Below, in pieces: positions 1 to 64,000 of a stretch of DNA of 64,000 bases (the stretch's first letter is position 1; the number at the start of each line of letters is the position of its first letter). Source of the stretch: Thalia democratica (lineage: Eukaryota); contig OZ241826.1 of assembly GCA_965202585.1 (NCBI GenBank), positions 87,730,001 to 87,794,000 on the forward strand, written 5' to 3'. The position numbers and the translations under genes were made by a program. Below the pieces are notes generated by a model. That model made no database searches. It was given only the letters and a program-made list of their open reading frames with translations, and was not told where the DNA came from.

Positions 1-1132
1 AATACTTAAAAGTGTTGTAGTGCCTTTAAGGTCACTTATTAAGTCTATTAAGTCTGTTTTTTAATTTTTTAAGTTTCTAAAAAACTTAAGAAAAATTAAG
101 TTGCTTATAATAACTATTACAAGACATAAAGTTTGTTTAAATAGTCTAAAGTTAAGAAAAATTGTTCAAAAATAAATGATCAGCTGCATTACGTGAAACA
201 AAAATTTTTATTAAAAATAACATTTATTATTATGATGTTGTGTATGTGAAAGTATACTTTTTCTAACTACATCACTAAACGTAAAAAAGTGAATCTATTA
301 ACAAACCACTTATCACTAGTACATCGGTAACTTTTAAGTTTAGTGTCGGCAAAATTTACAAAAAGTTCATTAATTTAAAGAACTCGAAAAGTTTGTTAAA
401 AAACGAGGAAGCAGCTGTTGGGTCACATAAAATTTTCAAACGTTTGAGAAAATAATAAATTTTGACGTTTTTAACTTTTCATGTTCGCGTCAAACAACAA
501 AAAAAAATACTTCAAAGGAAATTATCATGTGAAATTTAACTTTTTTAGTGCAAACAAAGAGCACCTGTTTGATTGTAAACATTTATAAAAATTTTAAGTG
601 TTACCTCCATTCTGTTAAAAATTGGTTTTAACTTTTTATAAACTTTAAACTTTTTTTTTTGAACATTTAGAAAAATTAAAACCCGCATAAAAACGTTTGA
701 ATTTTTTTTTACCTAATTTAATTTATTTAAAAAATTCTGTCTTTTAGAACTTATCTTTATTAGAGCAAAACTATTTATACATCATAAACTAAAATTTCGA
801 ATAATTTTACTTGTATTGTAAAATTACTTAATTTTTTATTGACAAATTCTAAAAGAACTTTATAAAACAAAATTAAAACTATAAATTTAAGTCTTCAATC
901 TTAATTAACTAGAGTCTGTAAGATTATTTATAAAAACGGACTAACTTTAAAAAAAAAACTTTAAATGTCTAATTTTTTTTCAACTTATACTTCCATACCC
1001 TATTTAAAAGATGTACAAAACGTTTTGTTTCATAAAGAGTTTTTAAGTAATATATATTATGTATATTTGGTTTACTTATATAATATTTAAAACAAATAAA
1101 CAAACCTGATTAGTAGCATGAGAGTTTCTTAC

Positions 1133-4100
1133 AGCTTGAGGAAATGAATTATTTAGACCTAAACAAGTTTTGCTTAAATAATCTAGCACATTTAATATTC
1201 AAAAGCTTCTAAAATTTACTTATTAATTATAAAAATAAAATTATACAATCTAAAGTAAGACTTAGAGGAATATAAAATGAACTATTTTTTAAAAGTTGAA
1301 ATTAAACTAGATTGATAGTTTCAACTTCAATATTAATTACAAACAAATATTCGAGGCTTGAAACATTATCAAAAATTTATCTAAAAAGACAAAGCTTTTG
1401 TCAAATTATCATAAAAAAATGTCTAAAATTGTAACTTAGTTAATTAAACATATTTAAATATAGCAAAATATATACACATTTTTACATTAATCTCTAACTA
1501 ATCTAGATTATTTAAAACACTGAAATACCAACTTAAAACTAATTAGGCTAGGGAGTATTGTACTAAAACTACACCAAGACATGTATTTTTTTTAAGACAC
1601 CAAGCAAAATAAGATTGAAACTCATTTTTAAGATATTTGAATATTTACACAACTAACTATTTCATTTAGTTAAGTTACCTTTTGGCTGGCTAATTACGTT
1701 TTGACTTTTCATTTGTTGGCCTGCAGATGTAGATAAAGGAAAAGTTTTATTAATTTTGCTATTTCTTGGTAGCTTTGGATTTATTTGATGACTTTTGAAC
1801 ACCTGAGGTTCACTTTGCGTCTTGGCTAAAGCTGGTACGCTTTGCATCTTTTCTGCATTAAATACTGTGTTCACTTGCTTTAGTTGTTTATGTTGGACCT
1901 GAGCATTGCATTGCATTTGGTTAGTACTTTTAACCTGAGCGTTACTTAGTAACTGGGAATTAACTTGAACCTGAGAATTACCAGGTAACTGAATATAACT
2001 CTGAACTTGAGGGTTGCCTAGTAACTGAGAATTACTCTGTACCTTAGGGTTGTCTAGTGTTTGAGAATTATTATGAACCTGAGGAATACCTTGTAACTGA
2101 GAATTACTCTTTACCTTAGGGTTGTCTAGTGTTTGAGAATTATTATGAACCTGAGGAATACCTTGTAACTGAGAATTACTCTGTACCTTAGGGTTGTCTA
2201 GTGTTTGAGAATTATTATGAACCTGAGGATTACCTGCTAGCTGAGGATTACTTTGTAGCTGAGGGTTACTTTGAAGCTGAGAATGGCTTAGCAATTGGTT
2301 AGTACTTTTAACTTGAGGGTTACCTGGTAACTGAGGATTACTTTGAAGCTGAGGATTACCTACTAACTGAGGACTACTTTGCAATTTTACTTGACCGTAG
2401 TTTTGTACTTGATTAAAAAATAGTTGTTGAGGAGCAACTGTTGTCGAATTTCCTGGATAACTCGAAGAATTTCCAGCTGGATATACAGTAAAATTTATTG
2501 GAATTCCTTGATTTTGAACAAGAAAACTTCGCTGTTTGTTCTGAAAAGTTCAATAAAATCGTTAACAATTTAGTATAAATAAAACTAAACAGTTGCAGTT
2601 CACGTTCAAGTTTTTTAAAGTAAACAGACCAAAAATAATTATGCTATTTTATGAACAGTAGTCATTACTTATGTTAAGTTATTATTAGTATATTAAAAGA
2701 GGTTATTAAAGATTTAACAAAACAAATATTAATGTGTCAATAATTTAATAATAACATTATTAACACTTAACATTAAACTATATTAAGGTTTTAATAACAC
2801 TCAAAGTAACTTATAAAGCATTAAGTTTTTTATATATTTCGTGGTTTTTAATATTTGTTAGTGTTTGCAATGGTAACTTAGTACATTATGTATATTCATG
2901 TCATGCCTAGTTTTATGTAGAGTAGCCCTAAGTAATATTTAATAATATCGTTCAGTATGAGTTAAATTAAAATTAGTTGTTAGTAGGTGTTTTATTTATT
3001 GTAACCATTCAAGTAACTTTATAAATTTATTGTTTAAGAAACTTACAATTCATGTAATATTGTACAAAAAAACTAACAGCAAGATACTGATTGATGTCTA
3101 GATTTATGGCTTGTCCCAAAGCGATTGAAGCCCGCTGTCCATGCTGTTAAAAAAGATATTTTGTTTATTCAATTAAATAGTAAAACTTTAATACTACTTA
3201 AAACATAGTTTTATTAAAAATTAATTATTCTTAATGCTTAGAAAGAATGTTTACACCAGCACTTTAATTTTATATTATATATTTCTACCTATTTTTATTT
3301 GATTTTCTTATAATTATGTGAATAATAAAAAAACTACATGTTTAAAAAACTCCAAACTTAATAAATTTGTAGAATATTTTTTAGATTAAAAAGTAAAAAT
3401 GTCTTGAAATCAAAACAGGAAACTCAAATAACGAAGAATCTTTAGTTACTAACGGTAACAGGAAGTCTAATATTTAGAAATAACTTATGTTTGTTGTTAA
3501 AAGCTAAAATTATTGCATTTCTCAAAAATTTATAAACAATTTCAACTTAAAGGCTTTAACCATTCTATTTTAAACAGAAAGTATAAGTTTTTAAAAGTAA
3601 AAAAAATAATTATTTCAAAAAATAAAGCCTACAATACGCACACTCATAAATTTATGTACATTTTTTTATAATTTGCACAGCTGAAACTTTTGTAAAGTAA
3701 CTTATCAAAATCCTTTTATTACATATAACGTTTCACAACTAAAAATTATAAGTTTATTGTTTAAAGTTAAGATTTCAATTTTATTAATAAATTTATATGC
3801 TAATAATTTCAAAGTCATTTTGAATAACGTAAATAATCAAAAAAATATATTATTGAGTGCCATGATTATTTAAGTAAAAAGGCTTTCTTTTTTTTCAAAC
3901 ATAAATCTTTTAATTTTACCCTATAAAATTAATTAACAAACAGAAAGTTTAAATATATTAAATCAAATAGTTCAACAACTAACCTCAGGTGGTAAGTAAG
4001 GTAAAATTGAATTCATTATTCCAAAAAGAATGTTTATTATTTCACCCTGTTGAAAAAATATTCTAAAAAAATTGAAATATTCACGTATAAAATATTTTAC

Positions 4101-5235
4101 ATTTTTTTGGTAAAAAAAAAAAAATTACTTGAAAGTGTTTAAACTCTGTATCACTATTTTTATATTAAACTTTAAATAATTTGTTTTCGACTTATCAAAT
4201 GTTATATATAAAAACTTATTTATGAACATTTTTAACCAAGTATGATTTTTAGTATATCTAGTAGCATTTCCTTTTATTTTGTTTTACTAAAATTTGTTCT
4301 ATTAGTTTTTGTTAAGTTATAATATTTTAATATTTTAGGCAATTTATTAAAAACTCACTCTTATTTGAACTTCTAAGCTTAGACTTATTGCATCATCGTA
4401 AAACTAAAAACAAATTTTTTCATTAAAAAAAAAGTTTAATTTGTGATAAATTATGTTTTAATTTGTTAAGTGAACTTTACATCGTAATATATTTCAATAT
4501 TTATTAGGTTTTTACATTTTAATACGTTGCCCTGTACTTTTCACACTAAAATATAGTGTAATCTTAGGTTGTCAAAAAAATTATTTAGTTACATTAATTT
4601 TAGTAGAGAATAATTAATTTTATTTATTATAAATTACCTTAGTAAACAGCTCTTGGTTGTCATTTCTTTCTGCAACTACTTTTTTATACTCTGTCCTTAA
4701 ACTGAATATTTTATTTTATATTACTTAATTTTAAAAATCCTGTGTTGATTTTTTTCAATTCAACTATTTAAAATGAGAAAATTTTTTACAAAATAAATAG
4801 TTAAAAACAAAACTTTGTTTTAAAAGCTTATATTAAAGTACTTTAAAAATTCAAGCCATCTAAAAAATTAAAGAATATTAACAGAACTATATGTTTATTT
4901 TTCGTTTAAAGGTGAGTAAAAAAGCTTGTATTTTTAATACTGTAGCAACCTAACTAACGATTGAAATTGAATTTGCATGTGTGATGCTTCATTTCTTATT
5001 TTTTCACAAAATTCAAAAATATTGTCTGCTCCCAAACTGGTGTTCACTAACGGATTTGCACCCTGTAAAAAAAACATAGTATTAATCTTGTCAGTTCATA
5101 AACATTAAAAAAAAAAATTTAATCAAAAACTAGACAAAAAACAATTCAGTTTAATTCTCTTATATTTATCTACTGGTTACTAAAATGTTATTTATAGTAT
5201 TAGCTTACATTTCCATTAGAGTTATGAGGAACCAT
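1133..5235 (-). CDS. TLE: Divergent Groucho/TLE corepressor gene, 5' part (Q-domain plus expanded GP-like region); the 3' part is unresolved and probably lies beyond the left edge
   Basis: Hand-spliced exons, all GT-AG and phase-compatible: 5209-5235 (MVPHNSNGN), 4959-5062, 4638-4701, 4359-4403, 3984-4046, 3078-3143, 1679-2540, 1133-1158. Translation ...NIFEFCEKIRNEASHMQIQFQSLRTEYKKVVAERNDNQELFTKFYDDAISLSLEVQIRGEIINILFGIMNSILPYLPPEHGQRASIALGQAINL... aligns by eye to the TLE Q-domain ([81 protein letters not shown]). Exon sizes 104/64/45/63/66 mirror human TLE1 (101/64/45/63/75, recalled from memory). Confidence 0.85.
1679..2540 (-). CDS. Large Q/N/P-rich repeat exon of the TLE-like gene (contains track ORF 1662-2384)
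   Basis: Acceptor ttttcag at 2541-2542 and donor AAG|GTAACT at 1677-1678. Length 862 nt, open throughout, phase 0 to 1, which matches the following 26-nt exon (phase 1 to 0). Confidence 0.85.
2030..2240 (-). repeat. Coding tandem repeat: about 3 near-identical 72-bp units (24 aa, xPQVHNNSQTLDNPKVQSNSQLQG) within a degenerate 18-bp/6-aa array
   Basis: The unit gaattactctgtaccttagggttgtctagtgtttgagaattattatgaacctgagga... recurs at about 72-bp spacing. Confidence 0.9.
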
Positions 5236-6399
5236 CTAAATGATTTTTAGTTTTCAATTTTTATATATTACTTAAATACTTTACAAGTATACCTAAAAAT
5301 ATATCAATAAATTTTGTAAACAAAAAGTCACAAATGGTAATAAAAGCTAATTTTAGAATAAGTCATTGGAGCTAAGGTTCTTGTATTGTGTTTTTAATTT
5401 ATCCAACTTTAGTTGTTAAACTAAGTGTATAAATTAGCACTATAGATAATAATGTATATTTTACTTAACAATTTTTTAATAATCTTTTTTTAAGATCATA
5501 ATTGTTTTTACTAAGTCGTAAATGCTTTAAACTTTTTTTCTTTAAGTTAGTTCGTTTAACTGCTTACACTTTAAAAAAAATTGTTAAGCCTAACTAAAAC
5601 TTGAACAATGACATCTCATACACATTAAAATATTTTTTTCATGCATTTAAAGCTGTACATTCAATAAAAACAAACTGATATAAGATTTTAAAGCTATTTT
5701 AATGTTTAGCCTCAAGGAATAATACAAAAAGAAAGTTTATTTTTGTTACTATATTCAATACTATTTCCTAAATTTGACTACTATTACTTTTTTTTAAACT
5801 CTCATTTTTACAACTGACGAAATCTAAAAAATACCGTTATTAAAATTTGTTTTGACATTTCCTGTAATATGAACATATATTTTACAAAATCAAAATAAAG
5901 TTTTACGAACTATTTAAACTTTTTTCCCATGTTTTACCCAACTTTTAGTACTTTTTGTTAAACTCTGTAAAAAATGAGGTACTTAAAACTAAACCAAATT
6001 TAAAGTATTTATAAGCTGTACTAATTATGAAATCTTATTCTAATATATAAATAAATGAGTAATTTAAAGATGAAAAATATTTATACATTATAGTTTTTTG
6101 ACTACCTTTACAATATTGTCAGCTTTTATTTTACAGCTTCTTAAAGTGTTTATGAGATAATAAAAATAAGAATAGATTTAAGAATATAAATAAACATTAC
6201 AATAGAACTATTTATTTTTGATGAGCTGTTGTTTAATAATGTGTTGTTTCCACTTAAAAAAAAAATTGTTTTAAATAACTTATAAAACTTAATGAGATAT
6301 TCATTCAATAAATAACGTATTCAAACAAAATTGTACTAACGCGTTAATTTAAAAACTGAAGCTGATGTACCACGTAATCACACAAAAAAAGAAAATAAG

Positions 6400-6892
6400 A
6401 ATTCACAAATTTTGTTTATATTTAGCTACCAAATTCATTTGATAAGCTTTATTATTTTTGTTTATTCCATTCGACTTTCAAAAATTTGATAAATCGGAGC
6501 AGCAAGCTCAATCTGTGTCACTTGCATCTTGTGCATCGCCGTGTGAATAAAATATCACATTTTGCGTTGTTGAAAAATTCACTGCAGCATTTGACATGCT
6601 GAACTAGAGTAGGGGACAAATCGAGAAAAAACTACTAAAGTAAGACCAGCATAGTTTTTATTTGATAAGAAGTAACTACAGCTATTAAGAGGATGACGTG
6701 TTTTGCATCAAATTTAATTCATAGTTTATTTAATTTTTTTAGTAAACAAATATTCTATAACATTAACAAACTGGTGTAGTTGTAACATAAAAAGATTTTG
6801 AATAAGGTCAAAATAAAGCTTACAAGTTTTTTTTTTTTTTACAATTTTCGCACTCCCTAATTAAAATACAACGTAACGCCACTGCTAAAGGG
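6400..6892 (-). mobile_element. Possible piggyBac-like remnant in intron 1 of the TLE-like gene
   Basis: On minus, TTAA followed by CCCTTTAGCAGTG at 6896-6880, a piggyBac-type terminus. A short acidic ORF start follows (MSNAAVNFSTTQNVIFYSHGDAQDASDTD*). The other end was not found and the left boundary is approximate. Confidence 0.4.
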
Positions 6893-7077
6893 TTAACTCA
6901 TTTAAAAATTTTAAAATTTGTAAAAAGTTTATATTTTTTCTTATTAAAACTGTAAATAATTAAAATTAATGTAAAATTAATGAGAACAATAATTTCCTTG
7001 TGAGAGGAGCAAACTAAAGCTGCAAAAAAAAAATTTAAGAACAATATACTCTTTCCTACAGTTTTTTAGATACTTAC

Positions 7078-7136
7078 CTCAAACTTTAAGGAAATGTCCT
7101 TTGCAATATTTAGATAAATTTATTTCAGCATAATCT
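7078..7136 (-). other. Probable non-coding 5' UTR exon of the TLE-like gene
   Basis: Perfect donor GAG|GTAAGTA at 7077. The ATG exon (5235) begins immediately after an acceptor (atttag|ATG), so an upstream exon is required. The 5' boundary is uncertain. Confidence 0.55.
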
Positions 7137-7348
7137 AAAAGTTCTAAAAAAAAACTTTTCACAACAGAAATAATAAAAAATTGTTTTAATTATAAAAATT
7201 TCTACTTAAAATTTTTTTAAATTTATATTTAAGAGATTTTAAAATATTCAAATTAAACCATCTTTATGATATTAAGAAATATATTGTGTAATAAATAAAG
7301 TTGCTATAAAAAAATATTTATGAGTTTTTTGTTATTCAAAAGAAAAAG

Positions 7349-7419
7349 TGCCGCCAGAGAGGCTCGAACCATCGACAGCTATTAACAAGACCAGCGATCT
7401 GCCACTGAGCTATGGTGGC
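7349..7419 (-). pseudogene. tRNA-Thr(TGT) pseudogene
   Basis: GCCACCATAGCTCAGTGGCAGATCGCTGGTCTTGTTAATAGCTGTCGATGGTTCGAGCCTCTCTGGCGGCA. A and B boxes and acceptor stem are present; the 3' strand of the anticodon stem is broken. Confidence 0.75.
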
Positions 7420-8804
7420 TGCTATTTAAAGTGGTTTTAGGTGATTTTTAATTAAACAGTACTTTACTAGTCCTGGACATGATATTAATCTGTTCTCGTG
7501 TATGATTCGATAACCAAAAGGTTTTTTCGTGCACCAGGTCTTTGGACCAAAAGTTTTGAGCATTTTTTGTCGTTCAATAAACAATATTGTTACGTCACAA
7601 TGAAAAAAAAATCATTGTCATGTTTATCATACGATTTTGTTTTTTTCAATACGACATATGAAATAAATATTTTCTACCATTTCTATAAAAACTATTATTT
7701 CTAAAATTAAAACCAAACATAAAAAAAACTAGTTCGTTTGTTACATCACGAAATAAATCGTTTTCGGTATTAGTAATTTTGATTAGCGTTAGACATAAAA
7801 ATATTTGTATAAACTTATGGCCATCATATGTAATGTTATAAACTTAATTATTATTTTTAAAAAGACAGTATAGAATGATTAAAATATTTTCACATCTTTT
7901 CACATTTTCAAATTTTTTATAAGCTGTTAATATCAAAAGCAAAATTTTAAAATTTACACCAAAACTTTAAAATATTTTTTTTTAAATAAAATAAATGTTT
8001 TTTATAACACTTAAACTAATATTTTTTTAAAAACAATTTTTTAAAAGTTTATTAAAGTAAATAATTTGCTTATAAAGTTTAATAATAACTTATAACTGAA
8101 TTTTTTCTTATATCAAAGTTTTAATAACGTTTTGCAATAGAAAATATTTGAATATTATTAAAACTAAAACTTTAGTATACAAGTTATCAAAATATATCTT
8201 TAGAAAACCTTTTTTTTTTTGTTTTGGTACTTGTACATATTTTTGAAAATTAAAAACTAATTACTTTTCTAATAATTAGACTCATTACTATATATGTTGA
8301 AGTTTTATTTCTACTAGTAATTTATTATCAATACCTTTAATACTATTTTTCACTAAACAGAAAAATATAAAATCTAAAAATAATAGTTTATAAAAGTTTT
8401 CAGAGTTTTGATGAAACTTTTGAATTTATAAAAGCACTGGTACATAACTAACTAACTTTATACAGTCTTACAAAGTTCTCCCGACTTAGTTAAAACAGTC
8501 AATCTAAGTTTGAAATGTGTTCATTTATTGCCTTAGAATGCATAAACGTTTAGTTTGGTAAACTAAACATTTAGTTTATTAATGCTTTTATGTTCTATAT
8601 GTTAGCAAAATTGTTTGTAATAAGTTAAATATTTGATAAATAAAATTCATAATAGTAATAATTATAATTAAGATTTTTAGTTAAATGTTATAAGCTTTTA
8701 TTTTATACATTTTAAACTTAACAAACCATTACAAACTACTCAGTATACTTAAAAAAGCTTATGTTAGGTAAAATTAGTATTTTAGTGGGGTATAAGCAAC
8801 TAGG

Positions 8805-8873
8805 TACTGTAACTAGGATTAGACCTTGGTTGTTACGGCCAGAACGTTAGTTACTCACCACCAGTGACCACGT
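8805..8873 (-). pseudogene. Degenerate tRNA-His-like relic
   Basis: GTGGTGAGTAACTAACGTTCTGGCCGTAACAACCAAGGTCTAATCCTAGTTACAGTA resembles the 3' two-thirds of eukaryotic tRNA-His(GTG) with many substitutions. Confidence 0.5.
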
Positions 8874-9324
8874 GTGGTCCGTTTGTTAAGTTAAAAAATT
8901 ACTTAGTTTGAAACATTTAGATGTTTAAGATATTTTTAGGTATTTTTAATTCATTTTAAACTTTTCTACAATATAAGAGAAAACAATGGTAAATGTTTCT
9001 TGAATAAAATATTTTACATACATGTTCCAGCATTTTTTAAAGTTGTCATTTCAATAAATTATTTAAAAGCCCTTCAAATGGGCTCAGTAGAAGGTATTCA
9101 AGTTTGAATATTAGCCTTATTTTATATATATATATATATATATATATGTTTTTTTTGCTGTTTTTTTAACTCTCGTGCAAAAATGACATTCCGTTCAAAG
9201 TTTTTTTTGTGCAAACTATTCCCCTCGTGATAGTTTGTCTTCGTGCAATTTTTACCCGTTTCAAGTACAAAGATATATACAAACATTCAAATATATAAAG
9301 TAAATTATTGACTTGCAAACAAGT

Positions 9325-9396
9325 GGGGATGTAGCTCAGGGGTAGAGCGCGTGCTTCGCATGCGTGAGGCCCCGGGTTCAATTCCCGGCATCTCCA
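9325..9396 (+). tRNA. tRNA-Ala(CGC)
   Basis: 72 nt, full cloverleaf, anticodon loop TTCGCAT, T5 terminator just downstream. Confidence 0.95.
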
Positions 9397-9729
9397 CATT
9401 TTTAAATTAAATTTTGACTTAATTAAGACTTACTTATTTTTATGAACATAAACTTGAATATCTATAACTATTTACTAAAAATAAGAATATAGTTATTCAA
9501 TAGCTTTGATTTATCTAGAATAACACTTACAAAACAATACTTTTTTGTAAACTTGTACATCTTTGTTAACCAAAGTGCTTTTTATTTTAAATTTGAACTG
9601 GCTGAAGATTAGAGACAATCTTTTTTGTCTTTATGAAACATATGTTCCAGCATTTTTTAAAATCGTCATTTCAATAAATTGTTATATGTATATATTTTCT
9701 ATATTTATATATATATAAGTGTAACAAAA

Positions 9730-10182
9730 AAAAAACTGAAAGAATTCTTTTTTTATTAAGTAGAAGAAAAAAAAAGTTACTAACCGAGGGTAAGGGTTAT
9801 GGATAACAGTGATAGTAAAAAAAATAAAAAATAACTAACAAAACTTTTATAGAGAAAAAACTATAAATAGATAAATAAAAACAAATTAGTTAATCGAAGA
9901 AAAAAGCTATCGACCGAAGGTAAGGTTTAGGAGTAATAGTGATAATAAAAAAATACTTAAATTTAATGTCTATATATTTTAAAATTAATAAAAAAAGAAA
10001 ATAATAAAATAGATAAATTCAACCCGTGCAAAAATGACTTCTTGCAAAATTTTCTGCTCGTGCAAAAGTGACCCTTCGTGCGAATTGTAATCGTACAATT
10101 TTGTCTTTGTGCAATTTAGTCCCCTAGTGAAATTTAAACCCGTCGTGCAATTTTGTCCGCTCGTGCAAATTTGACACCTACC
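9730..10182. mobile_element. Partial copy of the TGCACGA-subterminal / TAAGGGTTAGG-core MITE family
   Basis: Core motifs ccgaggg(g)taagggtta and a right end ...cgtgcaaatttgacacctacc shared with the copies at 20.6-21.3 kb and 51.5-53.4 kb. Confidence 0.7.
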
Positions 10183-10816
10183 TCCTTTGCACTGTTCGCT
10201 GCACAGTATAAAACTAAATAATAAAGATTACTAAGCAGGCTGTGTAAATAAAAAATTGAGATGTTTTTTTTGTAAATAATAATAAAGCAAATGAGTTATA
10301 TAAAAAACTTGTTTAATTATACAACATTTTTTCTTAACGATTATTACCAAAAAACTTTCATTTTGCCCGCATTTTAATTTTAATTATTTTTATTTTTATT
10401 TAGATTTTAACTTTATTAAACAACTTAAGATGAAAAAATTTTAAAGTTTGTTAGAAATTAAATTTCTGTTAAGACCGTAGGTAAATCAAACAAAATATAA
10501 GTGAGTGACAAAAAACTTCATTCATAATTAATCTGTAAATATACATATGTTATAAGATTACTAATGTTTTTTAATTATTAAATAAAATACTTATTTAAGA
10601 CAAAAATTACAGATTTTTATTATAATTATCTTTTTAATGGAATTTAACCATCAATTAACTTTTTTATTTAAGTTAAATTTAATTAGATAAAAGTATTATT
10701 TCGAGACATTTTAACATGTACAACTTATTGCGAAATGCAATCAAAAATACTATTACTTACATATCAAAATTGTTTGCATATTAGCTTTATAAACGAAAAA
10801 AAAGTTACCTCTTCGT

Positions 10817-10888
10817 GGCCTGTTGGTCTAGGGGTATGATTCGCGCTTCGGGTGCGCGAGGTCCCGGGTTCAAATCCCGGACAGGCCC
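10817..10888 (+). tRNA. tRNA-Pro(CGG)
   Basis: 72 nt, all stems pair, anticodon loop TTCGGGT. Confidence 0.95.
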
Positions 10889-12207
10889 TACCTTTATTAG
10901 TTCAAAATAAACGCTAACCTTTTATTTTTGAACTAGGTTATTGAGAAATAAAATATCTTTAGTCTCATTAGTAACCATCGAATCGAGCTTCGTATGAGTT
11001 ATATATATATATTGATGAATTGGTATGTTTTATTACCTAGAAACAATAAAACTGATGTTAGTGTGAAATTTCAATAAAAACTACTAAACAAGTTTTTTTC
11101 CAAATAATATTAGGAACTATAAAGTTAGGTTTTATCTTCAGCAAGAATTTCGTTACATTACAAACTATAAATTAATGTTTTCAGTTTAGGAGAGAATTTT
11201 GTTGTTAAAGACGCATATTGTTTAACTTATGATTGTAGACTACAATTTTTTTGTAGATTTAGTTTTAATACAGAACAGAAATTTTTATATAAAATAACAA
11301 AAAAAAAAATTTCCCTCAAATTTAAAGTCGATGAAAACAACATTTTTTTCACTGTTTTAACTTGGTTATTATAATCATAACCTGACTTAATACACTTTTT
11401 CAATTTTTGAGTTTTTACAATTGTATGCTATACATATATATATATAAAATAAGGTTATTATTTAAACTTCAACACCTTCTAGTGTGCCCACTTGAACGGC
11501 TTTTAAATAATTTATTAGAAAAATAAGATTTTATTTTAAAGCGTTTAGCTTCATGAAAAATATGTACTAGTATTTTTAAAATTGTATTTTTCATCACTTT
11601 GTTAAACATAGATGCAAAGGTTATACAAAAAAAAAACAGTATGACGTAATATTGTACATTACAAAAATTCAGTACAAAAATCGATCTACTATCTAACTTT
11701 CAAACAACTAAAATTAACAAAAACAACAGTCAAGTGACTACAAAATACTTAAAAATTATATGATATATATATATATATATACGAATATAGATAATGCTAA
11801 ATTTTATAGTTTATTATTATTTTAATTTAAGTGTGTGTACCACTCAATGACTGAGAAGTTTAACTTAGTCCTTAAACCAAAAGTTTCAAGAGTATTATTG
11901 TTTTTCATCAACTTTTATGTAATAAACTTGTTATTAGCTTCTACTTTAGGAAAGAAAAAAAAAACTAGGAAGCAGAAATATTTCTTTTATTTTTGTATGT
12001 ACGCTTGGTTGTTTGTTTCCTTATATTTTATAGAAATATAATAAATATAATATAACAAATAACTTTAGCGGACGGTTTTAGCAACTTTATTTTACGTTTT
12101 TGTAATAAAACTCACTTGTTACATTCATTGTGCATTTACGTGAAGTAAAATTCGAAAGGTTGTAATTTTGTTATAATATTTTTGTTATAAATATTATTAA
12201 TAAAAGT

Positions 12208-12280
12208 AGCACGACCTAGATATAAAATCAGTACCTATTTATTACTAATTGGGCGGCGTAGCCAACTGAGCCATGGAGCC
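12208..12280 (-). pseudogene. Degenerate tRNA-Thr(AGT)-like relic
   Basis: 5' half GGCTCCATGGCTCAGTTGGCTACGCCGCCCAATTAGTAA resembles tRNA-Thr(AGT); the T-arm is decayed. Confidence 0.45.
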
Positions 12281-14176
12281 CCATGGGAAAACGAACATTA
12301 TTGCGTATATTATCTAATTGAATTATTACGTCACAATAAAAAGTTATGCCTCGTTTAAAGCGACTTTTAAAATTCATTAGCAAATTTGGTTTGTCATGCG
12401 ATTATTGCTGTACATTTTACGGATGAATTTTTATACTTTTTTTTTAGTTTTTTTTTTACAAATTAAACTACTAAATATAGTTCTGGATAATCTAACTTTT
12501 TTGATTTTCAAACTTTAACATTATATAGCAGAGTTTTCCAAACCTTTTTTCAGAAAACTTGGTTTAAATAAATTAAAATTGCTATGCTGTCTTCCAACAA
12601 GATTGCTCAAAAAACAACTGTTAGAAACACCTTAGATTTTTTTATGGTCTTCATCATCAACTTCAGAATATTTAGTGTAAATTTAAATATTTCAAATTTT
12701 GACCTCATAGCTCCCCTGCGGCCCCTTTACTGCTCATGACCACCTAAATTTCTGTCATGGCCCCAAGGGAGCCAAACGAACGAGATGACTTATATTATAT
12801 CAACAAAATGTGGTATATATGAATAATTTTATTCTATAGATAGATTTGAACCTATTACTAACCGTAATTAACAGCTTTTTGTTACTTAGTTTTGTTGTGT
12901 TACTATAAAGCTAAACTACTTTATCATCTAATATGTCAGTAACTTTAAATTAAATTGTAATCAACATTATCTAAATTAATAAAAAGTTTTCCTTCATTAA
13001 TTGTCTTATAAGTTAAATAATAATTAATGCTACTTCAGTTTTATTAAGTGTTAAATGTTTTATAATAATTTTTAACATTGAGAAAAATAAATAGAAATTA
13101 TTTATATTACTTAAGTTTATAAAAAATGTAAAACATATTTAAATCCACTAATCTTTAAAAAAAATATATTTTTTTCAATTACTCAGTTTTTAATTCGCAA
13201 ATCAACTTAAATTCTCGAAAAAAAAATTTTAAATTCAAATAAATATTAATTCTGCTGCAAGTAAAAACAAAAAAAATATTTTTTTTTTCATGTTTTTTGG
13301 CTATTTAATTTTTAATTTGATCTGGTTTTTTAATAAAATAACTTTAAAACTTGTGAAATGAACATTTTAAGTTTTTTCTTAATAAATTTTTTAAAATACT
13401 ATTTCCTAATTTTTTTAACTAGTTTTTTTAGATTTTTGACATAGTTCTACTTAGAAAAAGTAAGTAAACAACAGTTTTTGTATTTCGGCCGGCCAATTAC
13501 TCAATATTTCAAAAACTTCTGTAGCAGATTATATATTTTTAACATCAGTAAACAATTTGTTTCACAAGTTCAATAAAAAGTTTTTATTTCAAACTGCCTT
13601 TTAAATATTAATAAAACCCTGATGTAGATAAAATACTTTACCAAAATTAGGATAAAAAAGTATTTGTTTTAAATTTCTAAACTATGATTATAATTTTTAC
13701 TAAAAAATTTATTTGCCTATGTTATAAAACTTTTTCTAATAAATATTTTTCATATTATATGTAGGCTTATTGCTTTTAATTTTAGCTTTAAATTTAATTA
13801 AATATTTTGTCTCGGAAAATTAGTAATAAGATTGAAAAATTTTATAATACAATATAGCTTATTATATTTCTATACCTCCAAATTATAAATTTTCTAAAAT
13901 TATCATTTAAATTATCATTATTTATTTATTTTTAAAGGAAAATAGTCTACAAAATCTACTTATAAAATCAAAACATAGAATAAAATACGTAAACAAATAC
14001 AATTTTGTTGCAGAAAAGACTTTAAATTCAATTAAAAAAGTAATTTTGGCTGATTGAAAGTGAAAACAGTTTGTACCAAGCGACAAACTTACGATTTACT
14101 TTCTCACGTTCTCTCGCATCTACCATGATACACGTGCTTAATATTTATAAACACATTATTTATATACTTGACGTGT

Positions 14177-14248
14177 GGTCCTATGGTGTAATGGTTAGCA
14201 CACAGGACTCTGAATCCTGTGATCCGAGTTCAAGTCTCGGTAGGACCT
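14177..14248 (+). tRNA. tRNA-Gln(CTG)
   Basis: 72 nt, all stems pair, anticodon loop CTCTGAA, T4 downstream. Confidence 0.95.
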
Positions 14249-15369
14249 ATTTTAGTTTTAAATCAGGTTACGATGTAGATTTTATTTATTTTAATAAAAA
14301 TTAATTAAAAAATCTTAGAGTTCACTACGTAAAAATAGTTACAAAACATAATTTTAGTAAAAATTTGTTTATAGATCCAATAAAGCTCATTATAAAATTA
14401 GTTAAATTATTATGATCATTGCTAACAACAAAAAAATAAATTGTATTTCTATTGAAATGAAGTCAGAAGACTAATGTGATATATGCTTTTTTTTCGATCT
14501 TATAATTTTTTTTTAAAAAACTTTATATGCATTTTTAGTAGATTAAGTGAATCTTGCTTACGCTTATAATTTGTAAAATTATCTTAGTAAATTTTTTAAT
14601 ATGTATAAGAGTTGAATATAGTATATGAACTTAAACGTGTAAAGAGAATTTTCTTGCCGACATGCTTAATAGAATTCTTAAAGTTTAATAATTTAAAAAA
14701 TAATAATATTTTAGTTGTTAGTTTCGAACAAAGTTTTTTTTTCGCACTATTATGCTTCTCGTACAAAACTTCATCATACTTTGTTTTTTCTGTTAAATAA
14801 TGTTTTTACATTCAATTATTTTCGAGTTTTAACAGCTTATAATTATATGCAAAAGCCTAAATAAAACAATTATACTGTTTTTTATTTTTCTTAAATTTTG
14901 TAATAAATTATTTAAAAGCTTTTTTAGTGGGTTCAGTGAATATTGAATTAGTTGATCAAATTTTATTTTCTGTATATAAATTAAAGAAAATTACAGAATT
15001 CAGAAAATATTCATCAACAAACTGCATCAAAAATTCGAAAACTTCAACAAATTTAAAATGTTGTGGTCAATTATTTAATGTTCATAATTTTTGTAGTTGA
15101 GTTAAAGTATTTTTTTATTTTATGCATTTATACACTTTGGACAAATTAAAAATCACGTCATTATATATATTTTTTAGTTTGTTTGTTTCTGTAGTAATAG
15201 TTTAACTACATAGTTCTACTTAAAATAAATAAAGTTTGAAGTACCATGCTCAATTAAAGTATTGTTCTTTTTTTTTTTAATTTATTCACCTTGTATAAAT
15301 ACTTAGCCAAGTATAACGTAAATATATATATATATATATATATAAAAAGGTTTATTCAAAGATGCAAAA

Positions 15370-15414
15370 TTTGAAGAACTCAAGTTTCGTGATTACTCAC
15401 TCATCAGCTTCAAA
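15370..15414 (-). ncRNA. Minimal type I hammerhead ribozyme motif (Penelope pLTR)
   Basis: TTTGAAG-CTGATGA-GTGA(GTAA)TCAC-GAAAC-TTGA-GTT-CTTCAAA: intact core, stem I TTTGAAG/CTTCAAA, stem II, very short stem III. Confidence 0.75.
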
Positions 15415-15970
15415 ACAAGTTTAAAATAAAGCACAAAACAAAATCACTAATGAAGGTAAAAAACTTTTTGCATAAATAGATTATGACGTAATTTTGAAAC
15501 TATCAAAAATCGTGCAAAACGGCCTGTGCAAAAACTAATCTACCAACAGACAATAAACTAGCGAAAATTCATATAACTTCAGTGAGTAACTACATATTAG
15601 GACAGATAATTGGAAGAGATAAAGATAAAATTAAGATGCAAATTGAAATTTAGGTTATTTTAAGATGAAATTAAAACTTGTTAAACTTTAAAAGCGACTT
15701 TTTTATATGTCTACAAGACGATACAAACTCGCTTCTTTTGTTCAAACATCTTTTGTCTTTCAGTGCATATACAACGGCTGATGCTTCTTTGAGACACAGC
15801 CTACATATCGGGCTATTGCCGTCGGCTATAGGCTGTGCTCTTTTTATAACTTCTTTATATATATATATATATATATAGAATTAAGTTATTTAACTTAATA
15901 AATTAAATTTTTCACACTGAGCCCACCTTGAGGGCTTTATTAATAAAAAGGTTTATTTAAAGATGCAAAA

Positions 15971-16014
15971 CTCAAAGAACTCGAGTTTCGTGACTATTCA
16001 CTTATCAGCTTCAA
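15971..16014 (-). ncRNA. Hammerhead motif variant (core CTGATAA)
   Basis: TTTGAAG-CTGATAA-GTGA(ATAG)TCAC-GAAACTCGAGTT-CTTTGAG. Stem III is palindromic (AACTCGAGTT); the core carries a G-to-A change. Confidence 0.6.
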
Positions 16015-16700
16015 AACAAGTTTAAAATAAACTTTTTATAACTTCCCAGGATATTTCGTAGTCAATGCCGCTGCGCTTTAAGCCACAAACATACTTCGAA
16101 AGTTCAGTGTTATTTTCATATATGCCGCCTTTAAAAGATTTTTTATGATTGGCATACCTGAATCTAAACTGAGTCGAGCACAAGCCGACATAGAACCTCG
16201 TCTCAATGCCAGAGTTAACTGTGGCCTTGTAGACGATGTTCTCTGAACGGCAATTACCCCCTTTCAAATTATATTTACAGCTACCAGCGCAGGTTCATTG
16301 ACTCTGAATTCCTGAGTTTTGATTCAATTTTTTTGATTGTGTGCCTTAATGTTATTCTCTAAATTTGCCGTACACGAATAACTTATTCGCATATTATGTT
16401 TGTTGAAAATTTTTGTTAGCGGATTTTGTTTATTGAAGTGTTTTTTGACTAGATTTATAAATTTTCTTCCAATATTAGTTTTTACAAGTTTTACTAGTTT
16501 TATAAATCTAGTCAAAAAACACTTCAATAAACAAAACCCGCTAACAAAAATTTTCAACAAACATAATATGCGAATAAGTTATTCGTGTACGGCAAATTTA
16601 GAGAATATCATTAAGGCACACAACCAAAAAATTTTAAATCAAAACTCAAAACTCAGAAATTCAAAGTCAATGCGGCTGCGCTGGTAGCTGTAAATATAAT

Positions 16701-17105
16701 TTGAAAGGGGGTAATTGCCGTTCAGAGAACATCGTCTACAAGGCCACAGTTAACTCTGGCATTGAGACGAGGTTCTATGTCGGCTTGTGCTCGACTCAGT
16801 TTAGATTCAGGTATGCCAATCATAAAAAATCGTTTAAAGGCGGCATATATGAAAATAACACTGAACTTTTGAAGTATGTTTGTGGCTTAAAGCGCAGCGG
16901 CATTGACTACGAAATATCCTGGGAAGTTATAAAAAGAGCACAGCCTATAGCCGACGGCAATAGCCCAATATGTTGGCTGTGTCTCAAAGAAGCATCAGCC
17001 GTTGTATATGCACTGAAAGACAAGAGATGTTTAAACAAAAGAAGCGAGTTTGTATCGTCTTGTAGACATATAAAAAAGTCGCTTTTAAAGTTTAACAAGT
17101 TTTAA
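16701..17105 (+). CDS. GIY-YIG endonuclease domain fragment of the Penelope-like element
   Basis: VYK...YVG motif, the conserved Arg of RFRYANH, and a C-terminal CxxC/LNKR/CRH signature. Confidence 0.85.
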   Translation: MKGGNCRSENIVYKATVNSGIETRFYVGLCSTQFRFRYANHKKSFKGGIYENNTELLKYVCGLKRSGIDYEISWEVIKRAQPIADGNSPICWLCLKEASAVVYALKDKRCLNKRSEFVSSCRHIKKSLLKFNKF

Positions 17106-17361
17106 TTTCATCTTAAAATAACCTAAATTTCAGTTTGCATCTTAATTTTATCTTTATCTCTTTCAATTATCTGTCCTAATATATAGTTACTCACTGAAGT
17201 TGTATGAATTTTTGCTAGTTTATTGTCTGTTGGTAGATTAATTTTTGCACATGCCGTTTTGCATGAATTTTGACAGTTTAAAAATTACGTCATAATCTAT
17301 TTATGCAAAAAATTTTTTACTTTCATTAGTGATTTTGTTTTGTGCTTTATTTTAAACTTGT

Positions 17362-17406
17362 TTTGAAGCTGATGAGTGAATAGTCACGAAACTCGATTTC
17401 TTTGAG
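17362..17406 (+). ncRNA. Hammerhead motif at the end of the right arm (cleavage-side triplet mutated)
   Basis: TTTGAAG-CTGATGA-GTGA(ATAG)TCAC-GAAACTCGATTT-CTTTGAG. Confidence 0.6.
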
Positions 17407-18058
17407 TTTTGCATCTTTAAATAAACCTTTATATATATATATATAAATATATATAAATGTATACGGTTTAATATAAATATATTCTAATCTTTATGTTGAG
17501 TTTATAAATTATAATTATTTTGATATAACCATCACTTCAAATTTGAAAAAATATAAATATTAATTTTTGATCAATGTACTTTTTATTAGTCAAGACAGTC
17601 TGAAAAAGCTTTAAACTTAACATTCAAATAAGTTTTAGAAATAGTTTTAATTTTTCGAAACCGTGTAAATAAATACACATTTATTATTACATAATGTGCA
17701 ACAAAATTATTTAAAGTTTGAAAAATACAAGATTAATAAAACATTTTATTTCAAAGTTTAATTTCGCACATGAATCTAAATAGTTTCTGCAAAACTTCAA
17801 GGATTTTTTTGTATTAAAGCGTTTTAATTATTTCTGCTATTAAAAAATAAATAGGAAAACATAGTTTAAAAATAAAACTTTAATAATGAACAAAAACTTA
17901 GACTAGTTACATAAAACTGTTAAGCATTTGTTACATCGACCACAAGCTACAGACAAGAAATGTTATATACTTTTCTCCTAAACACGTTAGCACGCACAAT
18001 ATATGGATGTTTACTTGTGCATAGGTATATAGATTTTAAAACTTGATATCAGATGCCT

Positions 18059-18130
18059 TCCCAGGTGGTCTAGTGGTTAGGATTCGTGGCTCTCACCCTC
18101 GCGGCCCGAGTTCGATTCCCGGCCTGGGAA
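18059..18130 (+). tRNA. tRNA-Glu(CTC), with T:T anticodon-stem and A:C T-stem mismatches
   Basis: 72 nt, anticodon loop CTCTCAC, T6 terminator. Confidence 0.85.
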
Positions 18131-20577
18131 CTTTTTTAATCAACATGTTTCAAATAGAATTCAAACTCTTTTATATGTTGAATTTAGTTAAGGTTTTAAT
18201 AGTAATTCAATTTCAAAAAAACTGCTTTAAATAAAATATCTCTACTAAGAATTTAGAGCAAACTTTGTAGTTAATGGCTTTCAAAACTGTATTGAACTAA
18301 TGCTAAACTGAGAAAATTGTAATAATTTTAAACCAAACAACGTTCTAAAAACTATCATAATAAAACTTAATTGCAACTGATTGTTTTAATAATAATTCTA
18401 AAGTCAAAAAGTTCCCAGAAAAAGTTTGTTAAGTCTTATAAATTAATTGTTTAAATTAGATATTATGAAAAATAATAATTTAAGGTTTTTAAGAATTACT
18501 TTGACATTTATGTTTCAAACATTATTACACTATAAAGTGACTGTGATTTTTTTTAGAAACAAGGTTAGCGTAACAACTGTTTCACGCAAATAATCATGTT
18601 TTACTTTAATTTAAATCTTCATATAAACTTAATTCCATTTTTATGACATTTAAAAACACCTATTAATTTTTTTAATCAATCTTAAATTATTACTTTTAAA
18701 AATTGTTATTCGACACACAATTTTGAAAAATATTTTAAATTTAATTGAAAATTTTGAAAATAAATATCTTTATTTATTTAATAATCACAATTTAGTAATA
18801 ACAATTAAATCTAAAACGTTAATAAAATTAATAATTTTTTTAAAAACTGCAAATAGTGTTTCAGATAATATTAGTAATTCTTTAGTCGTGATTAACTAAA
18901 AACTTTTGTCATAAAAGTGTCTACGATTAAATTTGAATTACATTACTCTAAGTATACAACAATTTTTGAAATGAAGCTATATTTTCATTATAAAGCATGT
19001 TACAAAAGTACAGTGCTATAATACATAAAACAACTAATTAAATTGTTAATTTGTAAACATAATTTTAGAATACACTTTATCAAAAGTAGTTTAAAAATTT
19101 TTAATTAACTTTATTATTTATTAAATTTATCCACTTTTTTCAATCAATATTTTAATAAAAGTCAAGACAACTAGTCAAAATTTTATAAACTTGACATTAA
19201 CCGACTTTGGATTAAGAAGTTAACTTTTAGTAATGAACTCAAATAAAAGCTACTTTTAACTTAAAATTTAACTTAAACACTCATGCTTATTTCAAAGTTG
19301 TACGTAAAAAAGACTTATCAACAACCAAACTTTTACATAATGACTAAATAACTTTAAACTAAAATTTTAAAGTTTTAAAATTTAAAATTAACTATAATTA
19401 ACTGAAACAAAATTGTTTAGATGCAACAAGTTTCGAGATTAATACTTAAGTCTTATTATTTCAAACATCAAAATGAAACGAACACTATCTCAATTCCTAG
19501 ATTTCTAAGGAAAATTTAAATTAAATATAAAATTTCACATTTTCTCATAAAAGTATTTTTTGCAAATTTAACTAGGTTGCTCTTATGTAGCACCATAAAC
19601 TATAATTTCTCAAAGCTAATTCACTAACCGTAGTTTTTCCTTAGACTGTGCTATTTTTGTTTTTTTTTTTAATGAAAAATTAAAATCTAAATGTTTTTTT
19701 GTGAACACTGGGACTTTTGCCAAAATATTATTTTTTTGGAACTTTTGAAAAACTATTTGACAAATATACTTCTTAAAAATTTAAACTATTATTGTTTAAT
19801 TCACGACATGTAAACATAAGATATCATTAATTTTTTTAATTAATATCATTAGTTTGTTGGTTTAAACTAAGTAGAGTTTAAAAAAAATTTATTAAAAAAC
19901 CTTAAAATGTGAATTTGTATTACGTTCGTTTTCTAAATGTACAAAGTTCCTAATAAATTTATAAACTTTATAAATATATTGTTGTTTTATATTCAGGGTT
20001 TTATTCTATTTACAACCCTTTTTTATTACACAAATTTAAAACAACTTTTTTTTTAAATTTCAACTTGAAATCTTAATATACTAAAGTAAGTTCAACTACT
20101 TTTATAAAATTTTAAAATTTGATAGGTTTATGAATATTTTCATTTCAAACATCACAATTAATGATCTGAGAAACTATCTGTTTCATCTTCTTTGAAAATA
20201 GTCATTTTACTTCTTTATAAATCAATACAGAAATAATAGCGGCCTTTTTCTTGGTTTTCTTTTAGTTCGTGTTATATAAGAAATTACTTTAAATAACTAA
20301 CAAATTAAACTGTTCTAGATTTAATTGTTTTTACTTATGTTTTGTTTAAAAAACATTTTAATGTGGGGTATTATTGACAACATTGACCATAAATTTTTTT
20401 TCGAAAAATATACTAATTTAGTGTGCATAAAAGTTTTTTAACCATAGTCCGTTTAATTTCAGCAATAAAAAGTGAGCAGTTTTAATATCTTCATAACTAT
20501 TAATGTCCTTATTAAGTAAACTAGTTTTCTACTCAAAAAATTTACCATGAAAAGCATCTTAAGGTGGCTTAAATGTT

Positions 20578-21256
20578 TTTACGGGAACAGGTCAAAATTG
20601 CACAAAGACAAAACTGTACGAGCTTACTAAGTTGCACGAGGGGACTAAAATTCACGAATACAAATTTGCATGAGTTACAATTTTGCACGGAGGATAATTT
20701 TTGCACGATACTTAAAATAGATCAGAAAAAAAAACTAAAAGATAAATTAATAAAAAAAATAAAAGGAAACAAAAAGTTACTTACCGAGGGTAAGGGTTAG
20801 GGGTAACAGTGATAGTAAAAATGAAGAGTTACTGATAAACATTATTATTAAAAACAAAAATTAACAATTAAAAATAAATTAATTAAAAAGAAAAAATCTA
20901 CTGACTGAGGGTTAGGGGTAATAGAGATAGCAAAAATTATAATAATTAAAAAAATAATAATAAAGAAAAAAAAATTAACGATCGAGAGTAAGGGTTAGGC
21001 GTAACAGTGACAGCAAAAAAAAAAGCTGAATTAAAAAAATTAAAATCAATAAAAAAAATTAAACTGTGAAAAAATGCCTCCGTACAATATTGTCTGCTTG
21101 TGCAAAAGTGTCTTAGTTGAAATGTGATCCTTCGCGCAGAAGTGTTTTCTTGCAATTTTATTCCCCTTGTGCAACAGTGTCTTCGCGCAAAATTGTCTTC
21201 GTGCAATTTTGTGCCCTCGTGCAGTTTTGTAAGCTTGTACAAATTTGACATCTACC
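20578..21256. mobile_element. MITE (~680 bp) with imperfect TIRs, TGCACGA subterminal repeats and a TAAGGGTTAGGG core
   Basis: Ends GGGAACAGGTCAAAATTGCACA and (reverse complement) GGGTAGATGTCAAATTTGTACA. No clear TSD. Confidence 0.75.
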
Positions 21257-21277
21257 CGTTAATACAGTGTAATGACT

Positions 21278-21330
21278 TCCGCCAGAGAGAGTTAAATTCT
21301 TGACCAGCGATTTATCACTGAGCAATGTTT
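21278..21330 (-). pseudogene. Internally deleted relic of the tRNA-Thr(TGT) pseudogene
   Basis: Shares ccgccagaga...gaccagcgat...cactgagc with 7351-7410. Confidence 0.55.
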
Positions 21331-22289
21331 GACTGTAACATGATATTTTAGTTATTTTACAAACTGTTTTGTTACGTAGTAATAAGAGGTATTTACATTA
21401 AAAGTTTTCTATTCAGACGATTTCTAAGTGTTAATGAAAGTAGTTTTGAAGAAAATCTGTTCAAATTTATAGTTTAAATATTTACAATTTATTTTGATAA
21501 TAAACAGAAATAAAAGCATTGCTGAGCAATGAGACAGATTTTATTTTGTTAAATATTTATTAACGGCTTCATACCATATTTGATTTAAAAAACAATAATT
21601 CGGTTTTATTTTTATTTTTTTTTTGATTTATTTTTTATTTAACTCTGTTTTGTTCATTAGTTTTTGTGTTGTATTTTTAAATGTTAAAATTAATTTTAAT
21701 CAGGTTAACTTAAGAAACAACGATCTTGAAATAAAGTATACTTCAAACTTTAAGCTGCTTCTAAAATTACGTAGATTCAATTTAAAAAATACTTATTTAA
21801 GCTTTTTCTAAAATAGCCCTATAATTTGTTGTTTTAAAATAACTTTTGCATAGTTTCCTATAATGGTATGTAATAAAATTTAAAAGAGATCATTTGTTAA
21901 AAAAGATAGGAAACAAGATAGTGATTTATTTTTTATTTAAAAACTTATACATAAAACAATTTATTTATCAAACTAACTTCAAAAACAACGATTAATGACA
22001 TTTATAAAAACAAAAAAAAAATTGTTGTTTTGACATTACCTTAAAATTAATTTTATTTTAGTGAAAAAATTAAACACATTAAAATAAACTTATGCCTCAT
22101 AAAATTAAACCATGAGTACATACTCAACCGTTTTTTCGTAAAACTTGTTAAGATTTGCTTTATTTGAGATGCAACTAAAGAGTTTTTTCATTATACTTTT
22201 ATTTTGTAAAAAAAATCATTAAAAGGTATATTAACGAACTGTAAATACATTTAAAATACGAAAAACTTAATTAACTCTTTAATAAAGTG

Positions 22290-22355
22290 CTCCTAGACGG
22301 GAGATTGAACCCTAGCTGCAATAGAAAGAAGCACAAATGCTAACCATTACGTCCC
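22290..22355 (-). pseudogene. Unassignable tRNA-derived relic
   Basis: A-box-like GTAATGGTTAGC and B-box-like GGTTCAATCTCC at tRNA spacing; stems are decayed. Confidence 0.4.
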
Positions 22356-22812
22356 TTTAAAACTAGACATAACCACTTTTTACGTTTTTAAGCCTATGCT
22401 TGTGTATACTGCTACGTACAAATACGAAAAAGTTTAGGAGAACATTGTTAAGTAAGAGTTCTATGCAAATTAACTTGTTATTATTAGACTTTCTGTGTCT
22501 CTTGTCTTTATTAATTTAAGGTTTCTTGGTAGTTAAACAAATAACAAACCCGCTAAACTGCTGAAACAAAGGCATTAATTAAGCTATTATGTTAGTTATA
22601 TTACAACACGATAATATTTAGAACAAAATTTTATACAACGTAATCTAACAAATTACTTCCAGTTTTAATTGGTTTAATTTTGTACACAAACAACTGAATA
22701 AATTTTTATCAAACGAATTAAATGTACTAAAATTTTCGTGAAAGGAAGAGTTACAATTTGAATAAAAATTGCTTCAGCTTTCAGAAAAACGTTCAATGAA
22801 ATTAATGAGTAT

Positions 22813-22846
22813 TCCTGTGATCCGAGTTCAAGTCTCTGTAGGACCT
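22813..22846 (+). pseudogene. 3' half of tRNA-Gln (duplicate, 5' half deleted)
   Basis: TCCTGTGATCCGAGTTCAAGTCTCTGTAGGACCT matches the 3' part of the gene at 14177-14248 with one T-stem-breaking change. Confidence 0.85.
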
Positions 22847-24571
22847 TATTTATTTTAAATCGTGTGTTGATGTAGATTAAGTTTATATTAAAAAATAACA
22901 ACATTTATCATAGAGTTAACTACGTAGAAATAGTTACTAAACAAAATTTAAGTTATGATTACTTTGTAGTGCCAATAAAGCTCATTATTAAATGAATTAA
23001 TTTACTTTAAGCAATACAAACAATGCAAAATAAAATTGTATTTTGATTGAAATGAAGTCAGCAAACTAATGTGATAAACATTTTGCTTCTTTCAATCTTA
23101 CAATTTTCTAATTATAAATATATTTTTACTAGAGTGCTTGAATCTTGCTCACATTTACTATTTAATAATCTGTTTAAACTATTGTAGATTTTTTATTTAA
23201 TAATAACATATAATATGTGCTTTAAATGTATAAATAGAGTTATCTTGTCGACATATTTACTAGCTTTTTTTTAAGTTTAATAGATAAAAAATAATATTTT
23301 AGATAACTGTTTGTTGCTCTATTATTTTAGTTGTTAGTTTCGAATTAAATTATTTTTTGCACTGATATGCGTCTTGTACAAAACTTCATCATATTTTGTT
23401 TTTGTTTTTACTTTTAACTTATATTTTTCACATTCAACTCTTTCCGAATTTAAACAGCTGATGATTATCTGCCTGTATGAAACAAATGTATGAAGTAAAA
23501 GCTGGTATTAAAAACTGTACTAATTTATTTTATTAGTTAATTTTTGTAATAAACTAATTAACAGCTTTTTAAGTTGGCTCAGTAAAAATTTACTTCGTTA
23601 ATCTAATTATGTGTTATGCTTGTGCTTGTAAGGGTTTTTACAAAATTTGATCAAAAGAAAAATTAAAAAAAAAATCTGTTTTATGTAATTTTTAATTAAA
23701 AATAATTTTAAAATTTTGTTATCAAATATTCTATGTTTCTAATTTTAGTTGTTAACTTAAAGCAATTTTATATTTATGCATTTCTACGCTTTTGACAAAA
23801 TTTAAAATCACTTCTTAATTTTTTTTTTAATTTGTTTGTTCCTGTCTTAATGATTTAAGTATTTAGCTTTACTTAAAGTAGCTAAAGTTTAAATCAAGAA
23901 GCTTAATTAAATATTGTTCTTTTTCTTTTTTATTTTTATATAGGTTCTGAATGAACTTTTTATAATGTTTATACGTAAACATACTTTTATTGAAAACATA
24001 TTTTTATACATTTTTATGTAAAATATTTCGAACTAAAACCATTGTATTATAAGCATTGTTTTCAATTAGAAAATATCTAAAAGTTTTTTCGATTATTGTA
24101 CTTTTTTTTTAAACCATATAATTTAAAAAAGTTTAAAACATGACATTCAATAGTTTTTAGAATGAGTTTTAATTTTTTTTTTAAGTTAGTTAAAAAATTT
24201 ATCAGTTAAGTCAATACACATTTATTTTAAAAAAATAGTACAACAAAATTTTTTAAAGTTTTAAAAAATACGCAAGAATAATTGAATATTTATTTTAAGC
24301 TTTTAACAATTTTTCACTTAAAATTAAGTAGTTTCTAAACAACTTCATGGTTGCTTTTGTATTAAAGCGTGTTAATTGTTTCTGCTACTAAAAAATAAAA
24401 AGCAAAAGATAGTTTTAAAATAAAGATTAGTTACATAAAACTGTTACATCGACGACAAGCTACAGACAATGAATGTTTTATACTTTTCTCCTAAACACTT
24501 TAGCACGCACAATATATAGGTGTTTACTTAAGCGTAAGTATATAAATTGTTAAACTTGCATTCTGTCGCCT

Positions 24572-24643
24572 TCCCAGGTGATCTAGTGGTTAGGATTCGT
24601 GGCTCTCACCCTCGCGGCCCGAGTTCGATTCCCGGTCTGGGAA
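24572..24643 (+). tRNA. tRNA-Glu(CTC), second copy
   Basis: Differs from 18059-18130 at only 2 positions and has the same two stem mismatches. Confidence 0.85.
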
Positions 24644-27089
24644 CACTTTTGATTTATATCATTTTTCTCAAATTTATTACCACTTTATAGTTTGTTGAAC
24701 TTTTTAAAGATTTTAATGGTAAAACACTTTAGACAATACTACTTAAATTTTTTTAATCAAAATTGTAAACTAAAGTTTTGAAATTAAATTTTGTAGTTAG
24801 TGGTTTTCAAAACTTTATTAAATTTATTCAATGTTAAAAGAATTATAAAAGTTTTTAATTTTTATAACATTTTAAAAGTTATCATAATAAATTGTTGGTT
24901 GCAATTGTTTTTATTTACATATAAACTAAAAGTGTAAGTTAAAAGGTCACATTTAAGCCTTTATAAGTAAGTTGTTCGAAATGTTTTGATTTTATTAAAA
25001 TTAGAAATTACAAGACATCAATATAAAGTATTTAGGATCTACTTTCATATGTTTTGAACATTTTTACACTATCACTTTAATTCCATTTTTATGACAGTTA
25101 AACATATTTTTTTTTTTAATCAGTTTCATAATGAAAAATTTTTATTATATACACAAAATAAAAATATTTTAAATCGAATATAAATGTAAAAAATAAGTTT
25201 TAAAAGTTATTCAAATAACTAAAGGTATATCTAAAACTGTAGTAATACAAATAATTTTTATTATAAACCACAAACAGTGTTTCATATACTATTCATAATT
25301 TCCTTTTTTTTATTTCATTTTTTATGAAACTAAAGTTAAACCTAATTAAGTATTATTGTACATTAACTTTGTACCTTTGTTCTAATATTTAAATGCTTAT
25401 ACTGAAGTAGACTAAAAAGTTTAGTCAAAACACGCCGTTCAGAGATAATAGTTTAAGTTTGTTATTTAAGCTGCGTTCAATAGCTTTTATTAAACACTCA
25501 GTAAATGCTAAAACTTTAATATGCATATTAATGTCTTTTCAACTGCCCTTTACAAGACGTTAAACTGTATCCGTAGTGTATTACTCGATAAACGAAAGAT
25601 TTTTCATATCCAGGTTTTTAAACAAAACTTTTTGAGCAGTTTTTTTCATTTAATATACAATAATACTATCTTTAATTAGTGTTTATTAAAACAAAATCTT
25701 AAATTTATCTTAAACTACTATTATTTTTAATAAACCGAATTAAAATTAAGAATTATTAAAGCAAATTGCTTCACACACTTTAGTATAGTATTCTAAGATT
25801 ATCAGTATACCTAACATATATTGAAACTACACTTTTTTACCTTTTACAAAACAACTAGTTTTAGGAGTTATGAATAACTGAAAATTTTTAATAACAATTC
25901 CATGATTAGAATAATGTTTTATAAAGTTAATTATCTTAGAAATACAACAGTTTTTAAAATCTAACTATTTTTTCATTATTAAGCATTTTACAAAAGTACA
26001 GTTCTATAATAACAAATGTTTTTTAAAGAGCTCAAAAAATTAATGAATTGTGAATAAAATTTAAGAATGTATTTTATCAAAAGGTGTTTTACTTTAATAT
26101 TTATAAAACTCATATACCTTTTTAGACTAAATCTTTACAAACTATTCTTAAAAACAGCTACATAGAAATCAAGACAACTAAACTTAACTTTATCAACTCG
26201 ATATTATACTGTGTTTTGATTAAGAACCTAATTTTTAGTAATAAACTAAATTTACAGCTACTTTTCTTTAAAATTTCATGTAAACACTCATGCTTGTATC
26301 AAATTTGTATGTGTAAAATGGGACAAGTTCAAAATCCACCCGCGGTCAATATCCATTTTTGACTATTTTTGTTATTAAGTTTTTGGTAAAACTAACATAT
26401 CATTAGTTTGATTACTAAGAAATTAAATTGTTTTGTAAGCTATAAAAATGTTTAAATTATAAGAGTTTTATATTTTTTTAATGTTTTCAAACATTTTTAT
26501 TAGAATACAGTTATAAACTATTTACATAATAAAATAAACTGTTTAAAACTATTCGAGAAATTCTTCATTACACTAAATTCAAAAAAAAACTCTTTCAAAA
26601 TTTAGTTTTTAGCTTTTGTTCTAGTAAAGAATAACATTATAATTAATTTTATAGTTTTTTTCTGTTAAAGTTTTTAAATTAATGACTTTAAAACTAAGTT
26701 TAACTTTTACTGTTATAGGTTAGCTGCAAAAAAAAAAGTATTGGTTTTATTTTTAAACAAAGTTTACATTACTTATACAGAAAATAATATGACAGCACTT
26801 TTTTAAAGATAGTCAGTAATCAAACAAATACTACAAACACAGGTAATGCCTATATATTGTGGTTAGTTGTTGAAAATAAATTTTAAAAAAATGTTTGTTG
26901 TAAAAAACTAAAATTAAACGGTAACTAAAATATGTTTTGATATTAGGAGCTTTGTATTTTCAAACAATTTCATTTGAATGTAGTTATAAAGTATTTACAT
27001 TAAAAAAAAACAATTTTAAACTAATCAAGAATTTATAACTTTTAATTAAATTTATCGAGAATTCTTTTATATATTATTTCAAAAGCTGT

Positions 27090-27550
27090 AGCCTAGGAAA
27101 AGGTTTACCAGATTGGGGTATTATTTTAAACGCAGTTCCGCTAATTGCGTTTATATTTCAACTTTGGTGAATTGTTGTAAAAGCAATGTTATTTCAAGGG
27201 AGAAGAGTTTTGGATGATACATGTTTGAAACAACTGTAATTGGTACATATTGTTTGGTAAAATACTTTTAGTATATCAATAAAATGAACAAAGAAAAAAC
27301 AGTTAGATAGTATTTTTTGTGTTTATACGGAGTATTATATTTACGTTCATACTAGATGAAGACACAATTCATGTTTTACGATTTGACCAACCTAAAACTT
27401 ATGATGAAGTAATGACATTTGATAATCAGTAGGAGAATGAAAATGAATCAAAAACTTTATCGAATATACACAAACAAGAAGTGAAGTTTAGGTCAAATAC
27501 TAAACTGCCAATATATGAAGAAACTCTTAATATTTATAAAAAAACAATAT
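27090..27550 (+). pseudogene. Decayed membrane-protein coding relic with PY-like motifs
   Basis: Reads SLGKGLPDWGIILNAVPLIAFIFQLW* and, further on, DQPKTYDEVM...KLPIYEETL, with several stops. Confidence 0.35.
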
Positions 27551-28439
27551 TTTTCAAAAAGCGACCCCTAGTACAAAAGTTACGCTCGTGCAAAATGGAG
27601 GCTCGTGTAAAAGTAACAACCATCTAATTTATTCTTTGTAAAATACATTCTCAACTTGCAGACTTGATTTCAGCTAAACCAGTAGTTTAAATTTTTTACA
27701 ACCTTAGAAAACCTACTTTTGTTAAACAGTAGTATAAGTTCAATTAACACTTCTAAAACTTCTACATTATTTAGCTAAGTCAGTCTAAACATTAGTTTAA
27801 GAACTAACCTTAAGATTATTATATAATAATGACCAAATTAAATACTGGTTAAATAAGATAAGCAAATAAATTCGTACAAAATGATTCTATAAATGTAGTT
27901 TATTTACAAAGAAATGAAGCGAAGAGGATTAAAAAACGTTATATTCGCAACTTAAAAACTTAGATTCATACTAAATTCTAGTTTTTCACATTTCTAATCG
28001 AAAGAAACAGGAATCAAATTAAAACATTTTAAATTAGAGCTGTAAGAGAACATAGTAGAATACAAATTTTAAAATATCAATTTTTGCATCACATAATGCC
28101 TTATTACTATTTATAAATTAGCTAATTTTTATAGTAGAATAAAAAGTTGTTACCTATACTAAAGAATATTTATAGAAAAATTTTACTTAAAATCCGTATT
28201 AAAATTAAATTAGCTATAATTGTGTACATTTTTTATACTATAAGTAAATATGAATAAATTTTACAAAATGCTTTTTATCCGAAAACGTATTACGAAATAG
28301 ACAAAGATAAATAGTTTAAATAAACTTTTCAACAACATTTGGCCATTTTTTATAGCCATGATGTTTATTATACACTTAGAATCTTCATTTGTTTAAATGT
28401 TTAGAAAACTAAGAAACAACTTATTCCTAGATTCTCATT

Positions 28440-30806
28440 TTAAAGACGAGGAGCTGTGATAGCAGAAAAGCTGGTGAGATGTTTCGTTGGTTCGCTAGGT
28501 TTTTCACACCACTCACCCTTTACTGTATCGAAGCAAAAAATACTCGATGAACCTTTAAAATAAGTATAAAATTTGCGTCCAACACTAAAGACTGCAAATG
28601 GTCTATTTGATGTTATGTCGTACAGTCTGAATGATGGTTTAAGAACAGCGAACTTTTTAGAAGTAGAATCATAAACTTCATTGATATAAGTTCCTCCTGC
28701 AAGAACATACAAATTATTCTTAACTACAACTGACTCATGGAGACATCTTGAATAGTTCATAGTTGGAAATTCTGTCCAAGTGTCGTCTATTGGGTCGTAA
28801 GCTTCAACTGTATCTAATGTTTGATGGTTGTCTTCATCGAAATAATTGACAAAATTAACAAACTCATCGCCTGTATATTGCATGCCACCAGATACGATGA
28901 TTTTCTCTTCAAAAACGCATGCAGCAGGATGTTCTCTTATTTCGATCATCTTTGATTTGTGCTTCCAAGAGCAACTGTACGTATCAAACTCTATACACAA
29001 GTCTCTTTCAGTATGACAGTCATCATAACCTCCGAACAAATAAATTTTATCCATGAAACCGCATACCGCATAACAATAGTAGTCATAGTCATTTATATCT
29101 TCTATATTTGCTACTACTTTGCACGTTTTCGCAAGATGGCTGTACATTTCTACTTCTTTTACAATTCTTTTCCACGAGTTACTATCTGGGACATCAAAAC
29201 CACCGAAAATGTAGACATTTCCTCTGAGATAAACCACTTTAGAGTTATAACGTTTTTTCACTAATGAAGAAACAGTTTCTGAACTGTTAAAGTGGTCGGA
29301 ATTCTTTATTCGCAGTACTTTGTTATCAACAACTTCATCAACTTTTCCCTCACCCCCAAAATACAAAATGTCAAATGAATTGTGACCGCAGCATCTTGCT
29401 GTGAAAAACTTGCTCGGTTTATTCCTATAAAAATCAAAGTTGCCTTTCAAAATTTCATTTACGACCGCTAGGGAATCTTTGTTCTTTGTAAAACAGCTCT
29501 GTTCAGTTAAGATAGTTTTTAAGGTTTTATATTCTAACAGTGGAAGACGTATCTCGTTTAGAAGCCTTTTTGAAAACTTTCCTCTTTCTTCATAGTTGTA
29601 TTTGATCCATTTATCAACAGCTTCGTAAACTTCAATCTCAGTTGTAACTAACAAACTTGATCTAGAAATAATTTCTTTAAGAAGATTTACTTCCAATTGC
29701 AAAAAACTGTCTGCCTCTGAAATCATCAAAAAACGACTATCTACGTATATTAAAGCGTCTTGACTCGAAGAACAAAACAACTTTAAAAGAATGAGATACA
29801 TGCGAAAGTCTTCAGGACTTATTTTATCTTTGAGACATTTGACTAGTTTTTGTTCTTCATTGTCGTCTAAAACTAATTTATTTAGCTGAATAGCTTGGAC
29901 AATGTAAAGCTCTTGTAGTGTAACTTTTCCTGAAAAAATATTCAAAAAGGTTTGACATTAATTTACAAACCAGTAAAAATAAAGTTAACATCTTTAAATA
30001 CAAAGATTCGATAACTGTTAGCCATTATTCACATAACTTTTGTATTATTATCATCATAAATAGATTTATGCAAATTATATATTTTTTTCGCGACCGGTTT
30101 CAATAGCAAAAATTGTAACCTTTTTAAGCAAAAATAAAATATTAAACTGCATATAACAATGTTAGTTATTTATACTGTTCTTTAAAAACTTATTCATGCG
30201 TGAAAAATATAACAAAAACTAAGTTATTGCATTATTTGAAAATTCAAGCATGTCAGAGTATAATAAGGTAAAAATATTATTATTAACAAAAATATACAAA
30301 TCAAAAATAAATGTATTATTATTAAACATAATTAATGAATAACAAAAAATTTTAAAAGAGTTAAAAAATTAAAGCTTATACTTAATTTTTAAGTTAAAAT
30401 TTCGTCTTATATTTAGACTAGATTTATAGTATTGGGTTAAGAAAAATTAGTAACATAGGTTTACCTAAACTAACATTTTAAAAATACAAAATAAATACTT
30501 TAAAACTGTAAAAATGTAGTTTATCAATTGTTTTTTAAACATAATAATTTCACTTATTATAAACATACTTGGATAGGAAAAGTCTTTGCTAGCTTTTGAG
30601 TATTTAATGGCATTCTCTAATGTTTTCTTCTGTTGTGCTTTTGTAATACATTTCTCAACAAAAGTACAAACTTCAAGTTTATTAACATAATTGCTTAGGT
30701 GTTCAGTTTTCAGAGTATCTTCTAGTTTACTTTCTTTAGTACCAGCTGTTATCTTATTTACATCTTTGAATAAGTATGATTTAAGCTTTAAACCTTTTTC
30801 ACTCAT
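28440..30806 (-). CDS. Kelch-like protein (degenerate BTB tail, BACK, six Kelch repeats), join(30569-30806, 28440-29929), ~576 aa
   Basis: BACK motifs (EIEVYEAVDKWI, IRLPLL) and Kelch GG/Y/W motifs (VYIFGGFD, IYLFGGYD, IIVSGG, LYVLAGG). Donor CCA A|GTATGT at 30568 and acceptor ttttcag|GA at 29930 are both phase 1. Confidence 0.85.
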
Positions 30807-31489
30807 TATCCAAGTAGTGTAAGACTATTAATTAAACCTGTTTAGAATTTCTATAATAAGTAAGATAATTGTAAAGTAAACTAAAGCTTGAAGAAAGATT
30901 TAGAATAAATAGTATAACAGTATTAAATGAAATCAATCTAGTCGCTGTAGATGAAATTTTATTTTCAAGAATAAGTAGTTAAAATAATCCTGGTAGATAT
31001 TTTAAAATTGACACAACACTAAAACATGCATATTAAGTCAAGGTTAGTTTTAAATGACGGTTTAAAATTACAAAACAATACAAAAAATTAAAAAGAATTA
31101 AAGAAAAATTTTAAATAACATTAAAAATATCTTTTTAAATATCATATTATTATATGCAAGGATTATTCCTTGGGCACAACAGGTCTCGACAATTTTGGTT
31201 TTGGAGACAAAGTTAATTTTTAAATTTATTTATTTACAAAGGCAACAATGTTTCTCCCCTAAGGGATCTTCAGGCCTGTAAAATAAAATAAACATAAGAC
31301 GATGGACAACTTAAGAAAATACAATAATGCAAAAAAATATAATTGAATTCAAATTAAAATTAAAAATGTATAGTGCTATTACTAGATAATTAGTTAACAA
31401 AATTAAAAGTTTTATAATAGTGAAAAAGACTTTTTAAATTTTGAATATTATTTATACTTACAATAGATGATTTGTTCTATATAGATTTG

Positions 31490-31765
31490 GATTTAGCTTA
31501 TAACAACACAAAACAAAATGGCGCTTAACAAGTGAGGGTACAAGTAATAACAAAAATAGATTTAAGTGATAAAAGAATTAATACGCTAAGTTTTAAAATA
31601 AAATTTCCTAAAGTGCGGGCAGGTGTAGAAGAGCTCTTGTCCTTTGTTTAAAATTCGTTTCTTATTAGCAAGTGCTATTTCAATTTTTTCCAAATTGCAA
31701 GTCTTACAGATTTTACATATATTCTTCATTTCCCTGATCTTGTGCATTATGCTCCATCTTAAATC
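31490..31765 (-). mobile_element. Penelope-like 3' fragment (same family as 59425-59870)
   Basis: Encodes YDLRWSIMHKIREMKNICKICKTCNLEKIEIALANKKRILNKGQELFYTCPHFRK*; it is the reverse complement of about 59600-59870. Confidence 0.8.
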
Positions 31766-32686
31766 GTAGCTGGTGTTATATCATATTAAAAGAAATGTGG
31801 GTGTCCTACATAACAAATAAAGTTTTCAACTACTTTGTAACAAAGTTATTAAAAGTTTTATATCAGCTGCATATACTTCTACAACCACCTAAGGTAGTTA
31901 AGTTTTATTAACTACTAAAAGATAAATTCAAGCAAAAATGTAGTTATTCTTGATAAACTTTGCAAATCTATTATCTATTTACTTACACTAGTTTTTTTTT
32001 GGTAGCATTTGTAATACAATAAAGAGCTTCCGTTCTTATATGGAGATCACATTTATGTACATAAATGTTTTAGCTGACTGTAAGTAAAGGACCAGCAAAA
32101 CTACTATTTATTGAAGTATTAAGATTGTAAGAAAGTTTAAACTACTTGTATAATGAAATCGAGTCAATAAGGTTAGACTGTGTTAACATTGTTTAAAGTG
32201 CGACAAAATATAACAAACTATACTAAAAAACTGATACAAAATAAAATACTTTGACACAATAACAAAGATTAGAATCAGTCACCATCGTTATGCTAGTACA
32301 ATTACATAACTTAACATAAAGAAACAAATACAAACAATGACTAAAAGTTAACTCATGCGTCAAAACTTAAAAGTAACGAAAGAGCGTACTTCGAGCTCTT
32401 ATGGAAATATTTGAGAAAAGAGAAAAAAGGTCACTTCCAACAATTTATCGATACAAAGGCATTAAAATCTGATGACCTTTATATTAAGATATAAATTAAA
32501 ACCATATTCAGGAAAATAATAAACATTGTCTCATGTGTTAAAAAATAAGAGTTTTTAGAAATATTAGTAAAAAAAAATTAGTAAATAAGATTAAGGATAT
32601 AATGATAAAAGTTTTTTTTTCTGACTTTGCAAACATTACAAGAAACACCTGAGTGCTTCAGTAAGACTCTATTTAAGTTACAACTA

Positions 32687-33472
32687 CAGTATACTACCGT
32701 TTAAGTACGCAAATTGAACCCGACTAAAAAGTGCGTACTTAGCACGGGTAGTGCGAACTTTTTGACGACATTGTATAATATGAACTTTAGTTGTTTGTTT
32801 TATTTCTTACAACTAGCCACTAAATAATTAAGCCAAATAAACAAGTCTTTTTATTTAAAATAACACTTAACACAATAATTCTAATCTGCAAAATTTTTAA
32901 ATATTATTTAAAATGTTTTATTTTTCTATAAAAAGTTTCTACATTAAATAATACACACATTTATTATAGAAAGTCAATGTCAGTCAATGATATAAAAAAG
33001 AATATTTTGCCATATTTTCCATATTTTGTTTTGTTAGAGGGAAAGTACTAAACTGCATTGTGTTTACCAAACATTTTCAAAACATCAACGTGTATACATT
33101 TAAATTAAATTATGAATTAACTATGTTGTAATTGTAGGTTTTTTAACTTTGACATCTAGATTTATTTATTTTATAGCATTACAACTCAAATATCATTATT
33201 CTTTTCATTTTTCTGCAACCACTACATAAGTATTTACTTTATTAACATTTAATTACAGAACTGTCACAATCTCAGGCCACTTAGACTACTCAGGATTACT
33301 CATCCTAGTTTAAAATGTGAAAGTCTCAGGCTAACTCAGCAGGTTAGCCATTCTACCTAGAAACATTAATTAATCCGGAAAATCTTGATGACTGAAAATT
33401 AAAGCACAGGTAGTGCGTACTTAAGGCGGGGTGCGTACCAAAACAAGTGCGTACTTAAGCGGTAGTCTACTG
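32687..33472. mobile_element. Tc1/mariner-pogo type MITE, 786 bp
   Basis: TIRs CAGTA(T/G)ACTACCG(T/C)TTAAGTACGCA (23 of 25 identical), with TA on both sides. Confidence 0.9.
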
Positions 33473-34512
33473 TAATTGGATTTTATAGACATTTTGATTC
33501 TATATTCCTTAAAACTAGACAAATTCATCAAAAAAAAAAAAAAATTGCAATAAGTGCCTGAATAGCACTCACTAAAACAATTAAATTAAAAGGTTAAGGG
33601 TAAAATTACAAACTGGAAAGTTTCTTTTAATCATTGTGCCTAAAATTTAATACTAGATTATTTTTTCATAACAGAAGAATAAAAAAAAACTAGCAACATA
33701 GCAGAAATTTTTATACAATAAATTTTACATTAAGCATAAGTCTATGTGTTAATAATACTTCAAAAAATCATTTTATAGTCTTCGATAAAAGCTTTATACT
33801 AGTATATTAAAAATGTATAAGAATTATGTACTGCTACGAATAAAATTTTTAGTTTTAAAACTTTTGGTAGTCAATTGCTGTTAAAAAAATTATTCCTTTT
33901 GAATAAATTTTTATATGCATTAATAAAAACAATAAATATTAAGAGCTTATTAGATACTAGTAAAAATAATAAATTTATTTTAGAGATTATAACATTTTTA
34001 CTTAGGTAGTTCTACTTATGAAATTTTAATAAGATAAAAAAAACAAGCTTCATTAAAACATCTATATTTTTTTTAAACAAAATGCTAACAAAAAAAATAA
34101 ACAGAAATTTATTTTTATGCATTTAACTGATTAATTTTAATAAGTTAAAAACTATATTTACTACAACTCAAAAAGAATTGTGTATATACCAGACTCGTTA
34201 GAAAGCAATTAAAAATGAAGCAAAAAAATCTAGTAACTTGTATTTATTTATGTAATAGTTAAGTAATGTTTATCTTTTTTTGTAAAAAAACCTAACAAAT
34301 TATGTTTATTTTTGTAAAAAAGTAAGTTAGCTTGTATTTTAATTCTTCAAAATTGTCAAAAACATTCAGAAAGTACTTCAAATAACAAAAAGCTATACAC
34401 AACTCAAAAAGTTATCCATGATAACACCAATTTTTATCTGTAAAAAGTTTCCGAACAACAAATTCACTAATTCGAACACCAGATAACTAATTTCAGCTCA
34501 TCAATAAAAATG

Positions 34513-37500
34513 TTAGTAAGTGTAGTTGGACGGATTGCTGATCCACGCCATCGACTCGGGTATTTTCACTTTCCTACCTTCCTCCAGCTTCAATACGGTC
34601 AGTTGGCGTCTGGAGCAGGGCTGTTGAGCGCCATTCTGATTAGCATGACTGGGTTGAACTCTATTGGGGTTGGCATGTCTTTGTGGAAGCATATTTGGAT
34701 TCGGATGTCTCTGTGAAACCATATTTGGGTTTACATGTCTTTGTGGATCCATATTTGGATTTGGATGTCTCTGTACAACCATTTTTAATTTATATGTCTT
34801 TTTGGAACCATATTTGGGTCAGTATAATTTCGTTGAACCATGTTTGGGATTAAATGTCTTTGTGGAACCATATTTGGGTTAATACAACTTTGTTGAACTA
34901 TATTTTGGTTTACATGTCTTTGTGGAACCATATTTTGGTTTGCATAAGTTTGTAGAATAAAATTTGGGTTTGCAAAGCTTTGGGAAACTACATTTGGGCT
35001 TGAATATATTTTTGGAGCTACATTACGATTCTCATACATTTGTGTATTTACACTATGACTTTAAAAAAACTTTGTGGAACGGTATTCGGGTTTGCATTTC
35101 TTTGTAGAGTGATATTATGATTTGCAAAGTTTTTTTGTAGCTTTATTTGGGTTCAAATGTCTTTGTAAGTCTATATCTTGATTCAAAAAGACTGGCTGGG
35201 CAAATTTAGAATTGGAATTTACTTTCAAAGCTAAATTTGGGTTGACATATCTTTGTGGAGCTGCATTTTGGTTTGCAACTTTTTGTAGTGCTCCGTTAGA
35301 ATTTGCATAACCAGGTGAAGCTAAGGTGGCTAAAGTGTCGGAACTTGGATAACTCTGCTGAGCTTGATGCATTTGACGAGCATGTGACACATGGTTGATA
35401 TTTTGTGTACCCTGACTTGCTTGAGTGTTGGAAGCTCCGTTTGCAAAGTTATGATTCACAGAATTTTGTTCAGGAGAGTATTGTTGATTTTCCCTTGGAC
35501 TTGCATAGCCGAGCTGAAGTTGATTTTGATTTGCATTGCTTCGTGAAGCATTCTTGTTAGATTCTGCATAATCACGAGTCAATGTCTCTGGAAAGCTTTG
35601 TTGAACTATTACCGGGTAGATAGGGGAATCTTTTTTTTAAGTTTTAATGTTTACGTGAATCTCTTATGAATTTCTGACCGACCTTTACTGTCTTTATGGC
35701 TCATCTTTGCTCTGACCAGTATTACCCGATTGGGATTCCTTGTATTGTGGATGTGTTGAGCAGATTTATTTTTTTCTTGAATTAAACTTTCATTGTTTTT
35801 TTGACTTTCCGAAGGGTTTTCCTCACTTTCGGGTGTAACTTTAAACAGATCATGCTTGTTTGACGGTTCATTGTTCTTGTGAGCTTTCGATTGATCCCAT
35901 TGTTTTCAGCCTTTCCAGAGTGATGGGTGTTTGAAGCGATATTGTTTGCAGGACGGCTACCATGGAACCTATTGAACCTTGCCAGGCGCTTGGACTCTGC
36001 AATGCGCTCGGGCACCAAGCAGAGATATCTGAACTGCCTGTACAAACAAGCACACAAACTTGTGAGCAAAACCGAACCGCCGCAGAACCCGCCGATGACC
36101 GCGTCCGACCAGAAGGAAACCTCCAGCTTGGTTTTGTAGCTCGGGATTTCTTCGGCAGGATAATTAATTCCGTCATGCCCATAATCAACCATGGAAGCAG
36201 TGCAGTAGTATTCCCCGTGGTTGTGCGCATTAAAATGTTTAAAGGTCAACAAACCGCCGGGATCGACTTCAACTCCCAAAGAGTCTCTTCACTCTTGAGA
36301 TTGCAGTCTCAGCATGTTGCCGTTGAAGAACCACTCAAGCGTCGGCAGGGGTTCGTACTTGGTGTCGGAAACGCACTGGAGCGTGAACTTTCCGTTTTTC
36401 ACTATGCGCCTGGGTATGTACTCTATTGTGGGCTTGGATGGTTCGTAGACGACGCTGAGCTCGTGACGCCGTACAGCATGGGTTTGTTGTTGGCAGTGTT
36501 GAGCACCTGGCAAGTGTAAATTCCGCCGTCCGATCTGTTTTTGCATATAAAAAACATCAAGTCTAATACAGTAATTGAGAAGTAAAAAGAATATACTTTG
36601 ATAATTGTTTATAAGCTTTGTTTCTAATCGGTTTAAAATAAAGAAAACGTTTAAAGCCATATATGAAATTTAAATAACTTTGAGAAACAGAATTGTACTA
36701 TTAAATTAAAATAAAATAATAAAAAAACAAACCAGAAAAGTCTGATACGGGGTTGTTTGAGAATAAAACCTGCCTGATAGACTAAAAATAACAATCAGCA
36801 TGCTTTGTAAGATTTTTGAAAAAAAAACATAGTGATAAAAAACTACTAATCGAGCCTTATAGAAAAACATAAGAAAAAGAACTTAATGAAAAAAATAAAT
36901 ATTTTAATTAACTTAAGTTTTTTAAAAATGCATTAATACTATCAATATTGTGCAAAAACAATCAAAATTTAAGTACCCTTCTTCATTTCGCCAAAGTTTT
37001 GAAAAATAGTCTAGCCTGCCCTAGTATTTAGTCTCAGTCCAGATTACTTTCGTTAAAACAAAATATTTTATTTTACTCTAGAGTCAAATCTTAATAAAAA
37101 AACAAAAGTTTTACATTTCATTACTTAATTGGCATGACCATAGTATTTTGACAACTCTTATGCTTATCAAGTATGTTAATATCTGTAACCTGTGGCAACT
37201 ATTATGATACACATTACAATCAAGTTTAAATTTAATTGTTTGCTTACACAATTTTTGTTTTTTGACTTGTATGAAAAGTTTAGCTAAAATAAATAAATTA
37301 AACAAATTACTCGTTGCTCGGGTATAACAAAAAATCTCAACGAATCTATCATACAAGCTTGGCATGTGTAACAGTTTGAAAAGTTCTATTTATTGATTCA
37401 CCAAAATTAATCTTTAAACGAAATAGCAAAATGTTCAAAATAACAAGACCTGTGCGGATTTTTCACTACCAGATCGTAAGTACCCTTCTTCATGCACATT

Positions 37501-38403
37501 TCGGTCATGTTCTTGCCTTCACCTACTTTTCTGCACGTCCCCTTTTGGTCTATCAGCCCTCCAGCTATGAATTCTCCTATTGAACTCTTCGATTTATCAG
37601 GTTGACAAAACCTTTTATTTTATAAGACAGTGGTTGAGAAGTGTTTTTATTACAGTAATTTCAATGCACTATTCTTATTATATTATTCGTAGTTGATAAA
37701 AATATATATTATACAGACAATAAGGAACTTGAAGTTTTCAGCCAGAAGTATTTTCATGCTTGAGAAATATCATAAAACACCTTGTACAAAATTTTTGCTT
37801 CCATAAATAAAATTTTACATAAGCTGTCTTTTTAAAAATTAATTTATAATGTAAACTGTATTTAAGAAAATATTTTGTATGTGACAATTTTTACAAAAGT
37901 ATAGAGTTTGTTAGAACGATTATAAAAAACCTTCATGGGGGCAACTCTTGATTTTATTTAAATTTTCTATATTATTTTCAAAAATTAAGTTTTTATTTCA
38001 AAAAATCAAGGAATGTTTCCATGTAAGTTTATTTATTTAGTCGTATGTTAACTAACAAACTTAAAAATACATTCAAAAACAAAACTGCATTGAAGATAAA
38101 GTAAATCAAAGCTGTATCTAAAACACCAAGACAATAATTTTCAAAGTGTGTTTTAAAAAAAAAGATTACTTTTAAGCAAAAACTAATACAAAAGTAACGT
38201 AATATATACCACTTGACGAGAGTTTTGCTTTTAATGGCATCACTCTAATATACTAAACACTGCAACGTTGTCTCATCTCCCTCTAACACACTATGAGGTG
38301 TTCTTCTCTCCAGTTTACCATCTTTACTGTATAAAACCCACCAATCGCAGGTGCCGCAACACGCCAGCAAAAGCAGAATGAAAATTTTAAAGGTTTTTGA
38401 CAT
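34513..38403 (-). pseudogene. Ig-superfamily type I membrane receptor pseudogene (signal peptide, V-like Ig, I/C2-like Ig, TM, long Q/N/P tail)
   Basis: Exons 38210-38403, 37450-37611 and 36534 onward; both introns are GT-AG and phase 2. Motifs VLEGDETTLQC..VKW, YDLVVKNPHRSDGGIYTC, FTLQC..LEWFFNG..GEYYC; TM AVIGGFCGGSVLLTSLCACLY. Lesions: TAG at 38245-38247, a frameshift near 36465, TGA at 36289-36291, and further shifts in the tail. Confidence 0.85.
34660..35030 (-). repeat. 30-bp tandem repeat, ~12 units, encoding the decapeptide PQRHxNPNMV
   Basis: Unit atttgggtttacatgtctttgtggaaccat (plus strand). One unit is 29 bp and shifts the frame near 34785. Confidence 0.9.
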
Positions 38404-41400
38404 TTGTTTATTTAGTCTGTTGTTAAATGTGTTGTTAGGAACTTTACATGATAAAATAATGCTCTACACTAAATTTGATTACAGTGTAAAATAATATTTT
38501 TATTAAGATTCTCTTATTATATACATTGTCTGACTACATTCTAGTACTTCATACAACAAATATTGATCTTTTTTTATCTATATGTTATACTTAAAATAAA
38601 CTTGACATTTTAATAAAATTTGATTAAAAAAAAAGAATGTTATGAAAGATATGTTCTCAAGCAAAAAATTCAAGGCCTTTTATACATACTAACTTTTATT
38701 ATATGTTAGTAAATATTGATAAAAACTAAGTTGATTAGTAACTTTAATGTAATTTATGATAGTTTAAAATTCAACATTATTTTGTAATCACAAACATTTT
38801 TTAATGACTAAAAAACTATAACAAATTTAAATGTAAGAGTTTAAGTTTTTTTTTTGTAATTTAAATATAAAAACCATTAGATACACCATCCAATAAAACA
38901 ATAATTAAGCAATTATCTACAAGCACAAGGTTTAGTTTTGAAATTGTTTGAAGTTCTACAACCTAAAAACTTTTATTTAAGGTTTCTTAATAAATACTTC
39001 TTAAATTTAGATTATTACTAAAATGAAAGGTTTTACAATTTCCCTTTTAAAAACACCCACATGGCTAAAATTTCTAAAATATTTGCTCTAACAATATATT
39101 TCGCTTCTTTATTAGTAAGTTACCTAATTACTTCTTCGCACTTAAATTCTAATAACTCAAACCGCCTATATGAGGACAACATTCCTCCTTTTTTGGAAAC
39201 TATTTTCATATCCTAATAAAATCTTGTCACAGAATGTACTTAACATGATGTATATAATTAATAAACAAACTAAAACTTTGAGTAATTTTTTTTTACATTG
39301 TTTTTCTACGTTCCATGCTTCAATACCTTTTAATTACAGTTTTATGTCATTAACTAAGAAAAAGTACATACTCTTACAATTGATTTTTGTAAAAAGTTAT
39401 GAAAACAACAGTGCTTTATTTATGCTGCTACAATTTAAAATTTTACTTAATATTAAAATTAATTTTATAGAAAAAATTACAAGTAATATAATAAATGAAA
39501 TTTTAACTAAGATTAATGTTTTATATAATTATAAAAGTTGCCATAGGCTTTTAAAAAATAATCTTTACGTTTTTTGAGTTTCTCACAGGTTTTAATATTG
39601 TAAAAGTTTTTGTCCATTTATATTATAAAGCTAAACTTAAAGTAAAACAATTATGTTAAATAGTTATGAATATTAAAAATACATATACATGATATATTGT
39701 TCATATGTAATAAGAATTTAAGTATATTACATTGGTAATTGTTGGAAAATCCAGGGTTTATCATTATTTTTAGTGTTTCAAAACTTATTGTTTTTCCATT
39801 GTTTTATTTTAAGTTTATCAAATTTCAGGTTTAACAGCTACCCTGTAGTATAATTTTAGTAATTGTAAAATCCACATAGATTGAAAATAACAATATTAAT
39901 TCAAATTTGGAAATTACTTTTCTACAACACCTTCTGGTTTGAGGCTTATCTGAATGAAATGTATTAATTTTTTAAATGTAAGTCTAACTTTGACTTCTAA
40001 ATATAATAATAAAAACTTATCAAATTAAGTTTAAAATGTCTAAGTGATATTGAGTTTTTTAATTCATTAAAAAGTCTATAAAATAAGCTGGTTATTTAGT
40101 TTAAAAAAACAAGAAACTAACTTGGCTAAATCTCATTTAAAATCAAGATAAAAGTAGTCCTGATATTTACAAAGATCTTAAAATTTAACTGACTTGAGTC
40201 ATCCTTAATTTAAAAAAAAGTAGAAACTAGCTGGAGTTATCCTCGAGTATTCTGAGTGTGTGGCACTTTGTTATAACTAGCCTGGGTTTTTTGAAATAGT
40301 GAAAGTCAAAAACTTAGAGATTTATTGTAAACTTATTAAAAAAAATAATTTTATTAGTCATAATAATGAGAGAAAAATACCTTGGAAACTAGAATAAAAG
40401 ACAAAGTTTTTTGGAACAAACTTAAAAAAAACTATACTTTGTTTCGAAGATAGAATTAAAAGTTACTTATTGAATTACAAATAGGTTCTAAAAAAACAAA
40501 GTTTTTTTATTGATAACCTGAATTACCCAAATTATAAAAAAGGCATTATTTAGGTTTAAACTAATTATAATAGATTTTCAGGGTTGCCACTTATTGTTTA
40601 AAATAAAAAGTCCTAAGTGACCAAAGACTGCCCTGATAGACTTTTAACTGTCATGAGTCAAGCTAAATTTATATTCTAGTCCTTTAGATAAAACATTTGC
40701 CTCTGTGGTGTTCACCTTTTTAATCGTTCTTCTTAGTAATCTAAATAAAAATTATTTAATTTGAGATTAAGTTGTTGTTTTTTTTTGAATTTTTTAATGT
40801 GAGTAGTGATGTAGAGAAAAAGTGTTTTACTTTTTCATAAACATTAATAGTTAATAAGTATGTTGTTATGTTTTATTAATTCATTTTCAAAACTTTTTTT
40901 ATTAACTTTATGCATTTTTGATATTTTAAAAGATAGCTACACAAACTTATAAAATTTATTTTGTGTAACACAACTTATTCAACAACAATCAGGTTATTTT
41001 TTAATAAAACTTACTTAATATATAGTAATTTACACTTCAAGATGTTAAAGAACTACTCAACTAAGATATACTATATAATAAACTACTCAACTAAGATACA
41101 ATACTAAACAACATAAAACTAAATGTAAAACTTGTTACATATCAAACAGTAGTTGAGTTTTTTATAGCTAATAGCCCTCCTCACCTTAGTGAATAATTTA
41201 GAAACTAATGTAAACTTAGTTAAGTGTAGTTAATTACTGTACATATTTCTGTAAAACATTATTAAACAGATTAATAAAAAAAAACTTTTCAAATGGCTAC
41301 TATATTTTAACTATGAATATGTATAGTTTATTTATACAAAGAAAAATTTTTATTCAAAGTTTTGTGTTATTTTAGTCTTGCATTATTTAAAGCTTTAACT

Positions 41401-41849
41401 TATTCAGTGTTCACAAGTCGAGATTCGACAAATATCCAAAGTAAAGTAATATTTATAACAGTCATAAAAGATGAGTTTTTAGAATATTAATTCTGCTAAA
41501 ATAACTAAACACTTCATATTAAATACTTATCAAAAGGTTTTTTTTTAACTCAAAATGTTATGCTCCATCAAATGATTCAAGTCAAAAAAAAACTATTTTT
41601 ATGTTAAACGTTTCAATAACTATATACAGTGTAAAAATTTCTAAATTGAAAGAAAAAGTTTATCATTTTAAGTCTTTTAAAATATATAACAACTAAAAAA
41701 TGAAATAAAACGAAAAAAGTGGTATAAAATTTAATAAAAAAATTCAAACTTATTAAAAATACAATTCAGTATTACATGTTTAAAACTATTTCACTATTAT
41801 TAATGGTATTAATCTCTTAATTATTTATCTTTTATATTAAGCAATTTCT

Positions 41850-44800
41850 CGTTTTATATTTACTTTTCCTAAAATTTAAAAATTGCAATTTACAGTTTAA
41901 AAAAGTTAGTGCTCTTTAGCACTGACTACAAATAGTTTTTTTTTATTAATTAGCTTGATTGCAAGTATAAAAAAATGCTTTTTTTATTTTCTGAGCTAAG
42001 TCAGTTATATAAAAAGAAATATAGACATCTATTATTTACGTATTTATGGAGATACTTTAGGTTTAATATTAAAAATAGAAGTAAATGGTTTGCCATAACA
42101 TATGAATAAAGATTGTTGTTTTAGATTGATGAATTAAAAATGCCACAAATTTAATTTAGTCTTTGCTTAAAGTTTAGTTTTTAAATTTTATCTTAAACAT
42201 ATAACTAAGTTTTTTGCACCCTGTTTTAAAAACAAGTTAATACCTCAAGCAAGTTTATATATGTAATTATAATGTTTTTAATTATATTTTGTTCATTGGT
42301 ATTTAATATTTTGCTACCGTAATCAGTCCTGAAAATAACATGTATTTTATTCTTAAAAGAAGGTTTATTAGTACTTGGACCAATTACTAATAAAATATCA
42401 TCAAAAAAATAAAATTATTGAACTCAGGTATACACAGGAGCAAATTTTCATTAGTAAATTTGAAAACAGGTAAGATTTGAGTAAGTATACAATACTAGTA
42501 CAAATGAGTTTTGACTTATTCATTTATTTTTGTAAAACTAATGTTGTTTAAATCAATCTATTGAATAATTCATAATTTAGTTCAAATAATATTTTAGAAT
42601 AGTTTTATGTATATTTTAGAAAGTGCTACATTTATTCCAACTGTGATTTTTATAACAGTTAAGGGTTGCTAAAAAAACTGAGTTTGACAACTTATGTTAA
42701 AAAAACCTGGAATAGCCTGAAATTTTATATGTTTTGAAAAATATCAAATGTTGTATTAAATAAGTTAACAAATAGAATTTTAAAACAAAAATTAATAAAA
42801 ATCCTGGAATTTCAAACAAGGTTACAATTAAGTAGTAAATTTTTAATATTACCCAAAAATCTACCATATGTATAAATTTTTTTGTCATCATCAATTTTTT
42901 TATTAAGAAAATGTTTAGAATAGCTTGACAGTATATATTTAGTGTTGTTATAGTACTTTGCATAGTTATATGTACTTATAAAGACTGAAAAGAAATTAAA
43001 AAAAAGGCATTTCTTTGAGTTTAAAACAAAATAGATGTTGAATTTTAACTTATAATTTATAATTTGTTAACGTTACTGCTCTTTAGCGCCAACACTAAGT
43101 ACATTTTTATTAACTAGCTTGGTTGCAAGAATGATATCAAAAATACTACTTTATCTTCTTAAAAGTATGAAGTTAACTTAGTTTAAAAAAAAATCATATT
43201 AAAAATAATTCTTTAAGTATTAATGGAGCTACTTTAGAATTTGTAATAGATGTAGAAGTATATTGTTTGTCATAATTAAAAAAACAAAGATTTTTGTTTT
43301 AAATTGATAAATTAAAAATTTCACAAATTTATTTAAGTTTTTGCTTAAAATTTACTTTTTAAAAGTTTATAAATAAACTTATAACTAAGTTTTATATACT
43401 CTGTTTTATAAACAAGTTAATACCTCAAGTAAGTTTATATATGTAATTATAGTGTTTTTATCATGTTTTTTTTGTTTGGTATTTAAATATTTTGCTACCA
43501 TAATCAGTACTAAAAATAACATATAATTTGTTCTTAAAAGAACCCTTACTAATACTCGGACCAAGTACTAATAAAGTATCATCAAAAAACAGGATTAATA
43601 AACTCAGGTATACACAGGAACAAATTTCTTATTAGTAATTTGGAAAACAGGTAAGACTTAAGTAAGTATACAATACTAGTACAAAATAAGTTTTGAGTTC
43701 TTATTTAGTTTTGTAAAACTAATGTTGTCTAAAGCAAACTTTTGGATAATTTATTATAAGTTTAAACAAACTTTTGCATAATTTTAACTTTTATAATAAT
43801 TATTAGTTACTAAAAAAACTTAAACACTAGAAAAACCCTGGGTTTGACAATTTATGTTAAAAAAAGATGGAATTTGATAAATTTTGAAAAATAACAATTT
43901 TTTTATTAAATCAGTAAAAAGAAAAAGAAATTTTGAACAACAATTACTTAATAACCTGGAAATTTTAAACAGTTTTACATTTTAAGCAGTGAATTTTTAA
44001 TATTACACGAATCTACTAAATAGATACAACTTTTTGTCATCATCAAAGTTTTTTTTTATTATAAACATATCTAGAACAGCTAGACAGTATCTATTTAATG
44101 TTGTTATAGAACTTTGCACAGTTTTAAACCTTAAAATTAGCTTTAAGTTAAAAATAGTCCTTAAGTATGTACTTATAAAGACATTAAAGAAATTTCTCAA
44201 ATAAAAAAAAAGGCATTTCTGTTTGTGGGTGCACGACTATTCAGATTCGGATAATTCAAATTCAGACAACTTAAATTAGAAATTTTTTTGAAAAATGTTT
44301 CAGATTTTGCAAAAAAAAAGTTGTGGCTTGTAGATATTTATATGATTTACATATGTATATTTTATTTTCATCGTATTTATATTACTTATTGACATGTAAT
44401 TTTTTAAATATTTTATTCAAATTTGAATTGTCGGAATTTGAGTTGTCCGAGTTTGAAATGTCATGTAGACTGTTTGTTTAAAACAAACTAAGTTTTGCAT
44501 TTAAATTTTTGGTTTTTAATTAAATACCGTTACTGCTCTTTAGCGCCAACACTAGATTCTTTTTTATTAATTAGCTTGATTGCAAGAATGATCATCAAAA
44601 TAATATTTTATCTTCTAAAATGTTTGGAGTTAACTTAGCTTTAAAATAGGGAACTAGAAATTTATTAATTAAGTAATTATGGAACTACTTTAGGTTTAAT
44701 ATTAGTAGAAATGTATTGTTTGTCATGATGAACTATACAAAAAAAAATTTTTGACGGATAAAAAAATTTATATATTTTTGCTTAAAAGTTAAGTTTTTAA

Positions 44801-45250
44801 AAATAACAAAACAAACTAATAACTAAGTTTTATAATATACTAATAGTACAACCTATTATATCAGTTATAGTATCTATTTAATGTTCTTTTAAGAGCAACC
44901 TGCATGTTATTTTTAGTTCTGATTGTAGTATCAAAATATCGAATACCAAACAACAATATAAAATATTCCATTCCTGCATATTTAAAATTACTTAAGGTAT
45001 TTAACTACTGTTAAATTAGGTTGTACTATGTTTTGTTATAAAACTGAGTTATAAGTTAGTTTCTTTACTATGCGCAGTTTTTAACCTTAAAATTAGCATT
45101 AAACTAAAAATAGACCAAAAAATTGTATTTATGAAGACCTAGAACAATTTTTTCTAGACATTTTGGCATTCTTGTTAGTTTAAAACAAAATAGGTCATGA
45201 CTTTTTCATTAATTTTGAGTTTTGTTAATCCTTGTTAGTTCTTGTTTTAA
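41850..45250 (+). repeat. Degenerate tandem repeat, period ~1.18 kb, about 3 units
   Basis: Anchor gctctttagc...ttattaa(t/c)tagcttg(a/g)ttgcaag near 41910, 43078 and 44535; further anchors in units 1 and 2 are offset by about 1181 bp. Confidence 0.8.
44227..44469. mobile_element. Small MITE (~243 bp) with an 8-bp TSD
   Basis: CTGTTTGT at 44219-44226 and 44470-44477, long imperfect inverted subtermini (attcggataattcaaattcagacaa / ttgtcggaatttgagttgtccgag), and an empty site in the neighbouring repeat unit (~43010). Confidence 0.8.
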
Positions 45251-45602
45251 GTTACAGTTTTTAGATATTTTATAATTTTATTTTGATAAAACTTGAATAT
45301 ACATACTTTTTTTAAAGTTATTACACCCACTTACGTTTGACTCGTTACTTTAATTTAATTCAATTTGTTTAAAAATCAATACTAAATTTACTAAATAATA
45401 CACTAATAAACTTATTATTATTATTATTATAAACATTGATATACTGATTTTTTTTTATTATTTAATACGTCAAGCTCGAGTAATTACGTGCATCTTTCTC
45501 ATATAAATGTGTTGTTCATAACAAGCTTGTTATGCCCATCACTTACATTATATACAAAGTTACTTGAGCAAAAAGAATTAAGTTGAAATATACAAGCACC
45601 TA

Positions 45603-46017
45603 TCAGGATTGTAATAAAACCTAGAATACTTAAAAACCTGGAATTTGACAATTTATTTTAAAAAAGCCTGGAAAAACCAGGAATTTGAGAAACTTTTTAA
45701 AAATCTTAAATGTTAAGCAACAATCACTGAAATTAATTAAAAAACCTTGAAAATATTGAATTTTAAACAACTTTAAATAATCAATAAGTAAAATTTTAAT
45801 TTGTCATAGAAATTCTATAGTATAGATGTAATTTTATGTTGTTTTTAAATATTTTTTTTATAAAACTTATTTGAAGAAGCTTGAAGATACCTTTTCAATG
45901 TAATTTTAGTATCTAACACATTAATTTATATATGTAATATATAATATGTAATTTTAACAACCTACCATAAATTTTGCAAGCCTGGAGAAAATTTATCTAT
46001 AAAAATTGGTAGCCCTG
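45603..46017. mobile_element. CAGGGTT(G/A)C-terminus MITE family (related pieces at ~42660, ~43830, 49329-49709, ~63650)
   Basis: Shared internal aaaacctggaatttgacaattt motifs and ends caggattg/cagtgttgc ... ggtagccctg/ataaccctg. No TSD confirmed. Confidence 0.6.
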
Positions 46018-46675
46018 ACTTATTAATTACTAGTGTTCAGTAAGCTTTAAAATATAATTAGACCTGCAAACATGCACTTATAAAAACCTGAAAAAAATTT
46101 CTCAGAAAATTTAGCAGCTCTGTTAGTTTAAAACAAAATGAATGTAGTTTTTTTGTTTGATTTTGAGTTATGTTAATTCTTTTGTTGATACTTGTAATAA
46201 AATACAATTTCTTAGATAGTCTTTTATTTCATCTTGAAAACAATTTTAGGTATATATAAGTTTTATTATTTTAAATAGTTCTCGTATCCATTTAAATCTT
46301 GACTCATAAAATTAGTTTTATTCAATTTGCTTAAAAAAAAGTAATAAACTTACCCAATGATAAATTTTTAATCTTGGTTTTTTCTAACAAGTAACATATT
46401 AGTTTTTTATTTAGGTCTGGATTTCCAAAACTTTTTTTCAAAAGACCCCTCTAAAAAAGTTAAAAAGCTATGGCCTTCTCCAAATTTATTTCTCAAATAG
46501 CTATTATTAAAACCGCAAAATGACCTTTGTTGCCTTATTTTTGATCTTCATCATCAACTCCTAAATACCTAGTGTAAGTTTCTAAATAGTATATACATTT
46601 TATTATCTTATACGTTAACTAAAATACTTAAATTAGGAAATATATGAAACGTTTTCAGTTAATTTAGTACAATTT

Positions 46676-48115
46676 TTGAGCATAATGTTTTATTTACAGA
46701 TAGATACAAACAAAATAATGATATATGGAATGGAAGCATATTTTATAAAAATTACATTATTTTTCTTTTTTGTTTTCATTTGTTTTTTCCATACCATAAA
46801 AGAATACGTGTACAAACTTAACATTTCTTTTCGTCATGAAGTTATTATTGTAGTGATCATTCTTGTTCAATTTATATTTTGTGATATTACTTCCGCTAAG
46901 ACTGATGGTTACTACAGCTTAGAGTGGATAGACTTATGCGTTAAGATCATTTTCTATTTCACCCAGTGTACGGTCTTCTCAGCAATAGCTTGGTTATGGT
47001 ATAACCGTATAGGCGATTCTAAATTGACAGAATACATAAAAACAGCAACAGCTATAATGACATTTTTGACTTATGCAGTGTTTTGGTTCATAGGGTACTT
47101 AGATGGCTATGTAGGGTTGTATGAGCAAATTCTAAGTGGAATCCTTTACGTTGGACTGTTTATCAAAAAATTTTATGAAAGCTACGGAACTCTCAACAAT
47201 TTTTATTGTATAACAACTTACTGGTCGATTGACAAGAACATAAGCGAGGAAGTTATTTTTTTTGAAAGGGAGGTATTTTCAATTTGGTGTTTGGAGTATG
47301 ATCGTTCAAATAAAGACCTAAAAATAATGCATAGAGAATTGGTAGAAATGAAAGCAAAAGAAAAACGATTAAAAGACTCGAAAACGTGGAAAGGTTGGTT
47401 TAAGCTTACAAGTTCGCATGTAATTTATATTTATAATCTTGTTAAAGTAGCTACTGCATTCTACGGCTTCGCAAAAAATTTACGGTCAAATAAGGTAAAC
47501 ATGAATAACTTAGTTAGCAGTATAATTGGAAACAAATGTTTAAATTTTTTCATTACGTCATTCGGATACGAACCGCTTGACCATGAAAACTGGGCCCAGT
47601 CGTTATCATACTGGTGGAGCAAAGTTGGTCAAACGAACGCCGTAATCGGAAACGTGCCAGCCCATGCAAAGCTCTTTGAACTTCTGCAAACTATCTTTTC
47701 AGCGAGCCTGACTACACCGCTAACCCTTCTCTTCTCCGCTTTTTCTCTGTATGCAAATATTTTCACTCACACAAAGAGCATGCCGGTGGAGTTCCGGCCG
47801 CCAGCTTTAAAGTACGTCTTGGGAGGTCTGAACTACGGAGAATTTTACTGGTTTTCAGATAAATGTAATATAGTGTTTTTGATGATTGGTTTGGTCATAT
47901 ACTTCCTATTTTCTTATTCATTTCGCGTAAATTGCTTGAGCGACGTCAAGGGATTTTTCGGCCGTCTTTTTACGTGTTTTAAGATAGCTTTAGAAAATTT
48001 CGTTTATTTGCTGTTTAGAGTTGCTGAAAAAGTTAAAGTTTTGGTTCTTAAGTTAGCCATTATACTGAATCATGTGATGAACCGCCAACTTACTTTTATT
48101 CTCCCTTATTTTTAA
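46676..48115 (+). CDS. Intronless orphan multi-pass membrane protein, up to 479 aa (true start may be a downstream Met)
   Basis: A 1440-nt uninterrupted ORF in very AT-rich DNA, with about 8 hydrophobic segments in two clusters and AATAAA overlapping the stop. No family recognised. Confidence 0.7.
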   Translation: MSIMFYLQIDTNKIMIYGMEAYFIKITLFFFFVFICFFHTIKEYVYKLNISFRHEVIIVVIILVQFIFCDITSAKTDGYYSLEWIDLCVKIIFYFTQCTVFSAIAWLWYNRIGDSKLTEYIKTATAIMTFLTYAVFWFIGYLDGYVGLYEQILSGILYVGLFIKKFYESYGTLNNFYCITTYWSIDKNISEEVIFFEREVFSIWCLEYDRSNKDLKIMHRELVEMKAKEKRLKDSKTWKGWFKLTSSHVIYIYNLVKVATAFYGFAKNLRSNKVNMNNLVSSIIGNKCLNFFITSFGYEPLDHENWAQSLSYWWSKVGQTNAVIGNVPAHAKLFELLQTIFSASLTTPLTLLFSAFSLYANIFTHTKSMPVEFRPPALKYVLGGLNYGEFYWFSDKCNIVFLMIGLVIYFLFSYSFRVNCLSDVKGFFGRLFTCFKIALENFVYLLFRVAEKVKVLVLKLAIILNHVMNRQLTFILPYF

Positions 48116-49061
48116 TAAAAAAACGCCCAAAACAAAAAAAAAACTTTTAATAGTGATTTTACCATTAAAAAATTTTACTAGTTGTGTCGGTATTTATTAG
48201 AAGTCTTATACTTAAAAAATTTTAAGAACTCCTAATAAATAACTAGGTTTACAAACACATTGTCTTCGCTATTTTTGTAATGGTTTTATTGTTGAAAATG
48301 AACTCTTAAAAGATTGATGTTAAAAAGCAATTTGAAGAACAGAAAGAAAAGTATTATTATTATTTGTTTCGTCTATTTTTGGAAATTAAAAAAGAATAAA
48401 ACTATTTTGGAAGTTTTTAAATGAATACCTTGTAACAGTGGTTGTCAAAATGTGCACTAGTGCACATTAGTGTACATGAAATTGTCGTTGGGATGCGAGA
48501 ATATTTTATGATTTACAAACTAATTGTCGATGAAGAAAATTTTAGGGATCATATACAAAAATAAAAAAAATTTCTAAACTTCTTTTTTTTTTACAAATGA
48601 CATAGTTAAAAACTTAAGCTAAATTAAGCCGTGGTGTTTTACTTTTCTTTTTGATTTCTTTCTTTTGATCAGTTTACTTAACTGATCATTTTACTGTCTT
48701 TTCCAACGTCTTGGTCAAATAAAAGTAAAATCCCTTCTGAGGATAAACAACTGAACTGAAAAAACTATAAAAAGTTTTCAACTGCTACAACTAGGTCATT
48801 GGAAATGATGGATAATAAATAATAACCTTATGTTCATTGAGCCACAATCAAGATGCATTTTGAAGACCTCAAATGGGTATGTATCTAGTTTTTACTTATT
48901 TTGTGAGTTTTTATAATAATAGTCATATAGTAATTTATACATTATTTGTAAACAAGAAATTTTTTTGAACTTAAAATGCAGAAAATTGTTGTGATACGTA
49001 TGAATTTTTAACAAAAATTTAAGTATTTTTAAGAAATACATGCTAAATACTACATTTAAAG

Positions 49062-49137
49062 AGAAAAGAAGATAGCAGCAAAGTCTATTATTCTTCTGGA
49101 AGTCGAACCTTTGGATGATGAAACTGACGTGGTTGAG
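49062..49137 (+). pseudogene. Exon resembling the start of the EF-1beta/delta guanine-exchange domain
   Basis: EKKIAAKSIILLEVEPLDDETDVVE versus canonical [24 protein letters not shown]; donor GAG|GTATGA. Neighbouring candidate exons contain stops. Confidence 0.55.
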
Positions 49138-51496
49138 GTATGAGTTAATTGTATTTAACGAATTATTTAAAGTTAGTTAAAACATAATATCGTAAAACAT
49201 AAATATTTGATAGAACATTTTGTAGAAGTTAATTTTCTAAGGTTAATTGTAAATTATAATGGGTAGTTTGACATTGTGGATGTACAAATGTTTTTTTATG
49301 AAACTACTAACTTTAATATACTAACTTACAGTGTTGCTAAAAAAACTTTAATCTTGAAAAAACCAAGAACTTGACATCTTAGGTAAAAAAACCTGGAATT
49401 TGAGAAATTAAAAAATTAACTGATAGAACCTAGAATTTAAGCTAAAAAACACTAAATATCCAGGAAAAATCTAAAATTAAAAAACAAAACATTTAAATTA
49501 ATGATAACCCAGTTAGTAAAAATAAATTATAGAGAGAAAAAAAATGATTAACTTATTATTGTTTAAAAACACATTTAAAATAACTTAACAAGTATCATTT
49601 CGTTGTTGTTACATTATTTGAAATAGTTTGAATAACAAACTAAAAATAGACTAAATACTTATTCTTCAAAAAACCTGGAGAATTTTTTAAACAAATTTTA
49701 ATAACCCTGTATTTTAGTTATAGTTCAAAAGACTTCTTAAGCTAAATGTTTTTATTTTAAATCCTTGGTTAGCCTTTTTTTTTAAACTCAAGTTAGTTTT
49801 GATAAATTTACTATGTTTTCATTGTTTGAACTATAATGATTTGTTTAAGCTGTATTAGTTGACTTTGTTAAATCCTAAAAGTATCAAGTGATAAAATATT
49901 TCTCACAATATTTTTTTCATTTTTTGTCTTCTTCTTCTGTTTAAAAAGTATTTTACTTCAAATAAAACTGCCTTGATGTAAGTAAAGGCTATTAGTAATA
50001 GTTGCAAAATGTTTCAATGGCTTAATTGGATTATATTTTAAAACTTGCTTAACAATAAGAATTATGATTTTTTATAAACCTTCATTTGACACAAGAAAGC
50101 TTGGTTTACATTAAACTTTGAAAAATAAAATAACTTTGTCATAGTTACAGTAAGATGTTTAATTTTTTTTTGTAAAATACTAGCCTTAAACTTTTTCCTA
50201 ATTGTAAATCCAGCTTATAATATTTTAAAAAGTAAATGTAAAAATTACATTTATTTTAAAATTAATAAATACCTAATGCTAAGTATTATTCTACAAGTTA
50301 AACTTGACTTAGATAAATTAAACTAGACTAGATTAAGGAATGTTCTTATAAAACAGGCAGATAAACTTTAGGATGGCCATTGATTTTATAAGTTTAATCA
50401 AGGTTAAAAAAATATCAGTCTATTTTAAGGTTTTTAATTTAAGGTAAAATATGAATGTATTTACATTAAATTAAAGAAAAGGTACTGTAACCCTACTTTA
50501 AATTTTTTTCGTTATTAAAAAATATTAAATTTTTAAATGTATATAAGTTGTTTTAACTAAATTTTCTTATTGAAGATGTAAAATTTTTTCAAAATTTCAC
50601 CTATATCAGTTCTTTTGGCAAATCTTAAAACTTAAGTTGTTTTCAGCTTATATGCCCAATCTAATTTGATACCAAGGCTAAATTGCGATTTTTCTTCGAC
50701 TCAGACCAAATCAGGCTAGTTTAAACATTAAAATAACTTAGGTTTGTTTAAGTTTTACATAGCATAGACTAGTTTTGATATAAATTTTGAATTCTGAGAT
50801 AGTTCTGTTAAATAACGTTTTTGCTTTTTTGAAGTCTTTTTTGTCGTTTTAATAAGCAGTGAACATTAGAAATTAAAAGCTAACAAGTCTTTTCAGGTAA
50901 CTCATGGAAAGTTTAAAGAAAACTGTAATCGAAAACTTAAAAGTCGAAATAAAAATATACTTTTGATCACAGTTTCAATTGTTGTAAAAGTTGTTACTTT
51001 TCAAAATGCTTTAATTTTAACACCTAACATTTAGGATATGAAGCGAAATACCTATAACTACACATATCTGGGAAAAAGAAGAATATCCGTTTGTTCAAGG
51101 ATTTACAGAAGAAATAAAAAATTCATTTGATCTTTTTTTTAATTCTAATTTTTGTGCTGTTTTTTTTTTCGTTTTAACTTTTTCTTCAATCTAGATATTA
51201 ATTAATAAATAGAAAATATTAATTTAACCACCGCTTCAGGTATAAATGTTACTGCTAAAAAAGACTAATAAGTTTTAGTAAGTTTCATTAAGATATTTTC
51301 GTAATTGGTATGTAAGATGTAAATAAAATAAAAAAATTTATTGTTACTAATGGACATTAAAATAAAAACGCTAGTTAAAAAAAGACTGATTAATAAGTTC
51401 TAGTAAGAATTTAGAAGTTTGAGATAAAATGAATTTTAACCATTTCTCATGTACAATTTAAACGTACAAAGTTATCAGTGAGGGATGAAAGTACGA

Positions 51497-52673
51497 GAAC
51501 GGGTCTAAATTGCACAAATACAAAGTTGCAAGAGATTACTAAATTGAACGAAGGAACTAAATTACACGAGTGCACAAATTTGCACAAAGCCAAATTTGAA
51601 CGAGGGCACAAATTCCTTAGGGAACAAAATTGCACGTATAAGACGATTTTACGACGATAAATGAATAAGACGATTTTACACCAAGGGTCAATTGCGCAAG
51701 AGTAAAAAAATATAAAAAATTAAATAAATAAAAACAGAAAAAAAAAAAATATCTAATAAAACAAAAAGTTACTGACCTAGGGTAAGGGTTAGGGGTAACA
51801 TACAAAGCTAAAATAATATAAGAAAATAACTAATATTTAATTTTTTTTAATAAAAAAATACATAAAAAAAAAGCTACCGACCGAGGATAAGGGTTAGGGG
51901 TTAATGTGATAATAAAAAAAACAATATTAATTAAAAAATTTAGAAAAAAAATCTGTAATAAACTAACACTTTATTTTATAATTTTAAACCATTTGAATAA
52001 ATACGGATGTTATTATAATAACAAAAACATTTGAATCCCTTTCGTAAAACAATATTTCCAAAACCCAAAAAACATTGTTTATCTAAAGGAGTTAGCTTTA
52101 TTTCAATGCGTATTTTTTCATTTTTTTATTCAAATACGCGTTAAAAGTTAATTACTTATTCCGCAGTTCAACTTACGATTAAATTCAACCTTTTATTAAC
52201 TAGTTTCAAGAATCAAGAAAACGTCTACATCGCGGAGTTGATGTTAGTATTTTATATAACTTTACGATTGATAATACTTTTTATAAATTTTATTTATGTC
52301 GTGATTCAGTAGTTTTTATCTTCAGAACTAAAAATTGTTATTGAAAATAAAATAAATTGTTGCTATTCAAAGTATGTTTTATTTATAACTTAGGAAATAG
52401 TTTTGTATCTTATTACAGTAGCTACTCGTAACTAAAGCAGTCAAATAATAAGTTACTGAAGACCACGTAGTTAAGACATAAACACAACCAATACCATTAA
52501 AACATAGCCTATTTGATTAAAATTCAACCCGTGAAAAAATGTCTCCGTGTAAAATAGTTTGCTCATGCAAAAATGTTTTTGAGCAAAAATGACCCTTCGT
52601 GCAATTTTGTACACTCGAGCAATTTTGTCCCTTAGTGCAATTTTTTTCGCTCGTGCAAATTTGACAGCTACCT
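51497..52673. mobile_element. TGCACGA/TAAGGGTTAGG MITE: left half 51497-~51940 and right end ~52520-52673 with intervening sequence
   Basis: Left end gaacgggtctaaattgcac; right end cgtgcaaatttgacagctacc. Confidence 0.65.
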
Positions 52674-52859
52674 AGAGAGTACAACAAATTTATCTGGTCA
52701 TTGTATAAAATTTAAATTCGGACATTTGAATCGGATGTGTTTTGGCTTTATAAGAAAAATGCAAAAAGAAAAATTGAAAAAAAAAATTTGTGCCCAAAAA
52801 ACTGATTGTCTGTAAAATGATGCGTTTTGTAAAAAAATAAAAAGCATAGCTGGGTTTTT

Positions 52860-53380
52860 AGGGTAGCTATAAAATTTGCACGAGCGTACAAAATTGCAAA
52901 AAAAATATTTTGCACGAATAGACAATTTAGCTAGGTTGAATATTTTTAATAGTTTTTTATAAATTTAAGTTTTTTAATAAAAATCTATTTTTTCTTACTC
53001 TCACTGTTACCCTTTACCCTCGGTCGGTAACTTTGTTTTTATTATTATTAATTTTTTTATTGTAAATGTTAATCCTAACCCTTACCCCCGATCGGTAGTC
53101 TTTTTTTTTAATTTTTATTAGTTATTATTTTAATTTTTTATCACTGTTACCCCTAAATCTCGGTCAGTAATTTTTTTTCTTTTGTGTTCCCTTATAAATT
53201 CATCTTTTAGCTTTTTTTCTGTTTTTAATTTTTTTATTTTAGTTTTTATATATAAATATCTTTTTTTACGCTTGTGCAAAAATTACTTTTCTTGCGAAAT
53301 TGTAACTAGCGCTAAATTGACCGTAGGTGCAAAATTGTCTTAGTACAACTTTGTATTCGTGCAGTTTTTGACCCGTTACC
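52860..53380. mobile_element. Full copy of the same MITE in the opposite orientation
   Basis: Ends gggtagctataaaatttgcacgag ... gtgcagtttttgacccgttacc; core motifs read as accct(a/t)accc. Confidence 0.75.
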
Positions 53381-55986
53381 GGTTTTTTAACCTAAAAAAA
53401 ATTATTGTAAAATTAAACTTTGTAGGTATACTAACTTACCTTTAAAATGAAGGTAATGTGGTATATATGCTATAGGAATATTTTGAGTCAAAGTTCTTTT
53501 AGCTATAAATAATAAAAAACTTTTACTAGTTAATTTGCATCACAAAAAAATAACAAAGTATTCAAAGCTTATAACTTAGTATAAGTAAGTTGTATGGCTT
53601 TAAACATTAAGTTAATGATTGCGAAGTAAAAACTATACTAAATAAATAAAGTGCATGGCATAACTAAATAAACATTACACCTTATCAAATAGTATTTTTA
53701 CTTAATATTACTACAAAATTACTGATACGTTTAAAAATAATAGAATAAAGTAAATGTCACATGATCGATAAAATCTAATGGATAACTAGGTAAGTATAAA
53801 ACCCACAAAGATACAAGAAACTATTATTTAACTTATAATGAAAGACATCTGTTCTACTAGAAAATCTGTTTGAATATGATTTTTCAGTTGAAAAGTAATC
53901 GATATTTTATCAGAAACATTTCATTCCCAATCAGTTTTACAATTAAGAAAACAAAATCTATACTTAAGTTAAGCAAATCATGTTTAGTTGAGTGTTTCCA
54001 CTTTGAATTTTTTCCATCTTCATGAAGTCGTCCATCTTGTAAGTCCTATCACCATTTTCACCTTCACAAATAGCAAAATACCATGTCACTGATGACCCTT
54101 CAGTAAGTAACGCGGTATAACAATGCCCTACTACAGTATTTTCTTTTTTTTTACTGTATATTAGGGAAGAAGCATCTACAATTAATAGTACATTACCGTT
54201 TGTAGGAAAATAAAATATAAAATTCACTCATCATCTTTTTGCAACAAAGGCACTAAAGTTTAGAAGTCTTTACTCTTGGGTATTACCATTTTCTTAAAAA
54301 AGTTCATGATTGTATAACACTTTTTTAAACTTGTGTGACTCTTTAAAGAAAAACAAATCATTACGAACAATATATTTATTTTGATCAGGATTAGATATTA
54401 TCATAGAACGAATCTCTTCCACGCTCACTACAGGCCCACCCTAACTTTTATACAGTATGAGATGCTTGTGCTCATTATAATCTCTTTTCTTCCCCTAATT
54501 TATTTCAATTTCTTTTTTCTTATTTTTTTATTATCACTATTATCTTTTTTTAAACATTATTATTTTTTCTTTATTCTTGTTTTTTAACATTTTTTTGGTT
54601 AATTTTTTACTATTATTGTTACCTCTAACCCTTACCCTCGGTAAATAACTTCTTTTTTTTTCTCTTTTTTATTTACTGACATTAGTTTTGTTTCTATAAA
54701 AGTAATTTTTGCTAATGCTATTTGACAAGTCAGCAATTTTTCGCTCAAGAGCTGCAAAATCTTCATGTTCACTCACATGGACAAGCAAGTAGATGCATCG
54801 CACTGTTAAAAATACCGTCCCTTGGAACTATCAGATCTTCAAGGTCAAAAATGTACAGATGCTGAAAATAAATCGATTTAATTCACAACAGCATATTTTA
54901 TAGTCTTGAAAATTTATGCAAACTATACATACAGTCATATGATTTTATTTCTAATTGAAGTGCAGTAAGTTTTTGGTCTAAAAACTATTTTTAAGTAAAT
55001 GAAGATTTTAAAAGGTTTATGCCAGTTTAAATTTAAAGTATAAAAATATATATTAAAAATATAAAAAAAAAAAGGTTTATGTTCGATAAACAGTATGTGC
55101 TAAATGGTATCTTAAAATAAATTAATGGAAAATTATTACAACTAAAATATACACCTACGTCATTTATTATTGTCAATGTGAAATTTTAGCCTTACATTAT
55201 GAAGTTGCTTTACAATAAACTCAATCATAATATTAAATTATTTTTAAGTAAAAATTTTGAGTAAAAATTTGCTTTTATTTGAATGTTTAAATGCTATTTT
55301 CCATGAGTGTTACATATATTTTTAGATTTATTTAAGCACTGAAGATGCTTTGACTGAAACTTAGTTTGTAAATAAAGTCTTGAAAGAATAAATTCATTTT
55401 TTCTGCTCTAGTAGTTGAGGTCTTTTTCTATAAATCAAAGCATATAATATTGTGAAGTTAACATAAATAACAAAATCATTTATAAATAAAAAGTAAACAC
55501 GAGGATTTATAAAAGTTAGTAACTAACTTGTCTTAATGGTAGTAAAACATGATGAATAATGTATAAATAAATTATTTATTTAAATAAATAAATAATTCAA
55601 TTTAAAAAAAATTAGCTTCAAAGTTTAACTTTTTATTATATTTCGTTTTCTGAATCATAATTAAAGTTTTCAAAACAAAAACTTTAACTCTTTGAGTTGT
55701 AATAACATTCTAAAATAGGTATTTTAAACAATTTTAATTGGCGTATTTTGTATCAAAATAATTATGTTACTAACATTTTGATTTTTAAATTATTTGAAAA
55801 TTAAATACCATATTAAATATTTAATACTTTTATATTTTAAATCAAATATCATTTATATGATAATCTACCAATGATAAGAATAACAAATTGTACTAACTAT
55901 TTTTATTACTGCATCAATTTTCAAGGATTTTTCTCTAATAGAACTTTGTATTACGATAATAGTATTGATTTTTACATAATCTAATG

Positions 55987-56657
55987 CAGTTGTCGGCACG
56001 CTACTTCGAAGACGTGAATCTTAAACCACAAATTTAAAATTATGTGCACCCCAATTTGCATTCTTTAGCACTGTTAGTGTTTAAGAATATATAAACACTT
56101 TCAATTGTTTTTTACTAATTGTTTGGTAACACCCAGTTAATTTTTACACGCTAACTTTAAATTTACCAGTTTACCCTAATAATTTCAATAAACTTTAATA
56201 TTGATGAAGCCTTACTAAATTTTTGTCAAATATCAGTTGATTAAGCTGATTAATATAGTGATTTTTAATGTATCAAAACGCTTTAAAACAATAAGAGTTA
56301 ATAAAATTAAAAATTAATAAAATACTAAGCGTTTTATTCTGTTTTAAAAATCTATGAGATTTGCTCACTTCGGTTTTTTTTTGGCGGCTAAGGGTGGAAA
56401 ATTTTCACATAATGTAACAGAATAGAACTTGGAGAGTACAAAAATGATCGTTTGATTAGCAACAAAATGGTCAATTAGAAATCAAGGTTGAATATGTCTT
56501 AAATGTAGAAATATTAAAAAAAAAACTTTAATTTAGTTTTTGTGCGAAAAAAACCATGTACCCCAAAATAAGTTTCATGCAACCCAAAAATCTCGTGCAC
56601 CCTAAGAAAAATTTCATGTAAACTAGTGTGCACCAGTGTACCCCGTGCCGACCACTG
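55987..56657. mobile_element. hAT-type MITE, 671 bp
   Basis: TIR CAGT(T/G)GTCGGCACG (13 of 14 identical) and a perfect 8-bp TSD ATCTAATG at 55979-55986 and 56658-56665. A related single end lies at ~48436. Confidence 0.92.
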
Positions 56658-58390
56658 ATCTAATGTATCAAGGAGAGTAAAAACGTATCAAATGAACAAA
56701 ATACGACAGTGTCATACACCGCAAGTTTGTTTTTATTTTTTAGAATATATATGCTAAATATCTATTATGTTAATCAATTTGTAAAAATTTCTTAGTTATT
56801 ATTATTTTCTGTTATTAATACGAGCCAAAAACATTTTATTAGTGTCTCCTATATATTATAGGTAACGAGAACCCTCGCACAATTGAACTACAATGACCTC
56901 CTAACTATGACTCAGTCTTTGATTGTACTAGTGATACGAGAATAACTTTACAAATGATTGGTTGCCAACGTATACAGAAGCGCTAAAATGTGATAAATAT
57001 GACAAAACAAGAAGTATAAGTTACTATTTTCTTTCTGTTTTTTAATGTTTAAATAATTCAGTTTTAGTTTTTTTTAAATGTTGGTTATGTTGTTGTGTTT
57101 TATGCCTGATTTAAGTGAAATTATTTTAAGCTCAAAATTAACTTGTTCGAAATTAGCCTAATTTTTGATATTAAGCTTGCATATATTCAACAGATTTTTT
57201 GTTATCGGAAACTATAATAAAACCTAATTTAATCAATAGCTTGAAATTTTTGTTCACTTACTGTTTTAAATTCACTACGCTTACCAGTTGTTTTACTTCT
57301 TTACTTATTAGTTTCAATAACCTTTCTAATGTGTACTGATCGTAAGAGTTTGTATCTAATGTGTATTAGATTTAACATTTACCATGATTTTAAGTGACAT
57401 TTGAAGTTTTATTGTTGTGTTTTAATACAGAAAGCTTTAAACAAATACCGTCACAAGATTGTAATTAAAATAATTGAAGGAAAAAAATTGTATTCAGAAT
57501 TATGTCTATCTGACTTTTATAATGTTGAAATATCCTCTATAGTTTAGTACTACAGACAAGTGATACGTGAAATTCATAACCATTTTATATGGCTAAATAT
57601 TTTATTAACTGTTCAAAATATAGATTTAACCGTTTGCTAACAAAAGATCCTAGTGAAACAAGTTCACTGGAATATAAATAAAAACAAATTATACAGTAAT
57701 CTTCCTTTATTGTACCAACATATGTTTCTGTGTGTTAACGTAACAACACACTTCAACTGGGTTCTGTAAAAAATAATTACTATAATGTAACAATAGAAGC
57801 AGGTATAAAGTAGATGTATACGTTGTTCTAAGTATATTTTATAAATAACTTATAAATAGTTAGAATTACGAACGTCAATTTATAATATGTGGACTGTGGT
57901 TTTAATAAAAATTAAATAAAAACTATTTTACTTTTGCTATTTTAATTACGCAAGTTCAGGTTCGGCTTAATTTTAGATCCGTTCTGACTTTAGTATTATT
58001 AAAATCCAACCGGGTCTAAAGCTGTTATTCTTTTTTTTTTTGAAAAAAACCATTTTAAACCCTTAACTATATCAAATATTAATTAAAGAACAGTCCTCTT
58101 ATACGCTTTTATTCAAGAAGTATTTTTTATAGATTTTGATATTTATCTTTATTTATTATTTTTGATCTGTTAGCATACTTGTTTATGTGGAGTTATTTAA
58201 TTTTGTTTTACTAACATATAAACAATAAGAAATATCACGTATTTAAAGTCTAAAAATGTATAACAAGCAACTTAAATTGTGTATGTTTCACTTAGTATAT
58301 TCGCATACTAAAAAGAAAGTAATATGTCAAAAAGACAAAAGTATTAAACTAAAGTTAAAACTTGTTTCTAAAATATATTCATAAAAAAAA

Positions 58391-59424
58391 TTAATGTCAC
58401 TAATGTGTGCGTACCATCTTTTTTGAATTGGCCTCCCGTGGATCTTTTGTATTCCTTTGTTTCGATCTGACTGGTAATCGTCGCCTTATATACAACATTC
58501 CCCTGCAAACATTTGCCACTTAAAGGGCAGGAGTCGCGGCAGTTGCACGTTTTATCCTCTTGGTCGTTCTTATGATTTAGTTTACTTATTATTTTTCTTA
58601 TTGTGGCTACTTTTTAATGATTTGACATTATCCATACAACAGTATGATATTTTGCGATTACTTCTGTTGAAGATCTTTTTCATGCTCTCTGTTTTGAAAT
58701 GTTTGTCAATTAGATCTAAGAACTTCTTCCCAATGTTGGTTTTTACTGACTGGCAGTATGGGGGATTAAAGTACATTATTCTTCTTGTTCGTTTACGTTT
58801 CTTTCTGTTAACAGGGTTGGTTTTGTTTTCATATTCAAGTTTGTGTTTGAAGTTGGATTTGAGCAGGGCAATTTGGTAGCTATCTTTTGCATTATCAAAG
58901 GTTCTTAGGTCTGTGGACAGTCTATTTAGTCTTTTCTCAATCATTTTGGGTATGTTTTTCTTGATTAGCGTCGGGTGGTTGGAGTTACTACTGATGTATC
59001 TGATTGAAGTGTTTTCTGTATGGCATATGACAATTTTTTGTAAGATCTAGTGCGATGTCTAAGGAGTTGCATTAAGTCATACCAATTTCCATTGTGATCT
59101 TAAAACCAATGTATTTAAAGGTCTTTATTGTATGTTTTTTTTATGTTCTTAAGGTCCTGGTTGCTTTTGTGCTTGATAATCGCCAAGCCATCATCCCTAT
59201 ATAGGCCTATCTGGTCTGACTTGTATTTTTTCCCTAATCTATCAAGAATGTGTAGACCAATAAGGTGGGATAACTCTGCTCCGAAGTACGACCCCATATG
59301 GGACGTCAAAAGATGATTCTTGATTTTTCTTGGTCCATACTTATCTATCGTATATGAGAACTGAATTAAAAGTGTGGGTTATGATATTCTTAGCAAAAAG
59401 TGGCAAATGTTTTTAGGGGATTGT
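58391..59424 (-). mobile_element. Penelope-like retroelement, decayed RT-to-GIY-YIG segment
   Basis: WTKK...FDVPYGSYFGAEL (RT motif B region), GLYRDDGL (motif C), YFNPPY...TNIGKKF, then VYKATIT...STGGQFKKRWYAH; frameshifted. Confidence 0.9.
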
Positions 59425-59870
59425 TTTATAAAAGGCGACGATTACCAAGATCGAAACAAAGAAATACATAGGATCCACGGGAGGCCAATTCAAAAAAAGA
59501 TGGTATGCACACATTAGTGACATTAAGAATTAAAACAGCAAGGGAACAGAGCTTTTCAAGTACATTTAAAGACTAAAAAACAATAACACTTGCTACGATC
59601 TAAGGTGGAGCATAATGCATAAGATTAGAGAAATAAATAATATAGGTAAAATAACTTGCAACTTTGAAAAAAATAGAAATAGCACTTGCTAACAAGAAAC
59701 GAATTTTAAACAAAAGACAAAAGCTCTTCTACACCTGCCCGTAATTTGGAAATTTTGTTTTAAAACTTAGCGTATTTAATTTCATTATGTACTCATTTTA
59801 ATTTTTGTTATTACTTGTACCCTTATTTGTCAAACGCCATTTTTTTGTGTTGTTATAAGCTAAATCTTGC
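59425..59870 (+). mobile_element. Inverted GIY-YIG/3' arm of the same Penelope-like element
   Basis: KATITKIETKKYIGSTGGQFKKRWYAHISDI...YDLRWSIMHK...ILNKRQKLFYTCP; the first ~100 bp is the inverted copy of 58391-58490. Confidence 0.85.
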
Positions 59871-62503
59871 AATTAAACTGAAATGTATTTTTTCCATCAA
59901 CTTAACAGTTTAATGATACTCCAAAATACGGTATATTGCATTTACAAGAACTCTAAAAGTAAAAAGTTCTAAAAATTGAAAACAAGGTAAGTTAGATAGA
60001 CTAAAATAAAACAAACGAAAACGTATACGTACAAAAACAAATCTTTTTACAATATGCTTTACCTTTTTGTCCTAAATATTTTTTAAAGCAGAGCATAATT
60101 CAAATTTGTAGGAACCTTCTATCTAAAGCTGTTTTACTTTTGACCGAAAATTTTTAGGACGATTTAGAATCAGTAAATAATGTTTTGACAAACGTTAAAG
60201 TTACACGATGTTTAAACTCTAGCAACTAGTCTGTATACTACGTTTTTACTTAAAACAATCTTTAAAAAAAGTTTGCTAAAACACAGTTAAAATTTTACTG
60301 TGCGCGAAATTTATTAAGGGGTGTTTTTTAGGTGCAATACTAAAAAAAACTTTTTTAGTGCGATACTAAAATATTTTGTTACTTATAAACTTTTAGCGTA
60401 CTGTTAACACATTTTTTAGTTAAAGATTCTTTCATTTGAAGACATGACTAATTTTAAAGGCAAATGAAGATGTACTGAACGCATAGTAGAGCATATTTAA
60501 AAGGTTACCTATTTTATTTCATTTTTTTCAATTTAAGTATCTTGATTTTTCCCTTAAAATTATAAATAGTTATCTACTTTTTTTTTACCTTTAATCTGTA
60601 TATTGAACGTACCAGGTAAATTCAGAATAACTTGATGTTTTTTTGATTTTATTTTTAATTGGCCTGACTTTGTTTTTAAACTTCAGGAATTTTTCTAATT
60701 TTCACAGTTTTACTATGCATTAAAAACTATCTTTTAAGTCTTTTTTATTTTTTTAAATCTTTAGTGTTTCAGATTTTTAAAGTTTTCACAAAATGTAATT
60801 TTGTGTTTCTACATACTACTATATTTATAAAATGTTTGTTTTTTTGAAGCCTGGTGACAAATAAAGTAGCTATTTATTGTATATAATTGCAAAATGTTTC
60901 TCTGACTTTTTCACTTATACTTTGTGAAAATATCACTGATTTTTGAAGTCATTATTATAAATCTAACAAAAAGTCTAATGAACTTCATACTTTAATAAAT
61001 TTTGTTTTAAAGGCATATTAATTTAAAGTTTATAAGCAATATAAATGGTTACAGTGCGTTCGACTGTTTATTAAAAGGTTTTGCAATTCAAGCTCGAGGA
61101 CGGATTTTAAGGCTAATATTTTATATTAAGTGACAGTTGCTGTTTTAGGTTATACAAATGTATACATATAAACATATAAATTTATATTTAAACAAATACA
61201 AACTTCTTTTTCTACAAAATAATGCACACAGCAGTTTTGATACACTTAGTTATGATTTTCATAGTGTTTTACGGAGTTTGTTTTAATAAGAAGCTTTAGA
61301 AATAAAGATAAGGACTTAAGTTTATATTTCAATTATTTTATTAAGAATTAAAGAACTAGATTATTTATAAAAACTTCAAATTCTGTTTTACTACTGTTTC
61401 AAATTGTTAAAATTTTAAACATTTATGCACCAGAGAAACCTTCAGACAGTTATTACCCTCGACAATGACGTTAAACTGTGTACAAGTGGTGTACAAGTCG
61501 ATAACTAAAAGTTTACTTGGTACACTAGGTCTTCGGACTAAATATTTGAAGCGTTTTTTCATCTTTTTATAAACTATATTTATATAGATTATTTCAGCTG
61601 CTGAAGTTTATAAAGAAGTTTCAACTACAGACAAACTTTTTATTGATACAAAATGTGTTATTATTAGTTTTAAACCTTTTATTTCTTTATTAAATAGTGT
61701 TAAATAACTTTTTGATTATTTCATTAAATTTTTGTATTAGCAATACTCTACGCTTTTTATATATTACTACTTCTGAGGACTAATATTCAAAAAAAAATTA
61801 AAATTTCTTGTTTTCATAAATATATGATTAGTATTTTTCAAAGAAAATTAGTTTGTTTATGATAAATATCGTTTTTTAATTTGTTACAAAAAATATAAGA
61901 CGCAATTTTTATTTCATAAGCATCTAAATAATAAAATCTAACGCAAACTTTTGTTAAAACTTCGTTAAAATGTTTTATTTAGTTTACTTTTTTTAAACGT
62001 AATGTAGTTGAAGACAAACCCTTTTAATAAATTTTATATACACTCTTAAACAATTTTTTACTAGTCAACTGTAATAGGTTTTATTTAAACAATAAGTCAG
62101 TTTATAAAATGTAAACTGTGAGGTTTTAATTGCTAATTAAATTTAATAAATCAAAATTAATAACAAGCTTAAACAACAGAAATATTTTTTAAACTATAAG
62201 CAACTTCAATAAACCAATATTGTAATAAAATATAAAACAATACTTTTCTTTATAAAAAAAATAGAAGACCTATAGATTAAAAATAAATTAAAAATCATTA
62301 TAGATTTTTAGCGATGGGCACAATTTTAAAAGTTAAAGTGTTTTAACATCTATAAAAGGTAGTTAAAGCATAGACTCAAAACAAAAAAAAATATATGCTT
62401 TATTGTAAACAACGGTCAGTTACAACTAAAACTTAAGCAATATAGAAGTTTAAGTATCAAATTGTATATTAATATTATTTTAACAAAGTATTTTTATCAG
62501 AGA

Positions 62504-62635
<132 letters not shown>

Positions 62636-63112
62636 TTAAAATATACAATTAAGATTTATCTTTAGGTTAAAAAAATATAAATATATTATTAAATATTAAA
62701 ATTTAAATTTAAAAATACTGTCAAGTCTGCAGTATATTTAAAATCTAGTTAACAAAAGTTTAAAATTAAGTAAAACAGGTTACATGGCATTTCAAATACG
62801 GAAAATTTAAATAATATTTTTTTTACAGAACCACAACTTAAAAACAAAAGCTATTTTTAGGTTTTATTTAGACACTTCTACGTGTTTTTAAATTATATTG
62901 AAATATATATATATAACTCTATTGTTGTGGCCCTTTAAAAAATATTTAAAAATTTGAATTGTAGAAGATTAAACTGTCTATACTTGAATAGTTGTGCACC
63001 CATTTAAAAAAATCTTTGAAATATTTCCAAGTAATAAAATTGTTCAAAATTTATTTAATTTTTTAAACGAATAATCTTAAATATTTTAAAACCTAAAAAT
63101 TGATTTACTAAC

Positions 63113-63253
63113 ATTGAAAATATTGGCGCCATAAGGATTTTTCCATAAATTCACAAGTTGATCTTGCCCAGTTGTAATAAACCAGTCTTTTTTGTGTGCA
63201 TATTTAAGTGACGTAACACTTTTATTGTGATACTTTACCTGATATTTTGCAGT
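63113..63253 (-). CDS. TLE: Penultimate WD40 exon of the second Groucho/TLE gene (5' part cut off by a transposon)
   Basis: TAKYQVKYHNKSVTSLKYAHKKDWFITTGQDQLVNLWKNPYGANIFN versus TLE [47 protein letters not shown]. Donor AAT|GTTAGT, phase 0. Confidence 0.9.
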
Positions 63254-63254
63254 A

Positions 63255-63320
63255 CAGTCCTTCCTCGCTAATCCGGTCCTCGCTAATCCGGTTCCTCGCT
63301 AATCCGGCCGGTTTTAGTCG
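63255..63320 (+). mobile_element. Terminus of a Tc1/pogo-type DNA transposon (other end not in window)
   Basis: TA followed by CAGTCCTTCCTCGCTAATCCGG with a triplicated CCTCGCTAATCCGG subterminal motif. Confidence 0.7.
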
Positions 63321-64000
63321 AGAAGTCGACTTTTTTACTTTAGCGTTTAATTTCATTTTACTTCGAAAAAGTATTCAATTTACGTTTTATAAGTATGTAA
63401 GCAATATATTGTTACGTCATAATAAAGTATCATTTGTATAATCTTAAGTTTTTTTCATACTTTTCCCGCTCAGTTGTAACAAACTTGTTTATTATACATT
63501 TGCAATTTTTCCGTCTTTGCTAAGCAAGTTACACTTTAATATACTACAACCAACATATCTGGTTAAAAAAATAGATAAGACAGCAAAGAAACGAATTAAT
63601 ATTGTTATTTTCAATCTCTTTGGATTTTAAAATTACTACAATTGTACTACAGGGTAGCTGTTCAACCTGAAAATTGATAAACTTAAAATAAAACAATGGA
63701 AAAACAATAAGTTTTCACAACACTAAAAATAATAATAAACCCTGGATTTTCCAACACTTACCAATGTAATATACTTAAATTCTTTTTACATATGACCAAT
63801 CTATCAAGTATATGTATCTTTAATATCCATAACTATTTAACATAATTGTTTTACTTTAAGTTTAGCTTTATAATACAAATGGACTAAAACTTTTACTTTA
63901 TCAAACCTGTGAGAAACTCCAAAAACGTGAAGATTATTTTTTAAAAGCCTTTGGCAGCTTTGGTAGTTACAGAAAACATTAATCTTAGTTAAATTTTCAT

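Follow-up and report, generated by a model that had tools for sequence, protein, structure and literature searches.

A single Groucho gene is present in most invertebrates and a handful in vertebrates, and TCF, Hes, Fox, Nk, and Runx repressors use Groucho as their default partner. Canonical Groucho/TLE proteins, such as Drosophila Groucho and human TLE1-4, are built in the order Q domain, variable middle, and seven-repeat WD40 domain, and the GP/CcN/SP middle region, with its HDAC contact, NLS, and phosphosites, is poorly conserved across the family. The short Grouchos, represented by vertebrate AES/TLE5 (Grg5) and C. elegans LSY-22, are without a WD40 domain by gene design. Mammalian TLE6 is a fast-evolving, lineage-restricted, single-copy paralogue with an atypical N-terminus and without a recognisable TLE_N domain, and the fungal corepressor Tup1 combines a WD40 domain with an oligomerisation helix at its N-terminus. 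The F661/E677 pocket pair of TLE1 separates Groucho from Tup; TLE6 is a listed exception to the F,E pair, Tup1-type proteins have Y,L at these two sites, and a Y,E pair is present there in ichthyosporean Groucho orthologues (Copley 2016, PMC4943189).

We analysed a 64,000-nt stretch of DNA, referred to here as the window. As read from the sequence, positions 5235 to 1133 of its minus strand are the 5' part (the front two-thirds) of a diverged full-length Groucho/TLE-family gene. The whole gene is predicted to comprise 17 coding exons and 969 codons over ~11.2 kb (C1:87735235 to 87724042), with ~6 kb lying past the left edge of the window, where a complete Groucho-type WD40 domain is encoded. 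The predicted layout is a diverged Q domain, a Q/N/P/S-rich repeat linker, a serine-rich middle, and a complete seven-repeat WD40 domain (Table 1), the same order as in canonical proteins, including those encoded by the copies at C1:2.35-2.62 Mb of this genome. We consider it likely that the window holds the 5' part of such a 17-exon gene and that this copy, probably recently disabled, belongs to a young subfamily under selection, a reading that draws on exon structure, homology, a genome census, a stop codon, and the pattern of selection.

TABLE 1 Predicted features of the Groucho-like gene (window positions, except where C1 coordinates are given)
Feature	Position	Strand	Description
Coding exon 1	5209..5235	-	ATG plus 8 codons (MVPHNSNGN); donor GTAAGC
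Coding exon 2, 104 nt	4959..5062	-	Q domain start (…IFEFCEKIRNEASHMQIQFQS); acceptor tttacag, donor GTTAGT
Coding exon 3, 64 nt	4638..4701	-	LRTEYKKVVAERNDNQELFTK; size and phase equal to canonical copy (C1:2.355 Mb) and group-2 copy
Coding exon 4, 45 nt	4359..4403	-	FYDDAISLSLEVQIR; counterpart of the conserved 15-residue stretch of canonical Groucho
Coding exon 5, 63 nt	3984..4046	-	GEIINILFGIMNSILPYLPPE; LPPE ending common to other Groucho groups of the genome
Coding exon 6, 66 nt	3078..3143	-	Q domain end (HGQRASIALGQAINLDINQYLA)
Coding exon 7, 862 nt	1679..2540	-	Q/N/P/S-rich low-complexity linker in place of the GP domain; ends AAAAG|gtaact, phase 1
Tandem repeat within exon 7	1932..2381	-	72-bp unit, 3.7 copies, 92% matches
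Coding exon 8, 26 nt	1133..1158	-	(G)LNNSFPQA; acceptor gtttag, donor GTAAGA; last coding exon in window
Nine further exons	C1:87728348-87724042	-	Left of window

Every exon boundary of the spliced model shows AG/GT, and its ATG exon and small exons join in frame. A preliminary description of this DNA had proposed just such an arrangement, an ATG exon followed by five small in-frame exons forming a Groucho Q domain hidden from the ORF track. The exons held up, and exon-blind ORF tracks do miss the gene model, whereas two boundaries had to be corrected. A donor for exon 2 lying 9 nt downstream was rejected, since the product would then have a 3-residue insertion against the Q-domain profile; the insertion disappears with the GTTAGT donor, which also occurs at the equivalent exon 2 position of a group-2 copy. 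For exon 8, a 50-nt version with its acceptor at 1183 was rejected, as every one of the eight sister copies then runs into a TAA; with the 26-nt exon, three sister copies stay open across all 17 exons. A 147-codon ORF at window positions -504 to -944 was likewise dismissed as an exon, being closed in sister copies. Exon 1 was found in all nine aligned copies, mostly as MIPHNSNGN, and we take it to be similar to the short first coding exon of Groucho/TLE. The joints listed in three genomic-contig (DNA) runs of related strains have sides of 20 to 22 nt and are without GT..AG ends, and none lies at a predicted intron.

Homology of the N-terminus was assessed with a local profile HMM built from 52 bilaterian Groucho/TLE Q domains, with 2,000 shuffles as the control. 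The spliced 123-residue N-terminus scored 48.4 bits (E 5e-17), aligned over HMM positions 23 to 120, versus 6.3 bits for the best shuffle, and a chance ORF was rejected on this control. On the same HMM, the canonical group scored 156 bits and group 2 scored 92 bits. Searched exon by exon, single exons gave no match to Pfam TLE_N (PF03920), and exon 2 gave no phmmer match in the PDB, because single exons are too short; for this reason the gene escapes exon-by-exon detection. A six-frame PF03920 scan of the genome also misses the locus. Exons of 64, 45, and 63 nt recur with the same phases in the group-2 copy and at the canonical locus (C1:2.355 Mb), and the Q-domain intron positions match those of canonical Groucho/TLE. 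The counterpart of exon 6 in the canonical copy is 75 nt.

The Q domain is strongly diverged, with 29% identity to the bilaterian consensus and 29 to 30% in the comparison with canonical Groucho/TLE. It keeps 21 of 64 invariant columns, compared with 50 of 64 in the canonical copy; of the 36 columns with conserved hydrophobic residues, it retains 24. A tree of Q domains recovers the subfamily as a monophyletic unit (support 100/99) with a stem of 2.33 substitutions/site; together with an among-copy dN/dS of 0.5 to 1.0 for the Q domain, these values agree with the earlier claim of a fast-evolving paralogue. The end of exon 3 and exon 4 read FTKFYDDAISLSLEVQIR, with FYDDAISLSLEVQIR standing in place of the 15-residue stretch of canonical proteins. 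From this divergence the preliminary description derived an altered interface for TCF or the tetramer, which may exist.

Six exons outside the window (C1:87727096-87724042) match residues 392 to 717 of Saccoglossus Groucho in order by tblastn, with 37 to 64% identity and an E value of 1e-8 to 1e-17 for each exon. At the pocket positions of TLE1 F661 and E677 (numbering counted from the C-terminus), the group-4 copies examined that retain this exon part have Y and E (KVYSLG … AAGLE); thus, the glutamate equivalent to E677 is kept and the phenylalanine is replaced by tyrosine. The gene shares with Tup1 the plan of a WD40 corepressor with N-terminal oligomerisation, but its Y,E pair and its TLE-type Q domain with Groucho intron positions would place it on the Groucho side. 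In place of the GP region of canonical proteins, the present gene has a Q/N/P/S-rich repeat linker of ~290 residues. Full-length Saccoglossus Groucho gave no tblastn match between the Q and WD40 parts, and neither exon 7 nor the serine-rich exon had a Pfam match; the mismatch in the middle region carries little weight, given how poorly Groucho proteins conserve it. The exon 7 repeat sits in an 18/36-bp periodic array with 6-residue units such as NPQLQS, and this array accounts for the differences in exon 7 length among copies (632 to 862 nt).

Groucho-like loci number at least 33 in this genome and fall into four groups. A canonical-type group of five tandem copies sits at C1:2.35-2.62 Mb, and the present gene is, as had been proposed, a paralogue and not the ordinary orthologue. 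It is not, however, the lone hidden paralogue first described but one of 12 to 14 tandem or segmental copies (group 4), with 77 to 96% DNA identity, located at C1:87.49-87.98 Mb and on two unplaced scaffolds. Judged from the Q domain and per-exon identities, on which the between-group relations rest, this subfamily is the most diverged of the four groups. The group-4 copies show a mosaic pattern of identity, which suggests gene conversion among these sequences. The present gene thus differs from canonical Groucho/TLE in forming a multi-copy tandem family, with a premature stop in the window copy, and from TLE6 in having a detectable Q domain as well as a large tandem family. It resembles TLE6 as a fast-evolving, lineage-restricted paralogue whose N-terminus is atypical. 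Full-text literature searches turned up no account of an expanded Groucho family in Hydra or any other cnidarian.

Selection on the protein is evident when exons are compared with introns. Identity among copies was 93 to 96% in WD40 exons versus 77 to 87% in introns, and 89 to 93% versus 76 to 91% in the Q part, and exons exceed intervening introns by 7 to 16 percentage points. Among-copy dN/dS was ~0.2 for the WD40 domain and 0.7 to 2.0 for the linker; pairwise WD40 values ranged from 0.16 to 0.35, with 20 to 35 synonymous differences per pair. In an alignment of nine copies, three (C1:87.82, 87.90, and 87.98 Mb) are fully open over 903 to 969 codons with all splice sites intact, at dS 0.1 to 0.2, and five others have frameshifts, extra stops, or broken splice sites. 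From the higher conservation of exons over introns, the WD40 dN/dS of ~0.2, and the three fully open frames, the group-4 subfamily as a whole has, by these sequence comparisons, been kept by selection on the protein. The same data make it very unlikely that the whole subfamily is non-functional duplicated DNA in which open frames are merely young, even though the copies show 77 to 96% identity with introns included, more than half of those aligned are broken, and dN/dS of the Q domain and linker is near 1. Homologous exons with identical boundaries on metagenome contigs from elsewhere also speak against that reading.

Across its 969 codons and 32 splice sites, the window copy has a single defect: codon 838 (C1:87725546-87725548) is an in-frame TAG, seen both in the raw sequence and in the protein alignment. 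It replaces the TGG of the conserved tryptophan in the fourth WD dipeptide, which is retained in seven other copies, and would remove the last three WD repeats. The copy was most likely inactivated recently, either as a pseudogene or through loss of its transcript to nonsense-mediated decay, for which a stop two exons ahead of the last junction is the usual trigger. Its WD40 dN/dS (0.16 to 0.28) is not raised and is as low as in intact copies; therefore, any inactivation would be very recent. That low ratio and the solitary defect would also suit a working full-length corepressor in which the TAG stems from faulty assembly or a polymorphism of the strain, or is recoded in the mRNA (e.g., A-to-I, UAG to UIG read as Trp), and the TAG could indeed be an assembly error or polymorphism. 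A second copy (C1:87.545 Mb) has the same TAG at the same tryptophan within different flanking variants, so that the site could even be one of recoding (amber/W editing). We nevertheless regard a working locus as unlikely, because a G-to-A substitution is atypical of long-read errors, the second copy looks dead (three further stops and a broken acceptor), and clear lesions in five of nine aligned copies indicate that gene death is common in the cluster. We regard it as highly improbable that the locus makes a short or altered product, AES/TLE5-like or truncated, that serves Wnt/TCF signalling as a dominant-negative or otherwise modified corepressor. The copies do share an open, conserved Q domain, which could potentially engage Groucho-type oligomers as in short Grouchos, and which the stop would spare together with the linker and four WD repeats. 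However, every WD40 exon is present and can be spliced, so the design is not AES-like and truncation would come only from the nonsense codon inside repeat 4; that codon lies where decay is expected, and a propeller without three blades is unlikely to fold. The dominant-negative role suggested in the preliminary description is thus unlikely at this locus, given the TAG, and possible for intact sister copies.

The dominant-negative idea follows the short-Groucho model. An AES-like reading of the locus was rejected, as the complete WD40 exon set follows in the same orientation and with matching phases. A shared TAG with different flanks is an odd outcome for a random hit.

If the window copy is, as we favour, a recently disabled member of a young selected subfamily, that subfamily would evolve by recurrent copy gain and loss. 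Intact members may act as Groucho-type corepressors, with the WD40 propeller docking on eh1/WRPW-type motifs. Their Q domain may still make a coiled-coil oligomer, as the retained hydrophobic positions would allow, with its surface largely replaced; because of this replacement, intact members are probably cut off from contacts with canonical Groucho and TCF. A bolder version, which we consider doubtful, holds that there are more than 30 functional, fast-turnover Groucho-like corepressors with Q domains diverged by group, each self-oligomerising, insulated from canonical Groucho/TCF, and partnering lineage-expanded transcription factors with eh1 or [WF]RP[WY]-type tails. If true, this would be a co-expansion of corepressors and transcription factors, with a logic comparable to that of KRAB zinc fingers and KAP1.

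Such a number of Groucho-like loci would alter the view of corepressor dosage and specificity in this animal, where one of three diverged groups still duplicates and decays today. The locus itself offers a real gene model, yet probably a recently disabled copy. Knock-down, antibody, or expression work on "Groucho" in this species must handle many near-identical copies, and the family provides a natural series in which to ask which Q-domain residues serve oligomerisation and TCF binding.

Relatives of the gene also appear in public sequence collections. The acceptor (cag|AACAAACAG) and donor (AAAAG|gt) of exon 7 recur on a metagenome contig (L039) that carries a homologue with 43% identity. A public protein search with exon 7, under a length filter that conceals full-length models, returned one 183-residue fragment, and the first WD40 exon, compared with protein cluster representatives, matched mostly exon-sized fragments.

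Eight predicted exons at the left of the window (E1 to E8; see the table) have AG/GT at all boundaries and an unbroken frame, in agreement with the preliminary description, which had a short ATG exon and small exons joining in frame into a Groucho/TLE-like gene; its peptide, FTKFYDDAISLSLEVQIR, is identical to the end of E3 plus E4. The window is very AT-rich (G+C, ~21 to 34%), and the open stretches holding the small exons span only 26 to 53 codons. A plain ORF list therefore shows exon 7 alone, and the small exons are missed, as had been claimed. For exon 8, a longer form with its acceptor at 1183 reads TAT in the focal copy only and TAA in the other eight of eight copies, and the boundary was corrected because of this.

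Nine additional exons, also on the minus strand, lie beyond the left end of the window. The WD40 exons match Saccoglossus Groucho residues 392 to 717 in order (37 to 64% identity, with E values of 1e-8 to 1e-17 each), and the complete predicted model comprises 17 coding exons and 969 codons. The gene therefore has the full Groucho architecture, and the WD40 exons rule out an AES-like gene (a short Groucho without WD40). Whereas canonical Groucho has a GP region, the focal gene has a Q-, N-, P-, and S-rich repeat linker, encoded by exon 7, in which a 72-bp unit is present 3.7 times (92% identity) within an 18/36-bp periodic array; neither Pfam nor comparison with Saccoglossus Groucho detected GP-region similarity in this exon. 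Farther downstream, the table lists an unbroken ORF directly following the focal gene, by eye a BACK/Kelch-repeat protein and apparently a single-exon gene, and, at 11 kb, a stray second copy of the sixth WD40-encoding exon (NRLENGNVEVCSLDNTAKYQVKYHNKSVTSLKYAHKKDWF…), beside which no adjoining WD40 exons were seen.

Predicted exons of the focal gene, related loci, and neighboring features (C1, C9, C15, C244, C777, and C1312 are sequences of the same genome; subtracting 87730000 from a C1 coordinate gives the window position)
Feature	Position	Strand	Remarks
E1	window 5235-5209	minus	27 nt, contains ATG
E2	window 5062-4959	minus	104 nt
E3	window 4701-4638	minus	64 nt
E4	window 4403-4359	minus	45 nt
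E5	window 4046-3984	minus	63 nt
E6	window 3143-3078	minus	66 nt
E7	window 2540-1679	minus	862 nt
E8	window 1158-1133	minus	26 nt
E9	C1:87728348-87728206	minus	outside window
E10	C1:87727950-87727844	minus	outside window
Serine-rich exon	C1:87727611-87727230	minus	outside window
WD40 exon	C1:87727096-87726895	minus	outside window
WD40 exon	C1:87726535-87726344	minus	outside window
WD40 exon	C1:87726034-87725904	minus	outside window
WD40 exon	C1:87725645-87725451	minus	outside window
WD40 exon	C1:87724846-87724666	minus	outside window
WD40 exon, last	C1:87724161-87724042	minus	outside window; closes with TAA
TAG, codon 838	C1:87725546-87725548		sole lesion of focal copy
Second copy with TAG	C1:87545861-87546067
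Sister copy	C1:87.90 Mb		fully open, all splice sites; 903 codons
Sister copy	C1:87.82 Mb		fully open, all splice sites; 969 codons
Sister copy	C1:87.98 Mb		fully open, all splice sites; 939 codons
Sister copy	C15:145 kb		one frameshift, exon 16
Sister copy	C15:66 kb		exon 4 1-nt deletion and GA donor
Sister copy	C1:87.53 Mb		four stops and broken acceptor
Sister copy	C1:87.49 Mb		many lesions
Sister copy	C1:87.64 Mb		many lesions
Group 1	C1:2.35-2.62 Mb		5 copies, tandem, ~55-kb spacing; 65-73% identity to Saccoglossus
Group 2	C9:51.45-51.98 Mb, C777		~10 copies; 60-63% identity
Group 3	C1:1.53-2.03 Mb, C244		6 copies; 52-63% identity
Group 4 (focal gene)	C1:87.49-87.98 Mb, C15, C1312		12-14 copies; 46-52% identity
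Canonical-type Groucho	C1:2355827-2359622
BACK/Kelch-repeat ORF	window -12593 to -13912	minus	440 codons from ATG
Stray WD40 exon	C1:87713425-87713604 (window -16396 to -16575)	minus
Group 4 piece	window 62507-63259	minus	last two WD40 exons
Intron 6 depth peak	window 2801-3000 (core ~2894-2944)

No match was found by Pfam for exons 2, 3, 5, and 6 taken singly or by phmmer for exon 2 against PDB, and a whole-genome six-frame scan with PF03920 (TLE_N, the Q domain) did not return the focal locus even at an E value of 10. Since exon-by-exon detection failed, a Q-domain profile was built from the N termini of 52 distinct bilaterian Groucho/TLE proteins and scored locally on the spliced product. 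The first exon 2 donor chosen gave 42.2 bits and inserted 3 residues where exons 2 and 3 join; with the donor shifted 9 nt upstream to GTTAGT, a hexamer that is also the donor of focal exons 5 and 6 and of a group 2 copy at the equivalent exon 2 site, the insertion disappeared and the score was 48.4 bits (E value, 5e-17). The alignment covers profile positions 23 to 120 and involves all five exons, and the best of 2,000 shuffles of the same residues scored 6.3 bits. Independent support comes from a canonical-type Groucho and a copy on C9, both of which have exons of 64, 45, and 63 nt with phases identical to those of the focal gene. The score, the shuffles, and the exon sizes and phases confirm that the small exons encode a Groucho Q domain.

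This domain is strongly diverged. Of 64 columns at least 95% invariant in bilaterians, the focal gene keeps 21 versus 50 in the canonical copy, and 24 of 36 conserved hydrophobic columns are kept in the focal gene. In the Q-domain tree, the group 4 copies form a clade (100/99 support) with a stem of 2.33 substitutions/site and inner terminal branches of 0 to 0.12, and the canonical group adjoins bilaterians; the link between groups 4 and 2 may be long-branch attraction. Nei-Gojobori comparisons among the focal copy, the three open copies, and the copy at C1:87.53 Mb gave dN/dS ratios of 0.16 to 0.35 for WD40 (20 to 35 synonymous differences per pair), 0.49 to 0.99 for the Q domain (5 to 14 per pair), and 0.69 to 2.05 for the serine-rich exon. 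Identity among copies is 93 to 96% in exons versus 77 to 87% in intervening introns for the WD40 region and 89 to 93% versus 76 to 91% for the Q region. Selection has therefore constrained the subfamily at the protein level, strongly in the propeller and weakly in the Q domain. At the two pocket positions by which Groucho and Tup are told apart, with numbering mapped by C-terminal count, the examined group 4 copies retaining this exon part have Y and E, in contrast to F661 and E677 in Groucho and to Y and L in Tup; Y and E are also reported for ichthyosporean Groucho orthologues (Copley 2016, PMC4943189). The hidden, diverged paralogue and its fast-evolving Q domain were correctly perceived in the preliminary description; that the gene is full length, belongs to a large tandem family, and contains a stop codon could not be seen there.

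Genome matches were found at 30 places for the first WD40 exon of the focal gene, at 63 exon-sized places for whole Saccoglossus Groucho, and at 119 for its WD40 part (residues 430 to 717). There are at least 33 Groucho-like loci in total, falling into four groups (copies counted from one exon, TLE1 residues ~600 to 677), and the best TLE_N matches are group 1. Exon 5 ends LPPE in all groups and LSQE or similar in bilaterians; this common ending points to an origin of the groups by duplication within this lineage. A literature search (Hydra and other cnidarians) found no published report of such an expansion. The first copy of group 1 carries the beginning of its 63-nt Q-domain exon (QSEVVKRLSQLCSQII) at two places ~100 bp apart, and either duplication of the exon or a partial copy could explain this.

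With the 5′ part of the focal gene as a DNA query, eight more near-full-length matches (80 to 94% identity, including introns) and short fragments were recovered. We aligned eight sister loci with the focal copy and projected the 17-exon model onto them. Homology reaches past the gene on both sides, and identity is mosaic along a 12-kb unit (for one copy, 96%, 93%, and 81% in successive segments, 5′ to 3′). The mosaic, therefore, suggests that segmental duplication of the group 4 cluster was followed by gene conversion. The group 4 piece at the right of the window, with ~89% protein identity to the end of the focal gene, may be a 3′ fragment; no first WD40 exon between it and the next full copy (C1:87.81 Mb) is among the matches listed.

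In the assembly, the fifth WD40-encoding exon of the focal copy reads ACT ATC AGA TGT TAG GAC ATT, with TAG where the fourth WD dipeptide, within the conserved RSWDL motif, would normally have its tryptophan. Seven of the eight aligned sister copies have TGG here. The remaining one (C1:87.545 Mb) has TAG at the same codon with flanking variants differing from those of the focal copy, for which an independently arisen G-to-A change, conversion over a short tract, or recoding of the site could account. Replacement changes are not in excess in the focal WD40 region, and the stop is therefore recent. We consider it likely that the focal copy was disabled recently and belongs to a selected Groucho-like subfamily in which copies are gained and lost; intact members probably act as corepressors of the Groucho type, with a Q domain that self-associates and has a replaced surface.

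The single lesion and the shared TAG also bear on another reading, that the focal copy works and that its TAG is erroneous, polymorphic, or edited; this seems unlikely. The lesions of the other copies might be taken to mean that the entire subfamily is dead DNA, which we regard as very improbable given three fully open copies and the constraint on the propeller. The TAG would delete the last three WD repeats, and a truncated dominant-negative protein is conceivable as the product; the stop precedes the last junction by two exons, and we regard this product too as very improbable. Recent disablement of one copy remains our preferred reading.

Counterparts also exist in metagenomes, and the family is therefore no artifact of a single assembly. 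A 985-bp metagenome contig carries an exon 7 counterpart (43% identity) with acceptor context (cag/AACAAACAG) and donor (AAAAG/gt) as in the focal gene, and exon-sized fragments elsewhere have 82% and 58% identity to the first WD40 exon. Three runs matching the exon are ~1-Gb contig sets, none of them RNA, in which introns and exons are covered alike at 90 to 99% identity; this even coverage marks them as genomic DNA from related strains, and no joint listed in them coincides with a predicted intron. In the same three DNA runs, contig depth rises from ~400 to 20,000 to 28,000 in intron 6, with many loose ends at window positions 2894 to 2899 and 2931 to 2944, and this peak is a very high-copy short embedded repeat.
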